Shown piece by piece: positions 1 through 64,000 of a stretch of 64,000 nt of DNA (its first letter is position 1; every line of letters begins with the position of its first letter). The position numbers and the translations under genes are program-made. The stretch is taken from the NCBI GenBank assembly GCA_965215015.1, contig OZ244042.1, positions 2,240,001-2,304,000 on the forward strand, in the 5' to 3' direction. The notes beneath the pieces are model-generated. The model was not told the DNA's origin. It did not search any database and saw only the letters and a list, made by a program, of their open reading frames with translations. This DNA is from Candidatus Poribacteria bacterium (lineage in GTDB: Bacteria > Poribacteria > WGA-4E > PCPOR2b).

Positions 1-1536
1 AACGCCAAAATTCAGATTGCGGTTGCACCGCCGCCGGATCATCCCTTGTGGCATCGTTTTAGCGACTCAGAGTTTGCTGACGTTGTAGAGGCAGGGGAAA
101 CGCTGGTGTTATCCCGACAGATCAGCGCAAATGGACGCAGTCGGTGCCATACCAATGGGCAAATGGTGAACTTAAGGTTCTTGAGCGACATCGGCGATCT
201 GCTCGTCGATATTCACGGGCAGCATGCACATCAATCCCTCTTTCGATCTGAAACCCATCTCGATCTTCTTGATATCTTTGGTAGACATGAGTCACTGAAG
301 TCGGAAGTCCGTAAAAAGTACGATGAATTCCACGCTTTCCAAACAGAACTCGCTGATTTTTCCCAAACACTCCGTGAAGCCATGCAGGAGAAAGATCTCT
401 TGGATTTTCAACTTGAAGAACTGGAGGATGCCCAGCTCCAAGACGGGGAAGAAGATGCTCTTGTCAATGAACGTCACCTCCTCAGCAACGCAGAAACCCT
501 CTTTGAATCAGCTAATCAACTTTACGAACAGCTCTATGGTGGTGCCCTATCGGAATCTTCGATGCTAGATGGATTGAAAACGGCGAGTCGCACCATCTCC
601 AAACTTTGTGAGCTGGATGGCAGCCTATCAGAATTGAGCGCGCGTTTCGAGTCCACTCTGTATGAGTTAGAGGATATTGTCTATCAGATTCGCGATTATC
701 GCGATGGAGTTGAGTTTAACCCGCATCGCCTTGCAGAAGTTGAGGAACGTCTAGACCTCATTCATCGATTCAAGCGGAAGTACGGCGATTCAATCTCCGA
801 AATTTTAGCCTACCAAACACAAGCTTCACAAAAACTTGAGAATCTTCAAGTCGGTTCTGATCGCATTGAAGCGTTGAAGGATCAGATTAATATTGTAACA
901 CAACAAGCCCAAGAACTCGCGACTGAGCTTTCCAAGAAACGGAGAGGAACCGCGACCCAACTTGAATCTTTGATCGAGCGTGAACTCCAGGCACTGGGAA
1001 TGGAAAAAGCGGTTTTCCAGATCCTTGTGTCTCCGATTGAATCCGCCGAGGGGCCCTTAGAAATCGATGGAAAACGTTATGAACTGCGGGCTGATGGGAT
1101 GGATGAAATCGAATTTTTCATCTCTCCCAACATTGGATCCGATCCAAAACCGTTAGCGAAAATAGCGTCAGGCGGGGAGATTTCTCGTGTGATGCTCGCA
1201 TTGAAAACTGTGCTCGCCCAAATTGATCCGATTCCAACAATGATCTATGACGAAATTGACGCAGGCATTGGTGGGCATACCGCAGACATCGTCGGACAGA
1301 AACTGAAGGAATTATCGCGTTTTCGCCAAGTCTTTTGTATCACGCACCTGCCACAGATTGCCCGTTTTGCAGATCAACATTATCGAGTGGAAAAGCGTAT
1401 GGACAGAAATCGCACAACGATTACGGCAAAGCAACTAACGCCGGAAGAACGGGTTGAGGAAATGGCTCGGATGCATGGCGGTGAAGCGACAGTGACAACG
1501 CTCGCACACGCGAGGGAGTTGTTGAAGGGACAATAG
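1..1536 (+). CDS. recN: DNA repair protein RecN (5' end outside window)
   Basis: Frame open from base 1; DIHGQH motif, long coiled coil, ASGGEISR signature, DEID Walker B, ITHLPQIA. Confidence 0.97.
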   Translation, partial: NAKIQIAVAPPPDHPLWHRFSDSEFADVVEAGETLVLSRQISANGRSRCHTNGQMVNLRFLSDIGDLLVDIHGQHAHQSLFRSETHLDLLDIFGRHESLKSEVRKKYDEFHAFQTELADFSQTLREAMQEKDLLDFQLEELEDAQLQDGEEDALVNERHLLSNAETLFESANQLYEQLYGGALSESSMLDGLKTASRTISKLCELDGSLSELSARFESTLYELEDIVYQIRDYRDGVEFNPHRLAEVEERLDLIHRFKRKYGDSISEILAYQTQASQKLENLQVGSDRIEALKDQINIVTQQAQELATELSKKRRGTATQLESLIERELQALGMEKAVFQILVSPIESAEGPLEIDGKRYELRADGMDEIEFFISPNIGSDPKPLAKIASGGEISRVMLALKTVLAQIDPIPTMIYDEIDAGIGGHTADIVGQKLKELSRFRQVFCITHLPQIARFADQHYRVEKRMDRNRTTITAKQLTPEERVEEMARMHGGEATVTTLAHARELLKGQ

Positions 1537-1539
1537 TAT

Positions 1540-4500
1540 ATGGATAACAGATTTACACAAGAGAGTGGTACAAATGTTTACACCGGCTGCGAATTACTAG
1601 TAAAAGGTGCCCTCGAAGGTCAAGTCAATTTGCTCACAGGATATCCCGGTTCACCATTGGCAGAGGTGTTCGACGTAATGAAAAGTAATGCAGCACTCCT
1701 CAAAGAACACGGTATCCTTGCACAGATTGGGAACAATGAAGCCCTTAGCGTTGCAAGGCTCAACGGTTCACAAATGGCAAATTTACGCGCTGTCGCTTTT
1801 ATGAAAAACGTAGGGATGCATGTGGCCTCCGATGCGTTAGCGATTAGCAATTTGGCGGGAACAACAGGCGGTGCTGTTGTCGTCGTCGGGGATGATACTT
1901 GGGGAGCGAGTACACAAGTCCCTGCGGATTCACGCTTTTTAGCCCGGCACCTCTACACGCCAGTTATCGAACCGAGCACATTTCAGGAAATTAAAGATTG
2001 GTTAAACGCTGCCTTTGAAATCTCTGCCGAATCTAATCTATATCTAACCTACATAGTCACCCTTAATCAGGCGGAGGGTGGGGGAAGCGTCCAACTGCGT
2101 CCGAACCGTTATCCTGAAACTTCTACGAAAAACCAGACGGTGATCGATACTGAATTGATTAACGGTTCAAACCGGATCATTCTGCCGCCGGACACACCTC
2201 GGATTGAGATTGAAACCTTAACCGAGAGATTCCCTAATGCAATCAAGAGTGCACGGGAGCGTAACCTGAATCGGATTAGTTATCTAAATGATTCGGACCA
2301 CAAGATCGGATTTGTCACCTCAGGGTTGGCATATTCCTATCTCGAACACGCGCTTAATGAACTAGAATTCCAAGGGCGTATTCCAATCCTTAAGCTTGGA
2401 TTGACACATCCGATTGATGAAGAAATTGTGCGTGAATTTGCATCACATGTGCGTGAAATCTACGTTATTGAGGAGAAGCGACCACTACTTGAGAAGGACA
2501 TCAAGGCGATAGTCAACCAGTTCTATCAAAATGGCGAAATGGATCGGCTTGTGCAGGTATGGGGCAAGGAATTTCCGAACGGTTTGGTGGGAGTTCCTGA
2601 TTCGCTCGGACTCAACCCATCAATACTGATACAACGACTAATTCCCCTTCTTCAGCATAAGTTTGGGGGCAAAGACACATCTATCGCAATTGATCCGGAG
2701 GTGTTTGTCCGTGAGGAGCAATGTATTGAACAGGTCAACACCTATAAGGTTGAAATCCCCGCGCGAACGCCTACGTTCTGTCCAGGCTGTCCGCATCGCG
2801 ACTCTGCGAGTGTTTTCAAAGAGATTGCCGACCAATTTATGGATACTAAATATATGGAGAGGCACCACGCGCAGCCTCCCGTTGACCTTGTTTTTCATGG
2901 AGATATCGGTTGCTACTCAATGCTGAAGTATGAACCGTTTCCGCGCCTGATGCACAACCTCTCGGCGATGGCACTCGGCGGCGGAGCAGGGGCAGGCATC
3001 GATCCATTTATCGAGAATAAACAGGTTGTCTTTATGGGGGATTCCACATTCTTTCACGGTGGGATGTCGGCAATTTCCGACTCGATTAAAAATGGCCAAG
3101 ATCTCACCTACGTTATCTTGGACAACCAGACAACTGGCATGACAGGGCACCAACCTACACCGTCTACGGAAGATGACATCCTCGGTAATCCTACCTTTGC
3201 ACAGGACATCGAAAAAGTTGTCGAAGGACTCACGGGCGATTCAGACCTCTTTATTATCCGAACAAATCCAGAAAATCGTCTTGAGTACAAGAAGCTAGTC
3301 GAAGAGACGGTTCTCAAGCCGGGGGTCAAAATTATCATCGCCGATAAGGAGTGCGGGATTACTTACCATCGTCGGTTGCGCCGTGAGCAACAGCAAACAA
3401 TCAAAGAGCGCGGTTTTCTATCGGTAGAAAAACATATCAATATTACCCCTGAAGTCTGCGAATTCTGTCTTGAGTGTACCAACGCAACAGGCTGTCCGGG
3501 TCTGAAAGTAACTGAAACGGACTACGGACCCAAGATTGGCATCGATCAATCCAACTGTGTGTCTGATGGTGCTTGTGCGCGGATCAAGTGGGCGTGTCCT
3601 TCCTTTGAGGAGGTGACTATCACCCGCAAGTGTCCACCACGCCAAAAAGTGGACCTTGGGGCCGTGTCAACCGATTCGAGGGAGTTCCTGCCGCCTCCAT
3701 CACATACCTTTGAGGGAACATGGAGTGTCTATGCCGCGGGTGTCGGTGGGATGGGGATTGGTACAATTTCCAAGGTTTTAGTGCTTGCCGGACACGCGCA
3801 AGGGTATCATGTGCGATTTTTCGACAAGAAGGGGTTGGCAATCCGCAACGGGGGAGTCTATACAAACCTTGTTTATTCAAAAACAGAAGCGGAACTCTCC
3901 CAGATTATTCCATACGGAAAAGCGGATTTGTTGATTGGCATGGATATGTTAGAAGCGGTGCGGGGGCTTGATCCTAATGCGGGATTCTGCGTTGCGACAC
4001 CCGATCGGACGGTCGCCGTTGTTAATACCGCTAAAACAGATACGGTGAAGACCCTCATCGGTCAGGACGATTTCAAACTTGCGGATTTAGAGAAATGGTT
4101 ACAGACCTACACCGACGCAGATGCCTATTTTGGGGTAAATTTGTTCGAGATTTCCGAAAGGTTACTCGGAAACAAACTCTATGCCAATATGATGTTGCTC
4201 GGTGTTGCTTTTCAGCGGGGATATCTGCCGGTTGAACTTGAAGCGATTCAAACGGCGTTGAAGTTAGCTGTAAGACCCGCAGACTTAGAAACAAACCAAC
4301 GCGCCTTTGATATGGGTAGGCGTCTCGCGATTGATTCGGAGGCTTTTGCGCCGGTCCCGCAGTGGCAAGCATACAAAACTCTACTCCGAGAGAAATGCCA
4401 AAGTTTAACGCGTAAGCGGCGGGGGGCAGTGCTCGCTCACCAGTATGAAGTGCTTGTTCAACAGGGAGTGGAGAAGATGGAATTGGACGACGAAACCAAT

Positions 4501-5094
4501 CGACGGTTTGCCTTGTATGTTTATGACCTTATCCAATTCGAGAATTTGGACTATGCTCGTCTGTACGTTGAAAAGGTGAAACAGATCTATTCCAAAGATT
4601 TATCTGAGATGGACTACCGTGCAACGAAAGCTGCGGTCAAATATCTACATAAGGTGATGCTCATCAAGGATGAAGTGTATGTGGCTCACCTATTGACCAG
4701 CGAGACTAAATTAAGACGTGACAAAGAAATGTACAATGTTGATGAATCGAACGGCGATAAGATTAAGTACGTCCACCTCAACCGCCCTCGCTTCACTATC
4801 ATGGGTAGGGATCTCCAGTGGGACATGAATACCAAGAACTGGCAACTAAATTTGATGAAACGGTTGAGGTTTCTCAGACGTTGGCTATCGCAGTGGCATA
4901 AATTAGAAAAAGTGTTCCGTGATTGGTATATCGCCGAAGTAATTGAGACCTTCGCACCACATGATAGAGAGAGCTATGAAGATCACGTCACTGCGCTAGA
5001 AGCTCCTGAAGAAGTTCGTGGCTATCGAGAAGTGCGTTATCCAAAGATGGCAAATGCCCAAAAAAAAGTCGAAGAATTATTGCATAACGCGTAA
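1540..5094 (+). CDS. Fused alpha/beta indolepyruvate:ferredoxin oxidoreductase-family protein
   Basis: GYPGSP, NEALS, PTFCPGCPH, GDIGC, TPP-binding GDSTFFH..LDN, ferredoxin CEFCLEC..CP, beta-type GVGGMG..GLA..GG, C-terminal KDEVYVA and RGYREVR. Confidence 0.92.
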   Translation: MDNRFTQESGTNVYTGCELLVKGALEGQVNLLTGYPGSPLAEVFDVMKSNAALLKEHGILAQIGNNEALSVARLNGSQMANLRAVAFMKNVGMHVASDALAISNLAGTTGGAVVVVGDDTWGASTQVPADSRFLARHLYTPVIEPSTFQEIKDWLNAAFEISAESNLYLTYIVTLNQAEGGGSVQLRPNRYPETSTKNQTVIDTELINGSNRIILPPDTPRIEIETLTERFPNAIKSARERNLNRISYLNDSDHKIGFVTSGLAYSYLEHALNELEFQGRIPILKLGLTHPIDEEIVREFASHVREIYVIEEKRPLLEKDIKAIVNQFYQNGEMDRLVQVWGKEFPNGLVGVPDSLGLNPSILIQRLIPLLQHKFGGKDTSIAIDPEVFVREEQCIEQVNTYKVEIPARTPTFCPGCPHRDSASVFKEIADQFMDTKYMERHHAQPPVDLVFHGDIGCYSMLKYEPFPRLMHNLSAMALGGGAGAGIDPFIENKQVVFMGDSTFFHGGMSAISDSIKNGQDLTYVILDNQTTGMTGHQPTPSTEDDILGNPTFAQDIEKVVEGLTGDSDLFIIRTNPENRLEYKKLVEETVLKPGVKIIIADKECGITYHRRLRREQQQTIKERGFLSVEKHINITPEVCEFCLECTNATGCPGLKVTETDYGPKIGIDQSNCVSDGACARIKWACPSFEEVTITRKCPPRQKVDLGAVSTDSREFLPPPSHTFEGTWSVYAAGVGGMGIGTISKVLVLAGHAQGYHVRFFDKKGLAIRNGGVYTNLVYSKTEAELSQIIPYGKADLLIGMDMLEAVRGLDPNAGFCVATPDRTVAVVNTAKTDTVKTLIGQDDFKLADLEKWLQTYTDADAYFGVNLFEISERLLGNKLYANMMLLGVAFQRGYLPVELEAIQTALKLAVRPADLETNQRAFDMGRRLAIDSEAFAPVPQWQAYKTLLREKCQSLTRKRRGAVLAHQYEVLVQQGVEKMELDDETNRRFALYVYDLIQFENLDYARLYVEKVKQIYSKDLSEMDYRATKAAVKYLHKVMLIKDEVYVAHLLTSETKLRRDKEMYNVDESNGDKIKYVHLNRPRFTIMGRDLQWDMNTKNWQLNLMKRLRFLRRWLSQWHKLEKVFRDWYIAEVIETFAPHDRESYEDHVTALEAPEEVRGYREVRYPKMANAQKKVEELLHNA

Positions 5095-5120
5095 AGTTTT
5101 CACGTTTTACCTCACACGCC

Positions 5121-5981
5121 ATGCAAATCACAGGTCAAACGAAAATTGTTGGTATTATCGGTGCCCCGATCAAGCATAGCCGCTCTCCCCAGATACACAA
5201 TGCAGCAATCGCCGCACTAGGGTTGGATTATGTCTATGTGCCCTTTCATGTTCAACCAGACAATTTAGGTGCAGCGATTGAAGGGTTCAAGGCAATCAAT
5301 GTGGTCGGCATTAACGTGACGATTCCACATAAACAAGATGTGATACCTTACCTTGATGAGATATCAAGGGAAGCAACCCTCATCGGTGCGGTTAATACGT
5401 TGATTTTCAAGGAGGGAGCGATTGCCGGCGAGAATACAGACGCCCCTGGTTTCTTACAAGCAATGCAGGAAGAAGGATTCAAAGTGCCTCAAGGGGGGAT
5501 GGCTGTCGTAATTGGAGCCGGTGGATCAGCACGTGCAATTGTCGTTGCCCTTGCCCTTGCAGGCGTGCAGACGATTTGCATTACAAATCGTACTGTTTCA
5601 AGAGCCGTCGCCCTTGCTACGAATCTTTCAGAGAAAACGGGCGCATCAATCTACGGAATAGGGCTGGATGATCCCAAGCTACCAAGCACCGTAGGAACTA
5701 GTCAGTTAATCGTCAATACAGCAGCCACAAGTATGGATGTTTCGCATCCACTGTTGATTGACCCCGAATGGTTAGAGCCGCAATCCATCGTTTACGATAT
5801 TGTCTACACGCCTCCCGAAACGCGTCTTCTACAAGCTGCAGCGGAGAAGGGCTGTCATACAATCGGCGGCTTAGGTATGCTTGTTCATCAAGGAGCAATT
5901 GCTTTCGAGAAATGGACCGGCGTCAAGCCGCCGGTTGAGACTATGCGGCAAGTGCTCCAATGTGCCTTGGATCAAAAGTGA
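5121..5981 (+). CDS. aroE: Shikimate dehydrogenase
   Basis: HSRSPQIH, NVTIPHK, GAVNT, NTD, GAGGSAR, DIVY, GLGMLVHQG. Confidence 0.97.
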   Translation: MQITGQTKIVGIIGAPIKHSRSPQIHNAAIAALGLDYVYVPFHVQPDNLGAAIEGFKAINVVGINVTIPHKQDVIPYLDEISREATLIGAVNTLIFKEGAIAGENTDAPGFLQAMQEEGFKVPQGGMAVVIGAGGSARAIVVALALAGVQTICITNRTVSRAVALATNLSEKTGASIYGIGLDDPKLPSTVGTSQLIVNTAATSMDVSHPLLIDPEWLEPQSIVYDIVYTPPETRLLQAAAEKGCHTIGGLGMLVHQGAIAFEKWTGVKPPVETMRQVLQCALDQK

Positions 5982-5991
5982 GAGGTGAATT

Positions 5992-6309
5992 ATGAGCATC
6001 GAAAATTCTTTTTCTCCGACGACCCCGTCATCCGCGCCAATTAAGGTGGATATCTTTCATTCGCAATATCTTATACAGCCAACTGAACATCTACAAGCAG
6101 AAGAGATCCGTGAGTTGGCTGCCTATGTGGATGGACGGCTGCATGAGATGAGTCGAAAAACCTCCCGCGATAAGTTTGATATCGCGATCATGGTCGCGTT
6201 GCAAATTGCGGCACAGATGTGCGAAGATCAGAAACGGTTCCAGCAGTCGATCCATCGCATGATTGAGGGACTAGAAAAAGCTGTAGAAGGCAAATCCGTT
6301 TCTGAATAG
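5992..6309 (+). CDS. zapA: Cell division protein ZapA-like
   Basis: 105 aa; V-x-I..Y beta strands, LAAYVDGRL, IAIMVALQIA, C-terminal coiled coil; GAGGTG RBS. Confidence 0.8.
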   Translation: MSIENSFSPTTPSSAPIKVDIFHSQYLIQPTEHLQAEEIRELAAYVDGRLHEMSRKTSRDKFDIAIMVALQIAAQMCEDQKRFQQSIHRMIEGLEKAVEGKSVSE

Positions 6310-6342
6310 CAACAACTTACGTGGGCTCTCTTGAGGTATGGA

Positions 6343-7269
6343 TTATTCAATCTCGTAGATGACATGCACTGTCACCGAGATCCGGAGTTGATTAGATTGG
6401 ATGGGTGTATCCACCGCCGCTGCGTCCTCAGCGAATGGGAAGTCAAAATGACTAGACTGTGGCGCATAAAAATCCCCTGACTCGGAAATAGAAATCGGCT
6501 TCCCAAGCGTGACACCCCCTTCGGTTGCTAGTGTCTGTGCTTTTGCTTGTGCGTTCTGCATCGCTTCCACACGGGCCTGCATTTTTAATTGCGTGGAATC
6601 GTCAATTGTGAACTGAATCGAGTTAATCTGCACCAAATCTCCGCCTGCTTCCGCCGCATCGTCAATTACATTCCCAACAATGTTCAGATCCCGAATCTTC
6701 GCGGATACGGTATTCGTAGCGTTATATCCCTGAAATTCTGGTCGCCCTCTAATATAATCGAACCGTTGCTGGATACTGAAATGCTCGGTCTGAATATCCT
6801 CGTCAAGGAGACCATTGCCTTTTAGAGATTCGATTATTCCCGCCATTGCTTCAGCGGCGTCTGTTCGGGCCTGCTCCACAGAGTCCCTCTCGACCGAAAC
6901 CCCAATACTCAGCACGACCACATCGGGGGTACCTACGACCATACCAGTGCCGGTCACTCGAACCGTCTTTTCTGTTCTCGTCTTATTGATGACTTCTATG
7001 GTACTCCCCGTTCCCGGCTGAACCGAAACCTCCACATCCTTGCCCAAGCTACCCGCTACTATCATTAGATCAAACAGGTCTATGCTCCCATCCTGATTCA
7101 CATCCCGCGGAGCTGCGGCAAAATCAAGCCCTGCTTGGGTGTTTAGAAGTGGAGTCAATTCAGCAGCGGCGAGCTGGGACTCTTCTTCAGGCTTAGTGCC
7201 CTCATCTCCAGCGCATCCACTCAGCAGTATTATCAGACAGACGAGAGGACAGATAAATTTAACTTTCAT
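6343..7269 (-). CDS. SIMPL (DUF541) lipoprotein with a single dockerin/EF-hand-like loop
   Basis: Lipobox LSG-C; DVNQDGSIDLFDL motif; SIMPL pattern VTGTG..PD, AQAKAQTLA..GVTLG..ISISE. Confidence 0.88.
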   Translation of the reverse strand: MKVKFICPLVCLIILLSGCAGDEGTKPEEESQLAAAELTPLLNTQAGLDFAAAPRDVNQDGSIDLFDLMIVAGSLGKDVEVSVQPGTGSTIEVINKTRTEKTVRVTGTGMVVGTPDVVVLSIGVSVERDSVEQARTDAAEAMAGIIESLKGNGLLDEDIQTEHFSIQQRFDYIRGRPEFQGYNATNTVSAKIRDLNIVGNVIDDAAEAGGDLVQINSIQFTIDDSTQLKMQARVEAMQNAQAKAQTLATEGGVTLGKPISISESGDFYAPQSSHFDFPFAEDAAAVDTPIQSNQLRISVTVHVIYEIE

Positions 7270-7368
7270 GGGTAGAATCTCCTTGTGGTATAGAGTCGGG
7301 ACAAAGTTAAACTCTGCCCTGAGTTAAAAATTGTGCTGTGATACGATTTTTTAATATGAGGCGGTGCC

Positions 7369-9234
7369 CTATAAAAAATAACGCTCCTTCTGTTTGGCAG
7401 TCTCATACTCTTCGTAAGCCTGCTGTACGGTGTCCACCTCAGAGATTTGGGCGACGGGTACATCCCACCACGATTCGTAGCTAGGGACGCGTTTTTCAAA
7501 ATCGACATCGACCTTGATCACCGTTGTGCAATCAGATGCTTTTGCCTCTCCGAGTGCTGCTTTCAGGCTCGTTGCCGAATTCGCCTCAATGACATGTGCA
7601 CCAAGGCTTGCGGCATTTGCAACTAAATCCACCGGCAGCATCCCTCCGTCCAGTTGACCTGTAGTATCGTTACGATACAGGAATTTTGTTCCAAAGCCCT
7701 GTGCCCCTGTCGCTTCGGAAAGCCCGCCGATACTGCTGTGGCCGTAATTATTCACCAGCACAATGGTCAATTTGTACCCTTCCTGAACCGCTGTCATAAT
7801 CTCCTGTCCCATCAACAGGTAAGAACCATCACCGACCAGCACGTAGACTTCGCGGCTTGGGTCTGCCATCTTGATTCCCAGTCCGCCCGCAACCTCGTAG
7901 CCCATGCAGGAATAGCCGAATTCCACATCATACCCCTTCGGGTCACGAGTGCGCCACAGCTTCTGGAGGTCCCCCGGTAAGCTGCCCGCCGCACCGATAA
8001 GCACATCCTTCGGATCTGAGAACTCGTTCACTACCCCAATCACTTCGCCTTGGCTAAGGATTTTGCTGTGGTCTGGGTGGTAAATTCGATCTACCTCCGC
8101 GTCCCATTCATCGCGCAATCTAGTGATCTGGGCAGCGTAGTCCAGATTGACATGATAGCCTTGAAGGGTGTCTCTGAGTTCCTCAAGTGTCACGCGCACA
8201 TCCGCGGTTAGCGATAGCGCGGCGTGTTTGGCGGCATCAAACTCTGCCACGTTGATGGTGATGAAGCGTACATCTGGATGTCGGAATGCTGTCTTTGAAG
8301 CTGTTATAAAATCACCTAATCGGGAACCTGCTACGATGATGAGGTCCGCGTCACGGGCGATGGTATTCGCACCCAGCGTGCCAGAGACACCCATCCCACC
8401 CAAACATTGGGGGTGGTCATAGCGGAGTGAACCTTTGCCTGCGAATGTTTCAGCAACAGGGATGCCGGTCTGTTCAGCGAATCGAGCAAGCGAATCGGTT
8501 GCCTCACTGTATTTTACGCCGCCGCCCGCGATGATAAACGGCCGTTTGCTAGCGCGAATCCATTCAGCGGCTTTTTTTAGCGCATTGATGTCCGCGCGTG
8601 GGCGTGGAATCCTCTGAACGCGCTTTTCAAACAGATCGGACGGATAATCAAAGGCTTCGGCTTGCACGTCCTGTGGCAATGCTACCGTGACGACCCCCGT
8701 TTCTGCCGGCGAGGTTAGCACACGCATCGCCTCCGGCAACGCAGTGATAATCTGTTCCGGACGGTTGATACGGTCCCAATAGCGTGAAATAGGCTTGAAG
8801 CAATCGTTCACCGAAATATCTTGGGAATTGGGTGATTCGAGCTGCTGTAATACAGGAGCGACAAGCCGTGTTGAGAAAATGTCGCCCGGTAGCAGCAGTA
8901 CAGGTATCCGATTAATTGTCGCACCGGCAGCGGCGGTAACCATGTTGGTTGCCCCCGGACCGATTGAAGAGGTACACGCAAAGGTGCGTAGGCGGTTACT
9001 CATCTTTGCAAATGCTGCAGCTGTGTGCACCATCGCCTGCTCATTGCGTGTCTGATAAAATCGGAATGAGTCCGCGTATTGATGCAACGCTTGCCCAACT
9101 CCGGCGACGTTGCCATGTCCGAAGATGCCGAACATACCAGCGAAAAACTGATGTTCGATGCCATCGCGTTCAACGTACTGGTTTTTGAGAAATTTGATGA
9201 CAGCTTGCCCCATCGTCAATCTTTGAGTTTTCAT
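7369..9234 (-). CDS. iolD: 3D-(3,5/4)-trihydroxycyclohexane-1,2-dione acylhydrolase (myo-inositol catabolism)
   Basis: RLTMGQA, GIFGHGNVAG, RNEQAM, SSIGPGATNM, AAGSLPGDL, GYSCMGYE, WWDVPVA. Confidence 0.97.
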   Translation of the reverse strand: MKTQRLTMGQAVIKFLKNQYVERDGIEHQFFAGMFGIFGHGNVAGVGQALHQYADSFRFYQTRNEQAMVHTAAAFAKMSNRLRTFACTSSIGPGATNMVTAAAGATINRIPVLLLPGDIFSTRLVAPVLQQLESPNSQDISVNDCFKPISRYWDRINRPEQIITALPEAMRVLTSPAETGVVTVALPQDVQAEAFDYPSDLFEKRVQRIPRPRADINALKKAAEWIRASKRPFIIAGGGVKYSEATDSLARFAEQTGIPVAETFAGKGSLRYDHPQCLGGMGVSGTLGANTIARDADLIIVAGSRLGDFITASKTAFRHPDVRFITINVAEFDAAKHAALSLTADVRVTLEELRDTLQGYHVNLDYAAQITRLRDEWDAEVDRIYHPDHSKILSQGEVIGVVNEFSDPKDVLIGAAGSLPGDLQKLWRTRDPKGYDVEFGYSCMGYEVAGGLGIKMADPSREVYVLVGDGSYLLMGQEIMTAVQEGYKLTIVLVNNYGHSSIGGLSEATGAQGFGTKFLYRNDTTGQLDGGMLPVDLVANAASLGAHVIEANSATSLKAALGEAKASDCTTVIKVDVDFEKRVPSYESWWDVPVAQISEVDTVQQAYEEYETAKQKERYFL

Positions 9235-9415
9235 GGTTGTCTCCTTTATTTAACTAATAGTGCTAGTTTAGCCCGCAAACCCATGACCATTATAGATTTT
9301 ATCACACAATTGTTTTGTTGGGTAGATGATAAATTCACACGATAGGGGATCGTATCTGTTATAGAAATTAGGCAAGCGACCAATTGAACTTGTCGGTTTT
9401 CATGAGGTCTAGCTT

Positions 9416-9488
9416 TCCGGCTCTCATATCCTGTGTCAAAGGAGGTGGGAAGCACCACCGGGCGGTGGTGCTTCCCACGAAAGCCGAA
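9416..9488 (-). ncRNA. Candidate structured leader/sRNA (three-way junction) upstream of iolD
   Basis: Perfect 16-bp hairpin 9445-9478; closing stem 9488-9479/9425-9416 with G-U pairs only on the minus strand; 4-bp hairpin 9429-9443; begins at predicted TSS. Confidence 0.4.
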
Positions 9489-9491
9489 AAA

Positions 9492-9520
9492 ATTATACCA
9501 TATTTCACTGATAATTTCAA
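9492..9520 (-). promoter_or_regulatory. Sigma70-type promoter TTGAAA-17-TATAAT with extended -10 TG
   Basis: Reverse complement reads TTGAAA ttatcagtgaaatatgg TATAAT. Confidence 0.7.
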
Positions 9521-9709
9521 CCGTTTTGAAGGATTTACAACATTCATATTCATAACATGAATATTGACAAATCCCATTAGACGCTAACACGAGGTGCGGC
9601 ATCTGTATCCCCGCTCTAAAGAACGAGACTTTAGAACAGAAGATTTTAGTAAATTGACAGAAAATGGCTATCCAACCAATGATAGATTGTGGGAGGCAAG
9701 CTGTATCCG

Positions 9710-12313
9710 CTACTTGAGGATTACCATCCGCCGTAACACAGTATCATCGCCTGCGTGGAGTTGATAGAAGTAGACCCCACTTGCCACCGATTCTCCACTG
9801 TCGTTACGACCGTCCCAATACGCTGCCTTTGCCCGATCAGTGTAATACCCCGCAGCCTGATGCCCCAAGTCCAACCGACGCACCGGTGTGCCTTTTGTAT
9901 CATAAATGGTGAGTGTAACATCGACGGCGTGGGCGAGGCGATACGGTATCCACGTCTCCGGGTTGAACGGATTGGGATAATTTGGGAGTAGTGCGGTTTC
10001 GGCAGGAGTGAGCATAGCTAACAGTGCTTCGAGGTTAGCGATACCGCGCCGAAAGGTGAGCGAGCCGTCATCTGCCGTGGGCGCCATAGCAATCCATTGT
10101 TGAATCGTTTCAGGAGTGATGTGAACACCAATCGGTGTAGCGAGAAATGACCGGTGTCCTCTACGGACTACGGATGCTGCGGGGGGTGTTGTGTCATCAA
10201 AGTGTGCACTGACCGCAACTAGATCAAAAATGTTGACGACGCCATCGCTGTTAATATCTCCTAATCGTCCTCCTCCTGTTTGTCCAAACATTTCTGTGAC
10301 TATTGCTAAATCGAAGATATTTACGATACCATCTTGGTTGACATCATAGGCGGAGACCTTCGGCGGTGTATCCGCTGGAGGTGCGAGGTTCCACAGGAGC
10401 ACTGTACCATCCCTACTCCCGCTTGCGAGTGTGGTGCCATCCGGACTGAACGCTACACTAGTAACGTTAGATGTATGCCCTGTGAAGGTCGCTTTGAGCT
10501 GATGTGCACAAACCTCCCACAGTCTCACGGTGTGGTCCTCACTTCCACTTGCGAGTGTGGTGCCATCCGGACTGAACACTACACTGTTGATGCTGGCCGT
10601 GTGCCCGATAAGGGTCCCTTTGGACTGATTTGTAGAAACATCCCACAGCTGCAACGCGCCATCATTATTCCAATCCCCACTCCCACTTGCGAGTGTGGTG
10701 CCATCCGGACTGAACGCTACACTGTTGATAGGGCTCCTATGCCCCATGAGGGTGGCTGTGAGTTGTTTTGTCGCAACATCCCACAGTTGTATCTTATGAT
10801 CTCTGCTCCCGCTTGCGAGTATGGTGCCATCCGGACTGAACGCTACAGTTCTAACGCTGTGTGTGGCACCCATGAGGGCTGCTTTGAGGCGACCTGTATC
10901 TGCGTCCCACAGTCGTATTGTGATGTCTTGCTTCTGATTGCTAGTCCTGTTGCCTCCCCAACCTCCAGCAGTTGCGAGTGTGGTGCCAGCCGGATTGAAC
11001 GCTACACTTAAGATGGAGTTCGTGTGTCCTATAATGGTGGTTTTGAATTGTCCTGTATTTGTGTCCCATAACCGGACCCTGTTGTATCGTGAATGTGCAC
11101 TTGTGTTGTCGTAACCTGCCGTTGCCAGCGTGGTGCTATTCGGGCTGAACGCTATGCTGCTGACACCGACCGAATGCCCTCCAAGGATGGCTTTGCGGCG
11201 TCCTGTCCCTGTGTCCCACAGTCGAATTCTGTTGTTTGGCCGACCTCCCCCGGTCGCCAATGTGTTACCATCCGGACTGAACGCTATACTGCTAACACTG
11301 TCAGTATACTCCCTAAGGATGGTTTTCGGTTTCCACGTGATTGTTTCCCGCAACCACACCGTGTTATCCTCACTTCCGCTTGCCAATGTGTTGCCATCCG
11401 GACTGAATACTATACTTCTGACCCTCCCTGCATGCCCTGCGAGGGTGACTATAAGTTGTCCTGTGGCAACATCCCACAATCGTACCGTGTTATCCCAACT
11501 TCCGCTTGCCAGCGTTGTGCTATTCGGGCTGAACGCTACACTGAAGATTGGGCGTGTATACCCCGTGAGAGTCATGATGGACTGACCTGTTCGTGCATCC
11601 CACAACCTCACCGTGTTATCCCAACTTCCGCTTGCCAATGTGTTGCCATCCGGACTGAACGCTATACTGTTGATGGCGTCTGTATGTCCTGCAAGGGTGG
11701 CTACGAGCTGCCCTGTGGTAACATCCCACAGTCGTACTGTTTTGCCCCAATCTCCACTTGCGAGCATGGTGCCATCCGGACTGAACACGAGACTCCTGGC
11801 ATCGTCCAAATATTCTATAAAGGTGGTTTTGAGTTGCCTTGTGGCAACTTCCCACAACCGTATCGTTTGGTCCTCACTTCCACTTGCTATCGTGGTGCCA
11901 TCCGGACTGAACGCTATACTGTTGATGGCGTCTGTATGTCCTACGAGGGTAGCTTTGAGTTGCCCGGTGGACGCATCCCACAGCCGCACCATGTTGTCGT
12001 CCCTACTTCCTGTTGCCAGCGTGGTGCCATCCGGACTGAACACTACATTTGAAACCGAGGTAGCTCCTGTAAGGAGATTACGTTCTGTACCAGTATCGGC
12101 ATCATATATCCAAATCCCGATAGAGCTCACAACCGCCAGACGACTGCCATCGGGAGAATACGCTATCTCTCCGGTTATATGACCTTTACCCAAGCGTGTT
12201 TTAGTGCCTTCGGGTAAATTCCACTTGGTGTAGTCTTGGGCATGGGTGTTTGATAAGAATACGAGCGTTCCTAAAGAACAGAGCACAAGTATGGAAAATT
12301 GTGCTGTTTTCAT
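9710..12313 (-). CDS. Secreted WD40 protein (14 repeats) + dockerin-like domain + C-terminal FlgD-Ig/T9SS-CTD-like domain
   Basis: Signal peptide; 14 GH..V.FSPDG..LASGS.D..V.LWD units; DVNQDGIVNIFDL and DINSDGVVNIFDL; LLPNYPNPFNPETWIPY...SGVYFYQL tail. Confidence 0.93.
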   Translation of the reverse strand: MKTAQFSILVLCSLGTLVFLSNTHAQDYTKWNLPEGTKTRLGKGHITGEIAYSPDGSRLAVVSSIGIWIYDADTGTERNLLTGATSVSNVVFSPDGTTLATGSRDDNMVRLWDASTGQLKATLVGHTDAINSIAFSPDGTTIASGSEDQTIRLWEVATRQLKTTFIEYLDDARSLVFSPDGTMLASGDWGKTVRLWDVTTGQLVATLAGHTDAINSIAFSPDGNTLASGSWDNTVRLWDARTGQSIMTLTGYTRPIFSVAFSPNSTTLASGSWDNTVRLWDVATGQLIVTLAGHAGRVRSIVFSPDGNTLASGSEDNTVWLRETITWKPKTILREYTDSVSSIAFSPDGNTLATGGGRPNNRIRLWDTGTGRRKAILGGHSVGVSSIAFSPNSTTLATAGYDNTSAHSRYNRVRLWDTNTGQFKTTIIGHTNSILSVAFNPAGTTLATAGGWGGNRTSNQKQDITIRLWDADTGRLKAALMGATHSVRTVAFSPDGTILASGSRDHKIQLWDVATKQLTATLMGHRSPINSVAFSPDGTTLASGSGDWNNDGALQLWDVSTNQSKGTLIGHTASINSVVFSPDGTTLASGSEDHTVRLWEVCAHQLKATFTGHTSNVTSVAFSPDGTTLASGSRDGTVLLWNLAPPADTPPKVSAYDVNQDGIVNIFDLAIVTEMFGQTGGGRLGDINSDGVVNIFDLVAVSAHFDDTTPPAASVVRRGHRSFLATPIGVHITPETIQQWIAMAPTADDGSLTFRRGIANLEALLAMLTPAETALLPNYPNPFNPETWIPYRLAHAVDVTLTIYDTKGTPVRRLDLGHQAAGYYTDRAKAAYWDGRNDSGESVASGVYFYQLHAGDDTVLRRMVILK

Positions 12314-12350
12314 CAGTTGGATTCTCCTATATTGATTACGGGCCCCAATC

Positions 12351-14858
12351 CTACTTCAAAATGAGCATTTTCCGCGTTGCCGAATAATCTCCTGCGGACA
12401 GGCTGTAGAAGTAAAACCCGCTTACAACAGATTCTCCGCTGTTGTTACGACCGTCCCAATACGCCGCCTTTGCCCGATCGGTATAATAGTCCGCAGGTTG
12501 ATAACCTAAATTAAAGTGACGTACTACCGTCCCTTTTGTATCATAAATGGTGAGTGTAACATCCGCGGCGTGTGCAAGGCGATACGGTATCCACGTCTCC
12601 GGGTTGAATGGGTTGGGGTAGTTGGGCAACAAGGCTGTCTCCCGCGGTGGCAATGCCGCCAAGAGTTGTTTGAGGACGACAAGGCCGCGCCGATAGGCAA
12701 GCGAACCGTTGTCTGCTGCATGAGCCATATCAATCCATGCCTGAATTGTATCTCGGTTGAGATTCGACGAACCGCCTTTCTTCCCATTTTCGGGCGATAG
12801 GAATGCAATTGGGGCGGTGGGAATCATCGTTGCACTAAATACGCCAGCAACCTTGACGAGATCCAGAATGTCAACAACGCCATCTCCATTGACATCGGCA
12901 TTATTCTGCCCCATCTGTCCCAAGTTTGATCCAATGAGCATCAAATCCAAAATGCTCACCACACCATCGCGGTTGACATCTCCGGGTTTCGTTCTAGGGG
13001 TGAACTCCCATAGAAGCACCGTGCCATCATAACTCCCGCTTGCGAGCATAGTGCCATCCGGACTGAACGCTACGCTCCCGATACTGCCTGTATGCCCTAC
13101 AAGGGTGGCCTGAAGTTGCTGGGTAGTAACGTCCCACAGCCTCACCATTTTGTCCTGACCTCCACTTGCTATCGTGGTGCCATCCGGACTAAACGCGACA
13201 GTATAGATATCATACGAGTGTCCCGCGAGGGTGGCTTTGAGTTGCCCTGTGGCAATATCCCACAGTCCCACTGTTTTGTCCTGACTCCCACTCGCTATCA
13301 TGGTGCCATCCGGACTGAACACTATATCCCTGATAAAGGCTCTATGTCCGGTAAGGGTAGCTTTGTGCTCCCCCGTGCCCGGATCCCACAGTTGGATTGT
13401 ATTGTCTAAATCGTTAGCTGCGAGGAGGGTGCCATCCGGACTGAACGCGACACTCACGATATCTGCCCTTCTCCACATAAAGGTGGCGTGCTGTTGTCCT
13501 GTGGTAATATCCCACAGGCGTAACGTCCTGTCCCAGTATCCATTTCCAGTAGCAAGCATAGTGCCATCCGGACTGAACGCGACACTATTAACAGTGTACG
13601 TATGCCCGATAAGGCTGGTTTTAAATTGCCCTGCCGCAACCCCCCACAGTCGTACCGTGTAGTCTGCACTTCCACTTGCTAGTGTTCGACTATCCGGACT
13701 AAATGCTAAACTAGTGACCCGGGAGGTATGTCCAGTGAGAGTAGTTTTGGGGTTCCATGTCGCAACATCCCATAACTTCACCACCTTCCCACTCCCATTT
13801 GCGAACGTGGTGCCGTCCGGACTAAATGCTATTGTTGAACCACCGCCTGTATGTTCCGCGAAGATAGTTTTGAGTTGCCATGTTGTAGCATCCCACACCT
13901 GCACCTCACTGCCACTTGCACTTGTGAGTGTGGTGCCATCCGGACTGAACGCTAGACTGTCAATACTACCTGTATGTCTTATGAGAGTGGCTTTTAACTC
14001 TCCGCTTGTATGCCACAACCGTATCGTCTCGTCTTCACTCCCACTTGCCAGCGTTCGTCCATCCGGACTGAACGCTAGACTACTGACGTTGCTCGTATGA
14101 CCTGCAAGGGTGGCTATGGGCTGCCCTGTCCGTGCATCCCACAGCCGCACCGTGTCGTCGCCACCTCCACTTGCGACTGTAGTCCCATCCGGACTGAACA
14201 CGACACTTCCGACGCCGTTCTCATGTCCTTTAAGGGTGGCTTTCGTGTCTCCTGTGATTGTATCCCACAGCTGCACCGTGTCGTCTTGCCAGCCGCCTCC
14301 ACTTGCGAGCGTCGTCCCATCCGGACTAAACGCTAGACTACTGATCCAACGTGTATGCGCTACAAGCCTGGTTATGGGCTGCGCTGTCCGCGCAGCCCAC
14401 AGCTGGACTACTTTGTCCGAACCCCCACTTGCGAGCATGGTACCATCCGGACTAAATACTACACAATAGATACTGCCCTTATGCCCGGTGAGGACAACTT
14501 TGGGTTTCCATGTTGCAACATCCCATAGTCGCACCGTGGCGTCGTCCCAACCGCCTCCACTTGCGAGCGTCGTCCCATCGGGACTGAATGCAATACTTTC
14601 GATGTTCGACGTATGCCCCGTGAGCAGAGCGAGTTCTGTCCCACTGTGTGTATCGTACACCCAAATCCCGATAGCAGTCCCAACTGCCAAGACGCTTCCG
14701 TCCGGAGAATATGCTATATCAGTTATCCAACCTTTACCGAGGCGCGCTTTAGCTCCTTTGGGCAGATGCCATTGAGGGGAATCTTGGGCGAAGGTACTGG
14801 ACACAGACAAAAGAGAAACTAACAATAGGTTGAACCCAAAAAACCTACCCTTTTTCAT
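12351..14858 (-). CDS. Secreted WD40 paralog (14 repeats) + dockerin-like + FlgD-Ig/T9SS-CTD-like domain
   Basis: Start reassigned to MKKGRFF (AAGGAGAAGG RBS, signal peptide); 14 SPDG/SPDS repeats; GDVNRDGVVSILDL/ADVNGDGVVDILDL; same C-terminal domain. Confidence 0.93.
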   Translation of the reverse strand: MKKGRFFGFNLLLVSLLSVSSTFAQDSPQWHLPKGAKARLGKGWITDIAYSPDGSVLAVGTAIGIWVYDTHSGTELALLTGHTSNIESIAFSPDGTTLASGGGWDDATVRLWDVATWKPKVVLTGHKGSIYCVVFSPDGTMLASGGSDKVVQLWAARTAQPITRLVAHTRWISSLAFSPDGTTLASGGGWQDDTVQLWDTITGDTKATLKGHENGVGSVVFSPDGTTVASGGGDDTVRLWDARTGQPIATLAGHTSNVSSLAFSPDGRTLASGSEDETIRLWHTSGELKATLIRHTGSIDSLAFSPDGTTLTSASGSEVQVWDATTWQLKTIFAEHTGGGSTIAFSPDGTTFANGSGKVVKLWDVATWNPKTTLTGHTSRVTSLAFSPDSRTLASGSADYTVRLWGVAAGQFKTSLIGHTYTVNSVAFSPDGTMLATGNGYWDRTLRLWDITTGQQHATFMWRRADIVSVAFSPDGTLLAANDLDNTIQLWDPGTGEHKATLTGHRAFIRDIVFSPDGTMIASGSQDKTVGLWDIATGQLKATLAGHSYDIYTVAFSPDGTTIASGGQDKMVRLWDVTTQQLQATLVGHTGSIGSVAFSPDGTMLASGSYDGTVLLWEFTPRTKPGDVNRDGVVSILDLMLIGSNLGQMGQNNADVNGDGVVDILDLVKVAGVFSATMIPTAPIAFLSPENGKKGGSSNLNRDTIQAWIDMAHAADNGSLAYRRGLVVLKQLLAALPPRETALLPNYPNPFNPETWIPYRLAHAADVTLTIYDTKGTVVRHFNLGYQPADYYTDRAKAAYWDGRNNSGESVVSGFYFYSLSAGDYSATRKMLILK

Positions 14859-15706
14859 GAGAATCCTTCTCCTTTTTGAGGCGTCAGCTTGGGGGTGTAT
14901 AACTTTTAAGCAGATTTGAGTCTCTTTAGGACTCAATGGGAGCAATTGGGCGGGGTTGGCTACTGCACGTATGGTTTCACCTAGGACAAACCCGGTAGAA
15001 ATAACCCCCTGTGGCTTTCTATCAATTTTTGTGCCAAACATCTGTTGGCAACACACAGCACAGTCAAAACGATTTGGGGATCTTCCTAACCGACGCATCT
15101 CATCGTTAGACCGAACAGGGGGGGCACCTGTGGAGTTAAGGGACTGGTTGTGGATTTACAACCCATAGAAAGTAGCGTTTAAACCGTCTTAAAATAGGGA
15201 CGCATTTTGCTTGCAGATCAGCAAGGGATTGCCTGCCCTTGTGCATACCGGCCGTTGCTTTTAACCTCAAGCGCACAAAGTGTCTAAATAGTTGTTAGAG
15301 GGATTGTATCCAATTGGAGTGAGGATTTGACCGATTTGTTCGGAGGCTGGAGGAGGATGGGTGAAAAGTTCAGTTTCTCTGAGATAATACATGTCGCCCC
15401 ACAAGGAGTATGGATGTGGGAGGTAGGTTGGATTGAACCGTTCAAATTTTGAACATCACTGTTTTATAAATGGACAGAGTGAAAACTAATACCCAATCAA
15501 TGCACCGATTATCAAGCGTTGGATCTCACTAGAATTTGTGGGATTTCAAGGTGAATAGGGCCGGCAATCTAAGGAGGAGCTACCTGGTGTATTTTATGAG
15601 TATCGTTCAACTCAACCTACGTGCTGATGAGATTGCCCTATCGTTATAGTTTTTTGGTTATGGACGTTGCGTTCTAATGATGATGGGTTAAGCTAGCTGA
15701 ATCCAA

Positions 15707-16720
15707 TTACCAGTCCCCTCTTTCCCCAACAAAGTCCTCAACCTCGCGCATTGTGGGCATGAAGTTCGCGCATCCGTGCCGGGTAACGACAATCGCACCT
15801 GTCGCATTGCCCAATCGAGCAGACCGCTTCCAGCCCCAACCTTTCAGGTATCCGTAGATAAAACCGCTGGCAAAGGCATCTCCTGCACCGAGTGTATTAT
15901 ACACCTCGACGCGAAATGGATCAGCGTTGATAACTTCCCCGTCCGACAGATAAACGCCTGCGCCTTCAACCCCCCGCTTCATCACCAGAGCCTTTGGCCC
16001 ACCGCTCAGAATTGTCTGAATCGCTGCATTCACATCGCCTTCGATATCAGGATTAGAGATTTGGGAGTGAGTGATGGAGAGTTGTGACACATCGGAGAGG
16101 GTTGCCGCCTTGACCTCTTCTTCTGTGCCGAGTACGATATCGACCAATCGCAGTGCAGATCTGGCGACGACTCCAAAAGCGCGGGGATCATGCCACTGGT
16201 CTGCGCGGAAGTCAAGGTCAAGAAATACGGTGGTCCCAACAGATTGGGCGTATTCAGCAGCAAAAAGGTTCGCACTTCGACTCGGCTCTTTACTCAGTCC
16301 GGTGCCAGAGATGAGTAATGCCGAGCTATCAGCAACCGGTGAGGCGAGGACATCGTCGATTGTGAGTTCAATATCGGCGCAGTTGTCGCGGTAGTAGACG
16401 AGCGGGAATCGGTCCGGCGGCTCAATCCCAAGCACAACCGCGCTAGTTCGATGTCCCTGTTTGTGCAAGACAAATTTTGTTTCAACCGCTTCATCATTTA
16501 GAAATTTGAGGATAAAGTCCCCCACTGGATCCTCGCCGAGTGCCGTGAGAACAGCGGATCGGAGTCCAAGCCGCCGTGTCCCGACGCTGATGTTTGTCGG
16601 GCAGCCACCGACAAACGCGCCAAAACTTTCAATTTCGGGAAAGGGGGCACCGATGTCGTTGGAATAGAGATCTATCGAACTACGTCCGATTGCTAAAATA
16701 TCATAGGTTCGTTCACTCAT
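15707..16720 (-). CDS. iolC: 5-dehydro-2-deoxygluconokinase (PfkB family)
   Basis: IGRSSIDLY, GGCPTNI, FPLVYYRDNCAD, DLDFRADQW, GAGDAFASG; start set at MSERTYD. Confidence 0.92.
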   Translation of the reverse strand: MSERTYDILAIGRSSIDLYSNDIGAPFPEIESFGAFVGGCPTNISVGTRRLGLRSAVLTALGEDPVGDFILKFLNDEAVETKFVLHKQGHRTSAVVLGIEPPDRFPLVYYRDNCADIELTIDDVLASPVADSSALLISGTGLSKEPSRSANLFAAEYAQSVGTTVFLDLDFRADQWHDPRAFGVVARSALRLVDIVLGTEEEVKAATLSDVSQLSITHSQISNPDIEGDVNAAIQTILSGGPKALVMKRGVEGAGVYLSDGEVINADPFRVEVYNTLGAGDAFASGFIYGYLKGWGWKRSARLGNATGAIVVTRHGCANFMPTMREVEDFVGERGDW

Positions 16721-16724
16721 CGGT

Positions 16725-17513
16725 TCACCGTGATACGTAATCCTTGAATTTCTCACTTTCCTCTGTAAACCGGCAGGTAATCAGAAAAGCGTCGTTGCCG
16801 CAAGCGATTAACTGAACGCCCGCATCTGCCCACCGTTTACCACTCTCAAAATCGTTGACGTAACTGCCGAGGGCAACCTGATATTCCTTAGCTTTGGCGA
16901 TGACCTTTTCGATGCTATCGACAATCAGGGGGTGGTCGAGTTGTCCAGAGATACCGAGTGATGTCGAAAGGTCATACGGTCCGAGGAAGATAGCGTCGAG
17001 TCCATCGGTAGAAAGAATTTCATCAATGTTTTCCACTGATTTTGCGGTTTCAATCTGCCCGATGATAAAAATTTCCTCATTTGTCTGAAGGGTATATTTG
17101 ACACCGTCCAATTTCCGAAAATCACCATAATCAGTGTGACCAATGCCAAATGCAACCCCCCTCTCTCCATCAGGGGCATACTTCGCCCACGTTAGGACAT
17201 TTTCGATGTCTTTGCGCGATTCCACACGTGGAATCATTACCCCCGAAGCACCGGCGTCAAGGGCTCGGGAGATAAAATGCCGCTCAATGTCTGGCACACG
17301 CACAATACTAGGGAGGTCCGATCCCCTCGCCGCTCTAACGATACGCCCCACTGTTTCCATCGTGAAGGTTGTGTGCTCCATGTCCACAATGATGAAATCT
17401 GCACCGGCACTCGCTAGGATGGTAGCAATTGACGGCACTGCAAACTCCATCACAAAGGTCCCGACGATGATTTCTCCGCTTCGTAAAGTTGATTTAATCT
17501 GCTTGACTCTCAT
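16725..17513 (-). CDS. HpcH/HpaI class II aldolase
   Basis: DFIIVDMEH, VRVP, LDAGASGVMIP, QIET, FLGPYDLS. Confidence 0.92.
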   Translation of the reverse strand: MRVKQIKSTLRSGEIIVGTFVMEFAVPSIATILASAGADFIIVDMEHTTFTMETVGRIVRAARGSDLPSIVRVPDIERHFISRALDAGASGVMIPRVESRKDIENVLTWAKYAPDGERGVAFGIGHTDYGDFRKLDGVKYTLQTNEEIFIIGQIETAKSVENIDEILSTDGLDAIFLGPYDLSTSLGISGQLDHPLIVDSIEKVIAKAKEYQVALGSYVNDFESGKRWADAGVQLIACGNDAFLITCRFTEESEKFKDYVSR

Positions 17514-17646
17514 TTTTTAATTATACCATTCACTATAAAAAATCGCGCTTTTGAAAGAGAAATTCTTGAGAAATTGGGCGGTTCAAAGCGTAGTCTCGTT
17601 CGGTATTTGGTACAGAAATCTTTTTGACATGACATCGGATAGCTTG

Positions 17647-19620
17647 TTAGCTTGCCGTAAAAAGACCTTCAATTTCCCGTAGTAGTTTTCGCGCCCCCGC
17701 TACAGCGTTGGAGGCTCCTTTCATCTTTTTTGAAATCGTTAAAATCCTATAGCAATAGTCGCAAGATAGACTGAGATTTCCTGCGGCACGGGCATTTTCT
17801 GCAACATTGAAATAACAGATTGTTGTAACTGATAAACTTTCATTCGCCTCCTCCCATAGGTTGGCATGAGCGTAATGGTCTGCTGAAAGCGTGTATAGTC
17901 TACCGGCGTCAATCCAACTCTGTTGTCTTTCAAGCAAATTTGCCTGTATGGCATAGTAGGTCCCAGCTTCCTGGGCACACTGTCGCGCACGATTGTAACG
18001 ACGAGCGGCTGTGTAGGCAAGCCTTGCCCGTGCGTAGCAATCTGCGCCCGATTCCCAATTTTCGGATACAATGAAGCTTTCCGCAGCTTTCCTATAAAAT
18101 TCTCCCAGTTTTTTGTACTCCGTTCGACTCCGTCGACTTTTTCCCTTTTGTGCATATTCCTCAGCTGATTGACGAATCTGAGCAGCAATTCTCTCATAGG
18201 GACTTTGAACCACCTCATGGAGTTTTCGCAGAATGAATTCTGGAGCAGTTTCCTGGAAATTGAGTGGTTGAAATGTCAAATCTGAACCGGTGTTACCGTC
18301 TGTGAGAAATCCCCCTGAACCCACGGGAGCAGGGCTCTCGCTGGATTCACTAGGAGGGAATTGCCTATTAAACCAGTCTCTGAGCTCAGATATCTCGTCA
18401 ACTGGCAATTGATCAATCACCTCAACTACTTCTTTTGTTGTCGAAAGTGATTTGGGGGAAATCATCAAATCCGATAAATGCCGAAAGATCCAATCTGCTT
18501 TTTTGGTTGCTTGCATACTGCTCAAGTAGAGGCGGTGGGCTTGCTGCATTTCTTGCAATGCCTGCTGAGCCTGTGGGGCACCGATGAATTGAATCGCTTG
18601 ATCATAGTGTATATTGACTTGCTCTTCAAGTTTAAGCTGTTTCTGTTTTTCCGCTGCCGCCTTTTGTACCCCAGAGACTTCCAATTCGATTTTCTCCGCT
18701 GCCTCGGCAGAAAGGCGTAAATTCTTTCTGTGTTCAGATAGCGTTGCACCTCGTATTGCTAGATTTGATTGGCTTGTTATTGTTTCCCGTACAGCCTCTG
18801 TATACCATTTTTCACGAATACGATCCAAATCATTATACAACTCTGAAGCGGTTTGATACCGTGCCTGCACATCTCGATGTAACACTCTCTGTAAAATCTC
18901 GCGCACATTGTCAGGTAGTTTGTGGTCGAATTCAATTTCTTCGCTCTGTTTTCTCACCTGAATTTCATCTTGGGTTTTGCCGCGAAAGGGAAATTTCCCC
19001 ATAAACATTTCGTAGAGGATGAGCCCTGTTGAGTAGAGATCCGCCCGATAATCGTAATTTCCCTCATACTGTTCAGGTGCCATGTACCTCCGCGTCCCGG
19101 TGATTGTTCCCGCATAATCGGTGGTTGCTTCAAGGATACGGGCTACGCCGAAGTCAGATATCTTTGCTATCTGATCAGAAGTCAACAAGATATTCTGAGG
19201 CTTGATGTCTCGATGGATAATGTTCTGTTCATGGGCAGCAATAAGCCCCCGGCAAATATCGAGCGCAATATTCATTGCTAAACTAGAATCAGGAGGCTTC
19301 CTTGTCAGTAATTGCCGCAAACTGGGGCCGTCAATGTACTCCATAACGATATAAGCAACGTACTCATCATCGCCAGGCTCAACGGTATGGATGGAAACGA
19401 TATTGGAATGTCCCCAATTCCGTCCCATCGCGCTCAATTCGGTAAGCAGGTAACGCATCCGTCCTGTGGGGTAAATTGATTTAGGTAACACTTTGATCGC
19501 AACAGTACGATTAGTGAACTCCTCCTTCGCTCGAAAAACGGAGGCAAAGCTACCGTTGTTAATCAGTTTTTCAATACGATATTTTCCTAAGACCAATCCG
19601 TTTATCTGCATATACACCAT
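17647..19620 (-). CDS. Hanks-type Ser/Thr protein kinase with C-terminal helical (TPR/SNAP-like) repeats
   Basis: GSFASV, VAIK, HRDIKPQN, DFG, YMAPE, DLYSTG; C-terminal A.CY..A / A..Y..SA helical repeats; no TM segment seen. Confidence 0.9.
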   Translation of the reverse strand: MVYMQINGLVLGKYRIEKLINNGSFASVFRAKEEFTNRTVAIKVLPKSIYPTGRMRYLLTELSAMGRNWGHSNIVSIHTVEPGDDEYVAYIVMEYIDGPSLRQLLTRKPPDSSLAMNIALDICRGLIAAHEQNIIHRDIKPQNILLTSDQIAKISDFGVARILEATTDYAGTITGTRRYMAPEQYEGNYDYRADLYSTGLILYEMFMGKFPFRGKTQDEIQVRKQSEEIEFDHKLPDNVREILQRVLHRDVQARYQTASELYNDLDRIREKWYTEAVRETITSQSNLAIRGATLSEHRKNLRLSAEAAEKIELEVSGVQKAAAEKQKQLKLEEQVNIHYDQAIQFIGAPQAQQALQEMQQAHRLYLSSMQATKKADWIFRHLSDLMISPKSLSTTKEVVEVIDQLPVDEISELRDWFNRQFPPSESSESPAPVGSGGFLTDGNTGSDLTFQPLNFQETAPEFILRKLHEVVQSPYERIAAQIRQSAEEYAQKGKSRRSRTEYKKLGEFYRKAAESFIVSENWESGADCYARARLAYTAARRYNRARQCAQEAGTYYAIQANLLERQQSWIDAGRLYTLSADHYAHANLWEEANESLSVTTICYFNVAENARAAGNLSLSCDYCYRILTISKKMKGASNAVAGARKLLREIEGLFTAS

Positions 19621-19922
19621 CCTCGACCCAAGTTTCGACCGATAGGTGGATTCCTAGTTGTTTATCAAGCTTCGTTGCTGCGCGGCGTACGTTGGATTAA
19701 TCCGTGAAGCAATCTATTCTCTACATCCCATCCGTTCTTGGGCCTGAACTTGGGAAACTCATTACTAGTGTGCTGACATTTTGCTGTCGCCAATCCCGCA
19801 AACGCTGTAAGTAGGTCGAGACTCATAGGTCGACAAAACACCAGACACGGTTGCGCGACACACCGGGTATTGGGGTTACCCCTACGGCGGTACCAAGTTA
19901 TCTCCAGTGTATCAGATCCAAG

Positions 19923-19963
19923 ACTCTCGGAACGGAGATTGGTTCAATTTGTCAAATATCAAC
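19923..19963. repeat. Dispersed repeat/IS-end-like sequence (copy at 33966-34006; partial matches near 40665 and 28527)
   Basis: ACTCTCGGAAC(G/A)GAGAT..GTTCAATTTGTCAAATATCAAC shared between loci. Confidence 0.6.
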
Positions 19964-20071
19964 AGAACCTGGCTGGATATGGTAGATTGACAGGTTAGCA
20001 CAAAACCACTAAGCTGTCAATATACAATATGCAACTGTGCATGTATGCAAAAGGTAAGACTCACAGAGCCA

Positions 20072-20719
20072 TTAATCTGCCTTGGCGGCTTGCACAGCTT
20101 CTATTAACTTTTTCGCTTTCTCTGTCAGGAGATCAAATCGTCCATCAGCAATTACCTGATTATTGACGAGAGTGCTCCCCACACCAAGTGCGGCTGAACC
20201 TGCCTTGATAAATTCTCCGGCGTTATCAACACTCACGCCTCCGGTGGGGATCAGTGGAATATGCGGTAAAGGTGCCTTTACGTCTTTGATGTAGCTTGGT
20301 CCCACCCCACTTGACGGGAAAACTTTTACATAGTCTGCTCCGGCTTCCCATGCAGCCAAAATCTCCGTCGGGGTAAACGCGCCCGGCATCACGATTTTAC
20401 TGTATCGATTGCAAATTTCGATAACATCCGGTTTCGTCACAGGACTGACAACAAACTCCGCACCTGCGAGCATCGCTGCCCGCGCGGTTTCGGCATCGAG
20501 CACCGACCCAACACCTACTAGCACTTCTTCGCCGTATTGTGCGGCGACATCACTAATAACGCTTAACGCATTTGGGGTTGTCATCGTGACTTCAATTAGA
20601 TCGACACCGCCGGCTTTGATTGCTGCTGCAACCTCTATTAATTCAGCGGAACTATTCGCACGAATGATGGCGACGACCCCGCAGGATTCGACCCGTTGCA
20701 TCTGTTCCAGTTTAGTCAT
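20072..20719 (-). CDS. eda: KDPG/KHG aldolase
   Basis: VVAIIR, EVTMTTP, GAEFVVSP, PGAFTPTEI, VKVFP, PTGGV; start at MTKLEQ behind GAGGT. Confidence 0.93.
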   Translation of the reverse strand: MTKLEQMQRVESCGVVAIIRANSSAELIEVAAAIKAGGVDLIEVTMTTPNALSVISDVAAQYGEEVLVGVGSVLDAETARAAMLAGAEFVVSPVTKPDVIEICNRYSKIVMPGAFTPTEILAAWEAGADYVKVFPSSGVGPSYIKDVKAPLPHIPLIPTGGVSVDNAGEFIKAGSAALGVGSTLVNNQVIADGRFDLLTEKAKKLIEAVQAAKAD

Positions 20720-20814
20720 ATTTACCTCGATCACGATAGGTCATTGAAAATTCTCCAGAATACTTAACACCTTACTTTTTTGTTGCTATTTAGTCATGTG
20801 TCCAGTAGCTTCCC

Positions 20815-21528
20815 TTACAAAATACCAAGCGGGGGTGTTACGACAATTTCGTCCGTGACCACGCCAGCCGGTTGCATTGCAACAAAAAGAATGGTCTCCG
20901 CAACATGCTCCGGTTTCAACATCAAATTCGGGTCAGGGTGTCCCGCAATCTCAGCCCAGAATGGCGTATCAACCGATCCGGGGGAGACTGCCGTGACACG
21001 GATATTCGCGCCTCTGATTTCCTCCGCCAGAACCTTCGTAAACGCTAGTGCCCCTGCCTTTGCTGCACAATACGCGCTCGATGCTTTGAAGGGAACTTTC
21101 GCAGCAATCGACAGCACATTGATAATTTGACCGGATTGACGTGTCAGCATAGAAGGGAGCACGTATTTGGAGCAAAGATACGTACTTTTGAGATTAGAGG
21201 CAACCACTTGCGCCCATACTTCCGGATCCGAATCGGCGATCATCTCGAAGACACCGATCCCTGCATTGTTCACAAGGAGGTCGATTTGATCATAGGTCTC
21301 TAGTGTTTGATTGACTAGGGTTTCCACTGCTTCTGCCTGTGTTACATCTGTCGGTACAATGAGGGCTTCTCCACCCTCTGTGCCTATGAGATTGGCAGCT
21401 GTTTCGAGGTCATACTGTGTGCGTGCTGCGAGGACAACTTTTGCTCCTGCCCGCGCAAACGCCAAAGCGGTGGCGCGACCGATGCCCCGCGATGCTCCTG
21501 TTATAATTGCAACTTTGTCCTTCAACAT
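20815..21528 (-). CDS. SDR oxidoreductase, probable sepiapterin reductase-like
   Basis: TGASRGIG, NNAG, YCAAK, PGSVDTPFW; directly downstream of PTPS and folE. SDR call is firm, substrate is inferred. Confidence 0.75.
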   Translation of the reverse strand: MLKDKVAIITGASRGIGRATALAFARAGAKVVLAARTQYDLETAANLIGTEGGEALIVPTDVTQAEAVETLVNQTLETYDQIDLLVNNAGIGVFEMIADSDPEVWAQVVASNLKSTYLCSKYVLPSMLTRQSGQIINVLSIAAKVPFKASSAYCAAKAGALAFTKVLAEEIRGANIRVTAVSPGSVDTPFWAEIAGHPDPNLMLKPEHVAETILFVAMQPAGVVTDEIVVTPPLGIL

Positions 21529-21572
21529 CTCGATTCCCTTCAAGCTGTCCTGTGTTTATGACCAAACCGCAT

Positions 21573-22166
21573 CTAAATACATCTCATGAACTCTGCCCGG
21601 GTGGAGCTTTTATCTCGAAACTCTCCGAGCATCACATTGGTCATCGTTTGCGAGTGCTGTTTCTGTACGCCACGAACCATCATGCACATATGCTGTGCCT
21701 CCATGACAACAGCGACCCCAGCCGGATTCAACACTTTTCGTAATGCCTCCGCAATCTGCCGCGTCAATCTCTCTTGCACCTGTAGGCGGCGAGCGAACAT
21801 ATCCACAATTCGTGGAATTTTACCGAGCCCAATGATTTTTTTGCGAGGAATATACCCAACATGGCACTTGCCAAAAAATGGTAAAATATGATGCTCACAG
21901 AGACTATAATACTCAATGTCTTTGACGATGACCATTTCGTCGTACTCTTCCTCGAAGATAGCATCGTTCAAAATTTCCTCGACATTTTGGTGGTATCCCT
22001 GTGTCAAAAACTGAAGGGCTTTCGCTGCACGTTGCGGTGTCCTCAAGAGTCCCTCTCTTGTCAAATCTTCGCCAATACCCTCCAACATCTGCTCATAGAT
22101 ATATGTCAGTTTTGAATCGGTGGTAGCTGGTCCGTTGTCAATTGAGTCTGCGTGATAAATTTTCAT
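21573..22166 (-). CDS. folE: GTP cyclohydrolase I
   Basis: [38 protein letters not shown]. Confidence 0.97.
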
Positions 22167-22169
22167 TAA

Positions 22170-23003
22170 CTAAATTCCGTCTCCGTAGTAATCAAAGTGA
22201 TTCTTGGGGGTTTCTCTCAATCGAAGTTGATGTAACTGAATTGGCTTCAAATTCGGTTCAATAATTTCCCAGAGCACCTTTACAAAGTTCTCAGAGGTTG
22301 GGTTGAGATTCTCAAACTCAGGCGTGTCCAAGTTAAGATGCTTATGATCAAATCGTTCGTAGACCTGCTTCTGAATCGTTTCATCAAGATGAGATAGATC
22401 GGCAACCATGCCGGTTCTGGGATCCACCTCACCTTTTATTGTTACTTCAAGTGCGTAGTTATGCCCATGACCGTAGAAATTGTTACACTTTCCGAAGATT
22501 TCTTGGTTTTCTGCATCGCTGAGTTGCGGACTGTGCAATCGGTGTGATGCACTGAATTCGTAGACTTTCGTGAGATAGACCATTTGCCCCTCTCCATAAT
22601 AGTCAGCAAACAGGGTTGAATCCTCATACAACCTGATTCGATGTAGGATTGTCCCTTTCAGATGCGGTTCAATCGCATACCAAATTTGAATCGCTATATT
22701 CTCGCTTGAAGGTTGCAGATGTGGGTTGCTCGCGAAGGTAGGGTGTTGTACGTTGATGTGCTTGTGATCGTAGTAGCCAACAACTTCCGCCCTGAGAACC
22801 CGGTCCAGATCTGTGATATTGATGACCATCCCGTGCTCGGGGTTAAGTCTCCCTTTAACTGTTGCTTCTAAGACATAGTTGTGACCATGGCTATTTGGAT
22901 TGGAGATTGCTCCAAACAGGGCGTAATTCTCTGCATCGCTGAGTTCAGGAATACGATAGTAGTGCGAGGCTTCAAATGCAATTTGACGCGTAAGGTAGTG
23001 CAC
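22170..23003 (-). CDS. Tandem two-domain 6-pyruvoyl-tetrahydropterin synthase (PTPS/QueD family)
   Basis: Domain 1 FEASH..AISNPNSHGHNY..SSENIA; domain 2 FSASHRL..FGKCNNFYGHGHNY..PTSEN; GTG start. Confidence 0.92.
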   Translation of the reverse strand: MHYLTRQIAFEASHYYRIPELSDAENYALFGAISNPNSHGHNYVLEATVKGRLNPEHGMVINITDLDRVLRAEVVGYYDHKHINVQHPTFASNPHLQPSSENIAIQIWYAIEPHLKGTILHRIRLYEDSTLFADYYGEGQMVYLTKVYEFSASHRLHSPQLSDAENQEIFGKCNNFYGHGHNYALEVTIKGEVDPRTGMVADLSHLDETIQKQVYERFDHKHLNLDTPEFENLNPTSENFVKVLWEIIEPNLKPIQLHQLRLRETPKNHFDYYGDGI

Positions 23004-23087
23004 GATGAAATTCCTTATTCGTGAGACGAGATGCGCTGTTTAGCCCTCACATCACACCGGTTTTTGACACTTGTGGTTCCCTTACTG

Positions 23088-23366
23088 TTACAGCCTAGCA
23101 ACTTCGTTGTCTACCGTTTCGAGCTGCACACGCATTACCCACTCCCCACCGCCGCGAATATGTACATGACGCTTTTTCAGCCATTCTATAAGGGTATTTC
23201 GATCGGGTGCATCCCATTCGCAGACCATTCGACCGAGGACTGTGTCACACTGCACTTTTAAGCTCTTGACGCCGTCGCTCTCCTCTTCAATAAATCGCTT
23301 GACGAGCCTTTCCACGTCTTGTCGTGTCATGCAGGCAATGATATGAGCGGAAACAAATCTAGGCAT
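23088..23366 (-). CDS. Small DUF4242-like protein
   Basis: MPRFVSAH start, 92 aa, GRMVCEWDAPD motif typical of this family. Confidence 0.6.
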   Translation of the reverse strand: MPRFVSAHIIACMTRQDVERLVKRFIEEESDGVKSLKVQCDTVLGRMVCEWDAPDRNTLIEWLKKRHVHIRGGGEWVMRVQLETVDNEVARL

Positions 23367-23415
23367 ATTTGACTCCAATATGGCACTCATCTCTGAGTGC
23401 AGCAGAGTAGAGAGA

Positions 23416-24477
23416 TTAGTCGAGTAATTCCTGACAATTCCAATCCTGAAACTGAATTTGCCGAAGTTTGAATCGGTACGAGCTTTGCCAACCAATCGGA
23501 GGAAAGAGGGTGGCAACCACCGAGAGCCGGTAGTCATAGACACAATCTTCCCAGCTATAGCCTGAAACACCGCCATTGACCAGGCCATTGTAATAGTACC
23601 GCAACAGATCCTTCTCGATGCCGCGCCGTCGTTGTGGAGCCCCCCCTCCGACTAAGTAACAGAGATCATACGGTCCAATCCCTCGTTTATAGGTTTCCCA
23701 ATCGAAAAAATAAAGCCCATCTGTTTCCGGCTTTTTCGGATAAAAGAGATTCCAATTATGCAGGTCACCGTGTAGAAATGTCAAAGCCTCGTTATCTTTG
23801 ATGCGTGCGGCATATAAACGTTGCCAACCGTTGATGGCGTGATGTGCAAAATCAAACATCTCTTGTGGGAATTTGTCCTGAGCCTTGTCAGCAAATTGAG
23901 GAAGCAGCGTCTCTCTCCAATAGTCGCAATAGGTCCGTATAATTTCGGGTGTGGCGGCATCCGCCATACGGAGCGGGCCTCCTTTTCCTCGCAGAAAATC
24001 GGCTTGTGAAATTCGCGGATGCTCCCACCATTGCGTATGGAACTTCAACAATTCATCAATAATCTGTTTGTAGAGAGCGATGGTGAACCCTTCCGCTTTG
24101 GGAGGGGTTTCGTTGTGGGTCGCAGTAGCATCTTCAAAGATGAGATAACATTGACGGGCATTACGGTTATAGTCGAAGTCGTAGCATTGGAAAACCGGTG
24201 GATCGGGCATCTGGGCAGCGATTTCGTTGAAGAAGACCGATTCAGCAACACCGCCCCCAAACCAACCAGCCTTATAATTCTTGAAGATTAGATCGGTATG
24301 CAGCTGATTTTCTGATTCAGTGGAATAGTTCACTTTCAACCGTGTAAAAAAGGCAGCGGTTGATTCAAATGTCTCGCCAAGCTGTATATCAGTTACGGCG
24401 TGCTGTGAAAGGTGCCCGTTCTGTTGGAATCGCGTCGTCAACCATTGTGGTGTAATCTGCTCTGCACTGTCAATCAA
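23416..24477 (-). CDS. Aminoglycoside-phosphotransferase/ecdysteroid-kinase-like small-molecule kinase
   Basis: ITPQWLT N-terminus, LIFED, LHGDLHNWN (Brenner motif), FFDWE, GPYDLCY. Confidence 0.85.
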   Translation of the reverse strand: MIDSAEQITPQWLTTRFQQNGHLSQHAVTDIQLGETFESTAAFFTRLKVNYSTESENQLHTDLIFKNYKAGWFGGGVAESVFFNEIAAQMPDPPVFQCYDFDYNRNARQCYLIFEDATATHNETPPKAEGFTIALYKQIIDELLKFHTQWWEHPRISQADFLRGKGGPLRMADAATPEIIRTYCDYWRETLLPQFADKAQDKFPQEMFDFAHHAINGWQRLYAARIKDNEALTFLHGDLHNWNLFYPKKPETDGLYFFDWETYKRGIGPYDLCYLVGGGAPQRRRGIEKDLLRYYYNGLVNGGVSGYSWEDCVYDYRLSVVATLFPPIGWQSSYRFKLRQIQFQDWNCQELLD

Positions 24478-24554
24478 TTAATTCCCTAGCTCTCTATGGA
24501 TTAGAGTAGTAGAGACGCAAATTTGTGTCCCTACTAGCTCCGTATTATTATTAG

Positions 24555-25403
24555 CTACCCCTTTGCGATAGGTGCGCCGACAAGATTGCCCCACTCTGTC
24601 CAGCTGCCATCGTAGTTGCGTACCTTTTCGTAACCCAAAAGGTACTTCAGCGCAAACCATGTGTGCGAGGAGCGTTCTCCAATACGGCAGTAAGCAACCG
24701 TCTCTTTGTCCGAATCTACCCCCGCACCTTCGTAGATTTCCTTCAACTCGTCGTAGGATTTGAAGGTCCCGTCCTCGGCGACTGCGGTTGCCCACGGAAT
24801 ATTTGCTGCGCCCGGAATGCGTCCCGGACGTTGGGCCGTTTCAGGCAACCCCGGAGGCGCGATAATCTCACCGGAAAACTCAGCCGGGGAACGGACATCC
24901 ACAAGGTTGACCACTCCCTGATCGAGCGTTGGCAAGACATGATCTTTTGTCGCCCGCACATTGTCATCGGGAAATTTAGCTTTGTAGTCGGTGGCAGCAG
25001 GAGAAGGTGTATCCGTGACTAACTCACGACCCTCATCAATCCACTTCTGACGGCCACCATTCATCACTTTCAGCTTGCTTTCATCATGCCCATAGTACCG
25101 GAATTGCCACAGGGCATAAGTAGCAAACCAATTGTTATTGTCCCCATAGAAGATTATTGTGGTATCGTTACTGATGCCAGAATCCTGGCACAATTGCTCG
25201 AACTGATCTTTTGTTAAAATATCGCGCCGCACTTGGTCACACAACTGGGTTTGCCAATTGAGGCCGACAGCACCGCTGATGTGTCCTTCATCGTAAGCCG
25301 CTGTATCCACATCAACTTCTAATAAACGGATGCCCGCGTCGCCACCATGCTCGGCAACCCAGTCGGTGGTTACTAACACTTCTGGGTGGGCGTAGTCTGC
25401 CAT
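24555..25403 (-). CDS. Two-domain thiosulfate sulfurtransferase (rhodanese)
   Basis: YAHPEVLV, GHISGA, DVRSPAEF, active-site YCRIGERS, YDGSWTEW. Confidence 0.95.
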   Translation of the reverse strand: MADYAHPEVLVTTDWVAEHGGDAGIRLLEVDVDTAAYDEGHISGAVGLNWQTQLCDQVRRDILTKDQFEQLCQDSGISNDTTIIFYGDNNNWFATYALWQFRYYGHDESKLKVMNGGRQKWIDEGRELVTDTPSPAATDYKAKFPDDNVRATKDHVLPTLDQGVVNLVDVRSPAEFSGEIIAPPGLPETAQRPGRIPGAANIPWATAVAEDGTFKSYDELKEIYEGAGVDSDKETVAYCRIGERSSHTWFALKYLLGYEKVRNYDGSWTEWGNLVGAPIAKG

Positions 25404-25830
25404 AATGTAGAACCTCCTACCTTAATTTGAAAATTGATATACTCCCTCGTCTGAGCGGAAGATATGGATGATGCCCCATTCCTACTTGAGGTGTGGTGGA
25501 ATGGTAGGAAACGCAGATCCCAATATCGTTGCGTTCCCGATAGATTGGGACTAAGAAGCGTTCCAACCCTTACGGAATCGTAGAAGATACCTAGAACTAG
25601 CGCGCTATAGTCCCGGCTCAATCCGCCCGGAACGTTGCGTTATAGTCCGAGTGTTTTCTGTAATCTTCCCGCTTTGGGCAGAAACAGAACCGGCATCTCC
25701 ATTCTGTACAAGCAATCGTAGCATATTTTCGCTAGAAATACAAGTTTTTTGATAGGATGGAAGGAGGAGAGGACGACAAAAAGGAGTTAAACTGAGGAAA
25801 TGGGCTTTGATGGCAAGATTTGATTAAATA

Positions 25831-25978
25831 TAGGGCTTACGCCGTTGAACACTCAAAGCCTCCGGTTCCGAGAGGCTTGGACCTGTAGTTCGGTGATTTA
25901 TCGCCGCAGCCCCTGATGAATCGGGCAATGACAGCGCGAAAGCTCTGCTACTTTTAGAACTGAAGCGCGTAAGTCCTA
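25831..25978. mobile_element. MITE family A (terminal inverted repeats TAGG(G/A)CTTACGC)
   Basis: TAGGGCTTACGC...GCGTAAGTCCTA; internal similarity to copies at 34090, 35217, 39255. Confidence 0.75.
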
Positions 25979-25997
25979 AAATATCTATAGATTCTAA

Positions 25998-28064
25998 CTA
26001 CTTCATACTGAGAAAAAGATTTCCACCTTCCTCCACGTGGACACGAACCCAAGGTTCAATCCAAATGGTCGTGTCCGGCTGCTCGATGACGACAGGGCCG
26101 GAGAAATTGCTGCCCCACGGGAGGAGTGAGCGATTGTAGATGGGACATGCCACAAACCGATCTTCCACATAGACAGGTCTGACACCTTTCTGTGCGTCTT
26201 GCAATGTGGTTTTGGGGTTGGAAATGAAGTCTTTCAGGGACAGATCTGGGCGTACACCAACCACAGAGGTACGAAGATTTAGCAGGCGGATTGGGATGCT
26301 TTCCAGCAGCGTTTCTAATCCACTAAATGTTTCATCAACTTGCCCGTATTGCCGAAGATAGGCGCGGCGAAAGCTTTCTGCGATAACGGCGGGAGACACG
26401 GGGCCCGCCGGGAGCGGCGTCCGTATGACATGGGTTTGCCCCTCATACGAAATCTCCGCTTCCCGCAAAATACTTACCTGTGTCAGGGGAATCTGTTCGT
26501 TCTCGATTAGCCCCTCTCCCTGTGCGAGGTGTTCAGCAAAGATTCTCTCTGCATCGGTTGGGTCCAGTTCAGGGAGGCGACGGTTAATCATGGTCACGAA
26601 GTCGTGCTGGAGGTCGGCAATGACACACCCCCAGGCGGAGGCGAGGCCGGGGTAGTAGGGGACAAGTGCCTGTGAAACACCAAGCTCCTGTAGAAGGAAA
26701 CTGACCATTAATGGGCCGCCGCCACCGAAGGAGAAGAGAACAAAATCTCGTGGATCATGTCCACGGTCAATGGAGATGCGCCGGATGCTACCGGCGATTC
26801 GGTTGTTTGCGATGGTAAGAATTGCCAGTGCTGCTTCTTCTAAGGAGAGGCCAAGTGGTTTCCCAAGCCTCTCACTGAGAACAGATCGGGCGGTATCAAG
26901 GTCAAACGAAAAATCGGTTGCTCTAGCGATGGGATAGTCCGGGTTGATTCGCCCCAGAATCACGTTCGCATCGGTGACTGTCGGTTCAGTACCACCTAAC
27001 CCATAACAGATGGGACCCGGTTTAGCACCAGCACTATTGGGTCCTACCTGGAGAAGACCGCCCTCATCAATCCAAGCGATACTACCGCCGCCTGCGCCGA
27101 TGGTATGAATATCAATCATCGACACCATGATTGGAATACCAAACTCCGGCTCTATCCCGTTTGAAACCACCGGTTTGCCCTCTGTGACTAGGGACACATC
27201 GAGACTCGTCCCCCCCATATCGTAACCGATTAGGTTCTGAAAACCGCTTTCTGCGGCAATCTTGGTGGCAGCGATGACCCCGGCTGCGGGCCCCGATAGG
27301 ACGGTGTTTACCGAAAAGTCTCGCGCGGCTTCTACCGACATCATCCCGCCGTTGGACTGCATGATGAGAAGATTCCCACTGTAACCGTGTTCTTCTAGGC
27401 GTTGTTCAAGCCGAGCCAAGTAGCGACTTACTATCGGCTGCACGTAGGCATTCACAGTAGCAGTGCTAGTGCGTTCAAATTCACGAAAGAGGGGAAGGAT
27501 ATCTGCTGAAGCAACAATATAAAGATCCGGGAAGCGTGTTTCGAGAAGAGCTTTGGCGTCGTGCTCATTGGCGGGATTGATGTAAGCGTTCAAAAAACTG
27601 ATGACGATGGCTTCGACGCCGGCCGCAACTAGTTCTTCAGCAGCCGCGATAACCTCCTCCTCTATTAATGGGACGAGGATCTCGCCTTCTGCTGAGATAC
27701 GTTCGGAAACCTCTTTGCGCCGATCTCGTGGAATTAAAGGTTCATATGATCCGGTAAGACCATAAAGGTGCGGCCGATCGCGACGCCTTAGCTCTAGGAT
27801 ATCCCGAAAACCGCGTGTAGCAATTAGACCGCAGCGTACACCTTTACGTTCCAAGATGGCGTTGGTCGCCACGGTGGTGCCGTGAATAACCAATTCGATG
27901 TCAGGATAGGAAACCTCAAGCCCATCTAGACCAGTGATTAAACCGATAGATGGCTCACGTGGCGTGGCTGAAGCCTTTCCAATCTGTAGATGCTTTTGGT
28001 TTTCATCTAAAACGACAATATCGGTGAAAGTGCCGCCAATATCCACACCAATAAGTTTTCCCAT
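25998..28064 (-). CDS. Hydantoinase A / 5-oxoprolinase alpha-type subunit
   Basis: GVDIGGTFTD, HGTTVATNA, EFERTST, SGPAAG, DMGGTS, IGAGGGS, PTVTDAN. Confidence 0.95.
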   Translation of the reverse strand: MGKLIGVDIGGTFTDIVVLDENQKHLQIGKASATPREPSIGLITGLDGLEVSYPDIELVIHGTTVATNAILERKGVRCGLIATRGFRDILELRRRDRPHLYGLTGSYEPLIPRDRRKEVSERISAEGEILVPLIEEEVIAAAEELVAAGVEAIVISFLNAYINPANEHDAKALLETRFPDLYIVASADILPLFREFERTSTATVNAYVQPIVSRYLARLEQRLEEHGYSGNLLIMQSNGGMMSVEAARDFSVNTVLSGPAAGVIAATKIAAESGFQNLIGYDMGGTSLDVSLVTEGKPVVSNGIEPEFGIPIMVSMIDIHTIGAGGGSIAWIDEGGLLQVGPNSAGAKPGPICYGLGGTEPTVTDANVILGRINPDYPIARATDFSFDLDTARSVLSERLGKPLGLSLEEAALAILTIANNRIAGSIRRISIDRGHDPRDFVLFSFGGGGPLMVSFLLQELGVSQALVPYYPGLASAWGCVIADLQHDFVTMINRRLPELDPTDAERIFAEHLAQGEGLIENEQIPLTQVSILREAEISYEGQTHVIRTPLPAGPVSPAVIAESFRRAYLRQYGQVDETFSGLETLLESIPIRLLNLRTSVVGVRPDLSLKDFISNPKTTLQDAQKGVRPVYVEDRFVACPIYNRSLLPWGSNFSGPVVIEQPDTTIWIEPWVRVHVEEGGNLFLSMK

Positions 28065-28870
28065 AAAATTGTCGTAAGTCTCCGTACAGAGAGTGCTCCC
28101 TTCGTTTTTTGACGTACTCCCATACCTAAAGTATTGGGATGCCTACCCGCTCCTTTCGGTGTAGAATTATGCTATCAATACGGATACCGAGTCTTTGCCC
28201 GTCTGACAACCGTTGCTGCAATGGACAACGCCCCGCCTGTTAGGCAAAACCTAATAGGCAGAGCCCGATTTATCGGAACCCCTTCGGACAGCCATATCTC
28301 CTGCAACACACTGCTGTAGCAGTATGGGAAAATCGCCAAGGTTTTCCCTGATGACCATTTTCGGCAGAAAGTATAGCCGTAGGTCAATTATACACCCAAA
28401 GGTTTTTGAAAACAAGAAAAACCAATGTGAAAGCAGAGGGGGACCCCCAAATGTAAATGAATGTTTGGGTTTTAGACCTAAAGGGTTTTTGATAACGGTG
28501 TTTTTTTGCCCTTAAAGTTTTCTAGATTCTGTTGATATTTGAGTAGCCGAGATATGAATCTCGACCTACAGGCTACCTGCCGGGATCGCACCGGACCAGA
28601 GGATCGGGCAAGATCCCGACCTACGGAGTATGTCTACTGCTGTCTAGCGATTTATGGCCTATCGTGATACGAGTTGAATGGCGTTACGACAAACTCAAGT
28701 GCGTAACTCCTAATAACATTTGAAATATTTACCCTCAAGCGTCAAGGGAACAACTATAGGGTCATTTAGTTTCCCGTTTTTTGACCGATTTTGACGGGTA
28801 GGCGGAAAATTGCCCCTCGGTCGCAGGCGGGGCATCTTGCCCCGCCCGAAGAATTAAATGACCTTAGTGG

Positions 28871-29950
28871 CTATTGGAGATTTGTTTCGTTTTCTTCGTC
28901 GTGCTCAGCCACGGTATCAGTTTCTGATTCTGACAGCGAGGCAGGGCCAGACAGGGGTTGAATGCCGAGATTCGCACGAACCTTGGCACCGATCTCGGCA
29001 GCAATTTCAGGGTGTTCCACTAGAAAATTTTTAGCATTGCTCTTACCCTGTCCAAGCCGTTCATCGTTATAGGAAAACCAAGGACCACGTTTCTGAACAA
29101 TTCCTGCCTTTACACCCACATCCAAAATCTCGCTGATTTTACAGATGCCTCTGCCGAAGATAACGTCGAATTCAGCTTGGCGGAATGGGGGGGCGACCTT
29201 ATTTTTGGCGACCTTGACACGGATGCGGTTTCCGACTATTTCTTCTCCATTTTTCAGACGGTCTGCCCGGCGTATATCCAACCGAACCGAGGCGTGAAAT
29301 TTGAGTGCCAATCCACCGGGTGTCGTTTCTGGATTCCCAAACATGACACCAATTTTCTGTCGAATCTGGTTGATGAAAATCACACAGGTTTTGGACTTGT
29401 TTGTGACGCTGGACAGTTTACGCAAAGCTTTGGACATCAAACGTGGCAACAGTCCAACATGAGCATCCTCCATATTGCCCTCGATCTCCGCTTGAGGGGT
29501 GAGGGCCGCGACGGAATCAACAACCACAACATCAACAGCTCCACTACGGATTAAGGTCTCAACAATGCCTAACGCCTGTTCTCCGGTGTCCGGTTGGGAA
29601 ATCAGGAGGTTTTCCATGTTGACACCAATCTGTTTGGCATACAGTGGGTCTAGCGCATGTTCAACATCAACAAACGCTGCCACACCATCCTGCTTCTGTG
29701 CTTCTGCAATGATATGAAGCGCGAGCGTGGTTTTACCGCTAGCTTCATGACCAAAAATCTCAACAATTCGTCCACGGGGAACGCCGCCAACCCCCAACGC
29801 AATGTCTAATGTCAGCGAACCTGTCGGGACAACCGCAACAGGAATCACTTCATCGCTATCAAGCCGCATAATTGCGCCTTTGCCGTGCTGCCTCTCAATT
29901 TGAGAGATTGCAAGATCTATCGCTTTCTGCTTCTCCTTACTTAATTCCAT
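28871..29950 (-). CDS. recA: Recombinase RecA
   Basis: [46 protein letters not shown]. Confidence 0.99.
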
Positions 29951-30083
29951 GTTGTTAATTCTCCTTTATTATGGCTTAAAATTGCTTCAACGGGTTAATT
30001 TTACCATAACATTTGTTAAAAATCAACAAAAAAAGCAAAGCGATGCCTGAATATGGGATTGAGATGCCGGGCGAGTGCAGTTT

Positions 30084-32387
30084 TTAGGAAGGATGCGGCT
30101 CTGGCAAATTCAAGTGATGATGCAGAAAGCGAAACGTCCCTTGACCGTTAATCTCGTGTCCACTGTTAAAGAACTCAATCTCTGTCCGATTGGAGATGCC
30201 GAGATTGGCATACAAGTGTCTGACGCTTGCGTATTCGTAAGCAACCCATTCGTCCGGGGCAACACCGTCGTGATGGCCGCGCTCGACCATAAATGGTCGG
30301 GGCGCAATCAGCCATGCCATCTCCGCGTAGTTGAAAGTGTTGCCGAGATTGAACTCGGGCATCTCATATTCGCCGGTAAACATATAGCTATAGCGAGAAT
30401 CGTAGGTCGCATTTTTGACAATCCACTCATTGAAATCTGCTGAGCAGATAGATAAGGCGTACCCGTCGAGAAGTGCAGGCACGCGCATAGCGGTCTTGCC
30501 GCCGTAGGAGAGCCCGTAGAATCCAATCCGTTCAGCGTCCACAAAAGGTTGTTCCGCAAGCCACTCAAGTGTTCGCTCGTGCTGGCGGGTAATTAGCGAA
30601 AAAAGCGACCACTTGACCGGATTCGCTTTGCGCTGGATGACGCGGAAATCGTCCTGACCGATGTAGGGGTTTTGCGGCGCGTAGATCACGAACCCTCGAT
30701 TTGCTAAATCAGCACCGTAGGCGTTATACGGGGATTCGATTGTGGGATCGACTACCTCCTGCGAGCGACCCTCCAACCCGTGCTGACAGACCACTACCGG
30801 GCGACGCTCGTTCGGCTTCATCCCCTTGGGAACTAGTAGGATGCCGTACGCAGACGTCTCCTCCCAAATGTCAAGGACAACTTCATACCCCTTAAAGCCC
30901 GGCTCATCGTGAATCAGTCGAGTCCGGGGATTGGCTGGAACACTCGCTAGTGGGCATCTGCCGATAACCTCATCCCAGAGATAATTACGATAGTCTTGAC
31001 AGGTTTCCTGCCACCGTTCAATTGACGATCGGTCTGCTTTTGACCAAAGTGCCTCACGCCGAGATGCCGCTTGACGTAGCGCATCTTGTGTAAACGCAAT
31101 CAGCTGGTGAAACTGTCGATGTTGCCGTATTTCAGGCGAAAATGCTGGGCGGGTGTCCTGTGGTAGTGTCCTCGATGGGGTAAGCGGCCGATCTTGACCG
31201 AGTGCGTTAAGGAAACTCGTCAGCGCAGCATCTGATCCGGACGAACCGACACCATCGTCCGATACCACAAGGATGAGATTCTGCCCAACCCCTAATTGCT
31301 CATACACCGCATGAGCCCGATCAAATTCTGTCCTCACAGATTCCATTGGAGGCGAAACTAATCTCCCCGGCGCAGCACCGGCACGTCCATCACGTACCGG
31401 CGGAGGCCCATCGATCTCAACACCCCGACTGGCTTCAACAATCAGGGCTCGCGGTGAGATGAGACTCGCTATTTCTGCATCGCCAAATTCTTGTAACAGT
31501 GCCCAGATATTTCGATAAATCGGTTCTTTCCAAACCTCCTCACGCCCCTGAAAATAGCCGCTGACGCCCGCTGCGTCGATTCGTGTGTCCACAGCGGTAC
31601 TGTAAAGTGCCAGCAACCCCCCTTCGCCGTAGCCGATGACTCCAATTGGCGGATGGTTTTCCTGGCGGCTCATCCAATCCACCAACGCCAAGATCTTCTG
31701 CACTTCGTAGCCGATGATGTGTCGTCCCAATTCAAACGCCATACGATAGATAAATTCACGGTGAGGTTGGTTGGTCATGCGACCGATTTTCGGATTGCCC
31801 GACCATCTATCATCTCGATCTATCAACGTAGGCACGACAACCCGGCAGCCCTGTTCAACCAAGCGGCGGGCAAACTGTGCCTCCTGCGGTATCCCGTCCG
31901 CTAACCCCACAAGCATCTCCGGCGTCCAGTCCGCATCGGGGAGGGCGATTACTTGAGCAACAGGCTCACCAGCCGGTTCTAGCAGGAGTCCTTCTCCATC
32001 CACACCGTTGAATACGGACCACCCCACGGCGTACACAGTATAGCTTTCTGCTTTTGCAATTTCAGCTGCCTGTGCCGTTGTTGCAATATAGTGGAGGGCA
32101 TCAATCGGTGTCCTTTCATCCACGCAGCCGATATACTGTTTGAAACGTTCACGATTTGACGCAATTGAGGCAGTATAAGCCTCGTGTGAGTGATAATCTC
32201 GCTGCCACAGTTGTTGCCGCGATTCGACAGAATCCGCCACTGCTTGCGCCACAAATTTGTCCAAACTCATTACCATTTGGGCGGCGAGATCGCCACCCAT
32301 CGTTAAAGGATTTGTTCCCGGTAACGTATCAACTTCCGCCGATAATGCTGCAGCCAAAAACCCAAAACCAAATGTAGAAGTATTCAT
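30084..32387 (-). CDS. Tandem alpha/beta-hydrolase (dienelactone-hydrolase-like) protein
   Basis: Two similar halves; first elbow GYGEGG (no Ser), second GLSYGG; QHGLEG; C-terminal GHEING. Confidence 0.75.
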   Translation of the reverse strand: MNTSTFGFGFLAAALSAEVDTLPGTNPLTMGGDLAAQMVMSLDKFVAQAVADSVESRQQLWQRDYHSHEAYTASIASNRERFKQYIGCVDERTPIDALHYIATTAQAAEIAKAESYTVYAVGWSVFNGVDGEGLLLEPAGEPVAQVIALPDADWTPEMLVGLADGIPQEAQFARRLVEQGCRVVVPTLIDRDDRWSGNPKIGRMTNQPHREFIYRMAFELGRHIIGYEVQKILALVDWMSRQENHPPIGVIGYGEGGLLALYSTAVDTRIDAAGVSGYFQGREEVWKEPIYRNIWALLQEFGDAEIASLISPRALIVEASRGVEIDGPPPVRDGRAGAAPGRLVSPPMESVRTEFDRAHAVYEQLGVGQNLILVVSDDGVGSSGSDAALTSFLNALGQDRPLTPSRTLPQDTRPAFSPEIRQHRQFHQLIAFTQDALRQAASRREALWSKADRSSIERWQETCQDYRNYLWDEVIGRCPLASVPANPRTRLIHDEPGFKGYEVVLDIWEETSAYGILLVPKGMKPNERRPVVVCQHGLEGRSQEVVDPTIESPYNAYGADLANRGFVIYAPQNPYIGQDDFRVIQRKANPVKWSLFSLITRQHERTLEWLAEQPFVDAERIGFYGLSYGGKTAMRVPALLDGYALSICSADFNEWIVKNATYDSRYSYMFTGEYEMPEFNLGNTFNYAEMAWLIAPRPFMVERGHHDGVAPDEWVAYEYASVRHLYANLGISNRTEIEFFNSGHEINGQGTFRFLHHHLNLPEPHPS

Positions 32388-32407
32388 AGAAGAGCCGCCT
32401 CCACGTT

Positions 32408-33595
32408 TTATACAACCCCATCCTTTTTCAATTCATTAACCTCTTCCATTCCTAACCCCAACAAGCCGGTCAAAACCTCCGATGTATGCTCACCAAGGTG
32501 TGGCGCGGGGACATCAATTTGACCCGGTGTCTCTGAAAGTTTGATCGGCATCCCCGGAATCTGAACGGTGCCGGTTGTGTCATGCTTGACTTCAGCGATC
32601 ATATCTCGTGCCAGCACTTGAGGGTCGTTTGCCACCTTATCAACGGTATTTACCGGACCACACGGCACACCAATCGCCTCCAACGCTTCAACCCACGCCT
32701 CAGTCGTGCGGCCGCGCATGATTTCAGCGAGAATTGGAAAAAGGGATTCATGATTCTCGGTGCGCAGCGCATTTGTATGGAACCGCTCATCGTTAATCAG
32801 CTCGGGACGATTGACATGTTCACAAAACTTCCGCCACAGCTCATTGTTTCCGATTGCGATTACCACATAGCCATCGGCGGACTCAAAAATCTCAAACGGC
32901 GTTATTGCCGGATGCCGTCTACCCAACGGGCGTGGAATGTCGCCGGTGGAGAAATAGCGAACCATTGCGTTTTCCAAGATTGCTACCTGACAATCTAGCA
33001 TCCCAACGTCAATAAGTTGTCCTTTACTAGTTTGATCGCGATGCCTAAGGGCGGAGAGAATCCCGATAGCGGTAAACAACGCCGACGTTATATCACCAAT
33101 CGAAGTCCCCACACGCACGGGTGGACGATCCGGCTCGCCGGTTATACTGATGATTCCTCCCATTCCTTGAATAATCATGTCGTATGCCCCCCGCATTGCA
33201 TACGGGCCCGTCTGGCCAAACCCTGAACAGGCGGCATAGAGCAGAGACGGGTGGTGTGTCTTGAGCGACTCGTAATCCAAGCCAAGTTTTTCCATTGTCC
33301 CAGGTCGAAAATTCTCGACAAGGATGTCCGATTGCTTGACCAATTTTAGGAAGAGCTCCTTACCACGTGGAGCCTTCAGGTTCAAAGTAACACTTTTTTT
33401 TCCTCGATTGACGCTCATAAAGTAGAGGCTGAAGTCGTTCTTGAAGGGACCGAAATCCCTTGCCTCATCTCCGCTCCCCGGCTGCTCGATCTTAACTACC
33501 TCCGCGCCAAGGTCCCGCAAGATCATTGTCGCGTAGGGGCCTGCTAAAATGCGCGTGAGATCTAAAACCCGTATTCCTTTTAATGGACCTGTCAT
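32408..33595 (-). CDS. Family III CoA-transferase (CaiB/BaiF)
   Basis: PLKGIRVLDL, LAGPY, NRGKKS, ENFRPG, SGFGQTGP, APHLGEHT. Confidence 0.96.
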   Translation of the reverse strand: MTGPLKGIRVLDLTRILAGPYATMILRDLGAEVVKIEQPGSGDEARDFGPFKNDFSLYFMSVNRGKKSVTLNLKAPRGKELFLKLVKQSDILVENFRPGTMEKLGLDYESLKTHHPSLLYAACSGFGQTGPYAMRGAYDMIIQGMGGIISITGEPDRPPVRVGTSIGDITSALFTAIGILSALRHRDQTSKGQLIDVGMLDCQVAILENAMVRYFSTGDIPRPLGRRHPAITPFEIFESADGYVVIAIGNNELWRKFCEHVNRPELINDERFHTNALRTENHESLFPILAEIMRGRTTEAWVEALEAIGVPCGPVNTVDKVANDPQVLARDMIAEVKHDTTGTVQIPGMPIKLSETPGQIDVPAPHLGEHTSEVLTGLLGLGMEEVNELKKDGVV

Positions 33596-34089
33596 CTATT
33601 TTCCTTCCAACCATCATCTGGTCATTTAATAACCTAAGTTGCTGCCTATTCTCATCAGGCGGGTTTTTTATCTCCCCTCCGATAGTAAGTCAGGCGTCCT
33701 AGTCCGACCCTCAAAGCAATATGTCGTAATCTCCGCAAGAATTAAAAAAGGCTCAACGGCTTTTCTTTTTTCTCGATAAATCTGTCCCGATTTCGTTGAT
33801 GCGATTAGGGGCACTGAGGGGTTATGGGTCGGGCAATAGGTCTATATTCATAGCTCGACACAGAACTGTCGATTTTGGAAAATTGACCTAGAGCAAGGCA
33901 CTCACAAGGGTTGCCCCTACACACATTGACCCAATGTAGGAGCAGGTCCTGTGCCTGCCCAAAATACTCTCGGAACAGAGATAAGTTCAATTTGTCAAAT
34001 ATCAACGCGCCCTAGCAACTTGCGTTAAAATGATAACATTTTCGACAAAAAAGTCAAAAAAAATCGTGGCTCATTTAAATAAAAAGGAA

Positions 34090-34207
34090 TAGGACTTACG
34101 CAGTTGAAGGCTCAAAGCCTTGTCGCCCGGTGATTTATCACCCCCTGACACCGTTGCCAACGCTCGATGAATCTGGCAACTCCAGCAGAGACTCCATAAG
34201 GAGGCCG
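34090..34207 (+). mobile_element. MITE family A, partial copy
   Basis: TAGGACTTACGCAGTTGAAGGCTCAAAGCC...ACTCCATAAGGAGGCCG, near-identical to 35217 and to the reverse complement of 39300-39416. Confidence 0.75.
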
Positions 34208-34331
34208 TTCGGTCATGAATTAAACAGATTTTGGGGTTGACGGAGGAGACAATGGTGTGTTAAGATTCATAAAGTAAAGGCATTGACTGAGCATCGTTGA
34301 ATGGAGCTTATGTAAGAAAGGAAAGATATTC

Positions 34332-34850
34332 TTGCCAAAAAGAATTGCCGTTTACCCTGGCAGCTTTGATCCGCTCACCAATGGTCATGTGGATCTGATA
34401 GATCGAGTTTCCGCGCTCACTGTTTTCGATGAGTTGACTGTGTTAATCGGCATTAATCCCACCAAGAAGACGCGTTTCACATTGGCAGAACGGATTGAAA
34501 TGTTGGAAGGTGTCATCCAACCTTATCCGCACGTCACCATTGACCAGTATTCAGGACTCACGGCACAATATGCACAGGAGCGCGGTGCCTCCGCAATCAT
34601 TCGAGGGCTGCGAGCATTCTCGGATTTTGAAAACGAGTTTCAGATGTCACTGATGAATCGCCAAATCGCGCCACAGGTGGATACGCTGTTTATGATGGCA
34701 AATACTAAGTATGCCCATTTAAGTTCAACACTGGTCATGCAGGTGGCACAGATGGGAGGGCTCAAAGTGAGTAATGAAAAGCTGTTAGAAATGGTGCCGC
34801 CGGTTGTTGTTGAGATGCTAACCCAGAAATACGGCCCGCCGATAGATTAA
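34332..34850 (+). CDS. coaD: Phosphopantetheine adenylyltransferase
   Basis: YPGSFDPLTNGH, IIRGLR, DFENE, LSSTLV; TTG start. Confidence 0.97.
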   Translation: MPKRIAVYPGSFDPLTNGHVDLIDRVSALTVFDELTVLIGINPTKKTRFTLAERIEMLEGVIQPYPHVTIDQYSGLTAQYAQERGASAIIRGLRAFSDFENEFQMSLMNRQIAPQVDTLFMMANTKYAHLSSTLVMQVAQMGGLKVSNEKLLEMVPPVVVEMLTQKYGPPID

Positions 34851-34889
34851 AAATGTCAATTTAAATAAATAGAGTGCAGGAACCATATC

Positions 34890-35180
34890 ATGCGATTTCT
34901 CCAACCTTGTCTATCTATTCTCGCGATTTTTATGCTACTGATTAGTCTATATCGATTTGTAGAAGGGTTTCAGAATTGGCAGGAAGCCCGCCAAATCAAA
35001 CGACGTTCTTTGGAAGAGTTAGCAGCACTCGAGCGTGAACGAGATCGTCTGAAAATTCGGGTGGAAAAATTGGAGACGGATGAACTCACGAAAGAGCGAT
35101 TGGCACGACGGCTTAGCTATATTAAGCCCGGCGAGATTGTATACAAGATTGTTCCATCTCCCGATACACCCCGCAAATAA
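34890..35180 (+). CDS. Septum formation initiator FtsB/DivIC family
   Basis: N-terminal TM, coiled coil, ERLARRLSYIKPGEIVY motif. Confidence 0.88.
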   Translation: MRFLQPCLSILAIFMLLISLYRFVEGFQNWQEARQIKRRSLEELAALERERDRLKIRVEKLETDELTKERLARRLSYIKPGEIVYKIVPSPDTPRK

Positions 35181-35216
35181 AGCCACCCCATTGTGCGCCA
35201 AATCTTTTATTTTCTT

Positions 35217-35334
35217 TAGGGCTTACGCAGTTGAAGGCTCAAAGCCTTGTCGCCCGGCGATTTATCGCCACTGGGCACCATTGCCAACGCCCGATAAATC
35301 GGGCAACTCCAGCAGAGACTCCATAAGGAATCCG
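35217..35334 (+). mobile_element. MITE family A, partial copy
   Basis: Near-identical to 34090-34207. Confidence 0.75.
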
Positions 35335-35384
35335 TAGGGAATAACTATCGGAATTGTCTCAGTAGCTCCCCTCTGAAATCTTGC

Positions 35385-36533
35385 TCACTGACCAATCCGT
35401 CGCAATGGATAAAACAGACAGGCAGCTACCGCAAGGAGGATGCCTGCGGAGATCCAGCAGAAGATTTGGAAGGTTTCAGGCGTATACAGTTCCCCAGCAA
35501 AAGGAGGTCCCAATACCCGGCCGAGGCTAAGAAAAGCGTCCATCACGCCGATTGTGGCACCTTGACCAAATTTGGTTTGCTTAGAAATCCACGAGGCATT
35601 TGTCGGGCGGATAAGTTGATTGCCGATTCCAGCAATTGACAGGTAAAGGGTGAGCATCGCCAATGCTTTGGGCCAAGGGAGTAGGGCCAGTCCCACAGCG
35701 TTAAGCAGCAACCCGATGATAATCAGTTTGAACTCCCCAAAAACGTTAATCAGTTTTCCTAAAACACTACCCTGTAGTAAGGCAATCAATGTCCCCATAA
35801 TGACTAACATCCCCCCTAGCTCTTTTGCACCGTAGTTCAGTCGATCTTTGATAGATAATGGAAGAATCGTCTCCAATCCTGAAAAGGTAAACGCTGAGAA
35901 AAAAGCAACGAGAAAGAGCGGTGTCAGAGGGTGATTCATCGCTGACCAAGGAGAGATAATTGCTTCCCGCGTATCGGGAAGTCCGGTGAGTTTGAGAGAT
36001 TCCGGCAAAAAGCGTAAGGCAAAGCAGAAAGTGGCTAAGGACAACCCACCGGCGAGGAAAAATGGTAGACTGTGGTTGCCGATAATCCCACCGATGCCGG
36101 GGCCCGCAATAAAACCTAACCCCATCGCAGCACCCATCAGGCCCATTCCTTTCCCCCGGTCCTCCTCTGCCGTGACATCCGCAACGTAAGCCATTACCGT
36201 TGGCAGGATAGCTGCAGAAAACACGCCGGATAAACCACGCGCGATGAATAGCCAAGGCAAACTCTGCACTGCACCAAACAGAACCAGCGCACCTGCATTA
36301 CCAACAAGCCCTATCAGGATTGCAGGCCTCCGACCATATTGATCTGAGAGACGCCCCCACACTGGCGCAAAAATTAATTTCATCGCTGAATAGATACTTA
36401 TCAGGAATCCAATCTGTGAGGCACTTGCCCCCAACTCCTCCGCGTAATACGCCAGATGTGGGAGGATGACACCTAAGCCAAGCATGACCAAGAACATGGT
36501 CAGAAATAGGGCTATTAAGGCACTTTTTTTCAT
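35385..36533 (-). CDS. MFS transporter (TetA/DHA1-like)
   Basis: Motif A GRLSDQYGRRP, motif C GFIAGPGIGG, many hydrophobic helices. Confidence 0.93.
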   Translation of the reverse strand: MKKSALIALFLTMFLVMLGLGVILPHLAYYAEELGASASQIGFLISIYSAMKLIFAPVWGRLSDQYGRRPAILIGLVGNAGALVLFGAVQSLPWLFIARGLSGVFSAAILPTVMAYVADVTAEEDRGKGMGLMGAAMGLGFIAGPGIGGIIGNHSLPFFLAGGLSLATFCFALRFLPESLKLTGLPDTREAIISPWSAMNHPLTPLFLVAFFSAFTFSGLETILPLSIKDRLNYGAKELGGMLVIMGTLIALLQGSVLGKLINVFGEFKLIIIGLLLNAVGLALLPWPKALAMLTLYLSIAGIGNQLIRPTNASWISKQTKFGQGATIGVMDAFLSLGRVLGPPFAGELYTPETFQIFCWISAGILLAVAACLFYPLRRIGQ

Positions 36534-36695
36534 TCGTTATACCACCTATAGTATGTAAACAGCTTCCAAATAGGTATTGGAAATAGTCAATTATAGAAGT
36601 TCGGGAAATGCACCTCAAGCCCAAAAATTTCGGGCTTTATTCCAAAGCAGAATTAGTGTAAAATTAAAGATAGAACGTAACATAAGGAGATAAGG

Positions 36696-37931
36696 ATGAC
36701 GGTTAATCAGTTAAAAGGCAAAACTGTTGGAGCAGCGGTCTCAGGTGGGCTTGATAGCTGTACCATCACACAGTGGCTAGTTAATAATGGGGTTAATGTG
36801 GTCTGCTTCACGGCAGATCTCGGGCAGCCCGATGAAAAAAACATGAACGAAATTTGTGAACGAATGCTTGCATGTGGTGCACAAGAGGCGGTTATCGTCG
36901 ATGCAAAGGATGAACTGGCAATGGCGGGGATCAAGGTCATCCAATCCCAAGCGAAATATGAAGGGGGATACTGGAATACGACCGGGATCGCTCGACATAT
37001 CACTGTAGAGGCACTCCTGCCCGAAATGGAGATGCGGAGTATCAATATATTGGGACACGGCTGCACCGGTCGAGGCAACGATCAGGTGCGGTTTCAGATT
37101 GCAACCAATATGTTGAATCCCGATTTTGAGGTTTATGCTCCGTGGCGCGATCCAGCATTCCTTGAACAGTTTGGCGGCAGGAGAGAGATGATCGACTTTT
37201 GTAATGCACACGGCCTGCCGATTCGAGCGACCCATGAAAAACCGTACTCCACCGATGCAAATATGCTCGGTTTAACCCATGAGGCGGGCAGATTAGAATC
37301 TCTCAAAACGCCTGCCGGCTTTATTACACCAGGCATGGGCGTTCACCCCAAGGACGCCTCCGATGAGATTGAACACTTCACGGTCACCTTTGATAGAGGG
37401 ATACCACTGGAGGTCAACGGGAGTCCGGTGATTCCCTTCCAGGCCCTCGCAGAAGCCAATCGCATCGCCGGAAGAAACGGTGTTGGCATCGGAATCCACA
37501 CTGTCGAAAATCGGTTCGTTGGAATTAAGAGCCGAGGGGTTTATGAATCGCCGGGGATGGAACTGCTTGGCCGGTGTTACGAGTTCCTGCTTCAACTCAT
37601 CTTGGATCGACGATCGCGGCGTGTTTTTGATCAGGTGTCAGGGGTTGTAGCTGAACAAATCTATCAAGGCTACTGGTTCGATACTGCCACCCAATCGATG
37701 CTCGCTTCCATTGAGCCTTTCACTCGCATGGCTTCTGGAGATATTACCGTTGCACTGTATAAGGGAAATATCGCATTCCACTCTGCTGTCGGTGTAACGC
37801 ATTCGCTCTATTCGGAGGAGACCTCCTCAATGGAAGCGATTGGCGACTTCAACCACGCGGATTCAGAGGGGTTCTTGTCTGTGCTCGGCCTCAGTGCGAA
37901 GGCGTTGTCTGCCGCGGGACAGACTAAGTAA
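36696..37931 (+). CDS. argG: Argininosuccinate synthase
   Basis: SGGLDS, HGCTGRGNDQVRF, YSTDAN, VENRFVGIKSRGVYE. Confidence 0.97.
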   Translation: MTVNQLKGKTVGAAVSGGLDSCTITQWLVNNGVNVVCFTADLGQPDEKNMNEICERMLACGAQEAVIVDAKDELAMAGIKVIQSQAKYEGGYWNTTGIARHITVEALLPEMEMRSINILGHGCTGRGNDQVRFQIATNMLNPDFEVYAPWRDPAFLEQFGGRREMIDFCNAHGLPIRATHEKPYSTDANMLGLTHEAGRLESLKTPAGFITPGMGVHPKDASDEIEHFTVTFDRGIPLEVNGSPVIPFQALAEANRIAGRNGVGIGIHTVENRFVGIKSRGVYESPGMELLGRCYEFLLQLILDRRSRRVFDQVSGVVAEQIYQGYWFDTATQSMLASIEPFTRMASGDITVALYKGNIAFHSAVGVTHSLYSEETSSMEAIGDFNHADSEGFLSVLGLSAKALSAAGQTK

Positions 37932-38024
37932 CGGCATCGCCCGACAACCTTCGTTTATTGCTCGGCTAAAAATATCTCCCCCATTTTTTCCTTACCTGCA
38001 AGTTCACACATACCATGGGACCGA

Positions 38025-38507
38025 ATGACAACCATTAAAACAAAAATCACCGACATACTTGATGCACACAAAATCTCGTATCGATTGTTACGGCACAGTG
38101 AACCCGTTTTCACCGTTGAGGAAGCGGCAGCCCAACGCGGCGTGTCCAAAGACGAAATGGTCAAATCCCTCCTGCTCCGGGACAAAGATGAGCACTATGT
38201 CATGGCGTGTGTGCTGGGCTATTCACGCGTCAATCCGAAGGCTGTCCGTGCCTACGTCCCCAAGGAGTGGAGACGATTGAGCTTTGCTACAGCGGAGGAG
38301 ATTTTGTCTGTGACGGGCTGCGTCCAAGGTGCCGTTGCACCGTTGGGCCTGCATGATAGTGTGCCCGTTATCTTTGATGAAGCGATTGCACGATGCCAAA
38401 AAGTTAATATCAGCAGTGGCGATCCCGCGGCGGGTCTGGAACTTAACGCCCAAGACTTAATCAAGGCTACTGATGCTCAAATTGCCGCCATTGCAGACTA
38501 CCTGTGA
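38025..38507 (+). CDS. YbaK/EbsC aminoacyl-tRNA deacylase family
   Basis: TVEEAA, VKSLL, TGCVQGAVAPLG, ISSG. Confidence 0.92.
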   Translation: MTTIKTKITDILDAHKISYRLLRHSEPVFTVEEAAAQRGVSKDEMVKSLLLRDKDEHYVMACVLGYSRVNPKAVRAYVPKEWRRLSFATAEEILSVTGCVQGAVAPLGLHDSVPVIFDEAIARCQKVNISSGDPAAGLELNAQDLIKATDAQIAAIADYL

Positions 38508-38558
38508 AAATCCGAGTGTCCTAGCACAGGCGCGGTGTTCCTACAGAGTGCCCCACCC

Positions 38559-38966
38559 CTACTCAATCGTGACCTTTACCTTCCGGTCCGGTCTCTCGTG
38601 CAGATGACCTCCCGTCCCGGGAAGCGCGACGCCTAAGCGCACAGATGGTTTACCGCCCTTGGGAAAGATGTGATGAAAGGTCATTGCGGGTACATAGACG
38701 AAATCCCCCGCCTTCGCGTGAACCGGTTGATCTTCACGCCCTTCGATGATCCAATCAATCTCCCCTTCAAGTACAACCCACCATTCGTCGTAGTTGTGGC
38801 AATGATTATCATTGATTTGACCCGAATTTTGATAAATGACTACACCTGCCACATGGTCGGCGAGGACAACCGAATGAGACCAAGGGGGTGGCCCCATTTC
38901 TTTCTTAATCTCTTCGAGACTAATACTGTTAAGCGTTGCATCTAGAATTGGATTGTTCAGTGCCAT
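38559..38966 (-). CDS. Cupin domain protein
   Basis: HCHNYDEWWVVLEG and GDFVYVPAMTFH cupin motifs. Confidence 0.88.
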   Translation of the reverse strand: MALNNPILDATLNSISLEEIKKEMGPPPWSHSVVLADHVAGVVIYQNSGQINDNHCHNYDEWWVVLEGEIDWIIEGREDQPVHAKAGDFVYVPAMTFHHIFPKGGKPSVRLGVALPGTGGHLHERPDRKVKVTIE

Positions 38967-39189
38967 AGAATTTCTCCTTAAATTGAGATGTTTGAAAAGT
39001 CCAACTGCTTTGTTATACCTAAATTAGGGGCTGACTAGTGACGAGTTGATTCGTTGCATCAACAACCGAATTCATCTACATTTACGCGCCTCCCACTTTA
39101 GCAAGCATACACTTCAGTGTAACACTAAGTTCAGTCTAAATCAAGCAAAAGTTTGGCTCGATCGCAGCCGCAAGCCCACAGTTTTATTG

Positions 39190-39217
39190 TTGACAACGAA
39201 TTGATAACGCGTATAAT
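39190..39217 (+). promoter_or_regulatory. Sigma70 promoter TTGACA-16-TATAAT
   Basis: Both consensus hexamers upstream of the enolase-superfamily genes. Confidence 0.7.
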
Positions 39218-39254
39218 GGAAAAATCACCCGCGATGGAAAAAGAAATTCTTTAT

Positions 39255-39417
39255 TAGGAGTTACGCCCTTCAATAGGGAACACCGATTGTTATGCCCCGC
39301 GGCCTCCTTATGGAGTCTCTGCTGGAGTTGCCCGATTCATTGGGCGTTAGCAATGGTGTCCAGTGGCGATAAATCGCCGGGCGACAAGGCTTTGAGCCTT
39401 CAACTGCGTAAGTCCTT
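39255..39417 (-). mobile_element. MITE family A, full-length copy
   Basis: TAGGAGTTACGC ... GCGTAAGTCCT termini; 39300-39416 is the reverse complement of the 34090/35217 copies. Confidence 0.78.
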
Positions 39418-39444
39418 AGAAAAATAAAAGAAGGAGACTAACGG

Positions 39445-40572
39445 ATGAAAATTGTTGATGTACAGACATTTCTGGTCGAGAACATTCCCCCCTATCAAGG
39501 CGGACGCCGCTGGCTGTTCGTAAAACTGATTACCGATGAAGGCATTGAGGGAATTGGAGAATGGTCAACCGGTCAGACTGGTAGAGAAAAATCGTCGATT
39601 GAGCTAATCAAGGATTTGGCAACACAGTTTGTCATTGGTGCTGACCCGTTCAAAATCGAATTGTTGTGGCAAAAAATCTATGCGACTGATCACGATTTCA
39701 GGCACCCCGGGTTGGCTCTGACGCCGGCCTTAAGTGCGATTGAGATGGCGTGTTGGGACATCGTGGGTAAAGCCCTAAATCAACCTGTCTATAATCTGCT
39801 CGGTGGTCAATATCATGAAAAATTGAGGGCTTATGCCTACATGCCGCACGGGGGGATATGGGAGAACCCCGAGAAGGCAGGCGAAATTGCCGCTGAATTG
39901 ATGGAAAAGGGCAACACCGCAATGAAGTTTGATCCGTTCCCAATCTTTCCCGCGCCGCGGGATATTCCGTTGAAAGATATCGCACATGTAGGCGAAATTT
40001 TTAGGTGCATCCGAGATGCGGTCGGTTATGAGGTGGAAGTTGGACTGGGCACCCATGGACAATTGACGACTTCCAGTGCAATTCGGATTGCACAGATGCT
40101 AGAACCATACTATCCTTTCTGGTTTGAGGAACCGGTGTCATTGGAAAACGTTGATGAGATGGCGCGAGTGGCATCGCATACCAGTATTCCGATTGCAACC
40201 GGCGAACGCCTGCTGACCAAATACGAGTTTGTCGAGGTCTTTCAGAAACAAGCAGCACAGATTATACAACTAGATGTGGGTCACTGCGGAGGTATTCTGG
40301 AGTCTAAGAAGATTGCCAGCATGGCGGAGGCACATTATGCAAGCATTGCACCCCACATGTACTGTGGGCCCGTTGCAGCAGCTGCCGCCGTTCAGGTGGC
40401 AACATGCAGTCCAAACTTCTTGATACTGGAGTTTAATCGGACCACTCTCCATGCCGACATTTTTCAGGAGCCTATAGTGTTTGACAACGGCTACGTTGCC
40501 CCACCAACGGCACCGGGGCTAGGAGCTGAGTTGAATGAGGAGGTTCTCGCGCGGCATATAGTTCAGTCTTAA
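39445..40572 (+). CDS. Mandelate racemase/muconate-lactonizing-enzyme family (acid-sugar dehydratase-like)
   Basis: TDEGIEGIGE, AIEMACWDIVGK, KFD, WFEEP, ATGERL, APH, PGLG. Confidence 0.92.
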   Translation: MKIVDVQTFLVENIPPYQGGRRWLFVKLITDEGIEGIGEWSTGQTGREKSSIELIKDLATQFVIGADPFKIELLWQKIYATDHDFRHPGLALTPALSAIEMACWDIVGKALNQPVYNLLGGQYHEKLRAYAYMPHGGIWENPEKAGEIAAELMEKGNTAMKFDPFPIFPAPRDIPLKDIAHVGEIFRCIRDAVGYEVEVGLGTHGQLTTSSAIRIAQMLEPYYPFWFEEPVSLENVDEMARVASHTSIPIATGERLLTKYEFVEVFQKQAAQIIQLDVGHCGGILESKKIASMAEAHYASIAPHMYCGPVAAAAAVQVATCSPNFLILEFNRTTLHADIFQEPIVFDNGYVAPPTAPGLGAELNEEVLARHIVQS

Positions 40573-40780
40573 TAATCAATGGTGTTAGTTTGCGGCTGTT
40601 GAGACACTCTCTGATCAGAGACTGGGAGTGAAATGTGAAGCATAGGGTAATACGTCAGATTAAAGACTCTCGGAACGGAGAGAAAATTTTACGCATTATT
40701 CCTTTGAATGAACCAATAAACTCAATATCCTCACCAACTTGTACCAAAGGTTAATATGTTTAGGGGGTAAAGAAACTTCT

Positions 40781-41968
40781 ATGACGACCTTAGAAGCACT
40801 TTCGGAATCCGAGAAAAACCGGGTGCGGGTTACAGATGTGAAAGCCATGCAGCTGAAAGACCAACTGGGTCAGTCCCTTGTAAAGGTTGAAACCGATGCG
40901 GGTGTTTACGGCATCGGCGAGGCAGGGGCTTCTGGGCCGATGGTGAGAGCGCATCTACAACATCTGCAAGCGACGCTCATCGGTCAGGATGTCTTTGAAA
41001 TCGATAAGCTGTACACCCGCATGGTAAACCTGCAACACCCCTACCGAGCAAACATCCCGACGGTCAGCGGCGTAGACATTGCGCTCTGGGATCTGGTGGG
41101 CAAGCTCTTGAATCGACCAATCTCAACGTTGCTCTCAGGAAGGTTTAGAGACGAAATCCCGCTATACATCAATACCCCTGGCCCTGACGACTGGTTTGAT
41201 CCCGTTTCGTGTCGAGACTGGTCGCAACGGATGAAGGAAGCCCCGCAAGGCTGGAATACCTTAAAATTCGGGTTTGAACGTTTGATGGGAAATGGACTGC
41301 CCGCAGGCCGCTACATTCCCGCCCAGATGTCCCAAACGCTGCGGGCAACTGAATTAGACCTAATCCGTCGGGGGTATGAGAACTGTCGAGAGGCGTTGGG
41401 GGTTGAGACCGATTTTATTGTCCATTGCCATAATGAATGGGATCTCGCCACTGCGATTGGATTGACACAGGCGGTTGCATCCAGCAACCCACTTTGGGTA
41501 GAGGATGCGCTGCCGGTGTGGTACTCAGACTCTTGGAAGGCACTGAAGCAGGCATCTCCGGTGCGGATTATCACCGGAGAGAAGCTCGAGCTGCCTCGTG
41601 AATTTCTACCATTTCTGATGAACGAGGCGTTGGACGCCATCCATCCAGACCTTGTTTTCGCAGGCGGCCTGACGGGATGCCGGAAAATTGCCGACCTTGC
41701 AGAGATGTTCTACATCCCCATTGCGACACATAACGTCGGCAGCTTGGTACAGAACATGGCGACAGCGCATTTCGGTGCCTCGGTCAGAAACTTCGTCATA
41801 ACGGAGACGCGGATTAGTCAAAACGCACTCATCGACGAAATGGCTGAAGAAAAAGTCCAAGTTGCCGATGGGAAATTGGCTGTGCCGAATGGGCCGGGAC
41901 TGGGGATTACATTGATTCCAGAAGTGCTGCACGAAAATCTAATCGAGGGCGAGCCGTATTGGGATTAA
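40781..41968 (+). CDS. Mandelate racemase/MLE family enzyme
   Basis: ETDAGVYGIGE, GVDIALWDLVGK, HCHNE, WVED, TGEKL, HPD, PGLG. Confidence 0.9.
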   Translation: MTTLEALSESEKNRVRVTDVKAMQLKDQLGQSLVKVETDAGVYGIGEAGASGPMVRAHLQHLQATLIGQDVFEIDKLYTRMVNLQHPYRANIPTVSGVDIALWDLVGKLLNRPISTLLSGRFRDEIPLYINTPGPDDWFDPVSCRDWSQRMKEAPQGWNTLKFGFERLMGNGLPAGRYIPAQMSQTLRATELDLIRRGYENCREALGVETDFIVHCHNEWDLATAIGLTQAVASSNPLWVEDALPVWYSDSWKALKQASPVRIITGEKLELPREFLPFLMNEALDAIHPDLVFAGGLTGCRKIADLAEMFYIPIATHNVGSLVQNMATAHFGASVRNFVITETRISQNALIDEMAEEKVQVADGKLAVPNGPGLGITLIPEVLHENLIEGEPYWD

Positions 41969-42471
41969 CGGACAGGAAATACTAATAGCCAATGATGCCA
42001 GTTTACAACTGTTGATACGCTGATTCAGGCAATAAGGAGGCCCCTGCCTCAGAGAGCAGATGAGGCAAGAGCCCCCCCTATGGTATTGGGGGTGGTTTGT
42101 TTTTTAGGTTATGGTTGGGATTTTAATAACGGTTGTGTGTTAGGCAAGCCATAAGGCCATAACGGTTATGGGGTTTACGGCCCGCGGCTCATAGCTGCCC
42201 CTTTTTTGAGTTTGTCGTAGCGCGTTCATTGCGCGCCAGAACGAGTGATCAATCTCCCTACTACATACCTAATGGGTGCTCATAATTGTTGTTTGAGTCG
42301 CAGATTCAGCCGATTGCACGGATACGGATACAGATAGAGGGCGCGGCGCAGACAATAGCTGAGATAAAACCCCACCTATGGGATTGGGATAGTCCAATGA
42401 TGCCCCAACCCCTCAAATCCTGCCGCATCCGTCCCAGCTCGCGTCGTTTTGACCCATCACTTAGGGACAGC

Positions 42472-42813
42472 CTAACCGACTGCCGCAGCGACAATGAGTC
42501 CCAACGCGATGATTACACCGGCAACGGCAATGCCCGCCGCCGTATTGTTATCTTCAGCGATCTGATGATCGAGGTCAAAGGGGGTAACCAGGTCAAAAAT
42601 TTTATAGCCGACCATCAAAACAATCACCCCGACGATGCTGAAAACAACGCTTTCGACGATAAGCAGCGCGAGATGTTTGAGATCAATGAACGTCGCGCCC
42701 GCTGCCGGGCCTTCACCTGTTTCCTGTGCATTGACCGGGGTTGACCACATTGATGCGGCAACGATGCAACCAATCGCTATACAAAAACTGAGCAGAACAA
42801 TTTTCTTTGCCAT
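42472..42813 (-). CDS. DUF350-like membrane protein with signal-peptide extension
   Basis: FDLVTPFDL..QIAEDNNTAAGI..AG.IIALGLIVAAA; AGGAG RBS. Confidence 0.8.
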   Translation of the reverse strand: MAKKIVLLSFCIAIGCIVAASMWSTPVNAQETGEGPAAGATFIDLKHLALLIVESVVFSIVGVIVLMVGYKIFDLVTPFDLDHQIAEDNNTAAGIAVAGVIIALGLIVAAAVG

Positions 42814-42940
42814 TTGCTTTCTCCTTTTAATCTTCGTTTGGGGTGCGGAATCTCAAAACCTCGTAACAGATTCACACTCTATCATAGTGTTAAGTCCAAA
42901 AGCAACAGAAAAATCAAGAAAGTCTGGGGAAAATGGGGAA

Positions 42941-43978
42941 TTATCCCTTCACAATTTCCGCACGAACAAAGTGATAGCCAACCGCACCGGCGGGATCCTC
43001 ATCGAAGCCGGCCTCCTTTTGCGTCAACCCATCGGTGGCGATGGCTCTGGCGGAAATCTCTATCTCTCCCGGACTATCAGGCACCTGCCACCTATATTTC
43101 CAAAGATACCATGTCAGCGGCGAGTGGCTCCCCCAAATCTCCGTTGCCTCCCAAGTGTTGACATCATCGACGCTGGTGGTGATACCGTCATCGATGCTCA
43201 CTTCAACCCGCGCAATCCCTCCATGGTTGCCACTATCAAAGGCGGCACCGCTGATCGTACATGTCGCACCGGCTTGGATGGTCTCATCATTGCTGGGGGT
43301 GCCAATTACGGTTGCCAGTTTGACGCGCGCCACGGGATCCCAACCTCGTTCCTCCCAATACCCTACGTGCGATTCCGCTAGCATGATGTTCATAATCCAT
43401 TTCGGATTTTTCGTGCCGTAATGACCGGGGTTAAGCAAGCGAACCGGGAAGCCGTGCTCAGCGGGGAGGGGTTCGCCATTCATTTTGTATACCAAGAGCA
43501 CCTCCTCGCGAAGGGCGCGATCTATCGGGACCGCCGTATGATAATTGTCAGCACAGCGGAATACCACAACCTTTGCCGCTGCCTTGATTCCTGCCTTATC
43601 AAGGATATTCCGCAGGGGTACACCGGTCCACATCGCATTACTCATCTGCTCGGTGCCAATCGGATCGCCGATGCACTTAAGCGTCCGCATTGTCGTTACG
43701 GACTCCATGCCCGTTACATCCTCATAATTCAACATAATCGGCTTTTCGACTAACCCTGTTATCCCGATTTTCCAGTGCTCGGATGTGAGAGTTGGCACCT
43801 CTCCGATTTGAAGGACATAAAACTTGTCGTTTGGCGTAATCATCGATGCCGGTTTCAGTATCTCTTTAGGAATGTCGTTTTCAGGGTGCAGAGAGCGGAG
43901 CGGTAGCGTTAAACCTCCTACACCCACTGCGGCGACTTGAATGAATTTTCTGCGGTTCATGGTCTTCTCCAGCGTCAT
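42941..43978 (-). CDS. Tat-exported sulfite-oxidase-family molybdopterin oxidoreductase
   Basis: NRRKFI Tat motif, TPNDKFY, TLKC (Mo ligand), WTGVPL, MNGEPLPAEHGFPVRL, C-terminal Ig-like domain. Confidence 0.9.
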   Translation of the reverse strand: MTLEKTMNRRKFIQVAAVGVGGLTLPLRSLHPENDIPKEILKPASMITPNDKFYVLQIGEVPTLTSEHWKIGITGLVEKPIMLNYEDVTGMESVTTMRTLKCIGDPIGTEQMSNAMWTGVPLRNILDKAGIKAAAKVVVFRCADNYHTAVPIDRALREEVLLVYKMNGEPLPAEHGFPVRLLNPGHYGTKNPKWIMNIMLAESHVGYWEERGWDPVARVKLATVIGTPSNDETIQAGATCTISGAAFDSGNHGGIARVEVSIDDGITTSVDDVNTWEATEIWGSHSPLTWYLWKYRWQVPDSPGEIEISARAIATDGLTQKEAGFDEDPAGAVGYHFVRAEIVKG

Positions 43979-44013
43979 TATTTATATGGAAAAAGGTCTC
44001 ATTCATCTATCAC

Positions 44014-45210
44014 TTAAGGCGAAGTTAAGCGTTCGAGGGCCGATGTTACCTCAGGGTCATCGGATAAAAGCTGGGCAAGTTCACGAAGATGTTCCAGTGC
44101 CGAATCCACATTCCCAATCTTTTCATGTGCAAGGGCAAGATTATACTTTGCGTCAAGCAGGGTCGCGTCTGCTTCTAGCGCACTTTCAAGGGCCTGAACT
44201 GCCAAATTCGGTTTGTTTATTGTCAAGTACAAAACTCCCAGATTGGAGTGTGGAGTTGCGGGTTTCCCGGAATGTGTTATCGCAAGCTCAAATTCGCTTT
44301 GGGCGCGCCTATCCTCTTCAACGATTAGGTAGATAAAGCCGAGGTTGTTGCGTAGTATGCCGTTTTTTGGTGAGGAGCTGATCCCCTGTCGCAGCGTTGA
44401 ACGAGCCTGATTTAATTCGTTGCGTTTGAAATGGATAATCGCTCGTTGATTCAGTAGATCCGGATTGTCGGGCTGCTGTGCGAGCTCTGATTGGATGTGT
44501 TTAAGCTCGGTTTCATAGCCGACCTTGGGCAGCATAACGTGCACCAATGTTGGAATACGAAATTCCGCACCAAGTTTCAACTCGTACTGGGGCGGACGTA
44601 TGCCGTTATACTGCGCCAATAGCTTCCAATCCCGATATTTTTTGGGAAAAATCCGATTTTCATATACCCGAATTAAATTATAGAGGGTATCGCCTTTGGA
44701 GACTTCATGCCGAATATCAGTGTACTCCCGCACCGGATAGCGTCCAACAAGCAGCCGTGGGTCTGGTTCCGGAATGGGGGTTACCTGTGCAGCTTCGATT
44801 GGCAGCGTTGCTGGGGTTGAAATCTCTGGAGTGGGGGTGGTTTCAACCGCTGATGTTTCCGGTGCTAAGACTTCTGAAGCTGGTGCAGTTTCATCTGTCA
44901 ATATCGCAGGTGCTGAAACCTCTGGCGGAGCAATCACTTTTTTGGGCTGTTTAACTTGGGAAAATTGGACTTTTTTGACTTGGGCGGCCAGCGAATCGAA
45001 AGAGTCTGTTAATGTCTGTGACACTAAGCTCCAAGGGACAGCAAAGATCAGGAGTGCAATCAACCCGCATCCTAACAGAGTCCCTATTATCGGCGGAACT
45101 CGGTTGGTTGATCGGGGGTGTGGCAGAGGGTATAACTGTATCGGCAGTGGTGGGAACGGCAACACGCCGATTTCATTTCGTTTGTGGTTGCTTGCTCTAT
45201 CTTTTTTCAC
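44014..45210 (-). CDS. Membrane-anchored LysM + TPR protein
   Basis: TM segment, Pro/Thr/Glu linker, HEVSKGDTL..LAQYNGI..LRIP-type LysM, NNLG/SNLG/YNLA TPRs; GTG start. Confidence 0.85.
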   Translation of the reverse strand: MKKDRASNHKRNEIGVLPFPPLPIQLYPLPHPRSTNRVPPIIGTLLGCGLIALLIFAVPWSLVSQTLTDSFDSLAAQVKKVQFSQVKQPKKVIAPPEVSAPAILTDETAPASEVLAPETSAVETTPTPEISTPATLPIEAAQVTPIPEPDPRLLVGRYPVREYTDIRHEVSKGDTLYNLIRVYENRIFPKKYRDWKLLAQYNGIRPPQYELKLGAEFRIPTLVHVMLPKVGYETELKHIQSELAQQPDNPDLLNQRAIIHFKRNELNQARSTLRQGISSSPKNGILRNNLGFIYLIVEEDRRAQSEFELAITHSGKPATPHSNLGVLYLTINKPNLAVQALESALEADATLLDAKYNLALAHEKIGNVDSALEHLRELAQLLSDDPEVTSALERLTSP

Positions 45211-45256
45211 AGGCTCCCTCTACGTCAAAGCGTCCTTCATCCGTAACATTCGCTAA

Positions 45257-45285
45257 ATTATAGCAACCGCTAGCATGTGTGTCAA
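45257..45285 (-). promoter_or_regulatory. Sigma70 promoter TTGACA-17-TATAAT
   Basis: Perfect consensus on the minus strand upstream of the LysM-TPR gene. Confidence 0.8.
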
Positions 45286-45562
45286 GAGTTTTGATCTTAT
45301 TAGTAGGGGCATTGAGTGCTCCTTTCTGAGGGATGTCCAAATCCCGATACACCCCTCAGACAGAGAGAAAACCGAAAACTAAATAGTCCTATTGTCTTAT
45401 TTTTTCTGTTGACAATCTAGAGGTGGATGGTGTATCTTAATCAACTTGTAAACCTGTGGTCATCTAAATAGGGATCAAGAACACCTGTTCGTAGTAGCGC
45501 GTTCATTGCGCGTAACAGGTTTTCATGCAGGCACACATTACGTCTCACGCAAAGGAAATGTC

Positions 45563-46957
45563 ATGTTTGAAAGTTTAACAGGCAAATTGCAAGGCATTCT
45601 CAAAACGCTACGAGGTCAGGGCAAACTAACCGAGAAAAACATATTTGATGCACTACGAGAGGTGCGGCTCGCATTGCTTGAGGCGGATGTTGATTACAAG
45701 ACTGTCCGCGAATTTATCAACGGGATCAGAGCACGATCTATCGGTCAGGAGATGCTCGGCAGCTTTACCTCAGATCTTCAGATAGCAAAGATTATTGGTG
45801 ATGAACTCACAAAACTGATGGGGGAGGCAGCCGCACCAATCACTATAGCACCAAGTGGGCCAACAATCATTTTGATGGTCGGTCTACAAGGTGGTGGGAA
45901 AACAACAGCTTCAGCCAAACTTGCACTGAGATTCAAATCAGAGGGTAGAAATCCCCTTTTGGTCGCAGCAGATATTTATCGCCCGGCGGCGATTAAACAG
46001 CTGCAATTGCTTGGAGAACAGATTGATGTCCCCGTATTTTCGATGGGCCCTGAGTTCCCCCCGACGACCATTATTCAAGCTGCTGTTAAGCAAGCCTTGA
46101 ATCGTCGGAATAATTTCGTCATCATCGACACAGCGGGGCGGCTACATATCAACGAAGAGTTGATGGATGAGTTGCGGGAGATTAAGGCCGCCGTCAATCC
46201 GACTGAAATTTTACTTGTCGTTGATGCGATGACCGGACAAGATGCGGTGAACGTTGCCCGACATTTTAACGACAACTTGCACATTGACGGTGTTATCCTG
46301 ACCAAGTTGGATGGCGATGCACGCGGTGGGGCAGCACTCTCCATTCGTTCCGTAACACAGAAACCGATCAAGTTTGTTGGCGTTGGCGAGAAGATTGATG
46401 CGACGACGTTGGAGGAGTTCCATCCAGATCGGATGGCTTCTCGGATACTCGGAGAGGGCGACTTTGCGACCCTGCTCGAAAGGGCTGAATCTGTTTTTAG
46501 CCAAGATCAAGCGGAAGAGCTAGAGCGTAAGCTGCTTGAGCAAGCGGGTTTAGATTTCAATGACCTGCTCATTCAGCTTGAGCAAATTAAGAATATGGGC
46601 CCATTGGACCAACTCATTGAGATGATCCCCGGTGTCAATAAGCTTCCAATGCAAAACATGCAGGTTGATGAATCGCAGTTAAAGTACACCAAAGCAATGA
46701 TTCAGTCGATGACGCCGATGGAACGTCGAAATTCACGTCTCCTGGATAGCAGCCGTCGGCTTCGGATTGCCAAGGGGAGTGGTACAACGGTCCGCCAAGT
46801 CAATCAATTGGTAGATCAACTTAAATTCATGAATCGCATGATGAAGCAACACCCGATGGTGGATGTGCCTCAACTTGGTGCCGGCGGCGGTGGTTCTACG
46901 AAAATTAAAGGAAAACCAAGAAAACGTAGAAAAAGGAAAAGGCGTAAATCACGCTAA
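45563..46957 (+). CDS. ffh: Signal recognition particle protein Ffh
   Basis: MFESL, ALLEADV, GLQGGGKTT, DTAGR, TKLDGDARGG, SMT..ER, RIAKGSG. Confidence 0.98.
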   Translation: MFESLTGKLQGILKTLRGQGKLTEKNIFDALREVRLALLEADVDYKTVREFINGIRARSIGQEMLGSFTSDLQIAKIIGDELTKLMGEAAAPITIAPSGPTIILMVGLQGGGKTTASAKLALRFKSEGRNPLLVAADIYRPAAIKQLQLLGEQIDVPVFSMGPEFPPTTIIQAAVKQALNRRNNFVIIDTAGRLHINEELMDELREIKAAVNPTEILLVVDAMTGQDAVNVARHFNDNLHIDGVILTKLDGDARGGAALSIRSVTQKPIKFVGVGEKIDATTLEEFHPDRMASRILGEGDFATLLERAESVFSQDQAEELERKLLEQAGLDFNDLLIQLEQIKNMGPLDQLIEMIPGVNKLPMQNMQVDESQLKYTKAMIQSMTPMERRNSRLLDSSRRLRIAKGSGTTVRQVNQLVDQLKFMNRMMKQHPMVDVPQLGAGGGGSTKIKGKPRKRRKRKRRKSR

Positions 46958-47143
46958 GTTTGGGATATCGTTTATTTTATTTGTTATCGCTATCACTCGC
47001 TATAATTTGTGCAATCGTCACGGTCAAAATCGTAACAGGGAAAGTCTCAGTTATTTTTGGCGTTTTGCACTTCATGCCTGACCCAACTGGCTGGATATAG
47101 GGATAGCAGAAACTCTCACGAAACACGAAATAGGAGGTAACAT

Positions 47144-47518
47144 TTGGCAGTACGAATTAGGCTTCAGCGGCATGGCAAGAAAAGACGTCCCTTTTATCGG
47201 CTGGTCGCCGCTGACTCTCGAAGCCAAAGAGATGGACGTTTTATCGAACGGATCGGGTATTATGACCCGATGACTGATCCGGCAAACATCGTAATTGATG
47301 CGGAAAAGGCATTAAAATGGTTAAGAACTGGTGCACAACCTTCTGACACAGCCAAGAGCTTGATGTCAAAAGTTGGGGTTTGGGAACAATTTATAAACGA
47401 AAAACTGGGGAAGTCTATACCAACTCCAGAGACAGCAGCAACCCCTGCTTTAGAAGAGGCTTCCAGTGCAGCAGCAGAACCCGTCTCCACTGAAGAATCG
47501 GCAGAAGAGGCGAAATAG
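47144..47518 (+). CDS. rpsP: 30S ribosomal protein S16
   Basis: [31 protein letters not shown]; TTG start with AGGAGG. Confidence 0.98.
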
Positions 47519-47544
47519 TATCATCGTGTTTTTAGGGGAGTCTC

Positions 47545-47796
47545 ATGCTCAAAGAGTTGATTGAATATCTCGCAAAATCCCTCGTTGATCACCCAGATCA
47601 GGTCAGTGTCAATGAAGTCGAGGGGAACACTGTGACCATTCTCGAACTGAGCGTTGTCCCTGAAGATTTGGGCAAAGTCATTGGGAAACAGGGACGGACA
47701 GCCAAGGCGATGCGATCTCTGCTGCTTGCTGCGGGAGTCAAAGCGCGTAAAAAGGCAATCCTTGAGATTGTAGAACAGCGTTCAGTAGCGGAGTAA
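47545..47796 (+). CDS. khpA: KH-domain RNA-binding protein KhpA
   Basis: LVDHPD, DLGKVIGKQGRTA; conserved position after rpsP. Confidence 0.94.
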   Translation: MLKELIEYLAKSLVDHPDQVSVNEVEGNTVTILELSVVPEDLGKVIGKQGRTAKAMRSLLLAAGVKARKKAILEIVEQRSVAE

Positions 47797-47845
47797 GCAT
47801 TTTCAATTTACCGACCCACTATGATGATGAATGAGTGGAAGAGAT

Positions 47846-48253
47846 ATGTCTGTTATTGTCAAAAGACCTGTTATTTTGAAAAATATTGTGACCCCTGCTT
47901 TCAAGGAACAACTCACGAAAGAGTTACAACACGCAATCCGCCAGATTGAAACATGGCTGCAGCAAGAGGAATTCCAAAGCCGACGTTTGATTGCGGAAGC
48001 CCAAAAGCGGGAACCACGCCGCGTCAATCAGTTGCGCGAGGAGATTCACCAAGAACGCGAAAAACAGGAGCAGGTCAAAAGTAATCTTAGCCAGAAATTA
48101 GCGCAGGTCGAGCAACTTGAAATCGATTCCCTGTTTACGAGTGGAACCTATGATGCACCTGTCAAAATTGAGATAGGGAATGACATCCGCGCGAAGCTGT
48201 CTCAGGCAGAAATTATCGTCAAAGATGGAGTGGTCGTCCAGATTATTGAATGA
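47846..48253 (+). CDS. YlqD family protein
   Basis: [11 protein letters not shown], coiled coil, EIIVKDGVV; conserved position between khpA and trmD. Confidence 0.85.
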
Positions 48254-48993
48254 GAATTGACATCATCACCATTTTTCCAGAGGTCATCCTGCCGGTGCTG
48301 CAAGCTGGCATCTTGAAGCGCGCACAAGCGAGAGACATATTGAGTGTCAATGTCTACAACCTGCGCGATTTTACGACAGACCGTCATCAATCGGTCGATG
48401 ACTATCCTTATGGGGGCGGCGCAGGTATGATTCTGAAACCGGAGCCGCTTTTTGCCGCAATTAGAACCCTGCATCCAGAATCAACTGCGCGTATCATTTA
48501 TTTAACTCCACAAGGAACGCCTTTTAATCAGTCATGTGCTGAAGCCCTGTCCCTTGAATCGCATCTTATCTTGATTTGTGGACGCTACAAAGGGATCGAT
48601 GAGCGGGTGCGTATTAAGCTGGTCACCGATGAGATTTCGATAGGCGATTATGTCCTCAGCGGCGGAGAAATTCCGGCACTGATTCTGGTTGATGCGATTG
48701 GTCGAGTTTTGCCGCGTGCACTAGGGAATTATGAATCGGCACAGGGGGATTCATTTAGCCAAGGTTTACTCGATTGCCCGCATTACACGCGCCCCGCTGA
48801 ATATGAGGGGATGAAAGTCCCTGACATCCTGTTGAGCGGGCACCATCAAAACATTACACTTTGGCAACATGAACAGTGCCTCAAGCGAACTGCTGAACGC
48901 CGTCCGGAATTGCTCAAAAACGTAGAACTCTCGGCCGAAGACATTGCCTACCTGAATTCTCTGAAAAATTCAGACGTGACAAGTCAGGTGTAA
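48250..48993 (+). CDS. trmD: tRNA (guanine-N1)-methyltransferase
   Basis: [44 protein letters not shown]. Confidence 0.98.
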
Positions 48994-49063
48994 GAAGGAC
49001 TTTTGTCTCGATTTTTCCCGCGGCCCATCCCATACTACATCCCATACTAGCAGTAAAGGTGGA

Positions 49064-49231
49064 TTTGTAGTATCGCAATTTATTGCGCGTCCGGATGCCC
49101 AGTCCTCTCGTACGAGCATCAAAGACAGAGTTTGTAGTATCGCAATTTATTGCGCGTCCGGATACCCAGTCATCCCATACGAGCAAGCATCAAAGGCAGA
49201 GTTTGTAGTAGCGCAATTTATTGCGCGTCCG
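49064..49231. repeat. Three tandem GTAG-type REP units
   Basis: TTTGTAGTA(T/G)CGCAATTTATTGCGCGTCCG at 49064, 49131, 49202 with mutually similar linkers. Confidence 0.8.
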
Positions 49232-49268
49232 AGGCGATAAACACCCAAATGAAAGGAAGAATCAAGCA

Positions 49269-49610
49269 ATGAATCTTATTGAATCTGTTGAGAGCGAATA
49301 TACCAAAACCGATATCCCTAGTTTTGGACCTGGAGATCTCGTGCGGGTCAACACCCGTATCCGAGAAGGTTCAAAAGAACGTATCCAAGCTTATGAAGGA
49401 ACGGTCATTCGGCGGTCGAATGGTGGGTTGGGTGAGACATTTACTGTCCGTCGCGTTGCCTATGGCGAGGGGAGTGAAAGGACCTTTCCCGCACATTCAC
49501 CAAATATTGAAAGTATTCAAATTATTCGATACGGTGCCATCCGTCGAGCAAAATTGTACTATCTACGAAACCGCACCGGAAGATCTACACGAATCCGTGA
49601 GAAGAGGTAA
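49269..49610 (+). CDS. rplS: 50S ribosomal protein L19
   Basis: [32 protein letters not shown]. Confidence 0.98.
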
Positions 49611-50262
49611 ATCACTGATAAGAAGTAAACGGGACTCTCCACTAGAAATACAACAGCTTGAACAAACTTTACGACAGCAGGGGTATCAGCGCATTGCAGG
49701 AATTGATGAAGCTGGACGAGGGGCATTAGCCGGTCCTGTTGTCGCAGCAGCCGTTATTCTGCCTATCAACTGTCAGATTTCAGGCGTGACAGATTCAAAG
49801 CAGCTGACACCCAAACAGCGGGCTCGATTGTTTGACGACATCCATCGCACAGCCGTAGCGGTGGAGGTTGGTTGCGTTGACAACAAGGAAATTGATCAGA
49901 TCAATATCCTCCAAGCCACAATGGGTGCGATGGCTCAAGCTATGGCACAAATCACGCCTTCTCCGGATTACGCGCTGGTGGATGGTACCCATCTACCTGA
50001 CATTTCGCTGCCTCGATGCTGCGATCGGGATTCAGAACAACCTGCCAAAGCAATTCCGAAGGGAGATACCCTCGTTCAGTCCATTGCCGCCGCATCGATT
50101 ATCGCAAAAGTCACGCGAGATCGTCTGATGATTGAGTTCGATAAAATCTATCCGGGCTACGACTTCCGAAGCCACAAAGGATACGGTACACTTCTGCATC
50201 GCCAGGCAATTGCCCAACTCGGACCTTGCCCTATCCATCGACATAGTTTTAAGCTTCAGTGA
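49597..50262 (+). CDS. rnhB: Ribonuclease HII
   Basis: [38 protein letters not shown]; start uncertain (GTG at 49597). Confidence 0.95.
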
Positions 50263-50263
50263 A

Positions 50264-50647
50264 ATGAGCCATTCCAGAATCAAGGTCGGAAAGATTGGCG
50301 AAGCACTTGCCATCGAGCACTTCAAAGCGCGAAGGTATGAAATTCGCGCCCAGAACTATCGCACGCGTTCAGGTGAGATTGACCTCATTGTTCAACGCGG
50401 CAAACGGGTTGTGTTCGTTGAAGTGAAGACGCGGCGGAGCAGCAAGTTCGGTGTGCCACAGGCGGCTGTCACTCCCGCCAAACAGGAGCAAATTTCTAAA
50501 ATTGCGCTGCATTATTTGCAAACACACAATCTCCTAGATGTCCCCTGCCAATTCGACGTTGTTGCCATTGTGCTATCGTGGAAATTTGAACTCATCAAAC
50601 TGTACCACATTGAAAATGCCTTTGAGTTCTGTGCGGACAAGAATTAA
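50264..50647 (+). CDS. YraN family (UPF0102) PD-(D/E)XK-fold protein
   Basis: GKIGE, NYR..GEIDLI, VFVEVKTR, FDVVAI, HIENAF; follows rnhB. Confidence 0.93.
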   Translation: MSHSRIKVGKIGEALAIEHFKARRYEIRAQNYRTRSGEIDLIVQRGKRVVFVEVKTRRSSKFGVPQAAVTPAKQEQISKIALHYLQTHNLLDVPCQFDVVAIVLSWKFELIKLYHIENAFEFCADKN

Positions 50648-50835
50648 GCCCCCCCAACCCCCAAATACTCACGCGGTATCTCCTCCCCCTGCTTGCGGGG
50701 GGATTGAGGGGGGTAGGCTCAATGAGCCAGGAACTAACGGACAACCCGCCGGATATTTAGCGGGGAGGGCAAGAACGTAAGTCCTTTCAGGCGGCGATAC
50801 AGGGCGACTCCTCGTGTTAACGTCTAAAAAAACGG

Positions 50836-51030
50836 TTGAAATTGTTGATTATATCGGGTATAGTTGTTTTGTCTTTCGCGAGGGATTTTCACCCTGCCGC
50901 TTGGGGGTGCCCCTCACACCCAAGTGAAAAGTACATGAAAGACACACCGATGAAGAGCTACAAGTTCAAAATGTATCGCCGTCACGGCAACCGTGAGTTA
51001 CGCCAGACCATAGACGGACACGCTGAGGTA
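50836..51030 (+). pseudogene. IS200/IS605-family left end plus truncated tnpB N-terminus
   Basis: Promoter TTGAAA-17-TATAGT, hairpin near 50898-50926, then MKSYKFKMYRRHGNRELRQTIDGHAEV (from 50950) resembling a TnpB HTH start; similarity stops abruptly. Confidence 0.55.
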
Positions 51031-51129
51031 TCGAGAGAATTAGGTGGGGGGACCTGTCTATGGCACTTATGAACCAGAAGCTATCGCAAGAATTTTGAAA
51101 TAGAAGGGAATATGTTAAGCCTAAATCTT

Positions 51130-51219
51130 CGTTCATGTTAAGAAGTCATGCAACAGCAACCGAGTTTTTTCGGAAAAACTCGGTTGCTGTTACTGTTTTG
51201 CATTCTTTTTACATGAGCC
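51130..51219. mobile_element. MITE family B with 8-bp target-site duplication
   Basis: Termini (C)GTTCATGTTAAGAA / TTCTTTTTACATGAGCC; TAAATCTT on both sides (51122-29, 51220-27); internal 18-bp inverted repeat. Confidence 0.8.
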
Positions 51220-51257
51220 TAAATCTTATAATTGCGTTTTGTAAAGGAGAACTCTCT

Positions 51258-54014
51258 ATGAAAATTAGACCTACCCTGTATGTGGGCCTAGGAACAACAG
51301 GGATGAAAATCCTCAACCATCTCCGGCTACTCAATTATAACGAATATGGTTCGGTGGAGTACCCTATTTTCCGGTATATATCAATTGAAACCGATACCAG
51401 CAACGATGGAATTGTGTCTGAAATTGATGGCGCCCTCAATTACATTCGGTATGAAAGGGGAGTGCCCACTGTTTATGATAGTGGACCCCGCCCAGAATCG
51501 GCCGGAAATAAAGTTATCCACACAACTATTCCGGCGACGGAGCCCATTCGGAATACGATAGATCCCAATCATTCATCGTACAACAGACATCTTGACGCGT
51601 GGTTAGATCCAAAAATATTGGATCTTGATGCAACAACGCGGGCCGGTGGTGCGGGTAATCTCCGAATGGTAGGAAGACTCTCACTCTGGGAAAACTGGGA
51701 TAAGCAGAGTCGTGTCCAACAAAACCTCCGGGAAGCCTATGACGCCGTTTGGGAAGACAGCAATAAGAAAAAAGCGGTGCAGGTTTTAAATAACCATTTT
51801 GGCAAGGAAATTACCGTTGATGAAGAGAATCGAAACGTTTTTATCGTTGGTACCCTCTGCGGTGGTACATGTAGCGGAATGCTGCTTGATATTGCTTACT
51901 ACTTCCGACACATTGGAAACGAAGATACCAAAATTTACGGTATATTTACCATGTACGATGAGGCACTTGCCTTAGAGGCACCAAAGATTCAATTGGCCAA
52001 CTGCTATGCCACCCTCGTTGAACTTGATTACTATAAACGGAGTGCCACAAAATATCGTGTCACGCTGCCTACCGGTCCCGCTATCAGCACAAACAAGCCC
52101 CCATTTGATGTAGCTACCTTCGTTTCAGCAACCAATATGGTAAGTGAGCGATTTATCAACGAAAATGGGCGGTTCGTTCAAGACGAGCTGGATCGGATGG
52201 TCGCCTCTGACCTCTTTGTAAGAAGCTTCGATGTTGATGCCCTGATTGATGCGGACCTCGTCAACACCCCCGGATTTGATGATCGATTTGAAAATGTGCG
52301 AGAAGACAATCAATTTGTCCAGTACATGTTCAGCTCGGGACTAGAAAAGATATGGTTTCCCAAAAATCAAATCGTTAAAGCAGCGGCTACGAAATTCATT
52401 GAAAAACTTCATTCAAAATGGAAAGAGATTCGTCCGGCAGATACCTCCGACCCTAACACGCTATTTGACAGAATTTTAGATGACATTAAAGATGGCCTCG
52501 TCAAGACACGGACTGGTTCGCTTGATACTCTGTTAAAGAGCGAAATTGCTACGCTTAATTCTAACACGGAGGCCTATAGTTGCCTTGAAGCTTTAGTCCC
52601 TGGGGGAAAACATTACAGGCTAATTGATGACAACAGCAAAGATTGTTTTCAGCACGCTGTGGAAAGCCTTCGGGGAGCATCTCAAACGGTGCTCAGTCAA
52701 GTTGATGAGTTAATTCAGTCTGAGTTGGGAAAACATAATTCGGACAAACTCGCATCTGATGGTGAGATACGCGAACGCGTGAAGCAGGCCGAATTGGGTG
52801 CACAGGATCCAATTGGAGGATTTTTCGGAAGAATTAGAGGCAGAACCGAACTCAACAACAGGAAGTTCAGAGATGGAATTTCTGAACAGCAAACCCAATT
52901 ACAGAATCAGTTGAGGAGCTACTTCGTTAAACGGGTCCTTACCGACCTCCGTGGCGAAATTCAGAATCTTATTGAGGATGGGAATAACGAAAGAAGTACG
53001 ATTGAAACAAAGTTTGCTGATGCTAAAAGGTATTCTAAGGTTGACGAAACCAGTCCGGAAGTAATAGAGGTAGCAAACCTCTTGAGTCAAAATTGCCAAG
53101 GTATGCTTGACACACAAGCACAAGTTGATAAACTGATTCGTATTCTGCGTCTCTCAGAAAGTGGATGTTTTCATTGGCACATTGCGAATCGATTGAGGGA
53201 GTTTTTTAATGACATCGTTGCCAGATTAACTCCGAATTTTGGCACACAGGCTGTCAGAAAATCCGGTCCCTATCAAGAATTCACGCACAGTTATATGGGA
53301 AATTACAGATTGAGGTTAGAACGCCCCGGAGGCGAAACGAGGCTTTTTCGATTCTTGCTCGCTAGCCGGCAACCGGAAAATGCCTCCAATCTTATGTTGG
53401 GAACCCAATCTAGAGAAGAAGAATTTTCTATACCGAATCTCAGTGTTCTTTATCAGATGGAAGTCGGCTTTACCGCTGATGACCTCCGCGTTGCGAAGCG
53501 ACTCAAGGAGGAGTATGATTCTTATATAGAAAGGGGTGATCCTATTCATATTGATAGGGATCCGACCCAGTTCAACCCAGACGCAATTCGCGCTACAATT
53601 GCAGCTGGCAACCGGATAGGAGAAATTCAGAGGGACTCAAAAGCTCTCAGAGAACTACTACCTAGGATCCGAGAGATATATGAAAATCGGTTTCAATATG
53701 TATCGCCCAACGGGAACATTAACGGAAATTCGCCACTAGGCGAATTGGAAGTTAGAATTCCTGACAGGGCAGGATACGAAAAAACTTTCAGAGTCGGGGT
53801 AGACAATGAAGAGTTGGCGCAAGATGAGGAGCGGTACGATTTTTTTATTAACACAACCCGGGCCGATTTTGGTAGTCTCCTAGATGAAAACCCTTCTCTT
53901 CCAGTGATTATTAATGGCTTCAATCAACAGATCGAATCCACCCTACGGAGAGAAAGCGAAAAATTCTATGAAAATTATATTGGTTTAGTGCGCGAGCACC
54001 ACAGATCCCATTAG
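51258..54014 (+). CDS. FtsZ/tubulin-like GTPase (Tubulin_2/FtsZl1-type) with long helical C-terminus
   Basis: TLYVGLGTTG, SIETD, GAGNLRMVGRL, signature GTLCGGTCSGMLLD, ANCYATLVEL, PFD; start at MKIRPT behind AAGGAG. Confidence 0.88.
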   Translation: MKIRPTLYVGLGTTGMKILNHLRLLNYNEYGSVEYPIFRYISIETDTSNDGIVSEIDGALNYIRYERGVPTVYDSGPRPESAGNKVIHTTIPATEPIRNTIDPNHSSYNRHLDAWLDPKILDLDATTRAGGAGNLRMVGRLSLWENWDKQSRVQQNLREAYDAVWEDSNKKKAVQVLNNHFGKEITVDEENRNVFIVGTLCGGTCSGMLLDIAYYFRHIGNEDTKIYGIFTMYDEALALEAPKIQLANCYATLVELDYYKRSATKYRVTLPTGPAISTNKPPFDVATFVSATNMVSERFINENGRFVQDELDRMVASDLFVRSFDVDALIDADLVNTPGFDDRFENVREDNQFVQYMFSSGLEKIWFPKNQIVKAAATKFIEKLHSKWKEIRPADTSDPNTLFDRILDDIKDGLVKTRTGSLDTLLKSEIATLNSNTEAYSCLEALVPGGKHYRLIDDNSKDCFQHAVESLRGASQTVLSQVDELIQSELGKHNSDKLASDGEIRERVKQAELGAQDPIGGFFGRIRGRTELNNRKFRDGISEQQTQLQNQLRSYFVKRVLTDLRGEIQNLIEDGNNERSTIETKFADAKRYSKVDETSPEVIEVANLLSQNCQGMLDTQAQVDKLIRILRLSESGCFHWHIANRLREFFNDIVARLTPNFGTQAVRKSGPYQEFTHSYMGNYRLRLERPGGETRLFRFLLASRQPENASNLMLGTQSREEEFSIPNLSVLYQMEVGFTADDLRVAKRLKEEYDSYIERGDPIHIDRDPTQFNPDAIRATIAAGNRIGEIQRDSKALRELLPRIREIYENRFQYVSPNGNINGNSPLGELEVRIPDRAGYEKTFRVGVDNEELAQDEERYDFFINTTRADFGSLLDENPSLPVIINGFNQQIESTLRRESEKFYENYIGLVREHHRSH

Positions 54015-54081
54015 GATCGAATTCTGCTATCTTGTCAAAATGCCAATACAGATGAACTTTCTTTTGACTCAATTACCGAAC

Positions 54082-54502
54082 AATATCGTGTCACGCTACC
54101 TACCGGTCCCGCTATCAGCACAAACGAGCCCCCATTTGATGTAGCTACCTTCGTTTCAGCAACCGATATGGTAGGTGAGCGATTTATCAACGAAAATGGG
54201 CGATTCGTTCAGGACGAGCTGGATCGGATGGTCGCCTCTGACCTCTTTGTAAGAAGCTTCGGTGTTGATGCCCTGATTGATGCGGACCTCGTCAACACCC
54301 CCGGATTTGATGATCAGTTTGAAAATGAGCGAGGAGACAATCAAGTTGTCCAGTACATGTTCAGCTCCGGACTAGAAAAATTCTGGTTTCCTAAAGATGG
54401 CCTCGTCACGACGTGGACTCTGGTTCGCTTGATACTCTTTTAAAGTGCGAAATTGCTACGCTTAATTCTAACACAGAGGCCTATAATTACCTTGAAGCTT
54501 TA
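54082..54502 (+). pseudogene. Diverged internal duplicate of the tubulin-like gene
   Basis: Matches 52051-52360 joined to 52487-52595 (126-bp in-frame deletion), then frameshifts. Confidence 0.9.
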
Positions 54503-54621
54503 TTTCTTAGGTGCTTGTTAGCTGATTGCCCTAGCTCTAACAAGCCGTTTAAAACCGCTAACAGGCACTGAATGTTATAAAATCTTGTTGAAGATCTTTT
54601 TCTATCAATAGGAGATGCCCC

Positions 54622-55007
54622 ATGGGATTTACAGACTGGAGCCCCTCACACACGATACTGGTGATATTCGGTATATTTTTTTTGTTGGTAATTTAGCGGT
54701 TATGTACTACCGCACTGGACAAAACGCCAAGAAGATAGATAAGCTGGGTGAGACCATCGTTCATGCGATAGAACGCCTCGAAGAACGGATGGATAAGCGA
54801 TTCGTTGAAATGAACAAACGTATTGATGATACAAATCAGCAAATCGCAGATTTCCGTGTTGAAGTGAATCAAGACTTTTCAGATTTCCGTGTTGAAATGA
54901 ATCAACGCTTTGTCCAAGTCCATTCGGAAATCAACCATGTTCGGGATGAACTGAGCAAACTCAACCAGAATCACATAGACCACTTGACACATCACAAAGA
55001 GAGATAA
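54622..55007 (+). pseudogene. Membrane-anchored coiled-coil paralog A1, frameshifted at a T8 tract
   Basis: Aligns with 55342-55794; T8 at 54676-54683 replaces TTTGTTTTC (9 nt), giving a stop after 24 codons. Confidence 0.75.
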
Positions 55008-55104
55008 TGAAAACAATCGCCATGGGCAGGCTTGAATATATGTATCAAAAGTATCTTGGGAGGGCAGTCTCAAGAAAGAGGTGTGAACGACGATTACTCA
55101 ATGA

Positions 55105-55133
55105 TTGAAACACAACTTGAGGTTTGGTATAAT
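55105..55133 (+). promoter_or_regulatory. Sigma70 promoter TTGAAA-17-TATAAT (extended TG), followed by two hairpins
   Basis: Hexamers at 55105 and 55128; hairpins GCCCCGTAGGT..ACCCACGGGGC and GATTGTTAGG..CCTAACAATC downstream. Confidence 0.65.
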
Positions 55134-55341
55134 AGAGGTGGCAACTAAAAAAGCCCCGTAGGTCGGGAAACCCACGGGGCTAAACAACAAATGGGATTTG
55201 TGGGATTGTTAGGTTGCCCCTAACAATCTTCATTCATTTTGGAAACATGAATGTTATGAATTTCTCTCTTGCCGTTACAGACCTCCGCTAAGCTGAACGT
55301 GCGAACCGTTCACACCGCGGTCAATCAATAGGAGATGCCCT

Positions 55342-55794
55342 ATGGAATTTGCAGCCTGGAGCCCCTCACACGCGATACTGGTGATATTCGGTATCTTTGT
55401 TTTCGTTGGTAATTTAGCTGTTATGTACTACCGGATTGGACAAAACGCCAAGAAGATAGACAAGCTGGGTGAGACCGTCGTTCATACGATGGAACGCCTC
55501 GAAGAACGGATGGATAAGCGATTCGTTGAAATGAACAAACGTATTGATGATACAAATCAGCAAATCGCAGATGTCCGAACAGAGATGAATCAAGGCTTTT
55601 CAGATTTCCGTGCTGAAATGAATCAACGCTTTTCAGATTTCCGTGTTGAAATGAATCAACACTTTTCAGATTTCCGTGTTGAAATGAATCAACGCTTTGT
55701 CCAAGTCCATTCGGAAATCAACCATGTTCGGGATGAACTGAGCAAACTCAACCAGAATCACATAGACCACTTGACACATCACAAAGAGAGATAA
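55342..55794 (+). CDS. Membrane-anchored coiled-coil protein A2 with 11-aa repeats and His-rich tail
   Basis: N-terminal TM; four 33-bp units at 55561-55692 (FSDFRVEMNQx); NQNHIDHLTHHKER; AGGAG RBS. Confidence 0.8.
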   Translation: MEFAAWSPSHAILVIFGIFVFVGNLAVMYYRIGQNAKKIDKLGETVVHTMERLEERMDKRFVEMNKRIDDTNQQIADVRTEMNQGFSDFRAEMNQRFSDFRVEMNQHFSDFRVEMNQRFVQVHSEINHVRDELSKLNQNHIDHLTHHKER

Positions 55795-55923
55795 TGAAAA
55801 CAATCGCCATGGGCAGGCTTGAATATATGTATCAAAAGTATCTTGGGAGGGAGGTCTCAAGAAAGAGGTGTGAACGATGATTACGGAATGATTGAAACAT
55901 AACAGGGGAGCAATTTGGGAAAT

Positions 55924-56784
55924 TCATTTCACGCCTAAATTGGATAGCACATTTCGGAGATAAACGACGTCCTCTTTCGCCCACCGCTCCAGATTCGGGG
56001 GCGTGGTCTCCGCATATCCCACCTGACGAATAATCGATTCATCAAAGCGGTACTCCGTATGCACCGTTAGGGGGCCATTAAAACCGCTTTTGCATAGAAG
56101 CCCCAAATAACGCTGCCAATCAACACACCCATCTCCTACTTTCACAAAACAGGGAACATAAGGTGGGGTGCGATCCGGCTGCGGGAGGTAGAGAGCATCT
56201 TTGATTCCGACAATGGACAGATAATCCCCGACCATCGCCAGTCCCATCGCCCAATCCTCGCCATCAAGCGCAAGATGCCCCGGATCCGGATAGGCACCGA
56301 TGTGCTGCGGATCGAAACCTCTAATGAGGTGCATCAACCCTGCACAGTTGGATCCAATACAGGGCCCGCTGTGGATTTGATAGCAGGTTTGCACCCCATA
56401 TTTTTCACTGAATGCGTCAAATTCCTCAAGTTCCCTACGCGCGGCATCAATCACCTGCCAATAATCATCTTCCTCGTTAAACCGCCAGAACCCGATTTTG
56501 AGGCGGGGTATGCCCGCTTCCGCACACGCTGCATATAGCCTCTCTACCTCTGGTGCATTTGGATTTGTTATATCCGTCGCCGCTGTCGCCAGAGGACAAG
56601 TGAGGTGCTGTCCACGCCAAACCTTCATTGCTTTGGGGAGTGCTTCAATGACGTTATCAACATGGATAGGGTGTCCCGGGCGGACGCAGATATCTACACC
56701 ATCGTAGCCGAGTTCGATGGCTTTCTCGCCAAGTTGTTCAACAGATAGCTCCGTAAAGAACTTAGAATTGAGTACGATTTCCAT
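55924..56784 (-). CDS. Sugar-phosphate isomerase/epimerase (xylose-isomerase-like TIM barrel)
   Basis: LGYDGVD, QIH, DPGH, IKD, VGDGCVDW, FNGPLTVHTE. Confidence 0.88.
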   Translation of the reverse strand: MEIVLNSKFFTELSVEQLGEKAIELGYDGVDICVRPGHPIHVDNVIEALPKAMKVWRGQHLTCPLATAATDITNPNAPEVERLYAACAEAGIPRLKIGFWRFNEEDDYWQVIDAARRELEEFDAFSEKYGVQTCYQIHSGPCIGSNCAGLMHLIRGFDPQHIGAYPDPGHLALDGEDWAMGLAMVGDYLSIVGIKDALYLPQPDRTPPYVPCFVKVGDGCVDWQRYLGLLCKSGFNGPLTVHTEYRFDESIIRQVGYAETTPPNLERWAKEDVVYLRNVLSNLGVK

Positions 56785-57333
56785 TGGGGGTTCCTCCTGA
56801 CGAAATTATTCATGACTTAGTGTAGTTCGTAGTAGCGCAATTTATTGCGCGTGGTTCCTCCTGACGAATTATTGTAGATCCCTTCACTTACGATAACCGA
56901 TTCTGTGGTCAGTCTGTGGTCAGGATGAGTAAATCCCTATTTTGCCACGATACCCTTCCAAAAGTCAAGGAGATACCCCGTTAGTAGTATCGCGTTCATT
57001 GCGCGTCCTCCCTCCTGTTTCTTTCCCCCTCCCTGCTTTCGGGGGGCTAAGTGCGGCTTGGGTTTTGTATTTCCATGATGTTTGGTTGTTATCCTGTTTG
57101 TCGTAGCGCAATTGATTGGGCGTCGTCCTCCTGTTTCTTCTCCCCTCCCTACTTGGGGGGAGGGTTTGTAGTAGCGCAATTTATTGCGCGTCTAGTGTCT
57201 ATTGCTGCAGTGCCCCCAACAGCAATCCAGCTGGGGAAGAAAAGCCCCTAGACAATGAACCAAAAAGGTCTTGATAAATCCCCCCAACCGTGATACTATA
57301 TCCCATTATTTCCCGAAAAGGTGGCAATTAACC

Positions 57334-57822
57334 ATGAAAATGCTAATCATCTTGTTCCTCCTTCTGCTTCAAGTTTCCTCTACGTTTGGTGAATTGACGA
57401 AAGACGATCTACGTACCATTATTAAAGAGGAAATCACAGCGTCCGAAAAGCGTATGCAGGAGTATATCGATCTTAAAATCGAGACGGTAAACGCCCGAAT
57501 TGATTCGACAAACGCCCGCATTGATGCGTTAGATAAAAATCTGAACGACAAAATTGATGCGTTAGATAAAAGCCTGAATACCAAAATTGATGTGACAAAC
57601 GCCCGAATTGATGCGTTAGGTAAAAACCTGAACGACGAAATAGGATTTATGAGGTTGCTGTTGATTGCGCTGATTGGGTTAATTGCTGTGGCGATTGTGG
57701 TTCCTCCAATTATCATTGAGTACAGGGGTCATAAGGAAGTCAAAAAACGACAGGCAGATTTCCAGACCGAGCTCCGGCAGCTTCGTGAAAAAATTGAATC
57801 GATGGAGAACACCCCATCATAA
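57334..57822 (+). CDS. Exported coiled-coil protein B1 with 7/11-aa KID repeats and C-terminal TM (Bdr-like repeats)
   Basis: Signal peptide MKMLIILFLLLL, KIDALDKNLND/NARIDST repeats, TM LLLIALIGLIAVAIVVPP; promoter TTGATA-17-TACTAT at 57271. Confidence 0.8.
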   Translation: MKMLIILFLLLLQVSSTFGELTKDDLRTIIKEEITASEKRMQEYIDLKIETVNARIDSTNARIDALDKNLNDKIDALDKSLNTKIDVTNARIDALGKNLNDEIGFMRLLLIALIGLIAVAIVVPPIIIEYRGHKEVKKRQADFQTELRQLREKIESMENTPS

Positions 57823-58097
57823 TCCCGGTATAATCCCTGTTTGCGTGTCAACCGATAGAGGCTTCTTTCCCCTCCCACTTACGGAGTGTTGGTTGATTCT
57901 TCTTCCCTCCCTGCTTGCGGGGTAGGGTTTGTCGTAGCGCAATTGATTGGGCGTCTATGTGCATATTGCTGCGGTGCCCCCAACAGCAATCCAGCTGGGG
58001 AAGAAAAGCCCCTAGACAATGAACCAAAAAGGTCTTGATAAATCACCCCAACCGTGATACCATATCCCATTATCTCGCACAAAGGTAGCAATTAACC

Positions 58098-58595
58098 ATG
58101 AAAATGCTAATCATCTTGTTCCTCCTTCTGCTTCTGGTTTCTTCTGCGTTTGGTGAATTGACGAAAGACGATCTACGTACCATTATTGATGCAATCACAG
58201 CGTCCGAGAAGCGTATGAAAGAGTATATCGATCTCAAAATTGATGCCGTAGAGAAAAACCTGAATACCAAAATTGATGCGTTAGATAAAAATCTGAATGA
58301 CAAAATTGATTCGACAAACACCCGAATTGACGAGTTAGGTAAAAATCTGAATGACAAAATTGAGGCGTCAGATAAAAACCTGGATGACAGAATAGGATTT
58401 ATGAGATTGCTATTGATTGCACTGATTGGGTTAATTGCTGCGGCGATTGTGGTTCCTCCAATTATCATTGAGTACAGGAGTCAGAAGGAAGAGTACAGGA
58501 GTCAGAAGGAAGTCGAAAAACGACAGGCAGATTTCCAGACCGAGCTCCGGCAGCTTCGTGAAAAAGTTGAAGCGATGGAAAACACCCCATCATAA
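58098..58595 (+). CDS. Paralog B2 with a different repeat arrangement
   Basis: Tandem duplicate of B1 including promoter and 3' region; extra 21-bp duplication (EYRSQKE x2). Confidence 0.8.
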   Translation: MKMLIILFLLLLLVSSAFGELTKDDLRTIIDAITASEKRMKEYIDLKIDAVEKNLNTKIDALDKNLNDKIDSTNTRIDELGKNLNDKIEASDKNLDDRIGFMRLLLIALIGLIAAAIVVPPIIIEYRSQKEEYRSQKEVEKRQADFQTELRQLREKVEAMENTPS

Positions 58596-59005
58596 TCCCT
58601 GTATAATCCCTGTTTGCGTACCAACCGGTAGGGGTTTCTTTCCCCTCCCACTTACGGAGTGTTGGGTGATTCTTCTTCCCTCGCTGCTTGCGGGGAGGGT
58701 TTGTCGTAGCGCAATTGATTGGGTGTCCTGCTCCTGTTTCTTCTGCCCTTCCTACTTTCGGGGGGGTTGAGTGTGGCTTGTGTTTTTTATTTGAATGATG
58801 TTTGGTTGTTCTCCTGTTTGTCGTAGTGCAATTGATTGGGTGTCCTGTTTCTTCTCCCCTCCCCGCTTGCGGGGAGGGCTAGGGTGGGGTAAAAACCTGA
58901 AACCCCCCGAACCCTACCATCGTATTATCTTTCCGCATAATCGTCGCAGATCTATCTATAGACGGGGGCTATGCACAAATACAAATTTTGAGTTCCGGCG
59001 GCTTG

Positions 59006-59021
59006 TGTGAAATTTTTCACA
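59006..59021. promoter_or_regulatory. Palindromic operator matching CRP (TGTGA-N6-TCACA) and nearly Rex (TTGTGAA-N4-TTCACAA)
   Basis: TGTGAAATTTTTCACA just upstream of a -35 element. Confidence 0.55.
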
Positions 59022-59030
59022 AAAAAAATC

Positions 59031-59059
59031 TTGACAGATGTTTCAATCTGTTGTATCAT
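59031..59059 (+). promoter_or_regulatory. Sigma70 promoter TTGACA-17-TATCAT
   Basis: Hexamers at 59031 and 59054; ACAGAT..ATCTGT dyad overlapping the spacer. Confidence 0.75.
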
Positions 59060-59124
59060 AAAATGCTAATTACAGGGTATTTGGAAATTAATGTAATGCT
59101 AAAGTAAAAAGTAAGGAGATATAC

Positions 59125-59223
59125 ATGTGTAAAGAAATGAATTTTCGGAAACTAAGTGTGTTTTTTGTTATCAGTTTGATGTTGGCTGTAGGGTTGTTCA
59201 TTAACGACGCTGCGCCACTCTGA
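59125..59223 (+). CDS. 32-aa hydrophobic peptide MCKEMNFRKLSVFFVISLMLAVGLFINDAAPL
   Basis: AAGGAGATATAC-ATG RBS, own promoter and terminator; below the ORF-track cutoff. Confidence 0.5.
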   Translation: MCKEMNFRKLSVFFVISLMLAVGLFINDAAPL

Positions 59224-59288
59224 AGTAACCTTGGTGATGCCTCCCCTACCAAGTCTTTCGTAGGTGGGGCATCTTCCTGACTTAGATA

Positions 59289-59336
59289 TAGCTGTTGAAT
59301 GCCTCTTCGCAATGAGGCATTCAACGGCTATTTTTT
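59289..59336 (+). terminator. Rho-independent terminator
   Basis: TAGCTGTTGAATGCCTC-loop-GAGGCATTCAACGGCTA followed by TTTTTT. Confidence 0.85.
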
Positions 59337-59580
59337 GTGTAAACATCTTTTGGTTACAGTTACCACTATAATAATATATAATAATAAAGGAAACTGATAC
59401 AGGACAAATGGTTTCATCTATTAATTTATACTGGCACCTTGATAAAATAGGGGGATCCCGATGAAATTGGGATCTACACCCATGTACTCCAAAGAGGATG
59501 GAAACCGAGTAGGAGCTGGCTTCTTGGCCCCGACGCAGAAGCCTATCCAATCAATACTCGGTTTCTCTAATTACAAGTTA

Positions 59581-59720
59581 GGTTCATGTTAAGAAATGGT
59601 GCAACGGAACTTCCTCAATCCCCTCTTCCTGTTCGTAGTAGTGCAATTTATTGCACGTTTAGGCAGGGAGATTAAGGGGGGGAAAGGGTCGTAACTTTGT
59701 ACCTTCTTTTCACATGAGCC
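59581..59720. mobile_element. MITE family B, second copy carrying a nested REP
   Basis: GGTTCATGTTAAGAA...TTCTTTTCACATGAGCC; flanks ACAAGTTA/AAAAATTA (6/8 match); REP near 59636. Confidence 0.7.
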
Positions 59721-59758
59721 AAAAATTATACGAAGGGAATTTTTAGGAGGATAGATAC

Positions 59759-62700
59759 ATGAGTAGCAAGAAGTTGATTTACTTTTTAGTAATATCGCTT
59801 ATCTGTGGGTTAATTGTAGGAGATGTTGCCCATGCCACGATTATCGGAATTAAAGGTACAGTCAGTCATGCCGACGGTGCACCTGTGGTTGGCGCGACGG
59901 TGACAGCCCCTGGTTTTGGTAGTCTAGAGGTATCTTCTACTACCGACACGGGCGGGGGTTACAGAATCCCCTATATCTCTTTTGCCAATGTTGTAATAAA
60001 GGTTGGGGATAAAATCACGGTACAAGTTACCGACACTGAAGGAAAGGTTATTGAAAAAACACACACTGTCACAGCAGCAGATATCAGTGTAGGAGAGGCG
60101 ACGTTTGATATCACCCTTGTTTCAACAACTGTTACGGTTACTGTTGTCCCGAATAGCTTTAGTGCCGAGACATCAGGCACAGGGATTGTCACCGTCACCG
60201 TTGCGGAAGAAGAACCGGTGACCGATGAAATCGTCACGTTTCAACTCTCACCTAATGTTGGAACGGTTAGTTCGGCGACGAACAACGGCGACGGAACGTA
60301 CACTGCAAACTACACCTCCGGTGTGACTGCTGGGAATGTAACGCTTATCGCGACAGCGACCCAAGCGAACGCTTCCGGAACGGGTCCCATAACAATCAAC
60401 GCCGGCCCGCCGGCCTCGCTCGATCTCAGCGCAGCCCCGAGGACCGTCTCGAGTGGGGGAAGAGTGACTATCACCGCGATGGTCAGTGATAGCAACGGTA
60501 ACGGGGTCGGCGGTGCCAGTTTGACCGGGACCTCGGCGAGCGGTGCCCCCCTGACCAACTTCGCATCGGCTACGGCTTTGGGTGCCTACACAGCGACCTA
60601 TACCGCACCCACGGTTGACACCGAAGGGACCGAAACCGTAACGGTTATGGGAGATGGCCTTTCGGCACAATTGACCCTGAACCTGACCCCTGTTCCGCCA
60701 CGAGAGGTCCTCATTCTAGTTGTAGAGGGAACTGTATTCAAAGAGGACGGTGAAATTCCCGCCGATGACGTTCAGGTGGCAGTTACGGTTGGGGCAAACC
60801 CACCGCAGATGACCACCACCGATAGCGATGGGAACTACTCGGCAACGACCGTTAATCTAGGAGGCATCGCTGCAAGTACCGGCGATCCAGTTTTGGTTGT
60901 TGTTACAGACGCTGCCAGCGTGGAACGCGGTAGGGCGAATCTTACCCTGACAAATGACCACCTCGGCGAAGACAATGCTGCGACTGTCATACTCAATGTA
61001 GAAACTGATATTGTGATTCCTCCCAGATCTGTCAACATCTTGGTCTTGGATGGGATCGCGTATAAAGAGGATGGGACAACGCCTGTGGGCGAAGGGCTTG
61101 ACGTAACGGTTACCGTCGGCGCACAGCCACCAGAGACGATCCAAACCGCGTCGGATGGCTCCTTTTCAACCACAATTATTAATCTGCTGGGGCCGGCCGC
61201 AACCACCGGCGACATGGTCTCCATCGCTGTTGCTGATAGCAGCGGCGAGCGTGGGACGGATAATTTTAATTTAAGCAATTCACAACTCGGCGAAGAAGAC
61301 TCTACGACTGTCACCAGGAGCGTGGGTACCAATATTGGTCTCACTTCGGGGCTACTCGCCGTTACGGGAACAGTTTATCTTAAAAACGGTGATACCGAGA
61401 GTGTACCGGCGATTAGCTTTCTCAGGGCGGACGATCTGACCGTTGTTGTGACCAATACCACCCGTGATCTCCAGATGAGCAGATTGGTTGATGATGATGG
61501 TGGCTATTCTGTGACCTTCCTTGACCTGCTCGGCACCGTTGTTGAAACAGGCGATGCCCTCACCATTGCGGTCCAAAACGAGGCGGGTGAGACGGTTGGC
61601 ACGGTGGACCATATCCTCAGCATACCGGATGTTAAGGCATCGAAGGCAGAAGTTGACATTCATACAACAGTTCCTGCCGAAGTCACGGCACTTAATATAA
61701 CAGGTAACGTCGTCGAGATAGGCGGCAGCTCCGCAGGTTCCGGGCTTGAAGTGACCCTCACGCTTGCGATGAATGGGCATACCCTGGGAGCGGAGACCCG
61801 CACCGATGCTGCCGGCGACTATGGATATACCTTTGTCGACCTCATCACCCCAGTCGCAGCCACAGGCGATATTTTGATGGTTGACGTGCTACGAGCGGCC
61901 GATCAGTTCCACGGCCATGCGGTCATCGAATTGCGGTCCTACGAGCTCGTAGACCAACAGATCACCGTTGACCCGATAACGCTGATTCCGCCACGGTTGG
62001 AGCTGGGTGGACTTTCCATTAACCCCCATTATACAGGCGACATCCATGATTCAGTCGTTGAGCAACTGCTCAGTATAGATCTTGCCGCTGCAGGGGGTAA
62101 CATCATTGATCCATCAGGAAATCTATTGGCTCTGCTCCCGCCACTCCTGAGTTTCATAGGTGCTTACCAGATTGAGCTACCGTCCGGGTTTGAGCCAACC
62201 GACGAGCATATCGCTCAAGAGAGTTTCGGTAACGCCATAACCACTAGACCGACAGCGTGGGCAACCTTACCCGCAGCTGAACGCCACCCCGGCCGATGGG
62301 TTAACGGAGACCAACTGAATCTATATTTGGTCGGCGCGCCGACCATCAACGGTGTAACCTTCACGCTCAACGGTTCACCTATATCAGGGACCTCCATCCC
62401 TGCCGGTGGCTCCTTTATGTATAACTTCCAACTGGAAGAGGAGCTGATCGCCCTCTTCTCCGGAAATATGCCGGTCTTTAGGGCTGTCCAGCTGATGATT
62501 GACGGACAACCCCCACTCGATATGGCCCGCAACGGTATGGGCGTATGGTCGGTGGACGCACCCGTGTCCCCCGGTTCCACAGTCTCATACTACTATATGA
62601 TTGAGTTGTCTGAGCCGTATTACGATTCAATAACAGGTTTAACCATCGCCCGGTTCCCGCTCATCGATCCACGAAACCGACAGGTTAATACGGCTGGACT

Positions 62701-64000
62701 CAGCCAAACCATTGAGGGCCTCCTTGAATCAGGGCTCGATGCGTTGGACCCGGGTGTCCGATCTGTGTTTAGCGTCCCAGAGGTGAATTATCAACAGGCA
62801 CTCTGGGTTGGCACGTTCAATCTTGATGCCGATGGTATGTATCAGTTGGATGTCAATGTGAGCTATCGCGGCGGCCACCAAGAAGGTATCACAGGTAAGA
62901 TGTTCTATGTGGACCGGACTGCACCGACCGCTGATGTTGCGCTCAATCTGGACGCACCGGGGATGAATGCGGGCATGTATATGCGCGCAGATGGCACCTA
63001 CGTCGCAACGGGGCCGATGCCGGGACAGGCAAGCTTAACTGTCTCTGCAATCCCAGACGCGACCTCAGAGGATGCGGGTTATATGTATCAGTTGGGTAAG
63101 TTAGATAACTTAGGCCAGGTGGACGCATGGAATCCAGTGGTAACCGCGAATCTGCTGCCGTTAAACTTGGGGCAACTTCTCATGGACCCCGCTAGCGTGC
63201 TGCCAATGACCCTCATGCCACCACATGAACTCCAGATGCTCATCCGCAATTCAGAGGGCGAGGCACTAATCGGGACATACGGACTCCGCACTGTCGGTAT
63301 TGATAGTCTCTTAAATATGGACTCAAGCAGCGCAGCCGGTGTCATACTGGAATTCGTTCCGCCGGACCCCGATCGCTCGATGATTTCCTCCGTCCAAGCA
63401 GACTTCGATGGCAATGGCTTCATCGAGGGGCTTGAAACGCAGTCCGCAGCCGGTGATGTGGCTATCTTCTCCGACTCGGTGGTAACGCTCGTCGTTGACG
63501 TGATAGAGCGTACGACGCACCCATTGGCTTCAATCGCTGTGGAGTACCAGCTACCGGGCGGTGATTGGAACCCAATCGCCGTGTTTGACGCGGATATGCT
63601 GCTCAATACCGCGCTGGGCGACCAACTGATAGTCAATTGGGATGTTGCTGATTACGCAGCCCTCCCGGATAGGGGCAGCACCGTGATGGTGCGTACTGTT
63701 ACAACCAACGCACTGAATGTCGTTGACGGGGAGGATAGAGGGATGCCGATGGCATACCAGCGGCGTCTACCCCCTGAAGTGACAGCGATTCACATGCAGG
63801 CGATGGAACTTCACCCCGACAGTGGTGCGCCGCAAGGGACAATCACCGTCAGTGCATTCACACAGGCGATGACATCGCCGGATACAGCCGCGGTTCAGTT
63901 GGAGATTCGCCGATCCGCAGATGCAGCTGACGCTTGGCAGCCACTGGGTATCGTACAATTAGCCGATACAACGGTTACCTCTCACGTTCAAATCGCTATT
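59759..64000 (+). CDS. Very large secreted/surface protein with carboxypeptidase-regulatory-like and invasin/Big-1-like Ig repeats (runs off window)
   Basis: AGGAGG RBS, signal peptide MSSKKLIYFLVISLICGLIVGDVAHA, GTV..DG.PV.GATV..TD..GGY and NNGDGTYTANYTSG motifs; same frame open at spot checks up to 64000; absent from the ORF track, consistent with no stop in the window. Confidence 0.88.
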   Translation, partial: MSSKKLIYFLVISLICGLIVGDVAHATIIGIKGTVSHADGAPVVGATVTAPGFGSLEVSSTTDTGGGYRIPYISFANVVIKVGDKITVQVTDTEGKVIEKTHTVTAADISVGEATFDITLVSTTVTVTVVPNSFSAETSGTGIVTVTVAEEEPVTDEIVTFQLSPNVGTVSSATNNGDGTYTANYTSGVTAGNVTLIATATQANASGTGPITINAGPPASLDLSAAPRTVSSGGRVTITAMVSDSNGNGVGGASLTGTSASGAPLTNFASATALGAYTATYTAPTVDTEGTETVTVMGDGLSAQLTLNLTPVPPREVLILVVEGTVFKEDGEIPADDVQVAVTVGANPPQMTTTDSDGNYSATTVNLGGIAASTGDPVLVVVTDAASVERGRANLTLTNDHLGEDNAATVILNVETDIVIPPRSVNILVLDGIAYKEDGTTPVGEGLDVTVTVGAQPPETIQTASDGSFSTTIINLLGPAATTGDMVSIAVADSSGERGTDNFNLSNSQLGEEDSTTVTRSVGTNIGLTSGLLAVTGTVYLKNGDTESVPAISFLRADDLTVVVTNTTRDLQMSRLVDDDGGYSVTFLDLLGTVVETGDALTIAVQNEAGETVGTVDHILSIPDVKASKAEVDIHTTVPAEVTALNITGNVVEIGGSSAGSGLEVTLTLAMNGHTLGAETRTDAAGDYGYTFVDLITPVAATGDILMVDVLRAADQFHGHAVIELRSYELVDQQITVDPITLIPPRLELGGLSINPHYTGDIHDSVVEQLLSIDLAAAGGNIIDPSGNLLALLPPLLSFIGAYQIELPSGFEPTDEHIAQESFGNAITTRPTAWATLPAAERHPGRWVNGDQLNLYLVGAPTINGVTFTLNGSPISGTSIPAGGSFMYNFQLEEELIALFSGNMPVFRAVQLMIDGQPPLDMARNGMGVWSVDAPVSPGSTVSYYYMIELSEPYYDSITGLTIARFPLIDPRNRQVNTAGLSQTIEGLLESGLDALDPGVRSVFSVPEVNYQQALWVGTFNLDADGMYQLDVNVSYRGGHQEGITGKMFYVDRTAPTADVALNLDAPGMNAGMYMRADGTYVATGPMPGQASLTVSAIPDATSEDAGYMYQLGKLDNLGQVDAWNPVVTANLLPLNLGQLLMDPASVLPMTLMPPHELQMLIRNSEGEALIGTYGLRTVGIDSLLNMDSSSAAGVILEFVPPDPDRSMISSVQADFDGNGFIEGLETQSAAGDVAIFSDSVVTLVVDVIERTTHPLASIAVEYQLPGGDWNPIAVFDADMLLNTALGDQLIVNWDVADYAALPDRGSTVMVRTVTTNALNVVDGEDRGMPMAYQRRLPPEVTAIHMQAMELHPDSGAPQGTITVSAFTQAMTSPDTAAVQLEIRRSADAADAWQPLGIVQLADTTVTSHVQIAI

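Follow-up and report, generated by a model that had tools for sequence, protein, structure and literature searches.

The three co-oriented genes at positions 20815 to 23003 of the window (the whole 64,000 nt stretch of Candidatus Poribacteria contig OZ244042.1 that was analysed) encode a two-domain PTPS, FolE and an SDR. They appear, with a probability that we place at about 0.6, to form a conserved pterin module that makes a biopterin-type product, with FolE and the PTPS being shared with queuosine synthesis. Among the possible readings, a biopterin-type pathway accounts best for this arrangement, and would belong to an already known kind, that of the bimodular bacterial PTPS-II (Kong 2006).

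All three genes lie on the minus strand, with the two-domain PTPS at 22170..23003 (277 aa, GTG start), FolE, a GTP cyclohydrolase I of type IA, at 21573..22166 (197 aa), and the SDR, of the classical NADP type, at 20815..21543 (242 aa when read from a TTG). The PTPS ORF matches PF01242 in two stretches (209.7 bits, Pfam), FolE exceeds the TIGR00063 cut-off (259.6 against 181.6 bits, NCBIfam) and the SDR scores 201.3 bits with adh_short (Pfam/NCBIfam). The sequence-only reading had described gaps of 3 and 44 bp between the genes, and the minus-strand ORFs bear this out. At the first junction a TTA separates the PTPS stop codon, TAG, from the FolE ATG, a spacing of 3 bp; at the second, the FolE stop is separated by 29 bp from the TTG of the longest SDR ORF and by 44 bp from an ATG at 21528. 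As the latter has a Shine–Dalgarno-like GAAGGGA upstream, it is the likelier start (giving 237 aa), and the 44 bp spacing therefore fits. Promoter and terminator scans of 19600–25600 returned counts within chance, and give no operon boundaries. Located 84 bp upstream of the PTPS is a small conserved ORF (23088..23366, minus strand, 92 aa from MPRFV), which has no Pfam family and is matched by tblastn immediately upstream of the PTPS gene in 21/24 poribacterial loci; it may be co-transcribed with the PTPS. Its Atlas look-alikes are SCO4226-like proteins (PF14026, score 0.93), which is a lead only. On the other side, 80 bp downstream of the SDR, is a KDPG/KHG aldolase (Eda; 20072..20734, minus strand), whose adjacency to the module is limited to L018 and L019, the two closest relatives. 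Other poribacterial loci holding Eda mostly have ~3 kb of other DNA between it and the SDR, and the aldolase is a neighbour that stands outside the conserved module.

The two halves of the PTPS differ in their catalytic equipment. Domain 2 (22170..22586, minus strand; approximately residues 140–277 plus the stop) harbours GKCNNFYGHGH, DHKH and TSEN, and thus the PTPS-II signature CxxxxxHGH; the motif quoted for it beforehand, FGKCNNFYGHGHNY, is found here. Domain 1 (22587..23003, minus strand; approximately residues 1–139) retains the HGH pair, DHKH and SSEN, but its motif region, FGAISNPNSHGHNY (AISNPNSHGH), contains no cysteine and does not display the PTPS-II signature. The position of the catalytic Cys is occupied by Ile, which marks domain 1 as a Cys-less partner domain, and C173 is the only cysteine of the whole protein. 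Domain 2 is, as judged from these motifs, the catalytic domain. The CxxxHGH signature of QueD appears in neither domain, and is carried by six comparison proteins. The assignment of CxxxxxHGH to PTPS-II and of CxxxHGH to QueD, which the sequence-only reading had given, agrees with the rule as set out in PMC5041015. These features are stable, in that domain 1 lacks the Cys and domain 2 possesses the Cys motif in all 24 poribacterial loci, with the two-domain architecture kept in 16/16 aligned homologues.

The proposed likeness of domain 2 to the animal enzyme also holds, with residues 143–274 matching rat PTPS (1b66) at 122.5 bits. Scores to the rat, Caenorhabditis elegans and human PTPS structures span 112–122 bits, against 51–53 bits for Escherichia coli QueD chains. 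Within the 1b66 alignment, SASHRL, GHGHNY, DHK.L and T(S/T)EN align with domain 2, and these active-site motifs are kept in both PTPS domains; the animal active site comprises the His before the loop, the Asp–His pair and, within the T-x-E-N stretch, the Glu. In phylogenetic analysis, 41/41 tandem-domain rows fall within one clade (support 97/94), with the six CxxxHGH proteins and a P0121-like protein outside, and the domain-1 rows of all phyla cluster together (89/98). The tandem PTPS does pass the QueD equivalog model TIGR03367, with 122.2 bits summed over two domains against a cut-off of 89.25, and one homologue is named 6-carboxytetrahydropterin synthase by NCBI. A PTPS-III-type bypass of FolB was considered and rejected, as there is no ExxHGH (no Glu at that position in either domain) and FolB, which the sequence-only reading had suggested looking for, is present in the genome.

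The SDR is a candidate sepiapterin/6-pyruvoyl-tetrahydropterin reductase of the Chlorobium tepidum type. The strings by which it had been likened to that enzyme (SSAYCAAK, PGSVDTPFW and a Chlorobium-like C-terminus) are all present and align with chain 2bd0, the Chlorobium (Chlorobaculum) tepidum sepiapterin reductase, which makes L-threo-BH4. The two proteins are colinear over residues 78–240, with 55 of 163 positions identical. S145, Y158 and K162 fall opposite identical residues in 2bd0 and are invariant in 22/22 PTPS-linked SDRs (alignment A2, row L054 being left out), and F99 and W196 are likewise found at the same positions as in 2bd0. The latter two residues are described as indispensable for substrate binding in C. 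tepidum sepiapterin reductase in PMC7520308. Across the 60 SDR ORFs of the genome, F99 and W196 occur together in the cluster SDR only. W196 is invariant in all 22 PTPS-linked SDRs, which come from at least four phyla and have a common G-x-L C-terminus; F99 is not kept in the acidobacterial members. A profile of PTPS-linked SDRs scores the cluster SDR at 343 bits, with the next best protein in the genome at 215.

Whilst the resemblance to the C. tepidum enzyme stands with regard to the triad, F99 and W196, that enzyme is not the closest structure over the full length: 2bd0 there scores 131 bits and ranks sixth in the PDB, against 141 bits for FabG-type reductases, and a profile of the SDR family likewise places it sixth. 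Other PDB neighbours of the SDR include 2ehd and 2jah. Over residues 75–242, 2bd0 ranks second (96.6 bits), a Thermus SDR of unknown function scoring 100.8 bits, and over the C-terminal, substrate-binding 99 aa it becomes the top PDB match (53.6 bits), by 1.6 bits. The animal sepiapterin-reductase model TIGR01500 gives the cluster SDR 68.5 bits, well below the cut-off of 206.55, yet no other protein of the genome scores higher (next, 66.5). PRK07454 was tried as a cyanobacterial family; 1 of 14 control genomes scored above the cut-off, and no claim is drawn from it.

Linkage of the three genes was assessed in the best 80 loci, comprising 24 from Poribacteria and 56 from other phyla. In 24/24 of the poribacterial loci the gene immediately after the tandem PTPS is FolE, and in 23 the SDR comes next, with its orientation and position unchanged. 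Among the other 56, FolE follows the PTPS in 34 and an SDR is present in 20; in those 20, from at least three other phyla, the SDR is directly behind the PTPS, or behind FolE where FolE comes next. The remaining 36 have no SDR directly downstream, although 6 of these have <1.5 kb of sequence there. No cyanobacterial loci are included in the best 80. PTPS-II is thus physically clustered with the SDR and/or FolE, and the adjacency of PTPS, FolE and SDR exceeds chance.

The view of the cluster as a complete, dedicated BH4 operon was, however, overstated. The closed genome has no GTP cyclohydrolase I, of either type, besides this FolE: no FolE2 was found, and PF01227 otherwise matches QueF alone. 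FolE is accordingly a housekeeping gene that serves folate and queuosine as well. A separate queD had also been suggested as a target of search, and no canonical CxxxHGH QueD was found in the closed genome, in which QueC, QueE and QueF are present. Similarly, in a phylum sample of 41 genomes (38 within the class and 3 outside it), the tandem PTPS is present and a CxxxHGH-type copy absent in 38/38 class genomes, with QueE found in all 38 and QueC in 41/41. Of the three out-class genomes, two lack the tandem PTPS and have one CxxxHGH copy instead, making the distribution complementary. P0121 (G000 4336932-4337246), the genome's third COG0720 protein, was examined as a real QueD and rejected: it has no loop Cys (REKPHNH) and no Asp–His pair, reaches 34 bits with the QueD model against a cut-off of 89, and is present in only 10/38 class genomes. 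The tandem PTPS is the only COG0720 protein of the genome with a catalytic cysteine, and most likely also yields 6-carboxy-tetrahydropterin (CPH4) for QueE, QueC and QueF. Some CPH4 from a PTPS-II is chemically plausible, since the QueD reaction passes through a sepiapterin-like intermediate, according to PMC9894224. No report of a PTPS-II acting as QueD was found in the literature covered, which included PMC9894224, PMC5615194 and PMC5041015.

In the poribacterial genome the PTPS cluster (2.26 Mb) is not grouped with queC, queE or queF (QueC, 0.72 Mb; QueE, 5.67 Mb; QueF, 0.58 Mb). Within three other phyla, a tandem or paired PTPS exists alongside a separate CxxxHGH copy, and these copies are 85 bp, 96 bp and ~0.95 kb from QueC; true QueD copies adjoin QueC in genomes G042 and G044. 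An NC10 genome, furthermore, has the PTPS pair and lacks QueC. Together, the pairing with QueC-near CxxxHGH copies and the NC10 case argue that the family's own job is not that of QueD.

In the pathway that we propose, FolE would convert GTP to 7,8-dihydroneopterin triphosphate, from which domain 2 of the PTPS, using its Zn site and Cys173, would eliminate the triphosphate and rearrange the side chain, producing 6-pyruvoyl-tetrahydropterin with domain 1, which is Cys-less, acting as a structural or substrate-binding partner. The Chlorobium-type SDR would then reduce the side-chain keto groups with NADPH, yielding a tetrahydrobiopterin isomer. In this lineage the module does not stand apart as a dedicated side branch: the cell has no GTP cyclohydrolase I other than its FolE, and the same PTPS most likely also delivers 6-carboxy-tetrahydropterin to QueE, QueC and QueF. 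On the genomic distribution, the tandem PTPS probably does supply CPH4 in this class. The sequence-only reading had held that a CPH4 product would count against it and, given the missing QueD in the presence of QueC, QueE and QueF, this outcome is probably at least partly true. More tentatively, and at somewhat less than even odds, the bimodular PTPS-II may be a dual-outlet enzyme that passes 6-pyruvoyl-tetrahydropterin to the reductase and 6-carboxy-tetrahydropterin to QueE, having displaced QueD class-wide.

The absence of a CxxxHGH QueD from the genome and from 38/38 class genomes, with QueC (41/41), QueE and QueF in place, could be accounted for if the tandem PTPS were simply QueD, with PTPS and FolE performing queuosine steps, the SDR acting elsewhere or tuning pterin redox, and no biopterin being made. 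The single CxxxHGH copies replacing the tandem protein in 2/3 out-class genomes, the TIGR03367 score and the NCBI name of the homologue all accord with this. It is nonetheless unlikely, as the motif is CxxxxxHGH rather than CxxxHGH, the proteins form a clade apart from those with CxxxHGH, and the gene is far from queC, queE and queF. The family also occurs beside a QueC-linked QueD in Acidobacteriota, Armatimonadota and Bacillus, and in NC10 without QueC, and an SDR retaining Chlorobium substrate-binding residues is kept adjacent to it across phyla.

Two further explanations concern the SDR. It could reduce the pteridine ring or another pterin in the manner of PruA, FolM or PTR1, with the module making a signalling or other non-biopterin pterin that, for example, controls c-di-GMP enzymes; a pterin-dependent c-di-GMP pathway exists in Agrobacterium. 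Bacillus and Domibacillus have an SDR, a HAMP-GGDEF-EAL protein and a tandem PTPS in a row, RibD_C reductase-like genes are found behind the SDR in three loci, and the SDR, taken as a whole, shows generic similarity to PDB entries, all of which would suit such a role. In Poribacteria, by contrast, no GGDEF/EAL gene is linked, and the Gly-rich motif of the SDR is the classical TGxxxGxG, not the TGxxxRxG of FolM and PTR1. As the side-chain reductase of Chlorobium has F99 and W196 too, and the PTPS product is already a tetrahydropterin that needs side-chain rather than ring reduction, we regard this as quite improbable. Less probable still is that the SDR is an unrelated neighbour and that functional coupling is limited to PTPS and FolE. 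SDRs abound, with 60 ORFs in the genome, an adjacent one is missing from 36/56 non-poribacterial loci, and the promoter and terminator scans reveal nothing above chance; against this, orientation and position are kept in 23/24 poribacterial loci, an SDR recurs in 20 loci of at least three other phyla, and the PTPS-linked SDRs share the invariant W196 and the G-x-L C-terminus, with their profile separating the cluster SDR (343 bits) from all others (215 bits at most).

With regard to users of a biopterin-type product, no BH4-using enzyme was found in the window, as the sequence-only reading had noted. Nor was an aromatic amino-acid hydroxylase or NOS found in the genome, with PAH in 0/41 genomes of the phylum sample. 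Two pterin-4a-carbinolamine dehydratases were considered as signs of a hidden hydroxylase and set aside: one is beside a ThiF-rhodanese (MoeB-like) gene and the other beside pyrimidine genes, neighbours that provide no link. A pteridine glycosyltransferase was likewise discounted, as the GT1 beside the NC10 PTPS pair matches the BH4 glucosyltransferase 5zer weakly (34.7 bits, approximately rank 24). The module-linked GT2 and GT1 of other phyla have no close homologue in the genome (best matches 28 %/54 bits and 27 %/71 bits, respectively). With no hydroxylase, NOS or close homologue of these linked glycosyltransferases, nothing in this genome is known to use the product. It could serve, glycosylated or free, as a redox-protective pterin, act as a signal, or be handed on to the host.

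Several known systems resemble the module in part. From the available description in PMC5041015, the dual-domain PTPS of Synechococcus makes BH4 (Kong 2006). [quoted passage not shown] It differs in that domain 1 of the poribacterial protein is without the catalytic Cys, and in that Synechococcus has a separate PTPS-I (QueD-type) copy, which is lacking from the poribacterial genome and 38/38 sampled relatives. The C. tepidum reductase 2BD0 and the poribacterial SDR are both classical SDRs of ~240 aa, colinear from residue 78 to the C-terminus and with similar tails, that have Ser145-Tyr158-Lys162, Phe99 and Trp196 at the same positions; identity is, however, about one third, and several unrelated SDRs score equally well or better over the full length. 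Unlike the C. tepidum system, no linked pteridine glycosyltransferase was found for the poribacterial module. The animal BH4 pathway (GCH1, PTPS and SPR) uses the same three reaction types, in the same order, as are predicted for the module, and its PTPS resembles domain 2 (rat, 122 bits; human, 112 bits) down to the GKCNN..GHGHNY loop. The poribacterial PTPS is nevertheless duplicated in tandem with one Cys-less domain, its SDR stands outside the animal SPR family (TIGR01500), and its genome has neither a hydroxylase nor a NOS that could use BH4. QueD (PTPS-I) shares fold, Zn site and substrate with the tandem PTPS, which passes the TIGR03367 cut-off and is the only candidate for the QueD step in the poribacterial genome, but differs from it in the CxxxxxHGH spacing, the separate clade and the lack of clustering with queC or queE; in genomes of other phyla, both occur together.

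For annotators, this means that the tandem protein may not be rightly named by '6-carboxytetrahydropterin synthase' alone or by 'PTPS' alone. The missing QueD, in turn, allows a prediction on how promiscuous catalysis is within the PTPS/QueD family, and one that can be tested directly. More broadly, among bacteria, cyanobacteria and green sulfur bacteria are known to synthesise biopterin, and the purpose of this synthesis beyond pterin glycosides is unclear. As the module is fixed throughout a lineage of sponge symbionts in which no BH4-using enzyme is known, it would offer a clean case for the purpose of biopterin in bacteria, and this lineage could help to weigh redox protection, signalling and host provisioning as possible roles.

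The three co-oriented genes that a sequence-only reading had described as a complete tetrahydrobiopterin (BH4) operon lie exactly where that reading placed them, on the minus strand of a closed 5.94 Mb genome that is 98 % complete (the window being G000:C1:2240001-2304000, i.e. source genome and contig). They encode a tandem 6-pyruvoyl-tetrahydropterin synthase (PTPS) of 277 aa (22170-23003; two PF01242 stretches, 209.7 bits), a FolE of 197 aa (21573-22166; TIGR00063, 259.6 bits against a cut-off of 181.6) and, by ORF and family scan, a classical short-chain dehydrogenase (SDR) of 242 aa (20815-21543), whose best NCBIfam family is PRK07454 (220.6 bits, below the cut-off of 234). Read directly from the DNA, the PTPS–FolE gap is 3 bp. 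That between FolE and the SDR is 29 bp to the TTG of the longest ORF, or 44 bp to an ATG at 21528; as the ATG has the better ribosome-binding stretch, the 44 bp originally proposed is the likelier figure. A small ORF of 92 aa (23088-23366, minus strand) sits 84 bp upstream of PTPS, a position kept in 21 of 24 poribacterial loci. No Pfam family was matched, and the proteins it resembles by language model are SCO4226-like (PF14026). Elsewhere, the window holds a neighbouring pair of WD40-repeat proteins (867 and 915 aa; 9710-15098, minus strand) and a 959 aa protein with a Tubulin_2 (PF13809) domain (51135-54014, plus strand).

The C-terminal domain 2 of the tandem PTPS reads GKCNNFYGHGHNY and displays the CxxxxxHGH signature of PTPS-II. 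The distinction by cysteine spacing invoked in the sequence-only reading is confirmed in PMC5041015, which assigns CxxxxxHGH to PTPS-II (biopterin), CxxxHGH to QueD, the 6-carboxy-tetrahydropterin (CPH4) synthase of the queuosine pathway, and ExxHGH to PTPS-III. Among solved structures, rat, C. elegans and human PTPS chains match domain 2 at 112-122 bits, compared with 51-53 bits for E. coli QueD chains. Domain 1 keeps the HGH pair, DHKH and SSEN, with Ile at the cysteine position, leaving C173 as the single cysteine in the whole protein; this pairing of a Cys-less domain 1 with a cysteine-bearing domain 2 is the same in all 24 poribacterial loci. Two-domain bacterial PTPS-II proteins are already known, since PMC5041015 also cites Kong et al. 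and attributes canonical in vitro activity to the Synechococcus PTPS-II.

A species-genome scan for PTPS relatives confirmed 595, and the analysis continued with the best 80 loci. Among these best 80 of 595 are 24 poribacterial loci (22 titled as such, plus two labelled 'uncultured bacterium' that share their synteny), 26 from Acidobacteriota and 18 from Armatimonadota, the rest coming from Bacillus, Domibacillus, Herpetosiphonaceae, NC10, Planctomycetota/Phycisphaerae, Gemmatimonadota and three unclassified genomes. The tandem protein has split forms: NC10 and many Acidobacteriota encode its two domains in neighbouring genes, and the cysteine may be in both. Such split genes lie in different frames, often both with the catalytic Cys (G041:C13:35849-36645 and G045:C10:93223-94062 in two compared genomes, and many acidobacterial loci). 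In Armatimonadota the cysteine position of domain 1 is taken by Trp. In a tree of 48 rows, all 41 tandem-domain rows form one supported clade (97/94), outside which fall six CxxxHGH proteins and a degenerate third PTPS-fold copy from the source genome. Domain-1 rows from all phyla cluster together (support 89/98), indicating that the pair is an old duplication.

FolE directly follows PTPS in all 24 poribacterial loci, and the SDR comes next in 23, lying 4.7 kb further on in the one exception. For the 56 loci of other phyla among the best 80 of 595, FolE directly follows PTPS in 34 and the SDR is next in 20 (11 Acidobacteriota, six Armatimonadota and three unclassified), counted as directly after PTPS, or after an intervening FolE; six of those lacking an SDR have <1.5 kb of sequence downstream. 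The case for the SDR working with PTPS rests mainly on this recurrence of the same order and strand across phyla.

The proposed likeness of the SDR to the Chlorobium tepidum sepiapterin reductase (structure 2bd0) holds in part. The two align colinearly, with identical numbering from residue 78 (residues counted from the TTG; numbers are 5 lower from the ATG), and S145, Y158, K162, F99 and W196 all coincide, with 55 of 163 positions identical by manual count of the match line. Of these, F99 and W196 are essential for binding the substrate according to PMC7520308. For the C-terminal, substrate-binding 99 residues, 2bd0 is the best PDB match (53.6 vs 52.0 bits for the next), and for residues 75-242 it is second (96.6 vs 100.8 bits). 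At full length, however, it ranks only sixth (131 bits, with FabG-type enzymes at 141), as it does against a profile of 22 PTPS-linked SDRs (201 bits vs 215-228 for the top matches), and is thus not specifically the closest relative. W196 is invariant in all 22 PTPS-linked SDRs, and F99 is kept in Poribacteria (Tyr in one row) and Armatimonadota, but not in Acidobacteriota. As a control, the profile was run against all 4338 ORFs of ≥180 aa in the genome, returning 60 SDRs at E ≤ 1e-20. The SDR of the cluster tops this list at 343 bits, ahead of the runner-up at 215, and no other combines F and W at the two positions, a count in which W may be underestimated as the alignment of many rows stops short of column 196. 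The animal sepiapterin-reductase model gives 68.5 bits, below its cut-off of 206.55, yet this is still its top match in the genome.

The description of a complete BH4 operon stands for the genes and their linkage, and less well for their dedication to BH4. FolE is the only GTP cyclohydrolase I of the genome, the second PF01227 match being QueF, and no FolE2 was found; FolB, which is present, and the queuosine genes depend on its product too. The absence of a BH4-consuming enzyme from the window is upheld, with nothing suggestive among its 52 ORFs. Genome-wide, neither NOS nor Biopterin_H (aromatic amino-acid hydroxylase) was detected, the latter being absent from all 41 genomes of the phylum sample. 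Two pterin-4a-carbinolamine dehydratase genes are present though no such hydroxylase was found, one (G000:C1:498930-499196) and the other (4301879-4302157) lying, between them, by a ThiF-rhodanese (MoeB-like) gene and by pyrD/pyrB-type genes.

The operon description is also affected by a gap at QueD. QueC and QueF exceed their cut-offs in the source genome and QueE is present, but a separate queD of the CxxxHGH type, raised as a possibility in the sequence-only reading, is missing. COG0720 is represented only by the tandem PTPS and the degenerate copy, a 128 aa protein 5 kb from FolB (G000:C1:4336932-4337246; L007:10879-11265 in the extracted locus), in which REKPHNH replaces the Cys loop and the Asp-His pair is lost. 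In the phylum sample, the tandem PTPS occurs in 38 of 38 genomes of the source class; a high-scoring single-domain copy occurs in none of these, and the degenerate copy in 10. Two of three genomes outside the class lack the tandem and have one 129-aa-frame copy with CERLHGH (146-151 bits); in the third (88 % complete) neither form was found. QueC is above its cut-off in 41 of 41 genomes, and QueE occurs in 38 of 38 of the class. The source QueE is a 590 aa ORF outside the window (G000:C1:5673694-5675466; L101:3695-5467), with N-terminal (~31-69) and C-terminal (400-590) parts split by a ~330 aa insert that matches the intein-containing radical SAM model NF038136 over residues 61-400. This insert occurs in all three sampled genomes of the genus; in the other 35 of the class the parts abut.

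Outside Poribacteria the tandem or paired PTPS is accompanied by a CxxxHGH copy, situated 85 bp from QueC in Chthonomonas, 96 bp in Bacillus and ~0.95 kb in a Terriglobia genome, whilst an NC10 genome has the pair but lacks both QueC and a third copy; the family as such does not, therefore, serve as QueD. Within Poribacteria, the tandem PTPS is nevertheless the only candidate for the QueD step. According to PMC9894224, QueD first eliminates the triphosphate to form a sepiapterin-like intermediate, which then loses acetaldehyde, and some CPH4 release by a PTPS-II, as we infer for the poribacterial enzyme, is thus chemically reasonable.

Neighbourhoods in other phyla provide leads only, and close counterparts of these neighbour genes were found neither beside the cluster nor elsewhere in the source genome. 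Of the 26 acidobacterial loci (L043-L097), 25 have a divergent peroxiredoxin gene upstream of the PTPS pair on the opposite strand, and 19 a co-oriented GT2 glycosyltransferase gene immediately before it, hinting at a pterin that is glycosylated and/or redox-linked. Of the 18 Armatimonadota loci, 16 have an ABC permease gene upstream, and GT1 genes occur near PTPS in NC10 and two unclassified genomes. In Bacillus/Domibacillus (loci L041:2623-6819 and L042:2487-6813) the order SDR, HAMP-GGDEF-EAL, tandem PTPS may represent a pterin-linked c-di-GMP signalling unit.

The cluster belongs to a known kind, that of bacterial PTPS-II, FolE and Chlorobium-type reductase, and is universal in the sampled Poribacteria. 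What the analysis shows directly are gene identities, motifs, linkage and phyletic patterns; the products and their stereochemistry, how domain 1 contributes and what the pterin is used for are inferred. FolE would convert GTP to dihydroneopterin triphosphate, which domain 2, at its Zn/Cys173 site, would turn into 6-pyruvoyl-tetrahydropterin, with domain 1 as a putative Cys-less partner within the oligomer; the SDR, with NADPH, would then reduce the side-chain carbonyls to yield a tetrahydrobiopterin isomer, and part of the PTPS flux may pass to CPH4 for QueE. Our literature search did not find Poribacteria discussed together with tetrahydrobiopterin or with queuosine. The interest of the cluster lies in a pterin with no known consumer, and in a tandem PTPS that probably has a second duty as the CPH4 synthase of this lineage.
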